NCBI GenBank assembly: GCA_973895155.1
Contig: OZ316896.1
Location: 21,148,152-21,212,151 of the forward strand
Direction: 5' to 3'
From: Marsupella aquatica
Taxonomy: Eukaryota; Plantae; Marchantiophyta
DNA: 64,000 nucleotides
The notes under the pieces were generated by a model. It searched no databases. It saw only the letters and a list, made by a program, of their open reading frames with translations, and was not told the origin of the DNA. A program made the translations under genes and the position numbers. Shown here one piece after another: positions 1 through 64,000 of this stretch (position 1 is the stretch's first letter; every line of letters starts with the position of its first letter).

Positions 1-322
1 TCGTATGTAGTAAAATCCTTTCCCACTATTCTTTCGTGTAAATTAAGATTGTATGCTTGTGCGTATGTATAGGTGCCAATGCTTGGCCGAATGCACTACC
101 CAAGTCGTGCACGGGGTGCAGCTTGCAGATAAGTGGTTGCGAGCCCGGGTTGAGTACCCGTATCATCGAATCCGAATCGAAGGCGGACAACACAAAGGCT
201 TAAAAAGCCGGTAAGCTGGGGTCGATCCTGCTATCGACTAAGGTACGTTCCGGCGGTGGAACACAAACCATACCTAGGAGGTGTTTGTATATGACAATAG
301 ACGCACTTAGCGCTAGTTTACG
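1..322 (+). mobile_element. 3' non-coding part of gene-bearing LTR-like element family X (copy 1, runs off the left edge of the window)
   Basis: Colinear with the reverse complement of 32145-32490 and with 28940-29283. Shared segments include GTCGTGCACGGGGTG, GGCGGACAACAC, GGGGTCGA and CTTAGCGCTAGTTTA. Confidence 0.85.
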
Positions 323-1199
323 TTGTTTGGATGACCATGTTTTTTGGTAAGAGCATGTTGACTCTTATAAAGTCAACCTTGCATGCCTATAAGTTCTACA
401 CTAAAACCAAAATGATAACTCTTGTAAGAAGGGTGGTGGGTATTAAGAAAGGTTCAGGTGAAACTAATATACTATTAAATCCTACTTCACCATACTTGCG
501 GATCAACACATCTTGGAAACTAATTTTTCTACGACATACAATCCTAATATCTCCAAGAGAAAATAAAATAGAAATGTCATCTGGACTTCTATTTAGATCC
601 ATGACTTCAATAAAGGACAAAGATCATTAAATGCACTCCCACTTCTCTCGGTAAGACACTACTGAGTATATGATTGGCTCATTAGAACTCATAACAATAG
701 TTGCAAATTGAGCTCCAAAGTGATAAGTTAAATGTTGCCTCATGGATGGCTTGTCTAAAAGATGGACTCTAACCAAAAATGGATTATGAAGGGGAAGATT
801 AGGATATCTCTCCCTCTTAGATTCATAATGATTCTTTTGTTTCTTTGCTATCCGGGCCAAAGGATGCTCCACCCCTAAGTTCCCAAAGAGACCTTGTTTC
901 CTAAGGTCTCATCTATAAGTCTACCACTCATTCCTTTGCTACCTGAGCCAAAGGATACCCCACTACTATGTACATAAGGCAAAGAATAGAAGAAAAAGAT
1001 GAGAGAAGAAAAGAGGATCGCTTTGACGCGGAAATTATCAAAATGTGAGAATGAGAAAAGAGTGTCCCTCACCACTTTATTTATATTGAATCCAATAGGG
1101 CATGGATTACACCCAAACGCTTGGATGAAAGCCAAGTGGCACACATCCAACGTAGGAATGTGTGCTAGTACTATTGCAATTAAACAAATAATGCATGTA

Positions 1200-1580
1200 A
1201 GTAAAACAACTAATGTATGCACCTAAAACAATTTGTGCATGCATGCACCTTGTGGCTTGCACATTTGCTCACCTTGCATGCGCATAAAATAACTAATGCA
1301 TGCAAATAAAAAAATTTGCATGCATCTAAAATAATTTGTGCATGCACCTTGTGACTTGTACATTTGCTCACCTTGCATGCATATAAAACAACTAATGCAT
1401 GCAAATAAAACAATTTACATGCACCTAAAACAATTTATGCATACCTTGTGGCTTGCACATTTGTTCACCTTGCATGCATATAAAATGACTATTACATGCA
1501 AATAAAACAATTTTCACATGCATCCAAACAATTTGTGCATGCATCTTGTGGTTTGCATAGTTGCTTACCTTGCATGCACA
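1200..1580. repeat. Degenerate tandem repeat, about 85-97-bp unit x4, rich in TGCATGCA
   Basis: Unit AAAACAACTAATGCATGCAAATAAAACAATTT...CCTTGTGGCTTGCACATTTGCTCACCTTGCATGCATAT recurs at about 1203, 1287, 1384 and 1481. Confidence 0.9.
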
Positions 1581-1695
1581 TACGTAATAGTCAAATTATT
1601 TACTTATCCTATAACAATATATAAATCTAACCTATATACTTACTAATATACTTAGTGGTTATGATTTTATCATGAATAATTGAATTATCATGACA

Positions 1696-1726
1696 CCGGG
1701 TTAAGGCCTAGGCTGACAACGTGACA
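1696..1726 (+). mobile_element. Terminal ...GTGACA end of family X copy 1, separated from 1-322 by an unrelated ~1.37-kb block
   Basis: CCGGGTTAAGGCCTAGGCTGACAACGTGACA matches the reverse complement of 32035-32066 (CCGAGTTAAGGCCAAGGCTGATGACGTGACA), the TSD-defined terminus of copy 3. Confidence 0.65.
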
Positions 1727-1947
1727 TTAGTCATGATAATTAAGTAGGTAATGATAAGAGTTCACGCCCAGGCTGGCTGCACGGCACCTGACTTACCGCC
1801 AGATTAGGAGCATGTTATGGTTGTTAGCTTCGGATCCGTATAACAGAGCCAATATCAAATCTCTGACACATTCTAACCCGGACCGGAGGAGTGATTGGTA
1901 AGCTTTGGGCGTGATGTATAAGCTCGGCCTATCACAAGCAAGAGGAG

Positions 1948-1980
1948 CCAATCGTGTTGACGCATTGCAGGGGTATAAAA
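1948..1980 (+). promoter_or_regulatory. Candidate Pol II promoter of family X (CCAAT box + TATAAAA)
   Basis: CCAAT at 1948-1952 and TATAAAA at 1974-1980, about 110 bp upstream of the degenerate X reading frame. Confidence 0.45.
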
Positions 1981-2160
1981 GGCAAGCTCTTTCCCGGCTT
2001 TGCCTCACCAGTTCATTCCTCGCGCTAGCTTTGAGCCTATCTCATCCTTTCAGGTCTTAGTAAGTCATTCTGCCTTTGAATACACTGCCATATGTCTGTC
2101 ACTATTATGTCCAGTTGAACTGCCATCCATTTTTGGTACCAATTCCTCTCCATTGGTAGT

Positions 2161-2455
2161 CTCGGGGGTTTCACTTCCACAAAAATGGCATATCACATGC
2201 GACGAAGGATAGGGTCATTTTATTGGTTGTAAGGGAAGACTTAAGAATTTTTGTAGAAGAACAATAGGGTCTTTTAAATTCAATTTTGAGACTTATAAGA
2301 ACATTAGGGCTTTTTAATCCAAATTTTGGAATATTCCAAGAATATTCCAACTTTATAGGGGTTAAAAAATAATTTTTTTTCTTACATTTTAGGGGGTCCA
2401 AGGCCTAAAAACGTCGCAGGTGATGTGGAGGTCCCCATGTAGTGAGACCCCCGAG
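2161..2455 (+). mobile_element. MITE family A copy 1 (295 bp)
   Basis: TIR CTCGGGGGT...ACCCCCGAG. 8-bp TSD TTGGTAGT/TTGGTAAT (one mismatch). Near-identical to 11807-12103 and 30336-30631. Confidence 0.95.
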
Positions 2456-3100
2456 TTGGTAATCATCTTGCGGCCTCACTTGCGCAACATAACCGGGCGT
2501 TCTCATTACAACAATGACCCCAAGCTCTGTTTGAGAGCAAGTATTGCAAGGACGCACAAATTTTTGAGTTCTTCTTCGAGGGAACCAAGTACCTCGGGTT
2601 TGGGAAAGCACTCCTTCGGCTTCCGGATAAGGTCTTTGAGATCCCTGATCATAGTATTCATTAAAACAGGAAATTTAAAAGTCCAGATTGTGATCCTCAA
2701 ATTTACATTCTTGTCTCTAAAAAGTCCATTAATTTTGCTCCAAATAAACAATTTTCAAGACTAAATATACACTCTTTTTGGTTTAAAATTACACTTTTGC
2801 ACTCCAAATTTGATTTTAATCAATTAATCAAATACAGAAAATATTAATATTAATTGTATTTGAAATTAAATAGATAAGTGACAAACATGTATCATTTGGT
2901 CAAAAACTCATGATTAAATTCAAAGTTAGATTAATCATCTCATTTATCATAACATATATTCAAGGTTGGCTAGCCATAATGTCGATCCTACTCCAATGGT
3001 CAAGCTAGTGTAAAGTCCAAAGTAGTTTTATGACCTGTGAAATAGAAAAATGATTGCATGACTCCAATCTTGTGTCCTACAATGTATTGAAACATAATGA

Positions 3101-4177
3101 TTAATCATCTAAAATTTCAAATTCTATGCCTCCATGAATATGTCTACATGACTGATTTGAACAAGTGAGTCGCTCTCCATTTGGGTCATATAGTCTGTCA
3201 CGAGTGCAAGTGTCTTTGGGATAACGGTTTTTAAATTTAGAGGTGAGATCCCTAGTCTTTAGAACTTCCCAGACAAATCGACGAGGATTTTCTCTGAAGG
3301 GACTTGCATAAGACTCGCCCAAACAGTTGTTGACCACATCTTTCATATCATCTTCGGTCAAGTTCTCAAATGTAGGGTAGGATTGTACCATATCCCTCAC
3401 TTCCCAACATATCTCATCTCCAGTGACATCCAAGATGGTATACTCAATCTTGGAACGCCAAATCTTACTTCCCCACTTATGGGAAAGTAAAGCATAGATT
3501 GCAGCATTACTTTCATGGTCATCATTTATATTAACAAATGACCAAAGTGGATTGTTGACAAATATATATTGTCGGATGTCATAAGCCTTCCACAATTTTC
3601 TAAGGAATGGCCAAAGTATCTCTAGTAGAAAAGTGTCACTCTTGGCAATGTGTGAGAAGGGAGTTGGGAACAAACCACTATACTGTGGATTTGCAAAAGC
3701 CTTCACTGGAGAGTCATCAATAAGTAGAGTGTTTGTATCATCATACTTGTCTCCAAAACGACTCCACACCACACGCAAATCCTTCAACATAATATTTGCT
3801 TTCCCATCTGCTACGTCCGGTCTTTTTATGCTAGTACGTATCAAAAGCATCTTCTTGTGTGAAAACAAATTTAAATTGCCTCCGCTCCTCTTCTTTGAAA
3901 ATCAAATTCATCATTTCATTAGTTCTTGGCCTCCCCGCACAAGTCCACAATGCGACATCAAAACCTTTGAAAGCCACATCCAAAAATTGGTGCAACCCTG
4001 GCCTTTCCACGTACATGAAATTGAATCCACCCCATCTCCCCCAATGCACACCCCGCACGGTTGTTGTAGATCTTAACGGTCCCGAGCTTTTTGTTTTGAC
4101 GCAATCCCAACAAATTTGGTCAGGTCCAAAATCAAGAGTTTTCTTCTTATATCAGAGTGCAATTTAGGAGTGAAATC
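3101..4177 (-). pseudogene. FCP1/NIF-homology HAD phosphatase domain (frameshifted), transposon cargo
   Basis: Motifs RRKLLILDLT (N-terminal HAD strand, about 4100-4150), YVERPGLHQFLDVAFKGFDVALWTCA and LKDLRVVW...NTLLIDDSPVKAFANPQYSGLFPTPF. Spread over three frames after an acceptor TTTGCAG at about 4178. Confidence 0.85.
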
Positions 4178-4207
4178 TGCAAAGATCCAAATGAATCAAA
4201 ATTATAT

Positions 4208-5276
4208 CTAAAAGATATAAAAGAAGAACTTAGGGTCGAACCTGGATCGACCCGACCTAATGGGGAAAACAAACATATCATTTTTTAATGTCAAAGCATT
4301 TTGATATATCAATGTAGAAGTACCTTGCTCAAATGCTTTGTCTTGGACCAGGGTACCGCTTGCTGAAGGTAGACCAATAATATCCTTCGATGGAAGAGAT
4401 GCTATGACAAAACTTTGGTCTGTCCATATATGATTTCCAAACATAATATTTTAGATTATTGTGAAAAATAGAAGAACGAAACCATAATATTAGCCTCCAC
4501 TACTAAAAGACCCATATTCATCTATCATTTTATCACCTAGATCACTTTGGATATCGAAATTGACGCCAACAGGAAGCTGCTCCACCAACGTTGGCGGCGC
4601 AAACACTGGACTCAATCTCAATTTGTCTATTATGTAATCAGGTTTGACCATTAACTTAGGCGCATCCTCCAACGTTTCTTTCAATCCAACTTTAGGTCCA
4701 TTTCTCCAAATGAAATGAGTTGCATGACGGACTGTCTTCATATATCCTGTTCTACCTATCTCAGATCCAGACTTTTGAGACAAGCGTAATATTATGGGGC
4801 TTCCGCTTGACATCCTTGTGAAGACCAATTTATTCCCTGACAAAAAAAATTGAGGAGACTCGAAACAAGTTGAAGCACCTGCCTCTTCAGCTTCAACATT
4901 TGTTGTCTCTCCAAGTGGAATGTTGTCTTCAATCGCTTGTGCAATACCAACTTGTAGGTCCGTGGTGGGTGTAGTGGCCCCAATATTCTGCCAACCTGCA
5001 TCCAATGTGCACGATACCTGCGGTCTCTCAGGATGCAATTTTGATACTTCAGGGTTGAGAGGATTTGCTGGAGGGTCGCCCTATCACTATGTCAAGTTGA
5101 GGTAGCCCTTCAACACCGTAGGTAGTAATGCCAACCATTTCTGTTGCTCGAGCATCCCAATTTCCGCCAAAATCCTCCTCTACCATAGGACTTGAACCTC
5201 CATCATCATGCTGCAACTCACCATCCTCAAGGTCAACTCGCTGAGGGCCCGGTTGGGGGTTGCCATAGGCCCGCAA
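4208..5276 (-). pseudogene. Linker/unknown region of the cargo gene between the MTase-like and phosphatase modules
   Basis: ORFs 5049-5276, 4490-5038 and 4208-4444 are consecutive. The last two share a frame, separated only by TAA stops. No domain recognised. Confidence 0.5.
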
Positions 5277-6743
5277 AGAACACTTAGATGAGCTCTACTA
5301 GGACCATGTACTCCCATCCGCTCTTTCATAAGGGAGGGAATCCTGTTGCACAAAACCCTTGCATATGCTTGGGTGAAATGGTGTTCTTGCAAAGTGTCTG
5401 AATAGACAAAACAATCTCGGTATGCCAACAAGGCCACCTTCAAAACCTGCCCTCCTGAAAAAAATCGAGGATAGTCTCCCCCTCACCGGAAAAACATTCA
5501 ATAATATTTTTGAGCATGTGTCGAGGCTTGGCATGCGGATTGACAAATCCTCCTCAACTTCCGACCATCTCAAACATTGGAGCTTGCCGCAATAAATCTG
5601 CCATATCAAATGCGGGAGACTGCTCCTCTATCTCATTCTCTTTTCCCTTGCTTTTCTCTTGCTTGTCAGCCTTCACTTCAATATTGAAATCACAGTCAAC
5701 ATCGGGGTGAAAACTAAATTTTGAATTGAACTGTGGCTTAAACAATTGATTCCAATCAAAATTGTCTTCACCTGTAATTCCAGCAAAAATGACCTGCTCA
5801 ATAGCTCCTGTAAAAATTAAGCCCTGCGGATTTGGGCGATCTTCCCGATCATAACTCCCGTTCAACATGGATGGCCAAACGCTTTTCATGTCCTAATTTC
5901 CTTAGGGCACTCAAGATGTTGGCTGGAAGTGGCCCTGGATGAGTAGTCATGACAACTACAATGGTTGTATTCCTTGGCAACTCCACAATATATTGGAGCA
6001 ATACAAAAATTTCCGAATCTGTCCATTCATGTTGTCGTGCCCTACTAAAATCAACAATTGCAAGTGGACACATTGGCGTCGCCTCTTCCAATAACTCTGG
6101 CATGGTTGTCTTCATTAGATTCTCACTGAAGAACGTCAAGAAAGGCTCTGTTCGTGTGCGCCCAACTCCACCAAATTGTTTGCAGTACAACCCGTCTAAT
6201 CTCACCATTAGACTTTGAGGGAAAGCCTCCTTTACAATGTTCTTCCTTAATAAATTGCTAAGGTAGACCTCCCCAGTTGCTCTTCGCAATTTTGTCAACT
6301 CAAGTTGAGATCCCAAGGCCGACATGATGTTGACCACCGAAGCCCACGATGTCCCCCCGGGAAACTTCTCTTTGTGCTTCTCAACAAAGTACTCAACAAT
6401 GACTTGCTTCAATTTAGTCATTACCTTGATGGTATGAGCCATATCTGGCATTGACACCATCCATCTTGTTGGAGGCATCTTTCTTGAGAAGTGCTTTCTT
6501 CTCATAAACCGCGGTCAATATATCAATGATATCCTTAAAACTGATCTCCCCTTCAAAACATCTAAAAAGAGTTGGTGTGACCAACTTTAGTGGTTGCAGC
6601 CCACCATACTCTCGTGCCAACCAATCCCAACAAACAGTTTGCCATAAATGGAAAAGCTTATCCTCAGCAAAGAGCAACCAAAAAATGGCTTTCAGGCTCG
6701 ACTTTCCCATTGTTATCTTTGCGAGGGCAAACCAATCCTGCAT
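5180..6743 (-). pseudogene. Beta-class N4/N6 DNA methyltransferase-like module (frameshifted; catalytic motif IV degenerate)
   Basis: Manual translation of 5553-5400 across a 1-bp frameshift in an A7 run gives GGFVNPHAKPRHMLKNIIECFSGEGETILDFF/SGGQVLKVALLAYRDCFVYSD. This matches the HPxxKP..LI..S..GD.VLDPFxGSG...A...R.F consensus. Upstream PLAIVDFSR...W sits where LIxTDPPY is expected. Confidence 0.7.
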
Positions 6744-6871
6744 TTACATTCATCCACCAAAAAACATGTTAGATGTTTAAACTTAGAAACTTCAACTTCT
6801 CTGCCTCGCCCCTAGAGCGAGGTGAAGAAAATGACAAAGCCATATGAAAATGGTTGGGGCAATCATTGTAT

Positions 6872-8490
6872 TCATAGTTCAATTCCGTTCGGGTCGCTCC
6901 AAGAGCGAGGCAAAATTAAACTACAGTTCCAACTAATGAAAATATTTACCTGGTATTTCTGGTTGTATGTACTTTGGTTTGTTCCAATTCCTGGACACGG
7001 TGGTTTCCCACATTCATCAAATTGCCTTCTCGCATGAACAACTGTCTCTAGAAAACAAGACTTAAACTGCATGGTCTGATTTACTGCATTTGAAAGGCTC
7101 GAGTGCTCGACCAAAATTGCCCTTGGAGTGAGGTCTGATAAGATCCTTGCTTTCCGATATTGGAGTTTGCTAGCAAGATCAGTTAGCTTGGCATCCTTGT
7201 CTGCCCACCCTTGAATCCATTGTGTAGCCTTTGCGGAATGTTGCCCACTGATTGCAAGAAATTGTATCTCTTGCTTCTTAACACCAAACAAAAACTGTTT
7301 CCAATCGTGTGCGACATTGTCAAAATGTAACAACTGCTTAGTGCGCTCTAGAAATGGAATCAAATCTGCAACATGTGGTTCCTGGCCAAGGTTTTTCATA
7401 ATTGATTTTGCTATCTCTAAGGCATGAGCCTGGTTGAACATCCGATACACAAAAACTGCAGTAGGCGGAAGAATACTTTTAACCGGGATTTCAAAAACCT
7501 CCCTGATTCCAAAAGTGTAGTATTGCTCAATGTTCCGCAAAGCTTTCTGCCCCTCCAATACATCTCGTTCCTCTAGTGCATCTGTTGGGCATGTATCATC
7601 CTTCGGATCCAAGACCAACCTTGCTTTTGACGCTAACACGGGGTTTGATTTTCCAATCTTGGCCTTCTTCTTGGGCTTCTTGGCGGAGTCCTTATCTTTC
7701 TTCTTCAACGCCGCCTTTTTTCCTCTAGTACTTCCTTCACTCCTTGGCTCTCTTTGTTTTCTCTTCTTCTGTGTTTCAGCCGGCGTCATTTCTTTGGCCT
7801 TCATCTTCATCTTCCCCTTACCTCGATGCTTTTCTTCCTTCTTCTTTTGAGTTGAAATCCACTTCATGCAAGCATCTTCGTCAAACTCGTCAGAGAAAAT
7901 AAAACTCTTATCAATTGCTTGCTCATATGAAAAGCGTGCTGTTTCAATCATCCTCTAGACAACCCATGTGTTAGGAAGATCTATAAGGTCCGAATGATCA
8001 TGCATGTACCGCTTCACAGAGAGGAATCCAAAGACAACATCAACCCCACTCAATTGAATTTTCCATGCCTCTCAAGAACATCCTCTGCAGTGAACCCATC
8101 TGGAAGAAATCCCATTGAACAAATACTAGCCTCCAAGTGTGCTATCCACTCCACGTTGATAATTGATGAGTACATCTTGATTGGCAAGTAAAGTCTCATC
8201 CACTGAGATCTTTCTCTGGATTCAATAATGATTGTAACATTGCGGTTATCACTGCAATTTACAAGGACCACAGGGCCCAACGCAACTATCTTCTTGTCGT
8301 TCATTGTCTCAGTAGTGATTGCCTTGATACAAATCATTGACAAGTCATTCTCCATGATCCCTACTTCAAGTGCCCACGAAAATCCTGCCTTATCTTGTCC
8401 AGGGAAAATAAAGTCCTTGACATCCTCGACCATAATATTTAACTCTGGGGATCTAAGTTGTTCCCCTGGCAAAACAAATTGAAACGACAA
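6872..8490 (-). pseudogene. N-terminal part of the cargo gene: basic region plus ParB/Srx-like domain
   Basis: FEIPVKSILPP..VYRMFNQAHALEIAKSIM..PHVADLIP...FLAISGQHSAKA resembles the ParB N-terminal fold (R..n..hv..l...I; viGGqHR..A). An intron CAG|GTAAAT (about 6949) to TGCAG (about 6739) links it to the next exon. Confidence 0.65.
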
Positions 8491-8569
8491 ACATTAAAGC
8501 AAGAGATCTTCTGTGTCGCCTTGCCCCTAGAGCGAGCTGGAGACAAGGTTTGCATCAACAAACATGTGG

Positions 8570-8878
8570 GTTGGGTCGCTCCTGGAGCGACCCTAGGAAA
8601 ACTTAAATCAAGGTCCAACCAACAACAAATTTGGATCGCTCCTGGAGCAACCTTAGGAAAACTTAAATCAAGGTCCAACCAACAACAAATTTGGGTCGCT
8701 CCTGGAGCGACCCTAGGAAAACTTAAATCAAGGTCCAACCAACAACAAAGTTGGGTCGCTCCTGGAGCGACCCTAGGAAAACTTAAATCAAGGTCCAACC
8801 AACAACAAAGTTGGGTCGCTCTTGGAGCGACCCACGACAAATCTTAGGCAAGATAGGGTCGCTCTAAGAGCGACCCTT
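8570..8878. repeat. 60-bp tandem repeat carrying the palindrome GGGTCGCTC-CTG-GAGCGACCC (6 palindromes)
   Basis: Palindromes at about 8573, 8633, 8693, 8753, 8813 and 8856. The first five are separated by a near-constant spacer TAGGAAAACTTAAATCAAGGTCCAACCAACAACAAA(T/G)TT. Confidence 0.95.
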
Positions 8879-10134
8879 CAAAGACTAACTTGCATCAATT
8901 GTTGAATCATACTTACGTGGAACTGTGATATGAAATCCCTTTGAGGCGGCCAAAGTGGATTCCACCGACATCTTTAGTAAAGTGTCTTGAGAATCATACT
9001 CAAAGATTTTACTAGAATCAAAGTTCAGGGACTACCCAAAACTAGAAGTGCTAGTAGAATCATCAGAACTAGAGAAAGTGGCCATTGAAAAATGCCTCAC
9101 AAACGTTTAGATGACACGTGGCAACCTAGGATACAAGAATGCCTATAGCTAGACCACACCACGGAGCAAGGCTACAGAGCGAGGAAAAAAATCTACTATG
9201 AGCAAGGCAAAATCAACAGAGCGAGGCAAGAAAATCTACTATGAGCGAGGCAAGAAGGAGGAGGGAAACCAGGGCAGCCGGGCAAGAAGACAATGAGGCA
9301 AATGAGGTAATGTCTTTGCCTTTTGCCTTCCTATACCCTCATTGCCACGGCCGATCCTACCTGCGACCCCCAGCCACGGTTGATCGTACCTTCAACGCCC
9401 AGCCATGGCCGATCGTACCTTTGCCTTATACAACCCAGCCACTTGCTCCCTTCCACGCGCCTGTGAACTCGCAACCCTCATAATGACCTAGCTGTACCGG
9501 TATCCATAGATTTTGAAAAATGATGCACGGTCGTACGGATGTCCATAGAATGCCGATCAAAGTAATCAGACTTTCAGCCGCTCGATGTTGTGAACCCCTA
9601 ACAAACTTGGCTAAAGCCTGCTCACAAATGGTATAACGCTCTACAATTCCAATCATTTCTCTCTTTTGTATGGCGCGTGCGTTTCTGGTCATTGCTCACT
9701 CTCAGTCTCGCCCTTCGGCCCTTGTCTATCTTGCTTCTGTTCGGTGACTGATTTGACTGACTTGGACATTTATGGTTACAAGAGTTTGTGCAAGGAAAGT
9801 CCTGTTTCAAGTACATTGCATTAGTTTTGGTGTCCTTGGTTAGCGACACATCTTCTACAGTCCTTAAGAGAGGTATCACTTCATCTACCATTCTCTTAAT
9901 TTCTTTATGATATCCACCAAATATTTGGCCCTAGCTTTATCTTAATATATGGACCAAACTAAGCCCTAGATAATGTAGGGTTCCTAACTACACACTCGTC
10001 TACCCACATGTCTACACACTTCAATGGTCTAATTCAGCTTAATCATTCCCATGATTTATTCATTTCCATATTTTCTCTTTTCCTTCACAATTCTTGCTTC
10101 TCCAGGAGTGTGCTCGTCTTTTCTTGCTCTCCCC

Positions 10135-10485
10135 TTGCCTCGCTCCAAGAGCGTCATACACTTACCTTTCATCAGGAGCATCCTGCCCTTTCTTTTCTCC
10201 AAGGGCATCCGCTCTCCATTGCCTCGCCCTCGGAGCGTCCCTCAACCGCTTCGCCCCTAGAACGACCCTCATTCACCTTGCCCCTAGAGCGTCTCTCCAT
10301 CGCCTCACCCCTAGAGCGACCCTCATTCACCTCGCCCCTAGAGCGTCCCTCCATTGCCTCGCCCCTAGAGCGACCCTCCATCGCCTCGCCCCTAGAGCGA
10401 CCCTCATTCACCTCGCCCTAGAGCATCCCTCAATCGCCTCGCCCCTAGAGCGTCATAACCTTGCCTCGCTCCAAGAGCGTCCCTG
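10135..10485. repeat. ~30-bp tandem repeat with core CTCGCCCCTAGAGCG (~10 copies)
   Basis: Repeated CCTCGCCCCTAGAGCGACCCTC(ATTCA/CATCG). The core is a variant of the 8.6-kb palindrome. Confidence 0.9.
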
Positions 10486-10662
10486 ACCTTAGAATCCTGT
10501 TGTGTAAAGCCAATACTAATAAACTCCCAAATATATTTTTTCCTTTAAATAGAATTCAAATGTTTAGATCTAAAATTGTAATATCTAGAGTAGTGCTTAT
10601 CAGTATGCACATCAGCTGAACAATTTTTAAATGTTTTTGGATGCAGAGATCCTTTCGTTACC

Positions 10663-13600
10663 ATGAGTAAATTTATGCGAGGGGATGAAGTTTCATTGAT
10701 AATTGATGGTTTTGAAGTGGCAATTGGGACCATCCAAAAGGTTGATCCCAAAGACACTATACACAATATTTGTCTTGGGAATAATCGAATTGGGGTCCTT
10801 ATCGAGAGGTGTCTTGAAACATCTTGTCCACTACCATTTCCATCCAAAACATCATCGAGCCTAGGTGATGCAGTTAACTCGTGTGTGATCTGGGATTCTT
10901 CCTTGGCATATTTGAGGTCTTCAACATTGCCGAAAAGAACTGTTGTGGATGGTGTTCCTACTCCAGTGGACGGGGATGAAGGATGTTCCGAAATGGACGT
11001 TGGTGGTAAAGGAGGCAACCTTGCTGAAGGAGAGGAGGTTGAGATGTTCATTTTAGATGAACTTGTATCAAAAGGAGTTGTCTTCAATACCAATCTAATG
11101 GACACTTGTCATAGTGAACGACTCGGTGTTGGCCGTGTCAGTATACAAATATCAGAGGTTGTTCAGGGAAATAGAAAATTACCGTATCCGCATCCTGGAG
11201 CTGACATAGTGCAAGAGGCAATGCAGACTTGGGTAATGTGGGATGTTGTTGATGTTTCAAGAAAAGGCTCTATTCGAGGTTCTGGCATGTTTGTTGGTGC
11301 AAACCCGGGTGCAAACCTGTTTAAGGATCTTCCATTGAAAGATTTTACAATGTGTTCCAACTGGATGGCAGAGGAAGTTGACTTGTATGATGTTTCTCGT
11401 TGTCGTAAGGTTGTGACAGGGGTTATCACAGTTCCTTTTGAAGCAGGTGCTGTTGATGATGAACTTCTTGGTCCAGAGCATGTGGGTGTAGCTATTGTGA
11501 ACGATCCCGCATTATTTCCAAATATCCGTGCTGGTACTTCGGGTTTGGTGAGGTGGGAAATCAAATCTTTGTTGTTGATTTCATCTCAAATGTTTCTTGG
11601 GGATATCCTTGAGAAAGGTTCACATGTGTGGATAGAATCAGGTTGAAATGAGAGCGACCCGGATTTGGATGGTGATGGGAAACCTCCAAAAAGACCATAT
11701 AATTTCATTAGAAGGACCAAAGTGGATCTGGAGGAGAAAAAAAAACATTTGCAATCAAGGGCGCTTTTGAAAATCACCGAGGAGTCCATTGATTCCATCC
11801 AAAGAGCTCGGGGGTCTCACTATATGGGGACCTCCCCATCGCCTGCGACGTTTTTAGGCCTCGGACCCCCTAAAATATAAGAATTTTTTAAAATTTTTTA
11901 ACCCCTATAAAGTTGGAATATTCTTGGAATATTCTAAAAATTGGATTAAAAAGACCCTAATGTTCTTATAAGTCTCAAAATTGAATTTAAAAGACCCTAT
12001 TGTTCTTCTACACAAATTCTTAAGTCTTCCCTTAGAACTAATAAAATGACCCTATCCTTCGTCGCACGTGATATGCCATTTTTGTGGAAATGAAACCCCC
12101 GAGCCAAAGAGAAGGTTGTTGCAGGTTAAAGTGTTGCTTGAACATGCCAAGAGAGGACTTCGAGGCAATGAGGAGGGAATTCCATGGAATGTCAAGTAAC
12201 AACAAAACAAGTCATATCTTCAGTCTTTTTGGGTGTAGAGAAGACCAAGTCAAGAGAAAAGGATTTTTTGTTCTAAAGGGACGTGTGGTTTTTAAGGATG
12301 CGTTCATAAAAATGCATGGGTTTAGTACGGCAAAGTATTATGATTACAAAAATCAATACGAAGCTGGGTGCACAATTGGTTTCCATGGAAATCAAGGGCA
12401 ACATAAGACATGATCAAGCACATTGCATGCTCGTGCATTGTTGGAGTCCATTTTAATCCAAAATGGAGAACCAATGCCACATCTTCCCTATGGTGGGTCC
12501 AACGGCACCGACACTGTCGAATATCGACTCCCATCATGTTTCACTAAGAAGGAGATTTTTCAAGAGGTATTTGCAAAGATGGAATTGGACTGCTACGCTA
12601 AGGTTACTGAAGTTACTATGTACAACATCTGGAAAAATTCTTTTGATAATTTTGACTTTCACAAGGGCAGTGCATTTGCCAAGTGCACATTTTGCACTGA
12701 GTTCAAAGATCAATTGATGCGGGAGAAGAGAAAAAAAGAGCGTGCAGAGATTGAAGAGAAAAGAGCACGACATCTTCATGAACAAATGTCAAGGAGATAT
12801 GTTTACTATGCTCATAGGGTTCTTGCAAAGAAGGATCCTCAAAACTATCTTTGCATTATTCATGATAAGATGGACCAAGCCAAGACTTGGATCCCCAGAT
12901 TGGTCCCCACTCCAAAATCTCTCTCTGGTAGTGGTCAACCTCTACCCATTGCCCTTACTGGGATGTTAACCCATGGAAGGGATCCAGGAGTGTATGCACA
13001 CTTTAGTTTGACTGGCCTTTGGCCTGGAGATGCAGACTTCACTGTGACATCTTTGGCCAAATGCCTTCGAGATTTGGAGGATTACACTGGAGACAAAATG
13101 GGAGACATGCTTGAAGCTTTCAATCGGAACGCAACTAGGCCAATATTTCAGTCTCTTTTGGACTTTGAAGCATTTCAAGCGGGTTACTTGGAACCCAAAA
13201 ATGTTTCAATTCTCAAGTTTCAAGGCCTTGATGACGGTCAGGAGAGCCAAAAAACCAGCACAACAGATGCTGGTTCTAGAGTTGATCCTGAGACTACGAG
13301 CTCTTTCAAGCCCTTACCAAGGCACCTAACACTGCAGATGGACAATTCAGGAAAAGATAATAAAAATCAATATGTGATGGCATTTTGCAGCGAGCTTGTT
13401 AGCAGGGGTGTTTGAAACTGTGCAAATGTCATTCCTCATGGTTGGCCACACCCATGAGGATGTGGATGCACTATTTTCTCAAGTATCCAAACAGGTCAGG
13501 TACAAAGAGGTTGCTACCCTCCTTGCGTTGATGGCTGAGGTTTGGGAGTGTGAAAGCATTCATCCCGTACCACGATTGATTTAGGAGGTTGCATCTTACA

Positions 13601-14670
13601 AGCAGTATTTGAAGGCTTTCCAAGTGAAAGAGATTGAAGGTCACTCAAAACCAGTGGCATTTCTATTCTCCATGAGGGATAATGTGCCAGTGTATCAATA
13701 TAAAGCACATGTCAAACAACCTTGGCTTCCAATCTCATCACAAACACGCTCATTTTACCGGAGGGCCAACCATTTGCAAAACCTATATCGGGGGAGGTAC
13801 AAAAGAAAGCCGAGGAAATCATCCCATTCCTTAAACGTTACATTGATTTCTTGAGGAAAAGTTGCAAGGATGAGACCTCTGCAGCATACCACGAGAGATT
13901 TCCTTTGGTGAAATATTGGGAGAGGCTTGTTATGGCACTCTCTGAGGTACTTACAATAGAAGGGGAGGGAGAAAGACAATTGTCATTGACAACTGATTTC
14001 TGGCCAAAGACTAACCATGGCACAGGTTACAAGGTGATTTTGGGGACCTCTCAACCTTCAAGTGAACCTACTCAAAATTCAGAGATGATGGACCTTCAAA
14101 ATGAGTACATGGAAGAGATGGAAGGTCAAGCTGCACCCTTTGTTGGTGCACGAGAAGAGCGAGAACTTGCACGTTGGATTCCCCTACAAGATATTCAAGA
14201 GGGTCACTTTGTGTTTTTACGTCCAGAGGATGAATGGGAGCAAAAAAATGGCAAAGGGCGTTTTCGGTTAGTTCGAGCTTTGGGTGGTGTGGATCCAAAC
14301 CATGAGGTTTCTTCACTAGATTTGCAAATTAGTGAAGGGTCTTCTTCAAGGTTTTCTAAGAGCATTCACCTAAGTAGCATTCCTAAGCGGTATGCTCCTA
14401 TGTTCCAAGTGCAATGGTGGAGGCCTAAACATGGTAAGCATGATGCAAAGGATGATGTTTGATACAAACGTTGCTTTCAGACCACTAAGACTTGGAAGCT
14501 AGATCTTGGGTTTAACACTATCACTCAAAGTTGGCAGTTTACAAATTCTGCAATGTATGGGTTAAGTCAGGTGCCAAAGAACAAAATATTATGGATAGAG
14601 GTTTGACAATTCCCAAAAATGTTTTGAAAACTCTCAAAATTTACATGGAAGGTATTGATGAGTAGAGTGA
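10663..14670 (+). pseudogene. Sola-like DDD transposase (DUF7869-type) with three N-terminal Tnp1/En-Spm-like repeats; disrupted by stops, frameshifts and a MITE
   Basis: Motifs GCC..KCC, HGNQG, CTFC, IIHDKMDQAK, TLQMDNSGKDNKNQYVMAF and FLMVGHTHEDVDALFS. The frame continues through TGA at 11644 and 12411 and across the MITE (IDSIQR|EGCC). Confidence 0.85.
11807..12103 (-). mobile_element. MITE family A copy 2, inserted in the Sola-like transposase
   Basis: Same TIR. Perfect 8-bp TSD CCAAAGAG at 11799-11806 and 12104-12111. Reverse orientation. Confidence 0.97.
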
Positions 14671-15251
14671 TAGAGTGGTCACAAGTGTCCACTATGTAAT
14701 GACTTGTAGTTAGGAGGGTCAAGTTAATTTCCATGCATTTGTCTAAAGTAAGTGAGAGAACAAGGCTTGCAATCAAATACTCTATGATCTCTCTTAGTTA
14801 TTGAATGGACTTTTTGATAATTATTGTTATTTTTGTCTTAGTACATATATTTCTAGAAAATGATGGCAGTTCTAAGTTACTTGGATGTCATCCTAGTTTG
14901 AATATAAGATATTTAACTTGTCTAGCATTTCATTGTTGCTTAGATAATGATCCTATCCAAGCTAGATGTTTTGAGTATAGATGCTATCCAAGCTTATGTG
15001 TTATTACACAAGTTCTATCTATTTTGAACCAAATGAACACTTTTTATCACCCAAATGTTTTTTAATATTATCCAAATTAATATTTTCTTTGCCCAAATGT
15101 CTATTTTTTTGCCCCAAATTTATAATTCATGATGCTTAAATTTTCATTTTTCATCCTTCAAATTTACAATTCTTATGCCTCAAAGTGTGTTTTTAAATGC
15201 CCAAATTTCCAAATCTTCTTTCTAATTCCACTTTTAATGAATATAGTGATC

Positions 15252-16214
15252 CTGGAGGACTTACAGCGCCACCACTTTGACAACATACCCGCCAAAGTAC
15301 AAGCACACCTTGATTGTCGGTTTGGCACTAGCTCAAATCCAAGTGGACCTGCTTTGGCTCCATCATCATTTGGCTTCATCTCTGGAGCTTCAACTACCAT
15401 GGCAGCTCCAGCGGCACCTACAGCCAACCTTCTCGAGCAAGGATAGGTGCAGATGCCACCCTGGGCCCCCTCAAGCCGCTCCCTACCACAGGTTGCACCA
15501 TCCACTCCCGCGTCCACTCGAGTGTGATCTGTGGTTAATGCGGTCAACCTAAGCTCAGAGGATGAGGAGGCTCCTCCCCTTGTACGCAACCCACCTGGTA
15601 CCCATCAACACGTGGTGGGTACCGCACCCTTGTCCTAGCAAGCCCAAACTTGGGAGGCAGCCACGATCACGGTTGCAACCCTGACACCAGTATTAACAAC
15701 GGTAGCAATACCATCTCCACCAGAGAGGGAAGAAGGAGAGTTGTCCCCCTCAGTCATCCCGAGAACCATTCTCGGGGTAAGAAGCGGAAGGAGCCAGCCT
15801 TAGTATTTGGGTTACCCATACGTAGCCACCGTCGCAGTGGCCAAATTGACCATGCATTGGATGGGGAAGAATGTCCACAAAAATATTCTCCACCCAAAGC
15901 ATGCATGTTACCTGAAGACCCAAGGGTTAGAGCACCTCTCCGCTCTTCCTTGGAACACTTGGAGGTACTACGGGCAGGACATGACAAAGTTTATCCAAAA
16001 CTTTGACGAGGCCCACCAGGTGACCCGTGCACACGGACGAGTGATATCCTTAAATGAGGCACGGTTAAAGATCATCTTTGGCTTACCCCAAGGAAAAGAT
16101 CGGGTAGAGTCACGAGCACCAAGACGCAAGGGAGCCAAGTACCATTCGTCTAGCTTCCTTCCCAAGGGACCAGTTGACAACGGCTTCCTCATGCGGACTT
16201 GTATCATCCTGGAG
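15252..16214 (+). pseudogene. Family X protein, middle part (plant-transposon/PMD-like domain), cut by the CACTA insertion
   Basis: VATVAVAKLTMHWMGKNVHKNILHPKH..LPWNT..IFGLP..VDNGFLMRTCIILE is nearly identical to ORF 34169-35104(-). Confidence 0.85.
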
Positions 16215-16234
16215 CACTACTACATATTTGCCAA

Positions 16235-16760
16235 TTTTGCGAAGGCGTTTTACAAGAGGAAGAAAGCTTTGCAAGATTAATCTCATCGCTAAACTTGCGA
16301 TACGATACCCATCGCACTTAGCGAATCTACACACATCGCAACACATAATTGCAAAACTTAGACCATCGCAACATTTTACGATACTTCAGGTATCGCAAAA
16401 CATTTCCGAAGCAATTATCATTGAACAAGTTAGCGATCTTTACCGCTTCGCAAATTCATTGAGATGCGCCGGAAAACTAAATGGTTGCGAATATTTAAGC
16501 ATCTCAAAATATTTTGCGAGTCTTATTGTCTCGCAAATGAGCGATGTTTGTGGAATATATGGCTAACTTGCGATAGTAATAGGCTCGCAAATCCTGTGCC
16601 TGTCTAGGGTCTCATTTTGTGAATGTTTTGGTTTCGCAACTTTGAGATGGTGGTATCTTCGGAAGTTTGCGATGAGGGGATGATGGCAATTAGGGAGCAG
16701 TTAAGTATCGCAAATGTAGCGATGAGTTTGCGGGTGTAGGGGTTTCGCAAGATGTTTTGC
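16235..16760. repeat. Left subterminal TCGCAA/TTGCGA motif cluster (candidate TnpA-binding sites)
   Basis: Many copies in both orientations, mirrored at 26570-27070. Confidence 0.75.
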
Positions 16761-16789
16761 AAAATATTATGAGCGCTTCAAAGAGGTGG

Positions 16790-17420
16790 AAAAGGAATGG
16801 GATTGGGGAGGGAGGGTAAAGGAGGGTGGATACATGTAATTTTTAGGGAGGGACAATGAAAAGGAGGAGGAAGGGAATGGGGCTAGGAGGGACAAGGAAC
16901 GGAGGGATCCAAGAGGGAGGATACAGGTTTAGGGGGCACAAGGAAATGAGGGAGGAGGAAGGGTATGTAGATATAGTTTTAGGGAGGGTTTGGATTTAGG
17001 GAGTGAAAATAAAAAGGAGGGAGTTTAGGGTTTAGAGAGGGACAAGGAAATGAGGGAGGGTATTGGTTTAGAGAGGGACAAGGAAATGAGGGAGGTTTAA
17101 GGGTATAGGTTTAGGAGGGAGGAGAGAAGCTAGGTTGTATAGGTAAGAGTGGGGGACAGGGGTGGAAAGTAAGGAAAGTATAGGGTTGAAATAGAAAGCC
17201 AGGGGTTGGGACAAGGAGAGGAAGGAGGAAGGAGGGTTTAATAAGAGGGACAGACAATGAAAGAAAGGAGGAGGGAGGTGGGTACAAGTAATAAGGAGAA
17301 CAGCTAGGGGGGGATTAGGAAAGCATGGAGGATAGAGGACTACAAGCAACATGAGTTTTCTTTGCATAAAGTCTACCAAAAGGTGTGATGAGTGTGGGGT
17401 AGGGATGGGAGATATAGAAA
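16790..17420 (+). repeat. Purine/G-rich low-complexity tract
   Basis: Repeated GGAGGGA, GGGACAAGGAAATGAGGGAGG and TTTAGGG motifs; very few C residues. Confidence 0.8.
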
Positions 17421-17569
17421 ACAACATTTGAAAATGATATACTTACAAAACATAAGTTTATTGATAATTGAGAAGCACATATTTCTCCATTCTACCGAGA
17501 AGAGAAATCTTCATATCATCAAATCTAACTATATATCCGTGTAGCTATATATCCACAAACACAGACCCC

Positions 17570-20500
17570 TCAAACTTGGTCCTCATCATCTTCAGGTTGG
17601 GACACAACCAGAATATCAGGCTTTTCCCCAACAATTGAACGAGACCGTGGCACATATGTGATGACAAGTGACCATTCCTCTGGGGTTGGGGGGTATGGAA
17701 TATAGAAAGATTGTTCCACATGACTTGGAAAAGTGAATGGCTCTGATGTTTGCCAATGAGATGGCTGGAAACTAGTGGCAGACGTCTTCAGTCGTGTAAA
17801 TCCACACTCATCTTGAACCACAGTAGGATTGTTACCTGCAAGGTTCACTTTGAACCACTTGCACTTGAAGACATACTCTTCAAACTTTGATTGTGCATCA
17901 TAAGATATCACTAGAATCTCTTCTACCTTTCCATAATGTGGCACAACATCTCGAATAATATTTGTGTCATGGCGACTGCTGCGGGAATCTTGAGAGAATT
18001 GTCCTTGAACTCCACAATCAAAGGTACGACCCCTCTTCTCATCAAGGGAAGAAATCCTAAAATCCATCAAACCATAAGGATATGTTACACAAAAATAGAC
18101 ACAAACATATTCCAATTAATTGAACACACCAAGAATCTGCCTCTTCAATATACGTGCTTGTATTACAAATGAATTAAATTAAACCAAGTGATTCAAATCA
18201 AAGGTTACTAAGGTAGATGGAGATCACCTGAAATGTCTTCCTTGTGTCCACATTGCTGTCCTTGTTGTAACCACTCTCAAGGGACCATGAACAATGGTAC
18301 GAACATCATCTGTGATAGCTGGAAAATGTAATACACTCTCTCCCCTGACCACCATGTCATCCACCTCAACTAACTTCTCCTTCATATAGTCAAGGTACTT
18401 TGGAAAAATCCTTGGTCTTGTGCTGTTACTTTTGGCATCCTCATAGAAATCCCTCCATTCTTCCATGATAGTGCTGTTACTCAACATGAATGTGGTCAGT
18501 TGTTTCACCTCCACTGGTGTCAACATGCGAGTTTTCCTAGCACCTTATAACAATCCTCTTCATCTTCCCTCTCCTCTACCCAAGTACGGGGAGAGGTACA
18601 ATCAATTGTGGCCAATATGTTACTACAATAGAACATACTCTCAGCTGCTAAGTATCCTGTAGCCATGCTTCCCTCAACCCGTGCACGGTTACGTACATAA
18701 CCTTTTAACACTGCCATGTATCGTTCTAGCCAATACATCCACCGACAATGCACAGGACCTGCAATGGCCACCTCATGAACAAGATGAACAAGTAAATGCA
18801 CTTGACAGTCAAAAAAGGAAGGAGGAAGGGCCTTCTCCAACTTGCATATCACCTCTACTGCCAAAACCTCCATCCCAGGGATCTCATCAGTATATATCTC
18901 CTTAGAGCATACCCATCTCAATAGTTTTCCCAATGACCAAAGGGCATCTTGCACTTCTTCACTTGCCAAACCTATTATGGCCACAGGCAATATGTGCTGT
19001 AATAACCTATGGTAGTCATGTGTCTTGAGATACCTTGGCCACTTATGATTGTCCTCCATCCCAAAGGCCTTTCGGAGATTGGCACCATAACCAGTAGGAA
19101 ACCGCATGTCTCCTATGCGATTATGAAACTCCCTTCTCTGGCCAATAGGAAGCACCCATGGAGCTGAAGGTCGATGCTCGATCCCTGTGATAGGATCACT
19201 TATGACCCACACGTCTGGATGCATCTCAAGATCCTCACAAGTCTCCCTGAAGTTAGTGTCTTTCTCTCCATAGAAAGCCTTTATCAAAGCCTTTCCCACA
19301 TGTCCCTCAATGTGCATGGGGTCTAATAGATGGCGGATCTTCAACTCACCCCAATAGGGCAAAGTGGTTAATATACTCCACCTTGTCAAGCCACTACCGT
19401 CAAATTGCATGGGATCCTCTGGGTCTGCCACTCTTGCAGCCATGTCTTTCCAGTGTGTAAAAGTTGTTGGCTCAGGTACATCACGCTCGTCACCAAAGGG
19501 CATATCAATAGAGGAAAATAGTAGTGGGTCACGCCTCATCTGATGTCCCATTGGAAGAAACTTTGTATGCCCAAGATAAACAATCTTGCGAAGATGTGAT
19601 GAATACTTGGCTACATCACCAAGGCTTGGGCCACAAGTGGAGCAAGCCTTGTAGCCTTGGGTTTGCAACCCACTCACAAAGCCAAATCCTGGTCATATAA
19701 ACACACATTATGTTAGGATTAGCACATGGAAATGAGGGGATACCATGCATTAGAATATGATGCATTTAAACAACAAAGTTCTTACCTGGGTAGTCATGCA
19801 TGGTCCACATACAAACCCCTTTGAGTTTGAAAACCCGTGGGGTACCCCCTGTAGTCTTTCGACCATCATATGCCCATACTCCTTCCCATAATTTCTGGAG
19901 TTCGTGAACCAATAATGTCAAATAGGTGTCCATGTTCTTCACCTTCTTTGGCCCTGGGATAATCAAAGATAGCAACAAAAAACCCTTTTTCATGGAAAAC
20001 CATGGTGGAAGGTTGTAATTCATGAGAACCACAGGCCAGACCGATGTAGGTCTCCCCTTCCCTCCAAGTGAATGAGGGCTAACTCCATCTGATGCCAACC
20101 CCAGTCGCACATGCCGAGGGTCACGCTCAAAATCTGGCCATGTTGATTCCACATGTTTATGAGCAGGAGAGTCAACTGGTAATCGCATGACACCGGGCTC
20201 CGAATGATGTTTCTTGTGCCATACCATCAACTCGGCCAAGTCAGAACATCTATACATGTGCAACAAGCGAGGAATTATGGGGAACCAACGAACTGCTTTC
20301 CTTGGTACCTTCTGGGTTAGCATGTTTGGCTCATACCGTGGCTCATGACACACTGTGCATTCTGTGATATGGGCTGTATCCCCGTGAAATAACATGCAAT
20401 CATTCACACAAGCATGAATAATATGGTAATCCATACCAATGGATGAGAGAACCTTCTTTGCATCCTTCCAGGTCCCTGGCAACACATTCTCCAAGGGTAA

Positions 20501-20962
20501 CATCAAGTCATGACAATATTCAAATATATCTGATAACATAGAATTGCTTGTCTTGTGTTTGGCTTGAATGTTCAAGAGCCCCAATATGGCAGAAAGATGG
20601 CTCAACCGAGCACCCTCAAAAATAGGTGTTCGAGCATGTTCCTCTGCCTCTTTCCATTGTTGTTGTCCCTCTGGAGTATGTTGTGGCCGTGGGTCATTTG
20701 AAGGGCCAACCTCATGACCAATGTGAGGCACATCATCCTCAACATCGGCACCAAACCAATCAACCATGAAGTCATCCATGGCTCTATCTTGATCATGCAT
20801 GACCTGGTCATCAGTCCGAGGTGCGGCTTCCTCATCAGCACCACCTACATCATTACTTGATGAGGAATCACCCTCTGATGGTTCTCCCTCTTCTGGCATA
20901 CCCATCTCCCGATATGTTGCTCTCAACCTTCGTGGTAACATTTGTTGAGATGGTTGCGCATT
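17570..20962 (-). pseudogene. CACTA TnpD transposase (Transposase_21 + DUF4218 + DUF4216-like), multi-exon, one frameshift near 18550
   Basis: Motifs IHACVNDCMLF, DPRHVRLGLASDGVSP, WPVVLMNYNLPPW, IPGPK, WTMHDYPG, LDPMHIEGHV, LKTHDYH, LPPSFFD..VHLLVHL, GPVHCRWMYWLERY and FKCKWF. Introns at about 19689-19785 and 18058-18227. Confidence 0.95.
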
Positions 20963-21173
20963 CTATGCACATTACAACCAAAAAACCTCCTCATGTATAT
21001 TTGACCAAGTACAACAAATTAAAATAGACTTAACACCATTCATTCAAGACATTAAGAATTAAAGTAAATGCATGGGCTAAAACCTTATTACTCCAAAATG
21101 AGCCCAAAGGCCATATATATAATAGTAAATGGGAAGTCCAAAATAGGTGCAAAAGGATAAAGGACATGATTTC

Positions 21174-22006
21174 CTAATCCCACTCATAGTGTGTGAATAA
21201 CTCATCTCCTGCTCTAATGGTCCTAGTAGCAAGAACTAAACAATGGTCCTTATGATATGTCGTGCCATATGGTGCCGGCATTGGACCATCAGTAAAAACC
21301 CACTCACAATTGGCCCTACGCTTGGGCCGAGTCCCCACAGTACTATTTATGAAACCAGCAATATTCCCATTACGTATGGGATCACCATCTATCACCCGCT
21401 GCTCACTATACCTTCTAGTGCTACCATCAAAATTATCCATCTCTAGAGCATATGTTTTCCACTCAGGATGTTGTGCAAGGATCATGTTCCAATGTCTTCT
21501 CTTGTAGATGGGTCCACCGTATGGGAACAAAGTAGGACCCTCTCTACCACGAACACTTGACCCACCCTCCTCATCCATGATGATATCCTCACAAGCAAAT
21601 ACTCCATATCCATGTCTCTCTCCAAGTGTGGAAGTTTTCACAATCCAACGTCTACCCCAAACCACAATCTCCTCATCAAAATCTGTAAAATAAGGCAAGC
21701 CAAGAGTGATAGGTTCCCAATCCTTGATGATAGAGGCACACTTGCCAGTGAATGAACAAACACCCCACCTACCCTGAACTAGTGTTCTGGATGGGTCATT
21801 GGGTGCTCGTGGCCTCCTGTTGGATTGGGGCCTGGACCGGGGTCTTCGTGTCTCAGTGGGCACATGAGGGTGTTCCCCTTCTGTCCCATGATTGGTACTA
21901 ATTCCCAAACCCAAGGCTTGTGAAAGTGCATTGCCTATAGCATCTAAAACTCCTTGTGATGGGACATAGGGTGGTGGTGTCACCAATCTACACATACTGG
22001 ATCCCT
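21174..22006 (-). CDS. SET-domain protein exon (putative lysine methyltransferase) inside the CACTA element; open frame
   Basis: SET motifs in the correct order: STLGERHGYGVFACEDI, PYGG, IDGDP..GNIAGFINS and VLATRTIRAGDELFTHY. Acceptor GAATAG|GGATCC at about 22007. Confidence 0.9.
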
Positions 22007-22115
22007 ATTCCATGCAAACACCCACAAACAACCAAATGTGTAAACCATATGTGTAAACATTGATTCACCTCTAAAAATAACAGTAAAGAACGGCAATCAA
22101 TTGAAACAAACTTAC

Positions 22116-22373
22116 CATATGGGATGAAGAAGCCCCGGGAGTAAGACCTCTATGACGTCCATATCTCTCAATATGTTGAGCACACACATAAGATTTTTGA
22201 GAAATTTGGCCCACACATCTGGTGCAGTCACAAAGTCTTCGGGGTGGACCATGAGGACCAGTAACCTCGGGCTGAGGAGGAGGGGGTATATCGTCATCGG
22301 AGGAGTACTCACTACTGGATAGTTCAGAGGAAGAGGACATATCCACTGCCACATTACATTGCATGTAGGGCAT
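22116..22373 (-). CDS. First exon with a transposase-associated-like Zn motif (CDCTRC...V..HI.RYG)
   Basis: RLCDCTRCVGQISQKSYVCAQHIERYG resembles the N-terminal CxCxxC..HL..GF domain of CACTA transposases. Strong phase-0 donor CATATG|GTAAGT at 22115. Confidence 0.7.
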
Positions 22374-22476
22374 GATTAGGAAAACTTAGGCCATATATAA
22401 AGCAATTTTTAAAAAAATGAACTCAAAAAACAATTAGGTTGGTTTATACATGGGGTTTTATTACCCTTTTATATTT

Positions 22477-23500
22477 GTTAGCATGAAACCCAAATTAAGG
22501 TGAGTGTCATGCAAGAAGAAACCACATTATAACCTTTGGGAAAATTGTAATACCCTATGTCCTAAGTGAGGTTAGATTATTACCTGAATGAGACCCGGGC
22601 TCAACAGTGCCTATAGGTCACGTGGCTTTTGGAACATTTGCCAAATCTAGAAGTAGGAGGAAAATACTGGAAACAAAATGTAAGTTTGGATGGTAATTAG
22701 CAGCCGTCAAGTTGTGGAATCTTAGACATTTACCCACATATATCATGGCACAACAAAGAAGGGCAAGCATAAAAATCTGTACTAACAACATTGACTGTAT
22801 ACATGATGTTATACCTTTTAGATGCCCGGGTTCCCACAATGCATATGCATTAGACAAAAGTTGAGGTAGTAGTGTTGGCCCTGCGTTGTATCATGATTAC
22901 ATGGGTTTTCCCCTCAATTGTTAGCATAAAACCCTAAACCCTAAACCCTTATCCCCCCTCGAGTGAAAGGTGAGTGTCATGCAATAAAAACCCACCCTAG
23001 ACCCCTAGGAAAACTCTAAAGGCCTAAGCCCAGAATGAAGTTGGACAATAATTACCTGAATGAGATCCGGACTCAATAGTGCCTGTAGGTCGTGTGGCTC
23101 ATTGAACATGAGCTGAATCTAGAAGCACGAGGAAAATACTGGAAACCAAAAAGTAAGTTTGGATAGCCATTAGCTTCTCTCAAGTTGTAGACCCCCAAAC
23201 ATGTGCATATAGATATTCTTGCACAACAAAGAAGGGCAAGGTTTATGAACAATCTCTTTATCAAACCCTGCTAACATACATGTTTAAATATACCTTTTAG
23301 ATGTCCGGGTTCCCACAATGCATATGCATTAGACAAAAGTTGAGGAAGCAGTGATGGTCCTGCACTGGATCATGATTACATGGGATTTCCCTCAATTGTT
23401 AGCATAAAAACCAAAACCTCATCCCGCTTCAAGTGAAAGGTGAGTGTCATGCAATAAAAACCCACCATAGACCCTTGGGAACTCTAAAAGCGTAAGCCAA
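22477..23500. repeat. ~450-480-bp tandem duplication (about 2.2 copies) in the CACTA intergenic region
   Basis: GTTAGCAT(G/A)AAACC...AGGTGAGTGTCATGCAA recurs at about 22477, 22920 and 23398. CCGGGTTCCCACAATGCATATGCATTAGACAAAAGTTGAGG occurs at about 22826 and 23305. Confidence 0.9.
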
Positions 23501-24149
23501 TGAAGTTAGCAAAAACCTAAATGGTCAATTCCCTTCAACCATCCTATGCTTCTCTCTACCATAATTATATGCCACCCCTCTTGGTTACCCTCCTAAGATA
23601 CCATAAAAGTAACCCAAGATACTATAAAACTGAAACCTCTCTTTCAAACCCTCCTAAGTTGGCCTAAACCCCAAAACCCAAAACATAAAACCCCTCCTAG
23701 CTCTTACCCTCCAATACATATAACCCCAACCTTCATAAATAAAACCCCCCTGCAAACCCAAAACATAAAACCCCTCGTATCTAAGCCAATCTAAGCCCAA
23801 CCTTCACAAAAGAAACCCTCCCCTAACCAGGCCAAACCCCCTCCTCTTACCCTGCAATATAACTCCTTCAATTTTCTAACCCCCCCAATCCTTATCTCAT
23901 CACACCACTAAAATGCAACATAATCCTCTACATCTACCCCATTTAATGTTCATAAGCCCCCTTAGTATCCCTAACAACACATCAAATACGCATGCAAGAC
24001 GGGGGTTATGGCAAAACCAAATAGCGAAGGCTTTTGCGAATCTTGAAGCTTCGCAAAGATAGAATTTGCGAAGCTTTTTGCGAAGGCCGATGCATCGCAA
24101 ACTGCGATGCGAAACGAATCGCAAAGCCCAATATTTTGAATCCTTATGG

Positions 24150-26331
24150 ATTGCCGAGCGCGGACAAGGCAGATTCAGTTCATTCAGGCCTGAGGAGAGC
24201 AACGAGGGCAAGGGCGGAGCGATAGCGAGTGAAGAGGGGACTGGTGGTGATGGAGGAGCTTCTGGCAGCAGCGGAGGCAACCGAGGGGGGGGGATCGATT
24301 GAAGGCGATTGTGGATGAGCATTTTTTGGTTGCACAGTTGAGTCAAATTGATTTCACCAGTCCAGCAGGGCTGGCATCATTGAGTGCCCTTCTGGGCCAA
24401 GCCTTGCAAGCAGGTCTCACTACAGGGCAAGCAGCAGTGGAGGAGGATGCAAGGAAGGCAGCAGAGCAGGCGGCTGCTGAGAGGAAGCGAAAGAGGGATG
24501 AGAGAGCTCAGGCTGGAGTGCTCTCGCCTCAAGCATTGGAAAAGAAGAGGAGGAAAGATGAGAGAGACCTGATCAGGAAACAGAGGGAGGAGCAAAGAAA
24601 GAAGGAGGCAGCAAGGAGGAAGCTGCCTCTGATTACTTTAGAGGATGAGGGGATTCCCACCGAGCTTGCTTACAATGGGGCCAAGAGCACAATCAGGCAC
24701 ATTGTATCCACAAATTTTGCAAGAGGAGTCAAGTGGGGCACTCGCTCAAAGGCAGAGCAGAAGCGAGTCATCAATCAGGTGAAAGATGCATTTCAAAATG
24801 GAGGAGAGATGGATTCACAGTGGCTTGCTGACAAAATTTCAAACTCCATGTCACAAGCTAGATACCATGATAGAATGAAGATCAGGTCTCACCTTAGAGA
24901 TTTGGAGGAGTATAGGAATTTGCAGAGGCCGCTGCAATTCTCAGAAGATATCTGGCAGGCCTTCTACCAGACAGAGGTGAAGTTGAAAGCAGCCAGGCTC
25001 CTCAATGATTTCACAGAGAAGCTGGCAAAGGCTCGAAGGGCAAAGGAGGCCGGGAAGACTGACCGGGACCTGAAGGTGATGGAGCAGAAGGTAGCCCAGC
25101 TCCAGCAGGTTGTAGCAGAAGTAGGCGATCCACCCAACAAGTTCCTGAAGGCAGCTGAGCGAGTCCGAGACAAGCCCAACATCACCCACAGGCTGGGTCA
25201 AGGTGGCCTCCCCGGCCTCAAAGCAGCATTCGTGAGTGCACCTCCCTCTCCTCCCTTGACTTCTTGCTACTCCAATTCCTATTCCAACACACCTGCAATG
25301 AGCCAACTCTTTCTTGCATTTCCACCAAGTAGTTACAATTAGACTTGTTGTGTCAGATTAGGTCACGTACAGTTGCTTCCCTCTCGGGTTTTTGCCATGA
25401 CAGAGTTTGCGATACATTTGCGATGCGGGTAGCTTCGCAAATCCTTCGCAAACCTTATTATGCCCTTTTTTTGCTTACGTTTGCGAAGGCGTTGCGAAGA
25501 CGTTCGCATCGCAACCAGCTTCGCAAACGTAATTGTCCTTATGATTGCGAAGCTGGCGCCTTCGCAAAATTTCAAAAATTTGAATTTTTAAATTTTCCGA
25601 TCGTTTAAGTGTTCTTTGAGGGTCTTCCCCATATATGCCACCCTCCATAACCCCAAAACCTTGATGCACCACCCCACCAGCCCCAACAAACCCCCTAATT
25701 TTTAGAAGCCATGTGAATCGGGTTATGGGTTGGTGTTAACCCAATTGTGCTGGTTTTGTTTTGGCTTAGTACAAGAAGTACAAGAGGAAGATTACGGCGG
25801 CTGAGATGGAGGTGGGCCAGAAACATGGGAAGGAGCATCTCTTTCAGCAAGTTGATGAATTATTGGTGAGAATTTTTAGGTTATTACATTCATTGCAATT
25901 TTGAATGAATATCTCTTTTGTTCACACTTGTAAAGAATATGAGACTAACAGACACCCTGGTTTGCTAATGGAAGCAGGGAGGGGAGGATGGTGACTCCCA
26001 TACCGAGGGTGGCACCGATAGTAGTGATGAGGATGTGGAGGGGACAGGGGAGGGGAGCACAGCTCCTGCTACTCAAGCCAGGCCAACTAGCACTGGAGAC
26101 CAGTCATTTGCATCAGCACATTCCAGTGGTGCTGGGGGTGGTAGCGCGGCAAGCCAGGGCGGTGGAGGTGGGGATGAGGATGAGGATGAGGATGAGGGTG
26201 ACCCCGAGGGTGACCAAGAGGAGGAGGAAGTCCAGGTTGCACCCCCCCCCCAAGAGCACACAAGGGCAAGGAGAAGGCCAAGGGGAAGAAGGCAAGGAGG
26301 GGCAGGAACACTCCTTTCTAGCTCGATGTAG
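24150..26331 (+). pseudogene. CACTA second gene (TnpA/Transposase_24-like), at least three exons, probable frameshift in a G run at about 24290
   Basis: KWG..SKAEQK....VK..F.....W.ADKIS..M...R, RP.....IWQAF and THRLGQGG. Donors TTC|GTGAGT (25231) and TTG|GTGAGA (about 25866). Acidic C-terminal exon 25978-26331. Confidence 0.6.
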
Positions 26332-27112
26332 ACAAGTTGTAGCTAGAGCACTTACATCGAGTTCACATGTATAGCGATCAGCATGCATGGCCGTGGCACT
26401 TTACCTAAGGGTTTTTACCCTTCCATTTTGTAACTTTTGTACTTTTTCAGTAATGCCATTTTAATTGCGGCAGACTGGGTCAACATCACTTTCCTCCCTC
26501 CTTCAAAACCCATGAATGGTCTCCCTCACCCTCACCCTAACCCAAATACACAAAAACCCATGAAATATACATTTTGCGAAGCTTTTGAGAACCAACCCCC
26601 ATCTCAAAGAGCCACGGTGAACGTATCGCAACCATTCCGAGGAGAAACGCATCGCAACACTTGCGATGTTGTCTAAATCACAACCCTAGCGAAGACTTCC
26701 TCTCCACACGTTTGCGAGTTAAATGCCTTCGCAACAAAGCGGTCATCCGCTTCTCGCAATCTTACGAGTTTGTTTGCATCGCAAGTTATAGAGAAATTTA
26801 ACATCGGAAATTGCGATGTAAATGTTATCGCAACGCGAGCGATTCATTTGTTCTCGCAAAATAATGAAATTTGTCGTTTCTCAATATTTGCAAGGACAGT
26901 GCCGTCGCAACGTTGCGGAGATGTTGCGACGTATTTAGAATCGCAAGTTGCGAAGTAGTTGCGAAGGGCCGTTTGCGAAGAATTTGAGATGGGAAGTAGC
27001 GAAGACGTTGCGATGCGAGTAAGTTCGCAAATTGGGTATTTCGGATTTTGTTTCCTTTGTATGATGCGAAGGGTGGTGGTTTGCAAAAGAGGTGCATAGT
27101 GTTGTAGTGGAG

Positions 27113-28483
27113 GTGGCAAAGCGGCTCGAGTTTCAGCGGTATGCGCTCCACATGATGGAGCGACAGGGAGGGATATCGATTGCCCAAGTAATTCAAGTAG
27201 AGAATTACCGGCCTAGGAAGTGGGCTTTGTTCTTTGTCAAGAAGTTCCACAACCTTGGAGATGGAGCGACAAAGGAAGACCTTGTTCCTTGGGGGAAAGG
27301 CATACTTGGCCAGCCACATTGAAATCATCATGGAGTGGTACGTGCCCATTTTGATCACCGAATGTTTCCCCGGTGCAATGAGCCTGAGCTCACCCCGGCC
27401 AGGTGGGTCATCTTGACTCAAGAGAGACAAGCCCAAGTGAACCAAAGGCTCAAAGTCTAGCAACCGTGGCCCCCATCCCCGCTCCGACCCCAAAGCCAAC
27501 TGAGGGGGTTTTAGCTTCCTTGCCGGATACGGTGGTCATCGCGGCCTTGGATGCGTAGAACCAAGCCAGGGCAACCATCGCGGTCGGCCCCAAGCCGGAA
27601 GCCCTCATCACGGAGGAATCTCCAACATCCCCCATGCCAGCCCCAATAGAGCCCTCCTCCTCAACAGATCCATCTGATCCTGTTCTCATCACCCCAAAAC
27701 TGGATTTTTCTACCCCCACTCCCACCTAGATAGAGGAAGGCCCTTGCCCAAACCCTAGCGGGCATGACCTGGTGAACACGTAATTCTTTGGTCTGGGTAC
27801 ATATTTAAATGGGTTGCTCAACGACTTCTCCATGGAAGCCAGTCAAGATATGGGGGTGTTTATGGCCCGTAAGGTGGCTTACTTCTTCAGCCAAGAACTG
27901 GTTGCAGCAATAAAGGCAGGGGATGCCCAGTCCAAAGCCGCAAGGAGGATAGAGTAGTATCAGGGTAAGGCAACCCAACTTTTAAATGAAGCCTCAGCCT
28001 GAGAGGATAAGTTGCAACTTCTATGGCCCCAACATGTGACCGCCTTGGCCCACATCACCAAAGCTGAAGCCAAGACAACCTTGGCCACACAAGTTGGAGC
28101 CGGAAAGGATGCTGAGATCATGTGGCTTCGAATACAGATTGATAGCTTGAAGGGACAAGCTATCACTTGGTAGAAGGATGCAGAGGAGGTTAACGCTTAG
28201 GCCCAGAGAGCGGCGGAGGTTGAGTCCCTAATTAAGGCAGACATGGCACAGTTTTTCCAAAAGCCACAAAGCAGGACCAACGTACTGGTGGTACATATGG
28301 TTGATGAGTGACGCCCAACAGTTGGAAGAGGCATACCAGGATGCCGCGGAGGAGATGAACACGACAAAAAGAGAGAATGAGTCTCTCTTGGATCAAGTCC
28401 AACTACTCAAGCAGGACATAGACCGTTTGAGGAGACAACGGGACGACCATTCGGGTGGGTCTAGCAAATGTGCTAGACATTAG
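27113..28483 (+). pseudogene. Family X protein, C-terminal part (coiled coil), copy 2
   Basis: VAKRLEFQRYALHMME..., MERQRKTLFLGGKAYLASHIEIIMEWY and SDAQQLEEAYQDAAEE..KRENESLLDQVQLLK..KCARH match ORFs 33701-34099(-) and 32879-33118(-). Confidence 0.9.
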
Positions 28484-29383
28484 CAGTGGGGTAGGTTTAG
28501 AGTAGAGACAAAATTAGGCAATGAGGACGGCCGCTGGAGACAAACGGTGAAACTAGTTAGCTAGCGGCATTGTCTTATTTGACCAACCCCACTTAGCGCA
28601 GACTCTTAGGATAGGACACGCCATTTTGCGGTTTGACACTTAGGGGAAACTTAGGATTGGATAGATTCAGCCTCATGGCTGTTCCTTGCCATGGCCCTTA
28701 GACAGTATTTAGTACCCCCGATAGAGGCAGGGGGATTTTAGGTTGAGAATTGGGTATCCGCAGGATGTGCAGGGAATCTCGGCCTTTGTAAATAGAGAGC
28801 ACCAAGGAATGGATGTATGACTAATCTCATCGGGCGAGTGCAGAGCCAGGCTCCGTTGTAGTGTACAGCTCGCTACTGTTGGGCCTGCTAATTCAGTAGA
28901 AGTTAAGTCAACCGTGTATATGTGTATGACGGATTCTGAAGTAGAGTCTTTTCCTCACCATTTCCTTTGTGTAAATCAAGAATATATGTTGTGAAGTCCA
29001 GTCGTAGTTGTCAATCTTGTATACGGGTAGAAAACGCTTGGCCAAATGCATTATGTGAACTGTGCACGGGGTGCAATTGCGGATAGTGGTTGTGAGCCCG
29101 AGTTGGATACCCATATCATCGGATCCGGATCGGAGGCAGACAACACAAAGGCTTTAGTTAGAAGTCCTTAAGCTGGGGTCGACCAAGCTATCAACTTAAG
29201 GTATATTCTGGTGGCGGGACACAAAGTATACCTGTGGTACTTAAGTGTGTATGTATAGTTAGGCGCTCTTAGCGCTAGTTTATGGGTCCAGATAGAATAA
29301 GTACAAATTGCGCATCCCTCCTTGCCCGAACCCTCAATATTAACAAAGCTTATGCCAACCTAAGTCAAAATCCGTGTAAGGAC

Positions 29384-30761
29384 CCCTGGGCCCTTACTCC
29401 GTGTATATTAATGGAACCCGCCTGTGAACGCCCCTCCCCTCCAAACCCCTTCAGTACTATTTTTTGCCCTTTTAAAAAGCTCTTATTAGTATTAATAAAT
29501 TACTTTTGGGTCATTAAGAAAGCCCTTTGGGCTAATATAATCTTCATCAAAATAACATTAAATATGCTCTTCAGGTGTTATAAAAAAAATCATGTCAAAG
29601 AGATTCTAAGTCAAACAGATTGGAATAAACATTTCACATTATCAAAAGCAAAAATAGGAACAACATATTCTTTATGTACACACTTCCTCGCAAGAAGGTA
29701 GGAGTCAAGGCATTTAAGAGTCAAACAAACGCATACAAGTATCCAATTTTAAGTTGTAAACATCCTACGCTGTCATCTATGAAAACTGTAAGTCCACATT
29801 GCACTTAAGTTTGTCCCATAGTTTGTTGAGCATATTCATCATTGTTTACAAGAAAGTTATCCTTTGAGTCTAAAGCATTGGAAAACTTATTACATTTAAA
29901 CCAATTCTTTGATCACTAGAAGTGATAAATATCCACCGAGGTACATAAGTGACTCTGGATTGAGACTCTCTCTATCACTTGGGGCATCATAGAATCCCCA
30001 TCTAACGCAACACGCATTGAACAACGTTGTCAACTTGACCTCCTCCTTTGGGGACCCTACAAGGCCATATATATCCCTACATCGTTTGATATAGATCATC
30101 AAAGAGATCAACGGCAAACCATTTTGGTCATCCATAAATGGTAAACGAGATCCCCTAAAGGCAAAATTGCCCCTATCCCCCAAAAATTCAAATGTGTTTG
30201 CACACCCCAAACCAAGGATGTAATGACACGTGGATGAATGAGTTATTGACGTGTGGCGGCCCCATATGCTTTACCCTTCCATAAAACTACTGGAACCCTA
30301 TTTTTAGATCACCTTGGTTCATTATAACATGGAACCTCGGGGGTTTCATTTCCACAAAAATGGCATATCACGTGCGACGAAGGATAGGGTCATTTAATTG
30401 GTTCTAAGGGAAGACTTAAGAATTTTTGTAGAAGAACAATAGGGTTTTTTTAATTCAATTTTGAGACTTATAAGAATATTAGGGTCTTTTAAATCCAATT
30501 TTTAGAATATTCCAAGAATATTCCAACTTTATAGGGGTTAAATTTTTTATTTTTTTCTTTCATTTTAGGGGGTCCGAGGCCTAAAAACGTCGCAGGCGAT
30601 GGGGAGGTCCCCATATAGTGAGACCCCCGAGCATGGAACCCAATAAAACGAAGGGTTGTTACATTATAAGCGATTATAACTATTATTCAAAAAAGGGATT
30701 TATAAACCCCTTGAGTTGTTCGCACGGGGGGTCCCATATTAGTTAAGCTAAGGGCCCAGGG
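29384..30761. mobile_element. Non-autonomous TIR element (family B), 1378 bp including the nested MITE
   Basis: Perfect 13-bp TIR CCCTGGGCCCTTA/TAAGGGCCCAGGG. Perfect 8-bp TSD GTAAGGAC at 29376-29383 and 30762-30769. Confidence 0.93.
30336..30631 (+). mobile_element. MITE family A copy 3
   Basis: Same TIR. Perfect 8-bp TSD CATGGAAC at 30328-30335 and 30632-30639. Confidence 0.97.
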
Positions 30762-32034
30762 GTAAGGACGGATCTTTTGGTGTGACAACTGTCCAAGGTT
30801 GGGCTTTGTTTCCAACCAACGTGCTATGCGTGGTTAAGGCATGGTTGACCATAACTGTCTCAATAGCTGTTACGTTGTTGGTCACAATACCAGCTTACTA
30901 TAGTAAGCAAGAACTTGTTCAATAAGAACTGCTACAAGATGAAACTTGGGACACAAAAATGTCAGAAGGGTCATAGTTTGAAAATTCTTATCAGGTAAAA
31001 ATGTTCTGCTAGGGCTCCCATCAAGCATATACCTCAAAATAGGAATGCGCACAAAAAGTAAAAAACAAAAATCATGATGACCCAAGATTGAAAAAGGGTG
31101 AGTGCGCTTAGGGAATTTAGCTTCAACTTTGTCATGAAGCCTAGATGGAATGACAAAGCTTGGATGGACTTAACTGCTCAGAACATTAACTCAAATGACA
31201 TTGTTTAAAGTTTTGAGTGAAATGTGACCTATAAATGATTGGTGTCCTTACCGTTTGCAGCAGGCCGGTTCCCATTACTACACCAATTAAACTGGTTATT
31301 CTTGGAAACTTGAGCACTTGACTATCTTGAACCTGAAAGACGTCAAGACGTCATGCCATTACTCAAGATCACCATGCTATCTTGACTACTTTCTCCCCCA
31401 AGGTAGTTAAAGTGGTAAACTGTGATTCGTGCCTGGTTCCTTTTTGGGTGTCAAAGTCAACGACAACTTTATGCAGTCCATGGGGATGGGCAGAGACAAT
31501 GTCTCAGTCCATCCAGGATTTTGTTTGCACTTTAGGCCATGATCACAAATTTTTGATTATTAGCTTGTGCATTAAGTGTGGTATTCTCGATAGCAGTACA
31601 GAATGTATAGGTAAGTAAGTTTAATTATAAATCCAAATAGTTTTGACTACTGTCTAGGATGTGGATAGTGGATAATACACTTGGGTGGAATCATGTGATC
31701 TTGATCATGTCAAATCTCTCCAATTCAATTATGGGTGATTGGCCTGATAGACAAGAAACCTAAAAAATGTACATGGTACCGAAGTAGAAACCAGTGATTG
31801 GTGATCCAAACCAATAGACTCACCAACCTTAGTAAAGAGATTGAACCAATTAAATCAAACAACCTGATTGAAATCTTTCTAGCATAATAGCTTGAATGAC
31901 GAGCTGTCTCTCGAGATCTGAATCTCATGAGCTTCCAGATTATGAGTAACAACTATAGCGCCGTATGGGTACGATTAATGTCGCTCAGTCTGCACATGCA
32001 AACCACAGATGTAAAAGTATATTTGTAGTCTACT

Positions 32035-35000
32035 TGTCACGTCATCAGCCTTGGCCTTAACTCGGGCTTCAGCTTTAAACGAGCACATCCTTCGTAAATA
32101 TGAGGGTTCGGGCAGGGAGGGAAGAACGTAATGCACCTAATTCTCGTAAACTAGCGCTAAGTACGCCTATTGTTAGATACGGACATCTCCTAGGTATGGT
32201 TTGTGTTCCGCCGCCGGAACGTACCTTAGTCGATAACAGGATCGACCCCGGCTTAAGGACTTCTAAGCCTTCGTGTTGTCCGCCTTCGATCCGGATTCAT
32301 TGATACAGGTCCTCAACCCGTGCTCACAATCACATACCCGCAAGCTACACCCCGTGCACGACTTGGGTAGTGCGTTCGGCCCGGCGTTGTCACCTATACA
32401 CAAGATTCACACACACATACACGCGCACAAGCATACAATCTCGATTATACATGAAGGAAATAATGGGAAAGGATTTTACTACATAGGGGATATATGCGTA
32501 CACTTGGTTGACCCGACAGCTCCGGAATGAACAGGTTCAAGGCCGAGGGAGTACACTACAACGGAGCCCGGCTCTGCACTCGCCCGACGAGCTTAGTCCT
32601 ACCCCCTCCCCTTGGTACTCTTTCACTCCCAGAGGTCAGGACTCCCCGCACATACCACGGATGTCCAACTTTGAGACTAAAACCCCCCTGCCTCTACCGA
32701 GGGGTGCACTAAATACTAAGGGCCGAGGAGTGTCAGGCCAAAAAACGGCTGTGTCTTATTAGAAGATCCTAATCTACGCAGGCTGGACAGCATAGCAGTG
32801 CTGCTGTAACTAAGGCAGGTGCCTGTCCCAATAGCCTAACTTAGCTATTCCTAATCCTATTCTATTCCTACTCCGCCGCTAATGCCTGGCACACTTGCCA
32901 GAGCCGCCCGAGTGGGAGCGGCCATCTTGCTGCTTACGAAGTCTGTCGTTATCTGCCTTGAGGAGCTGGACCTGGTCCAGCAGAGATTCGTTCTCTCGCT
33001 TCGCCGCGTCTGTCTCCTCCGCTGCCTCCTGGCATGCCTCTTCCAGCTGCTGGGCGTCGCTCGTCAACTTGCCCGCCAGCTGGTCCTGCTTCTCGGCTTT
33101 GGTTTGGAGCCGCGCCACTTTGGCTTGTAGTGTGGCTATCTCCGCGGTGTCCCGCTGGGCCCGTTCTTCGGCCTGCTCCAGGTCTTTCTGCCAGATGACA
33201 GTATGATTCTTCTAACTGTCAATCTGGTTCCGGAGTCGTGCAATCTCGGCCTCGTTCCCAGCTTTGGCCTGCTCGGCTAGGGCGGTAAGGGCGTGCGCCT
33301 TTGCTAACAACTCATCGGCGGCTGCAACTTTGGGTCGTAGTTGCAGAAGCTCAGCCTCTTGAGCCGCAACTTCGTTCTTTAAGTATACGGACTCCACCCT
33401 GTACCGCTCTATCCTCTGAAAGGCCTCTGATTGGGCCCGACCTGCCTTTACTGTGGCAACTAACTCTTGATTGAAGAAACAGGCTACTTTCCGGGCTATG
33501 AACTCCCCGGTATCCCGGGCAATTTGATGAGAGAAATCTCCCAGAAGCCTATTCAGAAATGTACCTGGTATGAAGAGTTCAGGGTGGTCCAGGTTGTGCC
33601 TGTCCGGAGTTGGGCACGGGCAGACGTCAACACACGCAGGGGCCAGGGCAGTGACATCCAGCCCTGGGGACGTAATGTTGGAAGGGGCTGGAGTGTCCTC
33701 CTACAACAATGTCCGGTTCTCCGGAATAGCCACCGGTGGGTCTTTGGGAGACCCGGGCTCGAGTAAGGCCTCCGTTGTACCGACTTCTGTACTTAGCCCG
33801 GCCTGTTGGATCGCATCTACGATTGCGATAACCGACCCATCCGGTACCTCCTCGGTTACGACTACAGCTACTTGTGGAGGTGGGGTGGGTGAAGCTTGCG
33901 TGTCCGCTGGACTTTGGGCCTCGGGCTGGGGCCGTCTCTCCAAGGCCGGGAAAACCCACCTAGCTGGGACCAGCTTTGTAACGTTGACACGGGGAAGGGT
34001 TCGTCGATCAAACCGAGCGTACCACTCAAGAATGATCTCGATGTGGCTAGTGAAATACGCCTTCCCGCCAATGTATAGCGTCTTCCTTTGCCACTCCATC
34101 TCTTCATGGAATTTCTTAGCGAAGTACGACGTCCACTTCCTAGGTCGATAGTTCTCGACCTGGATAACCTAGGCGGCGGAAATCTCCCCCCGGGGTTCCA
34201 TCATGTGGAGGGCGTACCTTTGGAACTCCAGTCGCTCAGCTATCTTGGGGATGAGGCAGGTCCTCATCACGAACCCGTTGTCTACTGCTCCCTCTGAGGG
34301 AAAACTCGAGGATTGGTACTTGGCTCCCTTGCCCCCGGGAGCCCGTGATTCGACTCGATGGTCATCTTCGGGTAATCCGAAGATCATCTTGAGCCGTTCT
34401 TCCGTGAGGGACATATTCCTTCCCCGCAGTCGAGTATGTTGACGTGCGTCATCATAATTCTTGACAAATTCCGTCATGTCCTCCCCGTAGTACCTGCAAG
34501 TGTTCCAGGGGAGAGAGGCAAGGTGCTCGAATCCCTGAGTCTTCAGGTACATTGCATGCTTGGGATGGAGGATGTTCTTATGCACGTTTTCCCCCATGCG
34601 GTGCATTGTCACCTTGGCCACGGCTACCGTGGCCAATGGTAACCCGGATGCAGTGGCGGGTTCCTTCCTCTTCTTCCCCCGTGACTGGCTCGGGGAGGGT
34701 GACACCTCCCCATCCTCTTGATCGGGCATAGGTAGTGCTACCGCCGTTAGTATTGGGCCCGGGGCGGCCACGGTCACCATGTTGTCTGCTAGAGCCGCTC
34801 CTCGGGTCCGAGCATGGGGAGGGGACGATGTAGTGTCGGCCCCCTGAGTGTTTGCTCCTCTGGGCCGCCTGAGCAAGGGTGGGGTAGCCTCGTCGTCGTC
34901 GCTAAGGTCCATAGCGTTGATGACGGAGCGTACTTGTACTGCTGGCGGGGCAATCGGCGGTGGGGGTTGGCTAGGCTGAGGCTGAGACTGAGACTGAGAT

Positions 35001-35212
35001 TGAGACTGAAGCTGAGCCTGAGCCTGAGTCTGAGTCTGCGCTGGTGCGGGTACGGGTATGAGGTCGACTGGGCCGGCGCCGGCGGTTGCAGGCCTAGTTC
35101 CCATGAAGCTCTACAGGTGCTGGTATTATAGCGGCCTAAGATACCCCTAACGTGCGTGCTAAGCACGGTTTAGACCAAATTACTCATTACTCGCCGTACC
35201 GGCAGCGTCACA
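32035..35212 (-). mobile_element. Family X copy 3: 3178-bp TG...CA unit with a 5-bp TSD (solo-LTR-like) containing one long degenerate ORF
   Basis: Starts TGTCACG and ends CGTCACA. TSD CTACT at 32030-32034 and 35213-35217. No gag/pol inside. Confidence 0.88.
32879..35104 (-). pseudogene. Family X protein (~740 codons): Q/P/A-rich N-terminus, NLS-like KKRK, plant-transposon/PMD-like domain, C-terminal coiled coil
   Basis: ORFs 34169-35104, 33701-34099, 33212-33397 and 32879-33118 are consecutive and share a frame, separated by stops. Motif LPW..EFV.NYD....RG....LTE..LK.IFGLP. Confidence 0.85.
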
Positions 35213-35259
35213 CTACTCCTGACCGTTGCTTGGAGGCTTTACTAAGGCTTGAATTGAGG

Positions 35260-35515
35260 AGGCTTTACTAAGGCTAAAGGAGGCTTGTAAGAAGAATAAG
35301 GAGCGATTTGATAAAACTCATCGTCTGAGGCCAATTCCAATCTAGAGTGGAGATTGGATGTTGATCTATGAAGGAGGACTTGAGCAACAACATTCTACCT
35401 TAAAGAAATTTGCATGTCGTTGGAGAGGACCGTTTGTGGTTGAAAAAGTCAATCCTAATGCAACCTACTTGGTTAGAGAACTGGATGGAGCAATTCATTG
35501 CACTTTAGTCGCTGT
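35260..35515 (+). pseudogene. Ty3/gypsy integrase C-terminal (GPY/F) fragment
   Basis: KNKERFDKTHRLRP....GDWMLIY......KKFACRWRGPFVVEKVNPNATYLVRELDG; breaks off at about 35515. Confidence 0.85.
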
Positions 35516-35516
35516 G

Positions 35517-38500
35517 TATCATGCCACCCGGCGAGCTGCTACAGACGAGCTCTCTCCCGTTGAATCGCTCTTTCCTCCCTCGGCGTAGGTTCAGTCATTA
35601 CCTACGCTTCCTTCCTAACTTCATATCTCACGGCTTAAGAAATGCCCCCTCTATCTAGCGCCAAAAATATGGTGCGTCCCTTGCCTCCCCAAACCCAAGA
35701 AACCCCCTTGCTCAAGCCGATTCCCGCAGGTTTCGTCCTTGGCGAGGCCGTTTCTGCGGCTTAGCGGCATGGGACGCTGCTAACTCTTCTATTAACATTT
35801 TACACACATATACTGGACAGATCCTTCATTGGGTCATGAGATACTTAGCCGGCCTATTCTAGTCCCTCCCTTGTATTCCTCTCTTGGTCTTCCATTAGGT
35901 ATGTTTGGATTCCGCCACCGGAATGATCCCCAATTGGCTTGGTTAAGCCGCTAAGACCTCTCTCAGCTCGACACATCCAACTCTCACTCCCCTGCTTACT
36001 TCTATTCCTCTATTAGTTGATGTGGGCACTCTTCACACAAGTTAATGTGACACACAAATAGCAAAATGACTCCTTCTGACTGAGTTATACCATGCACTTG
36101 CCATACAAACAGTACATCTCATACACAAGCTCTGCCAACTAAGCCGTGAGGCCAACTCTATTCAGTTCTTAAGTATGAGGAAACATGAATATACACAAGG
36201 GTCATTGTATAACTAACCGAGAGCTTCTCTTACTACTTGATCTCAGCCTTGCTGGTGCAACTAGAAACTTGCTAAAGAAGAGGCCCTGAACTCCCCGCAG
36301 CCCAGGTACTTATCCTGGTTGCGGATCCGCCTGATTCCTTGCAGCGTAAGCCTAATCTACCTACTGTAATCTACCTAACTGTAATCTACCTAACTGTAAT
36401 CTACCTATGTACAGCGAGGCAGGAGCACAAGTGTCGTCCACACCCGTGGATCCGAAATCTCACTAATCTAAGTGTCAGGGCCGTCTCTTGGTCCTGATTC
36501 TAAGTCTAAACTTGGAGATCAGTGCCCGCCCTGCCCACTCACGCCTCCTACCTCCACGTCCGCCCTCCTTAAAAGGGACGATGCCCTTACACCGTCACGA
36601 CACCGGTGGCTGGTCCTCAATGGACGCCCCCAACGCTTCCTCCGCAACCATTGCCGTTGGTCCGTCCTCTGATAGATTACCTGCCCCTAACCGAGTCAAC
36701 TCTTCATCGGCCTGACTGGGTCCCCCCTCGGCTTTGGCCTCAGCATCGGTCACGGCCTCCGCTACGGCTACGGTCTCCCCGACATGTTCTAGTGGAGGAT
36801 TTGGTACCTCGACAGCATTACTGGTTCTCCCGGCCTCGGCCTTGCCATCTCCACTTCCTAGGACAGGTGGATCCACCGCCGTGCCGATGCCGGAGGTTGG
36901 TGCCGGGTTTATCTTCTCTGTCACAACGGCTTGAGAAGCCGTATAACTCCCAGACCTAGAAGGTTTCCGCTTCTTCTTCTTCCCTATTTCGATAGCCGGT
37001 TCCTTCCCCTTGCCACTTACCTCCGGCACAGGGGTGAGTGTTTTGGCTTGTCCTGCGGCCAATACTACCCCTGGTAACTGGGTTCCCCCAATTGGAGTTG
37101 GACCTGATGAAGCCAAGCATTTAAATACTGCGGCTTGTGTCTTCAGCTGCTCCGTTTGGTTGTCGGCCCGCCACTGTAGGTTCTCCATCTTCCTCGTGAT
37201 TTCCTCCAACTCCTCCTAGGTCTCGTCCAGGTCCTTGCCTCCTCCAGCTCTTTATTGGCTTCCTCCAATTCTTTTTTCAAGGTAGCCCTCTCCTCCTGGG
37301 TTGCTCTTAGCTCCTTGTCGAGCTCCGCTACGACCACATACTCCATCTTATTCATCTTGGCATAAGTTTGGTCGAGCTGGTCGTCCTTTTCACGCAGGTC
37401 GGCCTTGAAGCTGGCCGTCAGGGACGCAAGCTCCTACTGCAGCGCAATAATCCCTTGATAGGATTTCCCTAACTCTGCTTCCTTCTGTTCAAGGGCTCCG
37501 TGGATATCTTTGAGCTCTCCTTTCAACGCCCTCTCCCTTCTCTGAGTCTCTGCCATGGTCCGGTTGTTGGCGGTTAAATGGGCCTCCTCTGCGTCCCTTA
37601 GCTCTCGCTTCCATTTCTCTCTTTCTTTGACTGCGCCGGCCAACTCTCCTTGGGTCCGAGTCAATTTATCTTTGATAATCTGATTGTCAGACTAAGCGGT
37701 ATCCAATTGCCCCTGCATGATGTTTAGCTCATGCCGCTTAATCCGCAACTCATCTTGGGCTTTCTTGGCCACCTTCAGGTCTTCCACCTCGGCTTCCATC
37801 TCCCTAAGCCGCCGGATGACCTTGTCCTTCTTGCTTCTCTCCAAAGCCACCGCTTCTTCTAATCGGTGCTTTTCCAACATCCCCCTCTAGAAAAAGGGTC
37901 CCTGCTCCAACTCCTCCCCAAAGATGCTGAGCGCTAGGTCCCCACACATCTCCCCGTACTCCATGGCTCTATCCTTAGCATAGGTGGAGTAACTAGAAGT
38001 CATCGGCATCAACCACCGCGGCCTCTGCTCCCAAGCCGTATTGCGGATTTCTTCTATGGTGGCAAGAGGGTTGCTTCTTTTTTTGGCAAGCCGCCTGATG
38101 TCCTCCGGCCAATCTCCTCATGGTAAATCCTTCTCCCTAGCCAGGGCTGCTCTCTCTTCCTCCCTAAGTCGCTCCTGAAATTCTTGTGCCGTCTGCTTTA
38201 TGCCGTCAAAGCTTGGGGGAGCAACCTCTTGCGGGGGAGACTCGGGGTTACTCTGTTGGGTGGGGTCCCCTCGAACTACTCTTGGAAGCGTGGGGATAAA
38301 TCGGCCACAGGTCCTTACTCCTGGAACATGATGATCCGACCCATAGCCGGAGTTATCATTGCTGTAGTCCTCCACCGCCTCCTCCACTACTTGGACTCCC
38401 GGCTCCTCTGCCTCTGATTTGGGGCTTGAGGCTCCCACGTACATTTGCACTCCCGGCTTGTGTTTTGGCCTCAATCTCTCCTTGGTTCCGGTAAAGGGGT

Positions 38501-40288
38501 CTTCCCTTCTGAGTCGGCTTAGGTCGACTTCTGAGGCAACGTCCTGTATCGGTGCCGTTGCCGGAACCGTTCTCTTTTCCTTCTCCAGCAATTTTAGCAG
38601 ATTTTGCATGCCTGGTTGCTGCATCGGCAAGTCTTCTTTCCTTGGCCTAAACACGTGCTTGATCGTTGGACTGTCGGGCTGGTTAGGCTTCTCTAGTGCC
38701 GGCCTCTGCTCCGGGACCTCCTCCGGTGCCCTTGCTGATAGGGGAAGTACTGGGGCAAAGATTTGACTTCTGGCATATCGGCACAACAGCGGCATGTGAT
38801 AGCCAAGCCGGGGCACGCTTCCCGCGCCAATCACCTGTTGTTCCTCCTTCAAGATCTTCTTCAGTTGGTTGAGGAGGTACCCATTGTAATCCCGGCTTGG
38901 GTTTGGCCTTTCTGCCAGGTAGACCTGAGCCTTGCCGATCTCTGCCCTCGGCAAGTTACAGTGCATGGTCACCCGCAAGAAATCGATCATCTCTTCGATG
39001 TGCGGGTTGGTGCAGGTATTCCGGAAGAAGCCATTCTTCATTGATGGTCCTGGGAACGACCAGAACTCCTTGTCAAGTAAGGTCTTCCTGGTATCAACCT
39101 TGGTCTTATTACCCATCGGCAAGCCAAACACCTCGGCAATCACCCGGGGAGTGAGATAGAAATCCTTCCCATACACCCTCGTGGAATTGGTCTCGGGTTC
39201 CCATGATCCCACAAATTCTAATAAGTCTGAGTCCGGCACCTTCGGATTCAGCCATGGTAACCTTACAAAGGCTTCCAAGCTGGATCCGGCCATGAAGCCT
39301 TGGTACTTCTTGGTCTGCATGGCCGTAAAGCATGCATCCTCCTCCCGTGCAAGTGTAATTGCACTTCCTTCGGTAGGGTCGCCGCCCAGCCTTTCCAGGT
39401 GTCATCGTTTGTTGGAATGGCATTGATGGGATCGACCTCTTCCTCATCGGCTTCTCCCCTTGTCCTGCTCTGCTGCTCTGCTGGCTTTCTAGGTGCCGCC
39501 GACCTCGTTCTTTTTGCCAGGGTGGCCTCTTTGTTGTTGTTTCCTTTCCTCTTCATCTCGGCTGCCGTGGATGTTTCTCCTAGCAAGGTTGCCTTCGTCC
39601 ACCCCTCCGTGTTACCCTTCAACTCCCAGTGTAGGTGGTTGCAGCAATTGATGGCTTCCCGGATGCCGACGATTATGTTTTCGCAAAATAGAAGGTCGTC
39701 GAGCTGATTGGCAGTAGGAGTCCACAAGAACTTGGCCTTGATAAGTTCTCCTCCTAAGAAATCCGTCTTCTGCAGTTCCCAGAGCTGAGCGAGCTCCTGC
39801 CATTCTCGAGCTGCTCTCTCCGATTGTTCGTCCTCGTAAGTCCTGACGTACTTACTTGCCCGTTCGAACAGGCATCCCCAAAAATGTGCCGCTTGATTGA
39901 CGTTGCTCATACCCTCCTTGAGTCGATTGTTGGTATCTGTTCCCACCCCGAGCGCTTGCCTAAGCAACTGACAGCATTTGGCCTCCCGTAGTTGTCTGCC
40001 CAGTTCGTCCTTGCAAATGAGCCACTATTCCTCGCGAGCGATCCTTACCCCTCTCCTCTTCTGGTCTTCCCTCCCGTTGGTCACCCCTAGCCGCCGACGC
40101 TTAGCGCGCCCTAACCTTAATCGTGTTCTCTCCCCCGATGTCCTTACTTCCGGCCTCGGCCCGGGTTCCATAGTCACCCTTAATTGTTTATATTTTCCTT
40201 GTTTTTTGTTCCTATACTAAGGTGTTTCCAGGGTACACTCCTGCTTTACCATGTAAACCGGCCTAGTGATTCCTGGCTAGGCATCACA
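35517..40288 (-). mobile_element. Unit Y: ~4.8-kb LTR-like gene-bearing element related to family X
   Basis: Ends TATCATGCC (likely decayed TGTCATGCC) and GGCATCACA. Left end coincides with truncation of the integrase fragment. One long antisense ORF with TATAAA on that strand at about 40190. Flanking 5-mers do not match (CTGTG/GGATG). Confidence 0.5.
36470..39967 (-). pseudogene. Unit Y protein (>1100 codons): plant-transposon/PMD-like domain plus long coiled coil
   Basis: LPWLNP....LLEFVGSWE....TRVYGKDFYLTPRVIAEVFGLP...SFP....KNGF..TCTNP.IEE..DFLR..MH...PRAEIGKAQV aligns by eye with the family X domain. E/K/R-rich heptad region at 37100-38100. Several stops and frameshifts. Confidence 0.8.
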
Positions 40289-41672
40289 GGATGGCTGGGA
40301 AGTGGGAGCATTGTTGTCAACTCTTTTGCTTGATCATGGTGACCGCGGCTCTGGGCTGATCTGAATGAACGATGCCCTCTTATGATGCACTTGGGCTTGT
40401 GTTGGTGATTGATGTTCCCTCTCCCACTGTTTTGTGGGCGGGGTGCCGCATGTTATGCGCTGGTTGCGTGTGTCTGTGCGTTGTGTGTTCGGCTTTGTTT
40501 TATGTCGCTTGGTCTGGCCTTTTGGTCTTTCTGTTTGCCCTCCCCGTGGGGCTTTTCATGGGGGAACCAAAAATTATTAAAATGTTCCCATTCCAAGGAA
40601 ATGTCGGACCCGCTGTTAGTCCCACCTGCTCCCAATGCTGCAATTAACCCCGCTAAGAAACTTGTTGCAAATGTCAAGGCACCCCCCGTAGAGGCTACAT
40701 CTTCTGAGATTATACTTTTTGGTAGCATTGGAGGCGTGGATGCCGATCCTTGCTCAATGGTGACTATTTGGGAGATTGAGGAGGCATCTGTTGATACAGT
40801 TCCTTGCAACCCCTCTTTGCTTCTACTAGCATGCAATACTGAATTCCCGAGAGTCATCCATGAGCTTCAAAATTTGAAGCTGCCTCTGGGACTCATTTGT
40901 GTCCTCTACCCTGGGCTCTTTGTCGTAACTAATATGTGGAGGACGTGCGAACGCTCGAAGGGTAGTTTTTTAAAATTTTTAACTAATAATTATAATTATT
41001 ACCGATAATAAGGGAGCTTTTAATAGTAAAATGGAAATAACAAGGGGTAAACAAGAAAAGGGCCCGATCATAGGGGTCCACTTCTTTTACATAGAGTGAG
41101 GGCCCAAGGGTCCTCTACCTTTGACTCCCATCCCTGATTTGACCCCAAATTCAAGTGCTCCTATTGCGGAGATTTTGGTACCGTCTTCCCATGGTGAAGC
41201 TGAGGATTTAAATGTCATGGAAGAAGAATTGTCGCCCTCTGATATACCTTCTGATATGGAATTATCAGAGTACGAAGACATTGTCTCATGCTTTGCCATT
41301 AAGAAAGACTGAGCAAGGAAATTGGCTCGGCTTTCCCCCCTGAAGATAAAAAGAAGGATAAGGGCAAGAAAAAAGCCTGAAAACAACGCTCCTTACATTT
41401 TGCTTCGGATTCTAAATTGCAGGATGCAGCTGGTTGGGTTACACCTGAGAGGAGACTCTCTCGGGAATCCAAGAAGCTATCCACGGCTATGCTGAAGGAA
41501 TTGGTGCTGCCTCAGTGACTTTTGAGGCTCTATCTGCGTACTCAATTCAAAGTCCTCCCCTCGTCCCGACCTTGCTGATGCTGGGACCTGCAGAGTCCCC
41601 GCCACTCCTTTATGATGATGCTCTGGTCGCTCTCTCTAAGGAGGGAGCTGAGGTGATGGATTTACTAGGAGA

Positions 41673-43544
41673 ATGGGTATTTTCCATTTTGCCTCTTGGA
41701 ACGTCTGTGGTCTTTGCAATCTAGATCGGAAACATGTTGTACTCAAGTGGGCCTCCTCTCTACGTCCTCCCCTTGATGTGCTGGCCCTTCAGGAGATTAA
41801 GGTGGAGGCTTTCAGACTGGACATTGTGCTACAAACAATTCTACCTTCTTTTCAGCACTTTTACTCCGCCCCTAATGAGGGCAGGGGCGGAACGGCTATT
41901 TTAATCCATCCTTCTTTCAAGGTGACCTCATCTGGACTCCTTGATGGTGGTAGGGCGGTGTGGATCCAGATGGAGCATGCGGAGGGCAATTTTGGATTGG
42001 TAAGTTTGTATGCGCCTAATTCATCTGGAGAAAGATTGCTGCTGTGGAATGATTTGCTCAATGCTTTACCGCAAGACTGCTGGATTATCTGTGGTGATTT
42101 CAATATGACCAAGAGGGGTGAAAACTCCACTGGCGCTTCCCCTCTTATCTGTGGCCATGAGCTTGAGTTCTGGCAGTTTCTTAAAACTAAGTTTGACCTC
42201 TTGGATGTTATCTCCATTTTGGGCTAGGTAACTGGTGCATCCTTTACCTAGCGCAGGGTCCGGAATGGTAGATTATTTCAGTCCAGGCTTGACCTGTTTT
42301 ACTTTAGCGATGAAGGGAGATGGACTGCTGAGATTGTGGATCTCACTCATGACGGGTCCTCGGCGCTCTCTGATCATGATCCTGTACTCATTACCTTCCG
42401 TCTGATTCCCCTACCCCATTTGGCCTCTAACAAGAAGAGAGCTACTTATTTTAAGGCAAACCCCTCTGTTCTTCGAAAGGCTAAGAACCTGAATCTTTTA
42501 GAGGCTGCCTGGCGGGGTGATGGTGTGCCATCTGCGGATCCTCATTTACGTTTTGCCAATGCATTCCAAAGATTTTGGAAGTGCTTTATGGAGTTGCAAT
42601 CTTTGCCGGTGCCCCGGGAGGAAGAGCTGGCGATCCTCAGGAACAAACTTTGCCTCCTCAAAATCTCTATCATGGACGAGTATGCTCTGAATGATTTGCA
42701 GGAATTTGCCTATACTGATAACTGTGTTCGCAAAATGGAACTTGAGAATGCACATCACTACAGGCGGCTGTCCCGGATCAACTGGCTTGGCCAGGGTGAG
42801 GAACCTTCCAAGTTCTACTTCTCCTTTGCATGGTCAAAGCAAAATGTCTGAGAGAGACAATGGAGTACCTAATTGGAGATGATGGTTCAGAGATTCATGA
42901 CGAAAATCTGATCATCAAAGAGGTTCAAAATTTCTATGAGGTGCTGTATTCTCCACAGGAACTCAATGCTAAGGAGCTTTTGGCAATGCGTGCTGCTAGA
43001 CGAAAACTCTGCGAGCACACCCATTTTCCCCCCTCTGCCACTGAGAACCACCGATTGGAAGCTTTACCCACTACATGACACCCTACTATTGCTACCCAAT
43101 GATAAAGCACCGGGGGTAGATGGTATGACTGCTGAAGTTCTACGTGCCTGTTGGGATTTTGTGAAAGCTGATCTATATGACATGATCTGCAACTTTTGGA
43201 GGACTGGTCACATTTCCTATGGGATCAAAGATGGCATGATCCATTTTATCCCCAAGAAGATTGACAAGCGTCGTTTGTGCGTCTGGAGGCCGTTGACCAT
43301 GCTAACGACCACATACAAGATTTTGGTGAAGCTACTTGCCCTGCGATTGAAGGTGCTACTACCCCGAATGATTAGTCCACAGCAAACAGGTTTCATTCCT
43401 GGACGTCATATACTGGAAAATATCTCACTAACGTGGTTGACACACGACTGGATTGAGTTCACGCAGACTCCGTCTCTCTTTTTGCAGCTTGACTTTGAGA
43501 AAGCTTTTGACAGGGTCGATCATCTCTATATCTGGGAAACTATG
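41673..43544 (+). pseudogene. LINE ORF2 5' part: APE endonuclease and start of reverse transcriptase
   Basis: ASWNVCGL, LALQEIK, SLYAPN, ICGDFN, SDHDPV, KAPGVDG, WRPLTML, QTGFIPGR and LDFEKAFDRVDH. Confidence 0.95.
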
Positions 43545-44173
43545 GGCCAAAAGCAAGCTAGAGGGGGTCTAATTTGAGCAAAATAATACCCCTCCTAATA
43601 CCACCCCTACAACAAAGCTCATAGTATAGTTAGTACTACAAGTCATGTAATGATGAGGGAGGAGGTTGTCGCAAGTACAATCACGTTGGAGGGAGGAAGG
43701 GCCGAAAAGACATTACTACCGTAACCTCCTATCATTTCAAAATTAGAAAGGTCAGCAAATCCGGACCGTGCCGTGGTGGCAATCAAGATCAATGGTGGTG
43801 GTTGAGGGAGTAGCATTGTTGGATCTTGACCCTTCCTGCTAGAAGGATGATCCAAACCGTAGCATTGCCTGCAATCAAGGGAGACCTGGGCGCAAAGTGC
43901 GCACTTCCTTTCTATTTCCTTTTTGTCGCGTTGAATCAACTTTCACGATGCGTACTCCAGTTTGAATGTTGCGCAATGTGCCAGTTGGAGAAGACCGCAA
44001 CATTGTGATCCTTGATTAGGTAGCAGGGGAGGGAATGCGGGAGGGAATGACATTGCATTTTGGCGCAGGAAGTTGCTTTTAGTCGAGGGCTGCAAGCATT
44101 TGAATCTCTGGAAATTTTTGCATTCTCGTTTGCGTTGTGGAGATTGAAGAGTTACAGGACCTGAGCTACAATT

Positions 44174-47028
44174 TTGAAAGTTGAGGACATTCGGAAAGTT
44201 GCTCTGATTGTTTTCTTCCCCACTTGTTTAATATTGAATGTCTTCTATGATCTAGGCCACGCATTAGGCACACATTCAATCTTTTCAAATAAGATGACAT
44301 TGAACTCACATTCTTGTGTTGTAATTCAGGCGCAAGGCACTGGAAGGGACGAGTCAGACTCTGGAGTAACGTGCTTTCAAGGGACTCAGGCGGAGTCGCA
44401 TAGCGCAGGTTTGCGCCCAAATAGTTTGTTGCCAACGCTTGGAGCGAGCAGCTGGGAGAACTCAAGCTACATAGCAGGTATGTCTTCTGAAATGCCTGGA
44501 AAGTCCACGAGTCACAAGCTACCACCGAAATCACACGGTGAGAGTCTTGTAAAGGTCCCCTCATCAGAAGAGTGGACAGTTGATGAGTTTGTGAAGGACA
44601 TCGATCATTTCCACAATGTCCTTGGCTTGCCCAATGTGGGAAGCATTCCGAAGGAGCTCACAAGTGAAGACGTGTCCGCTGAGGTGTTGGAGGAGTATTT
44701 TGGGAACAAGTCTGGGAAGAACGGCTACAAGAAGGATGGCGTTAAGGGGATTCCTGCCGACGACATCGCCATGCTTACTTGTGCGCTGGACGGAATCGGA
44801 AAGTTTCAACCATACACTGTGGAGGTTGCCAAAGGTTTGTACTATGAGCGGATCTTAAAAAGACCTGTGAATTGGGCAGCTTGTGGTGCAGACAAGCATA
44901 GAGGGCAGCTTCGGTTGAGGTTTGTAAGGAAGTCTCCAATCGATAGAAACTCGCCACCGTGGAAGAGGATTGAGACAAAGTATATCCCTCCTCTAGACCT
45001 CTTCAATAGAATACAGTCCGTTGCGAGTGGAGCACATTGTGAATCACCTGGGGAGGAGAAACTGGCAAACCTAGAGCTCAAGTCACCCGAAGCCTCGGGT
45101 CCTCATTCGAGTAGTCAAAACTTCCCGCAAAACATGAACCAATTGCAGCAAGATACAATATCTCCAGGTACGGTGTTAGGACTAGAGGCAAATGAGCAAG
45201 AGCAAGGTGAGTCCCTTTCTCAGGTAGGTGGTCCGAATCATGAAATGTCACCAGAAAATAGTTTCATAGGTTTTCCAGAAGCTCAAACCAAAAAACTTTG
45301 CACTGGAGTCACTACTGGCACGCCAGTTCCACACCAGAAGAATACACTTCTTGAAACAATGTTGGAGGTAGTGGAGGCTAGTCTTGCAGAGCTTGGCCCT
45401 GAAATGCAGAAGTCTACACAAGATGCCATTCAATTCACAGCAGCTCAGAATGAGGCTACTGATCGAATCAACTCAATTCAAACGACATTGTCAAGGTTGA
45501 AAGTGCAAAAGAATGAACTCACTAATATCATCCACGACGTACAGCAACGCATCCATGCTCAGGTCAAAGAGCAAGCTCAAGTATCTGAGGATCTTGAACT
45601 GCTGCAAGATCCTGACGAAGAGCATTCTAAAGACGAGGTAAATGATCTCATTTTGTTTAAAGCTACATTTGTTTTCATATTATCTTTGTTGAATGTGATT
45701 TTCAGTTGCTTATAACAATCCTGTTGTGTTGGCCGGGACTTGTGCAAGCACTTTGCAAAGGGTTGCGAGAAAAATATGTCTCGTGTTGCAATGAAACAAA
45801 TATACTGCAAGCAAACTTGGCTGCTTCAAAGCAGAAGTGCATTGATGTAGTCGCAGATGCTCAAGTTCTTATGAAAGAGTTGAATAAGTTGGATGAGGAA
45901 CAGGAGTATGGGAAACAGACCTTGCACAAGCTAGATCATATAGCATACAAATTGACAAAGTCCTATGATGCTCTCAATCTAGAGTGCGCAAGACTAAAGG
46001 AGCACTTGAATACCTCTCATGCAATTTATGTATGCCCTATTAGTATCATTTGTCCTGCGCAGACAGAGGAGGCTTATTTTCCCATAAGCGAATGCCCTGT
46101 TTGCTCTCTTGGCTTCTTTTGTAACAATTGGATTCCCACATCATGTGGACATTGCTATCATCCAAGTTGTTTGTTCCCGTTGCTTCGAAACGGTGACAGT
46201 AAACCTCCTAAGTGTTTAGCCTGTGCTGAAGTGTTTCATCCAGCCTGGCTGAAGTGCTGGGGTTCATCCCGAGTGGACCATCCAGATGTAGTGAAGCTAG
46301 CAGATGATTGGGGTTTGGAAGAACAATCTATCTCTTTTCAAAAGAGCCTTAGTGATCTGTATTGCAAGAATGCCTTGAATTTAAAGGGAAGGAGGGAGAA
46401 TCAAGCCTTGAAGCATAAGAAAGTGACCAAGTTATATTCAAAGGTATATCACTAAACCTGGTCACTCGAGTTGTTGGCATAGTATGATCTGGCTTTGTCG
46501 TACATTGGTATTAGCAGGGATATTGGTCAATTGCTAATTGTGGGATATTGTTTTGCGCTGCAGGAAAGTGTGAAGAAGTCTATCGAATATCATGAGGCTG
46601 TTGGTAAAGCTGCACATGTACACCATGAGTTGTTGAGGGTCTCAAAAGTTGACATCAAGTCAGTTCCTACTCTAGTTCAAATGCAGACTTCAGCCCCGGA
46701 GTCCAAGGGTGAGGTGAATCTCTCAATTGTGAAGGTCGAAAAGGGTGCTGCTCCAGAACCTGGTTCGGTCACTCAGGTGGAGAATGTCTCTAATGACTCT
46801 GAGCCTGGCTCTGAGTCTTGTAAGGGGAGTAGCAAAAAGCGAAAGGCCGAGGAGAAGAATGGCACAAGCTCCTCTCAAGCTAAGGGGAAGTTAAGGGGTG
46901 CTGCTATCAGTCTAGGATTGGATCCTGCTCATGACAAGGGTGGTAATGTTGCCTTAAAGTCAGTTGAAAAGGTTAAACCACCTGTCAAAGGACGAGGAAG
47001 AGGTCGTGGATCAGCTAGGAAATTGTAA
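44174..47028 (+). CDS. Cargo gene: plant-transposon/PMD-like domain, coiled coil, RING-H2 finger and basic tail; introns at about 45638-45705 and 46444-46563; true start uncertain
   Basis: RING C3H2C3 CPVC..SCGHCYHPSC..CLAC. N-terminal VLGLP..G....EEYFG.K.GKNGY....RPVNWA. Splice sites GAG|GTAAAT, TTTTCAG|, AAG|GTATAT and CTGCAG| keep the frame. Confidence 0.8.
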
Positions 47029-47349
47029 TAGGTGAGGCTGGGTAATTTAAATAGGACTACTATGTTGACATTGTCGTCTGCCTCTGAGCATTCATGAACC
47101 CTAGATGTCTGTCTAGATACCCAATGTGGATGCATCGATGGTAAATTTTCTTACTCTCCTATTGCTCATCCTTTGTACCAGTCAATTTCTATGTATTGTC
47201 ACAGGTTTATTTGGTTTAGGGTTCACTCACTTCATACATGCATATTATGTAGATTTGAATACTCACTTTACATGCACTACCAGACTCAGGTAATTTCTCT
47301 GGCTGTGCTTTCATGTCACAGAGTATTTACCTGGTACCTGTGATTGTTA

Positions 47350-47730
47350 CTCTAATACTAAGTATTAGTTTAGTACCTTCGGGTATTAGTCTAATACAAT
47401 AAGGTATTACTGTAAGAGTTTCAGGTGTTAGTCAATTCCTGGTATTTTCATAATACCTCAAGTACTATTATCTCAATACCGTTGAGTTTTATCTCAATAC
47501 CATTGAGTATTATCATAATACCATTGAGTATTATCACAATACCGTGTATTATTATCATAATACCTTGTAGTATTGTCACAATACCTTGTAGTATTGTCAC
47601 AATACCGTGTAGTATTATGTAAATACCTTGTAGTATTATGTAAATACCTTTGAGTATTATGTAAGTTACGCGTTTGAGTATTGTTTCAAATTCCTGCGAG
47701 TATTAGTTCAATACCTTTGAGTAGTAGTGT
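47350..47730. repeat. ~21-bp degenerate tandem repeat (AGTATTATCACAATACCTTG)
   Basis: About 12 or more imperfect units. Confidence 0.85.
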
Positions 47731-47863
47731 AATCCCTTGAGGATTGTGTGTCATGTTGTGGTAGTGCAAGCAAGGTTTTGTCATTGAATATCCATCGGGA
47801 ATCCTTGAGTATTGATTTGAGTATTGGACTTGTAGTTTTGCAGGATCTTGTTGACGCAGAAGA

Positions 47864-48487
47864 ATGGGGACTCCTGTAACAGAAGTTGAGCAGGTCGTGG
47901 AAGCAGGGCAGTCTGCTTCATTTCGAGATGTCGTGGTTCATATTGTGAACTTTCATTCAACCTTCCCCCATCCTCGGCGCTTTATTTATAAAGCATGCTC
48001 ACATCGGCTAGGACATGGAGGCATTTGTGGCACATCAAAGGAGCTCGGCCGGCAGGTGTGTGGCCATGCAGGGGAGGGTGTTGATACATATGGTTTTGAA
48101 GTTGTGATTGTTGATGCGGTGTTTAAGCAGGCAACCCCCATTCGTGCTGAGATTCGGGATAGCGCTTCAGTCTGGTTGGGGCTAGGAGCTTCAGACCTAC
48201 GAGCTTGCACCGAACAGGAGCAGATGGACTACATCCGGGCTGTTGCCTTGCAGTGTCGAAGGTGCTCAGTGGCCTTGGCTGCAAAAGATGGGGTACTATC
48301 AGTGGAAATTTTGTCTCTCCTTGGGGTTCCTACCCATAGTTGGGTCCCCTGGCCTCTCACTGTGACAGTTTCTAGATCCCACCCAAGGTCCACCAATGTG
48401 GAACGATCCCTTGTACCAAGAGGATCTCTCCTTTTGGACCAATTGGAGGGTATTTTAGTCGCACTTCGCCATCAAGGTTTAGATTAG
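47864..48487 (+). CDS. RPA1 C-terminal-like Zn-containing OB-fold protein (cargo)
   Basis: FIYKACSH.....ICG........CGH......YGFEVVIVD.........IRDSASVWLGLGASDL follows the Rep_fac-A_C pattern YxAC..C....C....Y.l...i.D....A..lLG..A.el. Confidence 0.6.
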   Translation: MGTPVTEVEQVVEAGQSASFRDVVVHIVNFHSTFPHPRRFIYKACSHRLGHGGICGTSKELGRQVCGHAGEGVDTYGFEVVIVDAVFKQATPIRAEIRDSASVWLGLGASDLRACTEQEQMDYIRAVALQCRRCSVALAAKDGVLSVEILSLLGVPTHSWVPWPLTVTVSRSHPRSTNVERSLVPRGSLLLDQLEGILVALRHQGLD

Positions 48488-49889
48488 GAATGAGGTGATC
48501 TGAGGAGAATGTTTTGGGAATTGTAGAGACATATATAGAGCTGCAATTTTTGCAGTAGTGTTTTTGCATACGGATTTTGTGGCCAGGATTTTCTACAGGC
48601 CCCAACAGTTTAGTGTGGTTCTTTCTATCTCTGCTTGGATTAGTTACAATCAATCAATCTTGTATCCTGTGAGTACTTGATTTACTGTACAAAGCTAAAG
48701 TCTAGCTTGCATAAATAAATTGAGTGACTACAAGATGTCTCATTTTGTACAAATCTTGATGTATTGGAAACTATAGAGAAATAGAGTTGCCTACTTGACA
48801 ATTGCTAGAGTAGTTTTTTTAATCGCGGAAAAGTGAACTGAATTCTACAGGCCAAACAGTTCAATGGATTACATGGATTTGTTACAGTCAATTTTGTAAT
48901 CCGCATGGTATTGCATAATTTACTATTGAAAGCAACAGGACTTGCACTGTAAATAAACTGAGCAAGTGTTTGTGACTCGTGTTTATGAAGAAACAATGAA
49001 TGAGTTTAATTTTTGTTTATAGTCCAAAATGTTGGCCTTCAACAATGCCAAGCTTTCGACCTATATCCAGGTTGTTGTTTGGATCATAATGTAGATGTTA
49101 GCGCAATTAGTTATTGTGAGAAACCTTAGAAAGTGATCCCTTCATAGCAATCATTTGCCTTGGAATAGAAAATGCCATTGATGCTCATAGTGATCTCAGT
49201 ATGTACACTCAGGAAAAAACTGAATGAGTGTACATACTGGTACTATGAAACAATCATGCTCCTCCTTTGATGATTGAAATAAAGAAATCAAACTAAGGCA
49301 GATCTCAAAAGTATGCTATAACATGCATGGGGGTAAAATAAGATCTGGATGGAGGTTGAGAGCTAAAATTTGCTTCCCTTTGCAAAGTTCTGGGAACTAA
49401 GGCACTACACCGAACAGGAGGAACAGACTAAGGTGATCACCGAATTGAGATAATTAAAGTTGCACCAGAGGTCCAGGAAGGCAACAGAGAAGAATATGGA
49501 CATCCATTGGCATTTGATGAGAACTTTTATAGATTTGATAGACAAGGTTCAAATTGCGTTTCAAGCTTATTCTGAAACAGAAGCATGATCACAAAATGCT
49601 GCTGAACGAAGACACAATGGTCCTGTGGCCACTACTCAACTAGCTAATTCGCTAGCCACAACTCACATGACTAAAATTTATGATAAATTATATCCATATC
49701 TAGCCAAACAAGGGTAGTGATTGTCGTGCCTCTAGGCAACAAAGAGAGACTCATTATATCACCTGCATGAAAAAAGAGACAGGTCCAGCAGTTAAAATGT
49801 ATCAGTGGCTTGCTTTTGCAATATAGCTACTAGTCTCACAACACCCACTACATCAAACACTCAACTGTATAAAACTATTAGCCTAGGCT

Positions 49890-50350
49890 ATAGTATTGAG
49901 TATTGGGTCGGACTGCAAGTACTGAGTACTAAAGCCAGGTCTTGAGTACCAGGTACTCAACGTATTGAGCTCGGTATTAAGTACTAGGTACTCAAGGTAC
50001 TAAGGACTTGATACTCAGGGTACTGAGTACTAGGTACTTAAGGTACTGAGTACTGGGTACTTAAGGTACTGAGTACTGGGTACTTATTGGTACTTGGTAC
50101 TATGTACTCAAGGTACTATGTACTTAAGGTACTGAGTACTAGGTACTTACTTAGGTACTTGGTATTATGTATTGAGTACTAGGTACTCAAAGTACTGAGT
50201 ATTTGGTACTTAAGGTACTTAAGTTGGTACTGCGTACTTATGGTACTGAGTACTTGGTACATACGTAACCAGTACTGGTACTTAAGGTATTTAATACTTG
50301 ACTAAGTATTATGTACTAGGTACTATGAGTATTTATTATCAAGTAGGTAC
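49890..50350. repeat. GTAC-rich palindromic minisatellite (GGTACTGAGTACTAGGTACTTAA-like)
   Basis: Dozens of GTAC/AGTACT cores at 8-23-bp spacing. Confidence 0.9.
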
Positions 50351-50834
50351 TAGAAAAGGCATTAAGTATTAGCAAATAAATATTACAAGTATTAGCAATA
50401 GGTATTACAAAGAAGAACTAGTATTCGGTAAGGAGGAGTTGCAAGTTTACTTGCCACTGAGAATCATGGGCCATGTGCATTGCGCAGTCATCAAATTGAA
50501 CACCTGCACACAATAAACTAGATTGGTCAAAGACATGAATCAGTGTACAAGAATGTCACAAAGTGCCTTTTCACAGAGTTTTGAGATTGAGGGACCAACA
50601 TCAAGTGAGGACGACCACCTCATAAAACATTAGCATCTGCGCTTTTAATTTGCTTACCTAGAACTTTAGGAGTACAGGTTCAATTCAACCACACTCGGAT
50701 TTCCTCTGCAGTCAATAAAGTTGCAATTAGAATTAAACCAGCACAACCAACAATCTACCCAATGTAACTATTCTCTTCCAATGAGTGTCTTTAGTGTCTT
50801 CAATAAACAGATAAATATTGGCAGTGAAAGAAAA

Positions 50835-53800
50835 TTACCTGTCCGCTGAATCCAAAATTGCTTGATAAGTGTTAGGGGCAAGCTTGAACCTTGGTGATCC
50901 CCTCAGTATTTTTGTTGGCACAAGTCCAAATTTTATATGAATCACGGATGCCACATCGGCATAGCTAATGCTAGATTTGTCGTTACGAACAAAGCAAGTC
51001 GGATGCCTGCCATATTGCTGAAACCAAGTGCCTGCCAAAACTCGATCGCCCTTATAAAATTCAGCGGAATAGTCGTCTATGAAATCATTTTCAACAACAT
51101 GAGCCTTTTTTGTACACAAAAGAACGTAGAATTCTGCTTTCCAAATGTTGTCTTCTTCAGCCTTCACAGCAAAATAGTCACCCACTTCAACTAGATCACC
51201 AATGTAGCCCTCGTAATCACAGGTCTCACTATCCAACCCGCCACCCATGTCTTCAATAATGGATGCAATCTCTCCAGCATTTTTGGGGTACACATAATCT
51301 ACCTCCCACGGTAGAACATGAGCCTGATTTTCACAGAGTTCTTGACTTTCTGGATGAAGTGCACAGTTGATGCAGAAGCAAGCCAATTCTCTACATTTCA
51401 GCATCATGGGATTGTCAGGGCTATATCCCAAAAAGCAATGCTTTTGTCTCACACCTTTGATAGGCAAACATTCTAGGCCTGAACTCCGCTCCACCTCTTG
51501 CACACCGACCTCCCAGAAAAAACGCCTCACACCCTGCTTCTTGTCATACTCCATTTGCTTTCCTAGGCAAAACCGCTCCTTAAGAAACTCGACCACATCC
51601 TTGGCACCCTCCATTGGATGCCCTCCTTCTTTCCGCAACTGCTCCTTTCGAAGAGCTTGCTTCACCCCACCTCCTAGTCCATCCTGTGGAAGCAAGCATA
51701 CAACAAAAATGCATCAAATCCTGCACGCTAAAAACTTCAAAGCTATCGCATAAATCAGCACGTAAAAATGTAACACTATTACATACTATAGACAATGAAG
51801 CAAAAAAAGGGTCTGGCAAGTAATTACTTGTACACCTTTCCCATGCCCCGAGGCATGGAAACACCACATTAGTGGGACCCCATAGTCATGATTGTATTTT
51901 GCCACATAGGAAAAAGGGCGGCAAGCTTTAAACTGTGCTGCACACCCGTCTGACCACATAATGTGATTGTCTACAAAAATCTCTTTCTCTTTCATCCACT
52001 TCCAATGGAAATCCAAGCTGTGTTGCACAAAGAAGGTATCATGGCTATTGTCATCTGAAATAAAGAAGTGGTAATCAGCCTCAATAAATCTGGTGATCCT
52101 CTGGCCCATTTTGTTGTACACCATAGGATCCTCCTCCTCCTTGTCATACTGGTGCCGGTAGGTGATCAGAACAAGAATAGTGACCTGTCTATTATCCCAG
52201 TGAAGGGATTGTACCTCATCTTGCGTTGCAAACGTGTAGTTCTCTGCAAAGTCAATCGAACTCACTATGGTGCCTTTAGGAAAGGACTTGAGACAATTCT
52301 GGTACTGCTCAGCTTGCCATCTAGCGTAGAAGTCATGTTTTATAAACGTTTCTATAGTAGCTATTACTTTTTCCATAAACACCACCATTGAGGTGACTTT
52401 AGTTACTAATCTAAGCCTCTTTCTAACCTTGGAAATCTCTGCATCATCACGATTCTGGACTTTCTTCTTTTTGGCACTCTTTGGCTTTGGTAAATCATCC
52501 AGGTTAACATACTCATATGTTTGCCACACCACAAACTCATCCTCTTCATCCACTCTTTCCTCCCACGGACACAACTCTAACAACCCTGGCCCACAGATCT
52601 CACAACTACCTAGTAAACAGTCCCTCTTGTGCCAAAGATCATCCTCTCCTTTCTTACATAAGGTCTGTGCGCACCACTCTCTCACAGAGCATTGTGTATA
52701 CTTGTGAGCTTTGCAGGGTTCATCATAACTATTCAGACTCACATGAGTAGTGGTACTGCAAGTACCGTCGACAACAATACCATCAATACTATGACTCACT
52801 CCAGCAACAATTATAGGGGAACAAACTACACATTGACATGTGCAACCCACAGGATGTTGAGCTTGTCGTTGCTTGGCAAAGGCTTTGCAAAGTAGGTGCA
52901 TCTCAACATGTTGCTTACAACAGCAGACATCCCTATCTTTCATTGTACGTATGAAGTAAGGTTTGAGGGCTTGAAAAGATCGCAAACCGATAGTGTAAGC
53001 TTTATGTTCTTTCTTCAGCCATTCCTGGAACTTGAAAAAATACTCTGCCTGTCACCATGTGCAACATAAGTGAACAAAATGAGTAGTGCACAAAATAAAT
53101 CAATATTGATTACAGACTTGCACTACTACACTTGCAAACTTACTACACGATTAGAAATGAGATGCACTACTACATAATTAGCAATTACCTCAGTATCCTC
53201 AAGGCGGTGAGTCCTGTGCTCCACATATTCATTCTTTGCAATCCTTTTTCGTACAAAATCCTTCTTGCCTGGATCAGGCCTGGTAAGCGCCTCCCAGAAC
53301 CACGCAACATCACCTCGAATCTCCAGAGAAAGGCGATCACTCCTTTCCTTTCGCTGACCCATTGGAAAACGCAGTGTTGCATCACCATCTAGCAGAATTC
53401 TTTTCTTACTAGCAGCATACACAGATGCTCTTTTGATACACAATGCTCGAGCAAGAGAAGATTGGTGTCTTGCATCCACAATCTTGGGACCTATAAAAGA
53501 AGATAGTAGAATATCTTTGGCTGCTTTATGATCTTTATGCCTTGCATACTTGACTGTTTTCAAAGTGTTCTTTATATCATCGATAGCTGTACTCCATGAC
53601 AGATCCGCTTTAGGGCAGCCTAGTGAAGTGGGGTGCAATTGAACCATTCCCTTATGAGTCCAGAAACGCTCCATGATGATCTTCTTAGCAGCAAATTTAT
53701 GTCATCTTGTTAATTCGGAAAAGTGCTTTACCATCCCAGTGACAACTTGGGTCTGGCTACGGACACTTCTGTTTGGGATATCAGAGGCATCATAATTCTT

Positions 53801-54397
53801 GATTACCTCACCAAGTAGACACCGCTTCCTCAAACGAGACTTTTGTTGTCTCCTTCTAGCTGATGCACGCATAGCCTCTTGAGTTGCCACCCCTGTTGCA
53901 TCTCCAAAAGACTGATCATTTGCACTGCACTCCTCCGCTGATCTCAACCTGGACTCCAAATCAATAGTTTGATTCTGCAAGTCATGAATTTGGTATTCCA
54001 AAGTTGCAAACTCCCCAGCCAATTGTAGCCGAATTTCATCCTTGAAGTTGTCAGCCTGCTCTCTTGCATTAGCAAGCAGCTTCTCTGCCTCTATTGCAAC
54101 CTCTCGTCCAGCCTGAACAAGCAGCTTCTCCGCCTCTATGGTAGCCTTGTGTCTAGCTTGAGCAATCAACTGCTCTACCTCTATTGCAGCCTTGTGTCTA
54201 GCCTTAGCAAGCAACTTCTCGGCCTCTATGGCAGCCTCCTGAATCACCAGCTTCTCTGCCTGCCCCTGAGCATCTTGTAAAGTTTCTTTGGCATGTGTTC
54301 TTACTGCATTCACTGCTTGCCCTGCCCTACGCTCTCTTCTCTTAAAATTTCGTCGGTCTCTTTTGGCTTTCGCTGCTTCATCCCAAACACTACTCAT
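50835..54397 (-). pseudogene. Sola2 DDD transposase, three exons (introns 53049-53188 and 51684-51827), in-frame stop at 53702
   Basis: Motifs LKPYF....RDVCCCKQH, SIDFAENY, QDEVQSLHW, FISDDNSHD, WSDGCAAQFK and spliced ASGHGKGVQ|DGLGGGVK. Confidence 0.92.
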
Positions 54398-54719
54398 GAT
54401 GTTGGGTTAACACCATGAGATCATGTGTGAGGGTAGAGATTCACCCTACTTCAACCGCCCTTGAGCTACAATGTTTGTTCTCCTAAACATAGAGTAATGC
54501 CACAGAGTAATGAAGGTCTAAACGTAGAGTAATGCCGCAGCTTCCTGTCGCAGAGTAAGGAACATTCGCTACGAGGTCAGATGTTTACAGTCCTTAATAT
54601 CCCTTAGACCACAATGCATGGCAATGCGACGCAAAATGCAACATTGAAGCTCCAAACAGGAGCAAAAGAAGGTGAATGTCGAACACGAAAAGGACAAGGT
54701 AACACAAAAGTTCTGCAAC

Positions 54720-54970
54720 GCGATGTCCGCGCTTGTTTCTCTCAATGTCTAGGCTTGTTTCTTGCAAGAAAAACTTACAAGTATAGTGCGTCTGTGAGTA
54801 CCACTAAATTTCTGCAACATACGCAATGTTTGGGCTTGTTTCTCGCAAGAAAAACTTACTTGGTATAGTGCATCCGTGAGTACCACCAAATTTCTGCATC
54901 GCAATGTCGGGGCAGCTTGTTTCCCTCAAGATTAAGAAAAACTTACAGGTGTAGTGCGTCCACGAGTATA
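54720..54970. repeat. ~78-bp subterminal tandem repeat x3 in the Sola2 element
   Basis: GCTTGTTTC..GCAAGAAAAACTTAC..GTATAGTGC.TC.GTGAGTACCAC.AAATTTCTGCA recurs at about 54753, 54834 and 54916. Confidence 0.8.
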
Positions 54971-55352
54971 TGACACGTAACGATGTTTGTAGAAGGACTC
55001 ACGACCTAACGCGCCATGTACAATGGACTTGGGAACTTGCATAGAGTTCAAACCATAGGGTCAACACGAGTTACGAGGTATTTGAATTCCAAGAAAGTAC
55101 TACTTAAGCTTAGTACCTTAAGTGACAATGTCGGCTGTGGGTAGTGAAGGGCAACACCAAGGAAATCATCACCTTTACTTCTTGGGCTACACAGTAATGC
55201 TTGTCTAATCTTGGCCACCCATTCAAATACATGTGGGCCCTTCCATGGTCCTTTTTGGTCCTTGTACATTTCAAGTACCATCCTCTATGGTATTTGAAAT
55301 GTGACATTTGTGACATCAAATAATACCCCCTCTAGCTTGCTTTTGGCCTATG

Positions 55353-57385
55353 AATCTTTTGGGCCTGAGTTCACATTACATATTTTTAGTTCGATCTCTG
55401 CTAAGTAATTCCTATTCTAAAGTTCTGGTCAACGGACTTTGGACTGATGATATTAAGATGTGTAGGGGAGTTTGCCAAGGCTGCCCCCTTTCTCCTCTTC
55501 TGTTTGCTATCTCCACCCAGCCATTGATGGACTTCTGCCATGCAGAAATTGCGGCTGGTCAACACTAGGGACTACAAATCTCTTCCTCTTTAACTATTTG
55601 TTTTAGACTTTTTGCCGATGATCTAGGCCTCTTCATCCCTGCCACAAAGATTGCTTTTACACAGGCTAGAAATACTATCACTTGCTACGAGTGTGCAACT
55701 GGCACTAAACTCCACCTGGCCAAATCTATCATTATACCCTGGCTTGGCAATGGATGAGATCCCTGACTGGCTACACAAAACGGGGTGCACAATTAGCGTT
55801 GCAGGCACTGTGTAGAAATACTTAGGTGCCCCTTTTGGTTCTTACTAATATTTCTGAGAAGCAACTGCATTGCTTCTGCTTGGATCGGATCAGTGCACGA
55901 CTTGCATCCTGGTCTACTCGCTTCCTCTCTTTCACAGGTCGCCTGTTGTTAATCAAGCACGTGCTTTAGGCCATACCGGTTTATCACATGGTGTTTCTAC
56001 TTTCACCTATAACCTTGACCAAAAAGGTGATTGCTTTAAACAGGATTTTTCTGTGGAGCTCCAACCCGTTGGGTGGGAACCGAATCCCTCTTGTGGCTTG
56101 GGACAAGATGACTTGACCCAAGCTGGATGGTGGTCTCGGATTGAAGGACCTCAAAAGTCACTTGGACACCCTTTTGAGTAAATGGTTCACCGGGGCTTTA
56201 GATTGCCCGGCCTGACTCTGAATGGGCATGCATGTTCTCTGAAAATCTCCGGTTGACGAAATGGCGGAATTACAAGATTCTTCGCAGGAATGTGTACCCG
56301 CCAATTGTGGAGTGCCTGGGAACAGTTGAGAGAACACTTGATCTTCTACCCTACTAATTCTGACCCTATCCCTGGCCATTGGGGATTTGAGGATACTGTC
56401 CGCTGCTTACAAGGATTCTATGAGCCTCCTGACTCAGCAATTATGGAGTTAACCAGAATGTTTGGTAAGCTTGCCATACAAAGAATCAATGATTTCTGGT
56501 GCTGCTGATGGCACATGGATGAATGTTGAATCACGACTACAACGATTGAGAGGCCTTACATCTCCTTGCAGGGCTCTCTGTCTCTCTTTGGCGGTAGTCA
56601 TTCGTGGAACTCCCTTTGGCGGTATTGGAACCTTGCCTCTTGCACGGCAATGGCTTTGGCTGGACCAGGCAGTTGGAACTAATCGCTTTGGATTAACAAA
56701 TGTTCGTGCCTATGAGTTTTTGCGCCCAAAAGACACTGATACTGCTCGTCTGAACCGGATCTGGGCGGAGGCCCTCCCAGATGAGGAATGGAGTGAAGTG
56801 TGGAGGGCTGTGTGGACATCTGATCTTTCTACCCAAACAAAAGTTTTTCTATGGCCTATTCTTGCACAGGGTCTGTTTTCTGGCTCTAGGGCTCTAAGAA
56901 TTGGGAAATCTGATGGTTGTTGTGTGCTTTGTGTGGGACTCCTTGAGTCTATCCCACATATTTTCTTCTCATGCAGGCACGCCAGCAGGTGTTGGACTGA
57001 TGCTCACGGATGGATGCATGGTGCACTCTGCGATGGAACGCCATCCCTGATTGGCCTGAGCAAGTCTGCTGCGGGAAAATGACCTATTCACTCTCTTTGG
57101 ATCTACATTACCTATCAGATTTTGTGGAACATTTGGTTGGCTAGGAATGCTCAGACTTTTGACCGGACTAGACATAGGATTTTTGATCAGATGCTGATTA
57201 TTTCGGAGACCCTGGACCACCTAACTGCTGTTGCTGCGGCTGCTTCCGTGCTTTCTCCTTCATCTTTGGGCCGGAAGCACCGGCGTCTATCGAGTGCCAA
57301 AGAACTGGTGGAGATTGAGCGACTTCACTCTCTCAGATGTGGGTCGTGTCAAATTGTTTCCTCCATTGATGGCAGCCTTCTGTGA
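55353..57385 (+). pseudogene. LINE ORF2 3' part: RT C-terminus and zf-RVT
   Basis: RGVCQGCPLSPLLF, LFADD (about 55610), KYLG, GGLGL, CVLC....ESIPHIFFSC and WNIWLARN. Confidence 0.92.
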
Positions 57386-57787
57386 GATTGATTTATACTG
57401 TGTTGCTCTCTGGGAGTTTTGCCTTTTCATTTGACACCGATACTCCCGTGATTTCCTCATACCCAGTGCCACTGCCCCCAGCACTATGTTCAATCCCTGT
57501 AGCTTATAGCTGCACCACTCTTGGTGGCCCTTGCTCATGCCTTGGCTCTTTTTCCTTTTTCCCATTACAGTATATATATACCCTCTTCTTAGTGATTAGG
57601 TAGAATAATTCAGTACTAGACAATGCTTTGACACTTTACACTTACACTATGCTTACCTACCGCACCTTTTAGTGCTTACTTGATCCCTAGCTGTTACTTG
57701 TTGCATGGACCACTAGAAGAATGGCTTCCCAATCTCTGCCTGATCTGGTGACCCTGGTTGAGTGACTCTTTGTTATTGCCTCCTTTG

Positions 57788-57890
57788 GGCGTTGAGGGTT
57801 TATGATGCCATTTGGCTTGTTGGTCCCCCATCCATGGGGTTGAGGGTTTATGATGCCATTTGGCTTGTTGGTCCCCCATCCATGGGGTTC
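57788..57890. repeat. 48-bp direct tandem duplication
   Basis: GTTGAGGGTTTATGATGCCATTTGGCTTGTTGGTCCCCCATCCATGGG x2. Confidence 0.95.
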
Positions 57891-60800
57891 AGGCGAAATA
57901 AATGTAAAATTTCAAAAAAAAAAAAAAAACAAACTTCACTTCAGCCCTTTTTGGATCTTCTGTTCTCCATCACCCTCCCTACCTCATCCACAAAAAATAT
58001 ATATAGATTCTCTATTTAAACCATCCGAAGTCTCCAGATTTTATGATTTGGAATTACCTTAATTAAATGAAAACTTCACTCTGATCGACTAACCACGCAA
58101 GTTCTTTCTTATGTAAAATTGGAAGTGAAACAAGGATGCCCAGACCTTCTGTAGTGACAAGAGAATCATCTAGTACTGGATCCCACATCTGGAAGGACCA
58201 GTTTTGCGGAACGTGTTAATCTAGCTAGGAAGGGAAGCACGCATCCACCACTCCACTAGAAATTGAAGGCAGATATCAGATCGCGCGAGTTCCTACACTT
58301 GAAGATATCGGAGGCACCTGGAGATAATATCTTGAACCGAGCGAATTAATATTGAAGGCATGTCGAAGCTAGAGACTACCTTAGAGATATGGATCAACGT
58401 CTTGAACAGACTAAGGAGATGCAGTCTTCATTATGTTCAGATGCTTCATGTTTCATACTACGTACTCTTCTAAGAGATTCTCTTGATTGAGTGTGCTTTG
58501 TGGTTAATTAAAGACTTGCTCTACTGATCAAGAGATCGAGCTGTTAGTTTGGCGCGTATTGAGGCGAAGTTTATCTTACTAACAAGATTGGCCTACAAAT
58601 ACATCACAATCAACCTGCAGCCACAAATGTTAACCATATAATATATTCATCCAAGGCTAAACCACATATTAGTGAAATGATCTGAGACTGGATCGGGGAC
58701 TGGGATCAATCCCCATCATTTGGATCACCTCATGCTTCGGGATTCTGTCAGTACCTTGTCTTTTTTCTACGAGAGAACTCACATCCATCTCTCACAGGAC
58801 CTCTAGCTGAGTCCTCTACCAAAAGTGGTGATCAGAACATTTGAACTTCTAAAATCTCGTGACCGAGCTAGAACTACAAATTAATTCTCCTCTCCCTTAG
58901 GTCACATCATGCATGGAAAGCTCCGTAATTTGTGGGTTTTTATAACCTAACAGACAAGCTAACAGAATCTCGTTAAAAAATTTAAGGGAAAATCGTTAGA
59001 AACTTTCCATCAAATTCAAATGCAATCTTGTTGCTGCCACCATATATTAGCAAGGATGAAAGAATGTTGTTTCACATGAACCTGCCGGACAGGCAAGAAA
59101 GCAAGGGAATTCCTTTCGGAGTTCATATAATAGTATCCTAGCCTGACCAATACCTTGTGAACCAATCCAATGTAGCGGTGCTATATAATTAGGCTTAATT
59201 CCTTGTACAGATTTTCTTTCTAAGATACCTACTGTAGGTTTCAACGGCATTAATCTTGTTCTAACTAGGTCGAGAGGGAGTGTTGCAAATAATAATCGTA
59301 CCATGATTATCTCCCTCTTGTCTCTTGTGACTCCACTCATTGATCGATCTGGATCAACTTGATGAACTGATTTCGGTTTAGATGTCTCTAGTCATTTCGT
59401 ATCACTTGAACCATATATAGTGCGTTGGTGCTAGCTGTGCTGCTTCATATATGTGACCCTTGCTTAGGTTTGCCCTCACTCTCAAGGTCACTAATTATTG
59501 ACTAGTTCTTATTGAGGGTGAGCTCATAAGATGTGCTAATTGGCATTCCAACAGTAATTGAAATGAGATCGATCAGGAGCTCCGGAGTCTTTTTGGTAAG
59601 GACCTCCCCCTGGACAAGGACGTCGTACGTCTTGGACAAAATCAGACATTAGAGTAAGTTAGGTACCTTCTCCTAAGCCGAACGCTGCCAGCATTACAAG
59701 GAACAGGCTCGCTCGACCTGTACATTTTTAGGCTCTGACCTCTATTCTAAGATGTTTTTGTTTAAATCTTAATTTAAATGAAGAACTTGATATAAGAATG
59801 TAAGATTTTAGTAGCTACTTCAGAGTGTAATCTGTTAAAAAATGTTCTGAATCGTGGCCTGCTAACTAATGTGTCGATATATTCTCATCCTGCAATGTGT
59901 TTAGTAGTAAAGCTCTCTCTACATCTTCTTGGATCTCTGCTACGTACTTTCCAGCCTCTCCATGCTCGAAGTTAGAAGCGTTGGAAAACAAATGACCCAG
60001 TGTGGAGAACATGCATTTATTAAATTTTACCTGTCAGTGAGAAAGTCGCCATACTCACTATTTGTGAATGAATGCATGTGGTCAGTAAATTTGTTCTTAC
60101 ACAGATTTGACCCAAAAGAAAAACTGACTGCAAAGAACCTAATCAGAAAACACTAGTCTAGTACTTCTTAGAAAACTTACACGAGTTAATTAGGATTTCA
60201 CTGTTAAAAAAAACTTTCTACTGACTGACAAGCAGATGCTTTATTTTTCATGATTGAGAGAGATAGATGTTAGAGATATTAATTATTCTTCAGCACGTAT
60301 GTACTTAAAATTAGTATTTGATTGTAATAGTCATTCGATCATCAAACTTTTCTCACATCCTGGATTTCCTCAAATTAAATTAAGTGGCCTGGATAGTGCT
60401 GATGACTGTGTATATATTTGTGCTTATATTTTTGAGACCATTTTCCAGATAACTGTAATGGCAACAGCAGTAGTATCAATTTTTGACTGTTGTGTACTTC
60501 CAATGCTTCAAGGGCTGGTGGTACTGCCTGTTGTTTCAATCGATCAAAGGCCGTAGGGATAGGAAACTTACAATATCAAAGCTCTTCGACACCTCCAACT
60601 TGCCCATGCATCATGCTCTAGTTTGTCTTATTAGTTTGTTTCAATCAATCAAAGGCCGTAGGGATAGGAAACTAGCTTACAATGTCAAAGCTCAAAAGCA
60701 AGATATATGTATATTGAGGGGCAGTCATTGGGGTGTTGAAATCGGACCATATATATATTTAATGGATGCGATCGAAAACGAAAACTATGGATTTTGGATA

Positions 60801-61508
60801 CACCATAACAGATGAATGGGAAGAAAGGATGAATTAAAGATCCTGACTAGTGTCCACCTCCACTTCCACCAGACCAGTGACTTGCGTGAATCTGGAAGGG
60901 GCAAATCACTTTCTCCATCATCCCCTGGGCACTAGCTAGGTAGCACAAGCTACTCCTACTGTTCCAGAGACAAGTCTCTTGGCACCTTTACTTTTCCCTG
61001 CCACTAGCTACCTGCGCGCTAGCTTGTACGTTACTCACCACTTGTCACTAGGCACCTCACGGTTTGATGAGTAGAGCCCGTACTCACATCCATACGATGG
61101 ATGATCGACTTGCCTCTCCTCGTTCCAGAGGCAAGCTAGTCACTTGGCACTTCCTTCTCACTAGTACGTAGCCAGTGCGTACATGCATGTCACTAGGCAC
61201 CACACCATTTGACTCGCAAGTGACTAGCTTGCTTCTTCTCAATATTAAGGGCCCTTGTGGACTCTAATTGTTCCATTCGTATATCCTGCAGCAAGACAGT
61301 GCTCTCCAGGCCACGATTGAATCGTTTCCCTTTGTATCTAGCAATTTGTTGCACTCTACACATTCAAAAGCTTGTTCCATACTGTCTAGCTTGTGTACTT
61401 TCGATCTAGCTCGATCTGGTCGAGTATCAGGTTCTAGATTTTGATCTTCACTCGATCATTACATATCTGGGCCTAGCTAGGTTGTGATCATCATTAATTT
61501 GCGTCAAC

Positions 61509-61772
61509 ATGAGCTTCGGGGCTGACGTTTACGGGGAGCTTCAAGGGCTGCCCAGCCGGAGAGACGTTGCGGACACTCACCAGACCAGTAGGAGAGAATA
61601 TGAGGAGGAGGGACGATTTAATTCCATCCTGCGGCGAACTGATTTCTCCCCATTGATTTCTGTTGGAAAGAGTGGGGAGGTGAGGAGCCAGGTCAGTAGG
61701 AAAGCTCTTAGATGCAGGAACTGTGGACTATCTGGACATACCAGGAGGATGTGCCCAGCTGTGGGGTTCTAA
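61509..61772 (+). CDS. Short ORF ending in a CCHC zinc knuckle; origin unknown (gene or TE fragment)
   Basis: ATG-started 87-aa ORF with CRNCGLSGHTRRMC (C-X2-C-X4-H-X4-C). Confidence 0.45.
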   Translation: MSFGADVYGELQGLPSRRDVADTHQTSRREYEEEGRFNSILRRTDFSPLISVGKSGEVRSQVSRKALRCRNCGLSGHTRRMCPAVGF

Positions 61773-64000
61773 GCTCCCTATCATTCTGCAAGGAGCAGCT
61801 GTAGAAACTTCAGGACCTCTGCAAAAATCGAACATGATGGAAGGATATGCCCAGGTCTCGACCTTTCTGCAAGGAGCAGTCCAACCTCCAGTACCTATGG
61901 ACATGATAGGAGGACGTGGCCATTTTCGGCACCTCATGCTCCAGACACCGCTACGTTGTTGGCACCTGATGCTCGATACACGGCTGCTTCAGAAAGGGAC
62001 TATGCAAAAGGGAAGTGGGTCATACTTTGCGACAGACATTAGACTCTTCCGTAAGTGGAGGGAACAGCAAAGATAAGATGGAGAGACCCCAATGTCGTTC
62101 TCTACGGCATGATGAGCCTGAGACATTAGTTAGGCTCATTGAGTCTTTGACGCTGGACAGTCAGTAAGAGTCGAAAAGGAATGCACGGCTCAACTTCATT
62201 GAGAATTGGGGAACAATACTTAACTGCGCACACTCAACGCGCTAGCAAAGTATGCCTACACTTGATTCTAAGGTGATCTAACTGTAGAGATGAAGATCAA
62301 TATATTGGACGAGAGACACAAGGGCGCGCCAGGAGTATAGGTACATGAACGTAATCATTCTTAGTCCACAGGCTCCCTTGGACAGTCACATGCACGCAGC
62401 ACCAGGCGCAGCACCACCCTGAATTTCTGATTCCTTGGCATACGAAACATGACCAGTGACCTTATTGCACGGGCAAGGTATGTATCAGCTAGATGCCCAG
62501 ACAAATGTAACAAATGTCGAGGAGGGTGATCGTTGGATGGAAAGCTAGACAATGGTCTGTCATTAATTATTGTAAGCGCGCGCAGTCTTACTAACTAATA
62601 CCGCGACTAGTCAGGGACCGATACAATATGTTTTTGCCAACAGTGTCACACTTACTTCTAGTTTGGACCGACTGCTTTTGATATGTATTTGTGCCTGCAC
62701 TTTGACGTCCATGAATGATGACCAATGTTTATATAGCTACCTTGGATGCTTGTTTGTATGTAAATACACATACTGCACATCGATTCTATGAAAATAAGAT
62801 ACAAATGTTTTGATTTGGCACCTCACCTGATTAGGAATCAATCTTAGAACTGACCGTGAGGCTATAGTTTTAGGCAGTTACTTTCTCTTTGGCATGAGAG
62901 ATCATCTTCATGAACTCTAGGTATGTACCGTGGGCCTCAGGCCACCGCCCTAAACCCTAAATTTAGACCCCCTTGTGAGCCACTCCTTTTCTAGTATATA
63001 TGGAATTATACTCCTAGTATTTGGAAACAGTTGTCGTGCGAGAGTGGATTGTTATCATTACCCACCACAATGCCCTGTGCAAGCCGGCTAGGGTATTATG
63101 GTAGTTTAGGTTCATCATTTAGAGGTGGGAGATGGTAGATGTGCTTGGTGTTCTGTTATCTAAGCAAGCATTCTCCTCTTAGTAACACTTTGGGCAGTGT
63201 TCTTGTAGCAAACCCTTATAAATTTAAACCATGAACCCTAAACTCTAAATTGTTCAAGTGGGCCAGGGTACAGATCAACCATTCAAACAGTCTAGCCACA
63301 TCAGTTCTCCCTTGTATCCAATGGTCCAGGTTAATACCGTTGTGTTTCCAGGCAAAGCTCCCATCCTCCATAACCTCAACCTGGGTCTGGATCAATCCAA
63401 ACAAAACCCAAACCTCCAAACAGTGAAGGTTACAATACTCCTTTTGGACAATAGTTGTGTGACCCAAGTATTCTACAAATTGTATATAGTTTGTCACTCA
63501 AGTGAACAAGTGATATAATGATGCATGTACTATATGGCCGTTTGCACACCTCGCCCTTCCTTCCATATAAAAAATTTGCCACATATTAATTTGGTATATT
63601 TGGTAGAGTTTTGGATAAATAGAAAGGTATTCTGGAATACATGTGTACAGGTTGTTTACTTGTACTTGATCCAGCTGGCAAAATTATCCCAAGATGGATA
63701 AAATGCACCCTGAATAGTTTTCATGTACTTCCACTATTAGAGATTAAAGGAATGAGGGTGAGGGCTTGTGCATGACACGCACTTGATATATAGAAGACAC
63801 TGACTCAAGATCAAGGTGACACTCACCAAAATGCAAGACAACTTGAGCCGGCTACGGTTTGACTGTTAAAATTAAGTGTCACAAGGAGGATATGCATGGT
63901 CGAGGAGTTGGGGATTTCCCCACCTGACTTGGTGAATCAGTGTACCATAACAAAGAAGTGGGGATTCCGGACATCTTAGGGAATTTGGTTGAAAATACCC

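What the first reader, a model, noticed from the sequence alone, without database searches (positions are those of the whole stretch)
3101..8490. Sola-like transposon carries a ParB-like / DNA-methyltransferase-like / FCP1-phosphatase cargo gene
Seen: inside the TIRs, one minus-strand run of decayed ORFs reads, N to C, as a ParB/Srx-like domain (ISGQHS), an MTase-like module and an FCP1/NIF HAD domain. The MTase module is hidden from the ORF track by a frameshift and reads VNPHAKP..LKNIIECFSGEGETILDFF/SGG. Known: ParB-N fused to a beta-class N4/N6 methyltransferase is a prokaryotic/phage architecture, and bacterial-derived N4-cytosine MTases have been domesticated in bdelloid rotifers and Marchantia. 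Inference: this is an intron-containing, TE-borne version. Motif IV is degenerate (VDFS rather than DPPY/SPPY), so it may be a pseudo-enzyme DNA binder. It could mark or protect the element, with the phosphatase acting on the Pol II CTD or chromatin. I do not know of this three-module cargo in Sola elements.
Basis: partly seen in the sequence, partly recalled or inferred. Interest (0 to 1): 0.88.

Follow-up and report, generated by a model that had tools for sequence, protein, structure and literature searches.

The report
Plant Sola transposon with three-domain cargo
This is a broken copy of a 12-kb plant jumping gene that carries, besides its transposase, a second gene with a bacterial-style ParB domain, a likely dead DNA-methylase domain and a phosphatase-like domain; the protein would likely bind palindromic repeats in the element itself, and only the phosphatase part is not already reported from algal transposons.

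Summary
The element runs 2648-15250, with 25-bp imperfect TIRs, a 4-bp target duplication (CCTG) and a DUF7869/Sola1-type transposase on the + strand. The obvious 300-bp inverted repeat is not its TIR pair but two copies of a MITE. Contigs from two organisms show a multi-copy family about 98% identical, whose indels fall on this copy's frameshifts. Read through, the minus strand is one predicted four-exon, 1645-aa gene. The ParB/Srx fold (all 8 chains with Z>=5) and the beta-class N4/N6 methyltransferase fold (TM 0.65) were confirmed on a Riccia homologue; NIF passes Pfam's cut-off. The methylase has lost DPPY and the motif II acid here and in the liverwort relatives that cover these motifs, so it is probably a pseudo-enzyme. 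All 18 copies of a 15-bp palindrome lie in the element's non-coding parts, like parS or VANC sites. ParB plus methylase opposite a Sola1 transposase is already published (Ectocarpus Sola1-1_Ec32). New here are the complete land-plant element, the dead motifs and the NIF module; no RNA shows that NIF is on the same transcript. Verdict: new variant of a known kind.

The parts
2648..15250 (.). Whole Sola1-type DNA transposon (12.6 kb; about 12.3 kb without the MITE)
   Evidence: Family contigs of runs X1 and X2 both end at 15250; beyond lies only a depth-19 contig among those listed. Left end inferred from TIR symmetry and the target duplication.
2644..2647 (+). Left copy of 4-bp target site duplication CCTG
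   Evidence: Sequence
15251..15254 (+). Right copy of 4-bp target site duplication CCTG
   Evidence: Sequence; contig ends at 15250
2648..2672 (+). Left TIR, 25 bp, 20 of 25 complementary to the right TIR
   Evidence: (pair I6); counted by hand
15226..15250 (-). Right TIR
6950..8433 (-). Cargo exon 1: unnamed N-terminal domain, Lys-rich linker, ParB/Srx-like domain (about 7505-7140; GQHS at about 7246-7235). Broken by a frameshift at 8053 and a stop at 7957.
   Evidence: homologue P0001 is 47% identical over the exon and reads through the stop; fold
6738..6949 (-). Intron 1 (GT..AG, phase 0) holding two palindromes
   Evidence: the Calypogeia gene model P0011 aligns across the junction, and 34 of 77 hits end near it
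4495..6737 (-). Cargo exon 2: helical region, beta-class N4/N6 MTase-like domain (about 6075-5350; LAIVDFSR at about 6061-6038; DFF/SGG at the 5457 frameshift), low-complexity linker
4420..4494 (-). Predicted intron 2 (GC donor here, GT in family contigs); the unspliced reading stops at 4492
   Evidence: (4493 G>A); acceptor chosen to fit the frame, weakest junction
4324..4419 (-). Predicted exon 3 (96 nt, phase 1/1)
4177..4323 (-). Predicted intron 3 (GT..AG) with a decayed palindrome near 4226-4263
   Evidence: (D5)
3101..4176 (-). Cargo exon 4: NIF/FCP1-type HAD domain (about 4150-3570), motif I DLNK in family contigs; frameshifts at 4114 and 3834 in this copy
8521..8873 (.). Palindrome array upstream of the cargo gene (60-bp units; TCGCYC-N3-GRGCGA x7)
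10140..10480 (.). Palindrome array upstream of the transposase (27-bp units; x9)
10594..14462 (+). Decayed Sola1-type transposase gene: 5' ORF of three similar repeats, then DUF7869 with candidate DDD residues (HDKMD, QMDNS, HEDVD)
   Evidence: PF25273 E 1e-15 and 4e-17; the repeats were seen by eye, with no Pfam hit
11807..12103 (-). MITE inserted in the transposase gene of this copy, 8-bp target duplication CCAAAGAG
   Evidence: family contigs stop at 11805-11806 and a loose end skips the MITE
2161..2455 (+). Second copy of the same MITE, outside the element; not a TIR
   Evidence: third copy at 30336-30631

Best explanation
This is a dead copy of a recently multiplied Sola1-type transposon of a likely land plant, whose second gene is predicted to encode a self-targeting accessory protein. 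Shown: the element's right end and 4-bp target duplication, the opposite-strand gene, its three domains, the decay of this copy, the open family frame, and palindromes confined to the element's non-coding parts. Inferred mechanism: (1) the ParB-like domain, with the helical region after it, would load on the palindromes, as ParB does on parS and as VANC does on VANDAL introns and intergenic repeats; (2) the MTase fold, which lacks the catalytic PP-aromatic motif and the SAM-ribose acid, would bind or shield the CG-containing sites rather than methylate them; (3) the NIF domain, which keeps the nucleophile Asp but has Asn for the second Asp, would bind or slowly dephosphorylate a phosphoprotein such as the Pol II CTD. 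The likely net effect is that the element's two divergent genes stay transcribable. My odds: self-binding regulatory role about 0.5, MTase inactive about 0.75, NIF on the same protein about 0.65.
For: Nine family indels, filled with N, plus three introns turn the broken ORFs into one 1645-aa frame with only 2 stops; the family removes one (5556) and a homologue reads through the other. Summed contig depth in run X1 stays near 250-380 over the unique parts from the cargo to 11806, and the right-end contig has 349. ParB/Srx: 8 of 8 chains with Z>=5 among 48,161, best Z 8.2, rmsd 3.0, 85 aligned. MTase: hhalign 96.4%, E 1.1e-9, 198 columns, LAIVDFS placed on DLIIADPPY; the Atlas model of P0060 425-648 gives TM 0.64-0.66 over 171-183 residues to clusters that all carry PF01555, 3 of 10 rows also ParB_N. 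Degenerate motifs are shared with Riccia: DFAR and DLIA at motif IV, DFFSGG/DLFSGG at motif I, Ala/Thr/Ser for the motif II acid. SPPY to APPA abolishes the rotifer enzyme (PMC8885841). Palindrome: 18 of 18 matches inside the element, all non-coding, 0.16 expected. Precedents.
Against: No RNA was available, so splicing and expression are predicted only. Unspliced, the frame stops at 4492, and none of the 77 homologues showed a match to the NIF part. The folds are of a Riccia homologue about 20-25% identical; the window's own ParB piece gave pLDDT 37 and the MTase half of my model stayed near 30. The N-terminal half of the MTase is not significant alone (z 0.4; 1 of 60 shuffles reached it as a profile). 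Foldseek gave no PDB match at E<=0.001. The palindrome pattern was drawn from the data, and array copies are not independent. The palindromes could be transposase sites. This copy shows more G>A/C>T changes than the reverse (66 against 37 in X1) and CpG o/e of 0.52-0.54 in cargo exons, so the element was not fully protected from methylation. No binding or activity was tested.
Confidence: 0.5

Rival explanations
1. The NIF exon is a separately captured gene or an alternative product; the conserved accessory protein is ParB-MTase only and ends at the stop at 4492.
For: The unspliced frame stops at 4492, in family contigs too (read by hand). The intron 2 acceptor is weak and was chosen to fit. 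No NIF match in 77 homologues, and the Ectocarpus protein is described with two domains.
Against: Family contigs have a GT donor exactly at the end of the frame. Introns 2 and 3 are AT-rich (GC 0.25, 0.32), and phases 1/1 join all frames. A more diverged relative stops aligning at 4501 and also carries DLNK (tables 7 and 8). Most homologues are exon-sized ORFs or decayed gene models, so their lack of NIF is weak evidence.
Confidence: 0.3
2. The MTase is an active amino-methyltransferase with a rewired active site that puts 4mC or 6mA on the element, for example at the CG in the palindromes, blocking host 5mC.
For: The whole beta-class fold is kept, with the Asp of motif IV, the HP..KP segment and DFFSG conserved as far as liverworts. 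The Ectocarpus protein is predicted to make 4mC or 6mA.
Against: PP and the aromatic residue of motif IV are absent in the 3 plant sequences that cover it; motif I is one residue short and the motif II acid is missing in the 3 that cover those. Inactive MTase domains in transposons have precedent in DIRS1 (PMC4738411).
Confidence: 0.12
3. The palindromes are transposase sites, and the cargo protein helps transposition itself (end pairing, target choice) or is a passenger with no role in silencing.
For: One array lies just upstream of the transposase gene. A Sola1-like transposase locus from a metagenome has no such cargo within 10 kb on either side (L010 and L011 are the same sequence). The copy carries methylation-type decay.
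Against: The arrays lie 5-6 kb from the ends, not at them, and enter the cargo's intron 1. The cargo frame is open in family contigs over about 4.9 kb, and GQHS is kept in 49 of 77 homologues, which argues against a neutral passenger.
Confidence: 0.25
4. The modules are unrelated nested insertions that happen to lie in a row.
For: In the window alone they are separate broken ORFs, and no single contig spans the whole stretch.
Against: Overlapping family contigs of equal depth (314, 309, 293, 309) tile 2670-8599, and ParB and MTase parts occur in one chain in Riccia P0055 and P0060.
Confidence: 0.03

Closest known systems
Ectocarpus Sola1-1_Ec32 accessory gene (PMC12477816, Genome Biol 2025; passages and supplement rows read)
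   Same: Giant Sola1 element, 4-bp target duplication, extra gene on the strand opposite the transposase, ParB-like domain plus N4C/N6A methyltransferase domain, proposed to bind and modify its own element.
   Different: Brown alga, 21.5 kb, 282-bp TIR, 1104-aa protein described with two domains. Here a plant element of 12.3 kb with 25-bp TIRs, a predicted 1645-aa protein, degenerate MTase motifs, a NIF module and palindrome arrays. I did not see the Ectocarpus sequence, so homology and its motif state are untested.
Plavaka accessory genes PAG2/PAG3 of red algae (bioRxiv 10.1101/2025.02.11.637652; passages and section 8 read)
   Same: Transposon-borne ParB-like domain next to tandem arrays of inverted repeats; PF01555 methylase as cargo; cassette moves between transposon families.
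   Different: There ParB is fused to a 2OG oxygenase and the methylase to a SET domain, in two genes of EnSpm-type elements; here ParB and methylase are one frame, followed by NIF.
VANDAL/VANC anti-silencing system of Arabidopsis (PMC5735166; abstract and section 7 read)
   Same: Accessory protein whose targets are tandem repeats in introns and intergenic parts of its own element; a functional analogy only.
   Different: No shared domain was found or sought; the VANC effect is shown experimentally, here it is inferred.
Domesticated N4-cytosine MTases: MpDN4MT1 of Marchantia and N4CMT of bdelloids (passages read)
   Same: Beta-class (permuted) amino-MTase fold of bacterial type in a eukaryote.
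   Different: Host genes with intact (T)SPPY and proven activity; no ParB domain is mentioned in the passages read. This family lacks the motif.
Phage and bacterial ParB_N + N6_N4_Mtase fusions (Atlas rows 2, 7, 9; ParB-Tls loci in PMC4738411)
   Same: Same domain order and folds.
   Different: Intronless; catalytic motif DPPY in the phage MTases fetched here; no NIF domain.

Membership tests
Sola1 DNA transposons | 4-bp target site duplication | tested here: met
   CCTG on both sides; right end fixed by contigs of two runs, left end by symmetry
Sola1 DNA transposons | AWWT target preference (called a hallmark in PMC3845634) | tested here: inconclusive
   The single site here is CCTG, not AWWT; a preference cannot be judged from one insertion, and the Ectocarpus family is described only as biased to end in A
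Sola1 DNA transposons | Terminal inverted repeats | tested here: met
   25 bp, 20 of 25 complementary
Sola1 DNA transposons | Sola1-type DDD transposase | tested here: inconclusive
   DUF7869 hit above cut-off and three candidate Asp motifs. That DUF7869 marks Sola1 is recalled; no named Sola1 transposase was aligned and no tree was built.
ParB-MTase accessory proteins of giant transposons (Sola1-1_Ec32 type) | Gene inside the element on the strand opposite the transposase | tested here: met
ParB-MTase accessory proteins of giant transposons (Sola1-1_Ec32 type) | ParB-like domain followed by an N4/N6 MTase domain in one frame | tested here: met
   folds tested on homologue P0060
ParB-MTase accessory proteins of giant transposons (Sola1-1_Ec32 type) | Common descent with the algal proteins | not tested
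   The Ectocarpus protein sequence was not in hand
ParB/Sulfiredoxin superfamily | ParB/Srx core fold | tested here: met
   Z 8.2-5.5 for SerK, Srx, KorB, PadC, SbnI, Atu1540, pNOB8 ParB; Noc, Srx and ParB lead Foldseek
ParB CTPase clamps | GxxR nucleotide-binding motif (recalled) | tested here: not met
   GQHS in 49 of 77 homologues, His invariant in the alignments, no Arg at the fourth place
ParB CTPase clamps | Binding to a palindromic parS site | not testable with these tools
   Candidate palindromes exist; binding not assayed
Beta-class N4C/N6A DNA methyltransferases (PF01555) | Permuted fold, catalytic motif IV before SAM-binding motif I | tested here: met
Beta-class N4C/N6A DNA methyltransferases (PF01555) | Catalytic (D/S/N)PP(Y/F) motif | tested here: not met
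   DFSR in window and family contigs; DFAR and DLIA in Riccia
Beta-class N4C/N6A DNA methyltransferases (PF01555) | FxGxG loop and motif II acidic residue | tested here: not met
   FSGG, one residue short, and Ser/Ala/Thr where the phage enzymes have Glu
FCP1/SCP (NIF) HAD phosphatases | NIF domain | tested here: met
   PF03031 above cut-off; weak TIGR02245/02250/02251 hits
FCP1/SCP (NIF) HAD phosphatases | DxDx(T/V) motif (recalled) | tested here: not met
   DLNK in family contigs and in a diverged relative, read by hand; candidate motifs WTCA, KDL and IDD are present
FCP1/SCP (NIF) HAD phosphatases | Activity on the Pol II CTD | not testable with these tools
   No assay

The most novel reading that the evidence does not exclude
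Land-plant Sola1 elements evolved a one-protein anti-silencing device from three repurposed enzymes: a ParB-like module that loads on parS-like palindromes in the element, a dead bacterial methylase that shields CG sites, and a CTD-phosphatase-like module that couples the element to RNA polymerase II. It would be a second sequence-specific, transposon-encoded anti-silencing system in plants, unrelated to VANC and built from prokaryotic parts.
Probability: 0.2. Interest if true: 0.85.

Novelty: new variant of a known kind. Interest (0 to 1): 0.5.

Why it matters
Algal papers propose that ParB-methylase accessory proteins bind and modify their own transposon; the passages I read report no test. 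This element gives a complete, recently multiplied plant example with defined ends, an open family frame and a candidate 15-bp binding site, so binding and anti-silencing can be tested directly. It also suggests that the plant branch kept the methylase fold after losing its catalytic motifs and added a phosphatase-like module, which points to a role as binder and recruiter rather than as writer of 4mC or 6mA.

Tried and rejected
No genome is held for the window. Word-index homologue searches among longer proteins found nothing for the ParB, MTase and NIF parts (weak evidence). Scans of metagenome contigs with the MTase ORF and viral contigs with the ParB ORF found no relative. No RNA holder was listed, which says nothing on expression. 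The single-sequence fold of the window's ParB piece had pLDDT 37, and the MTase half of the P0060 model about 30. PDB sequence searches gave nothing relevant. The Atlas search with the window's 5852-6514 ORF gave mainly unnamed viral and bacterial clusters at 0.91-0.92 and one IstB row at 0.86. The Vibrio phage 'methyltransferase' hit for the motif IV piece (E 5) lies mostly upstream of that gene: rejected as noise, as were the plasmid hits. Alignment A2 misplaced the window's fragments and was not used. No ParB was found in 5 phage records. The 300-bp inverted repeat was rejected as the TIR pair. An alternative duplication ATCC with ends 2645/15248, which would leave the host ORF in frame, was set aside because both runs' contigs end at 15250 and its TIRs are not symmetric. 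The high CpG o/e of the 27-bp array (0.89) is no test of protection, since the unit itself holds CG. No complex prediction and no phylogeny were run.


Full report
Element and ends. The window looks like repeat-rich plant DNA (inference from its transposon content and from liverwort homologues; the organism was not identified). The long inverted repeat 2161-2455 / 11807-12103 is not a TIR pair. A self-BLAST finds a third copy at about 30336. Each copy has its own short inverted ends and an 8-bp target duplication. The 11807 copy splits the transposase, and family contigs lack it. The real right end is 15250: family contigs of runs X1 and X2 both stop there, and among the listed pieces only a depth-19 contig continues. 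Its last 25 bases match 2648-2672 at 20 of 25, and CCTG flanks both ends. The + strand carries a decayed DUF7869 transposase. A 4-bp duplication fits Sola1; the AWWT preference (PMC3845634, passages) is not seen at this one site.

One gene, broken in this copy. Six runs hold the stretch, four of them about half of its words; these four (2 organisms, 2 studies) were laid. The best holder may be the window's own source, so it is not independent support. In X1, overlapping contigs about 98% identical and of depth 293-314 tile 2670-8599. One search listed 12 of 24 indels. I used the 9 that lie in the gene, leaving out three outside it, and filled missing letters with N. The minus strand then falls into long frames. 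With three introns these give 1645 aa from ATG 8433 to the stop at 3103, with two internal stops. The family removes the one at 5556 and homologue P0001 reads through the one at 7957. Intron 1 is backed by a Calypogeia gene model and by 34 of 77 hits ending near it. Intron 3 has good consensus sites. Intron 2 is the weak point: the family has a GT donor, but the acceptor was picked to fit and the unspliced frame stops at 4492.

ParB domain. Profile libraries do not name it; among 43 aligned sequences one weakly hit DndB and one a ParB PHROG. A full phmmer search found 77 relatives. Of 20 looked up, the 9 with a species name are liverwort proteins, 8 Riccia sorocarpa and 1 Calypogeia fissa. P0060, folded with 43 sequences, reaches pLDDT about 90 over residues 101-230. 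All 8 of 48,161 chains with Z>=5 belong to the ParB/Srx superfamily (membership of SerK, SbnI and Atu1540 is recalled). Noc, Srx and ParB lead Foldseek, though none reaches E 0.001. The motif is GQHS in 49 of 77, without the Arg of GxxR (recalled), so CTP clamping should not be assumed.

Methyltransferase-like domain. The 32-aa piece hits PF01555 (E 2.4e-4). In a phage search with 279 records, most of the 30 rows shown are annotated as DNA methyltransferases. I built a profile from 8 of these, which were chosen by that piece and are therefore circular for it. The part after the frameshift matches independently (z 4.4); the N-terminal half alone does not (z 0.4; as a profile 1 of 60 shuffles reached it). 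The plant profile of 4 sequences aligns over 198 columns at 96.4%. The Atlas model of P0060 425-648 matches clusters carrying PF01555 at TM about 0.65 over 171-183 residues. Motif IV is DFSR here and in the family (all 21 differences in 5400-6687 are listed and none falls there), and DFAR or DLIA in Riccia. Motif I is DFFSGG or DLFSGG, one residue short, and the motif II Glu is replaced. Loss of Ser and Tyr kills the rotifer enzyme (PMC8885841, passages), and inactive MTase domains ride in DIRS1 elements (PMC4738411, passages). A pseudo-enzyme is likely.

NIF domain. PF03031 passes its cut-off on both sides of a frameshift. Family differences give LILDLNK at motif I, and a loose end from a diverged relative reads the same (by hand). 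The first Asp is kept and the second is Asn, so it is not a canonical FCP1/SCP site. None of the 77 homologues matched this part, but most stop at exon 1.

Palindromes, which the finding does not mention. TCGCYC-N3-GRGCGA occurs 18 times with up to one mismatch, all inside the element: 2 in intron 1, 7 upstream of the cargo gene, 9 upstream of the transposase; 0.16 are expected. With two mismatches, 20 lie inside and 5 outside. The pattern is post hoc and array units are not independent, but the motif recurs in 60-bp units, 27-bp units and an intron. This matches the inverted-repeat arrays beside red algal PAG3 (bioRxiv 10.1101/2025.02.11.637652, section 8) and the sites where VANC binds (PMC5735166, abstract and section 7). 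Against full protection, this copy shows 66 G>A/C>T changes against 37 reverse ones (X1).

What is known. Its passage describes a 1104-aa ParB plus N4C/N6A methyltransferase gene opposite the transposase in the 21.5-kb Sola1-1_Ec32, and its supplement gives a 4-bp duplication. So two of the three modules in a Sola1 element are published. Its reference 50 (pmid 21507349) was seen only as a listing. Earlier notes also report decayed plant ParB-MTase copies without the catalytic motif and an animal Sola element with palindromic arrays; the latter I did not check. I found no report of a NIF module in such cargo or of a land-plant element: 0 papers for transposon+ParB+liverwort+methylase, no NIF or PF03031 term in the 20 listed of 1,670, 3 unrelated listings, only the red algal paper relevant among 4, and 0 scan notes. 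The library lacks most subscription papers and Repbase, and bioRxiv supplements (Bostrychia Table 6) could not be seen. The Marchantia preprint (10.1101/2021.02.12.428880) and PMC12973397 (Ginger and Sola together 9 of 3203 active plant clusters) were read as passages.

Verdict. It is a new variant of a known, so far untested kind: a complete plant element with a likely dead methylase, a likely fused NIF domain and a candidate binding site. Interest 0.5.

Noticed in passing
window 2161-2455, 11807-12103, 30336-30631: Three copies (93-94% identical) of a ~296-bp MITE with short inverted ends and 8-bp target duplications; very high contig depth (71,000 in X1 against about 300 for the element), so a very abundant family, hAT-like by duplication length (recalled).
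   Followed up: partly
window 10594-11646: ORF with three similar ~100-aa repeats (V..G.I...DP.D..H...LG..R.GV.I...LPFP...DA....V.WD) just before the transposase core; no Pfam hit; probably the transposase N-terminus and a rival binder of the palindromes.
   Followed up: partly
window 2456-2647 and 15251-16280: The element sits in a decayed ORF of another transposon; CACTA-like ORFs and TTGCGA repeats follow at 16300-27000, so this looks like nested insertion.
   Followed up: partly
window 8054-8433: The cargo's N-terminal ~150-aa domain has no Pfam hit but is conserved in several homologues (P0001, P0002, P0004, P0008, P0027).
   Followed up: partly
window 5071-5100: Family contigs carry 14 more bases at 5082 that complete another copy of the palindrome, apparently inside coding sequence.
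   Followed up: partly
window 12140-15170: Contig depth over the transposase is 3-7 times that over the cargo in X1, so related Sola families exist that either lack this cargo or carry a diverged one; low-depth diverged contigs do cover parts of the cargo.
   Followed up: no
window 50838-53051: Two long minus-strand ORFs (421 and 292 aa) with Cys/His-rich motifs that look like another DNA transposase; not examined.
   Followed up: no
L010 8510-10734: Metagenome locus with a Sola1-like transposase 40% identical to this one and no ParB, MTase or NIF match within 10 kb; L011 is the same sequence.
   Followed up: yes
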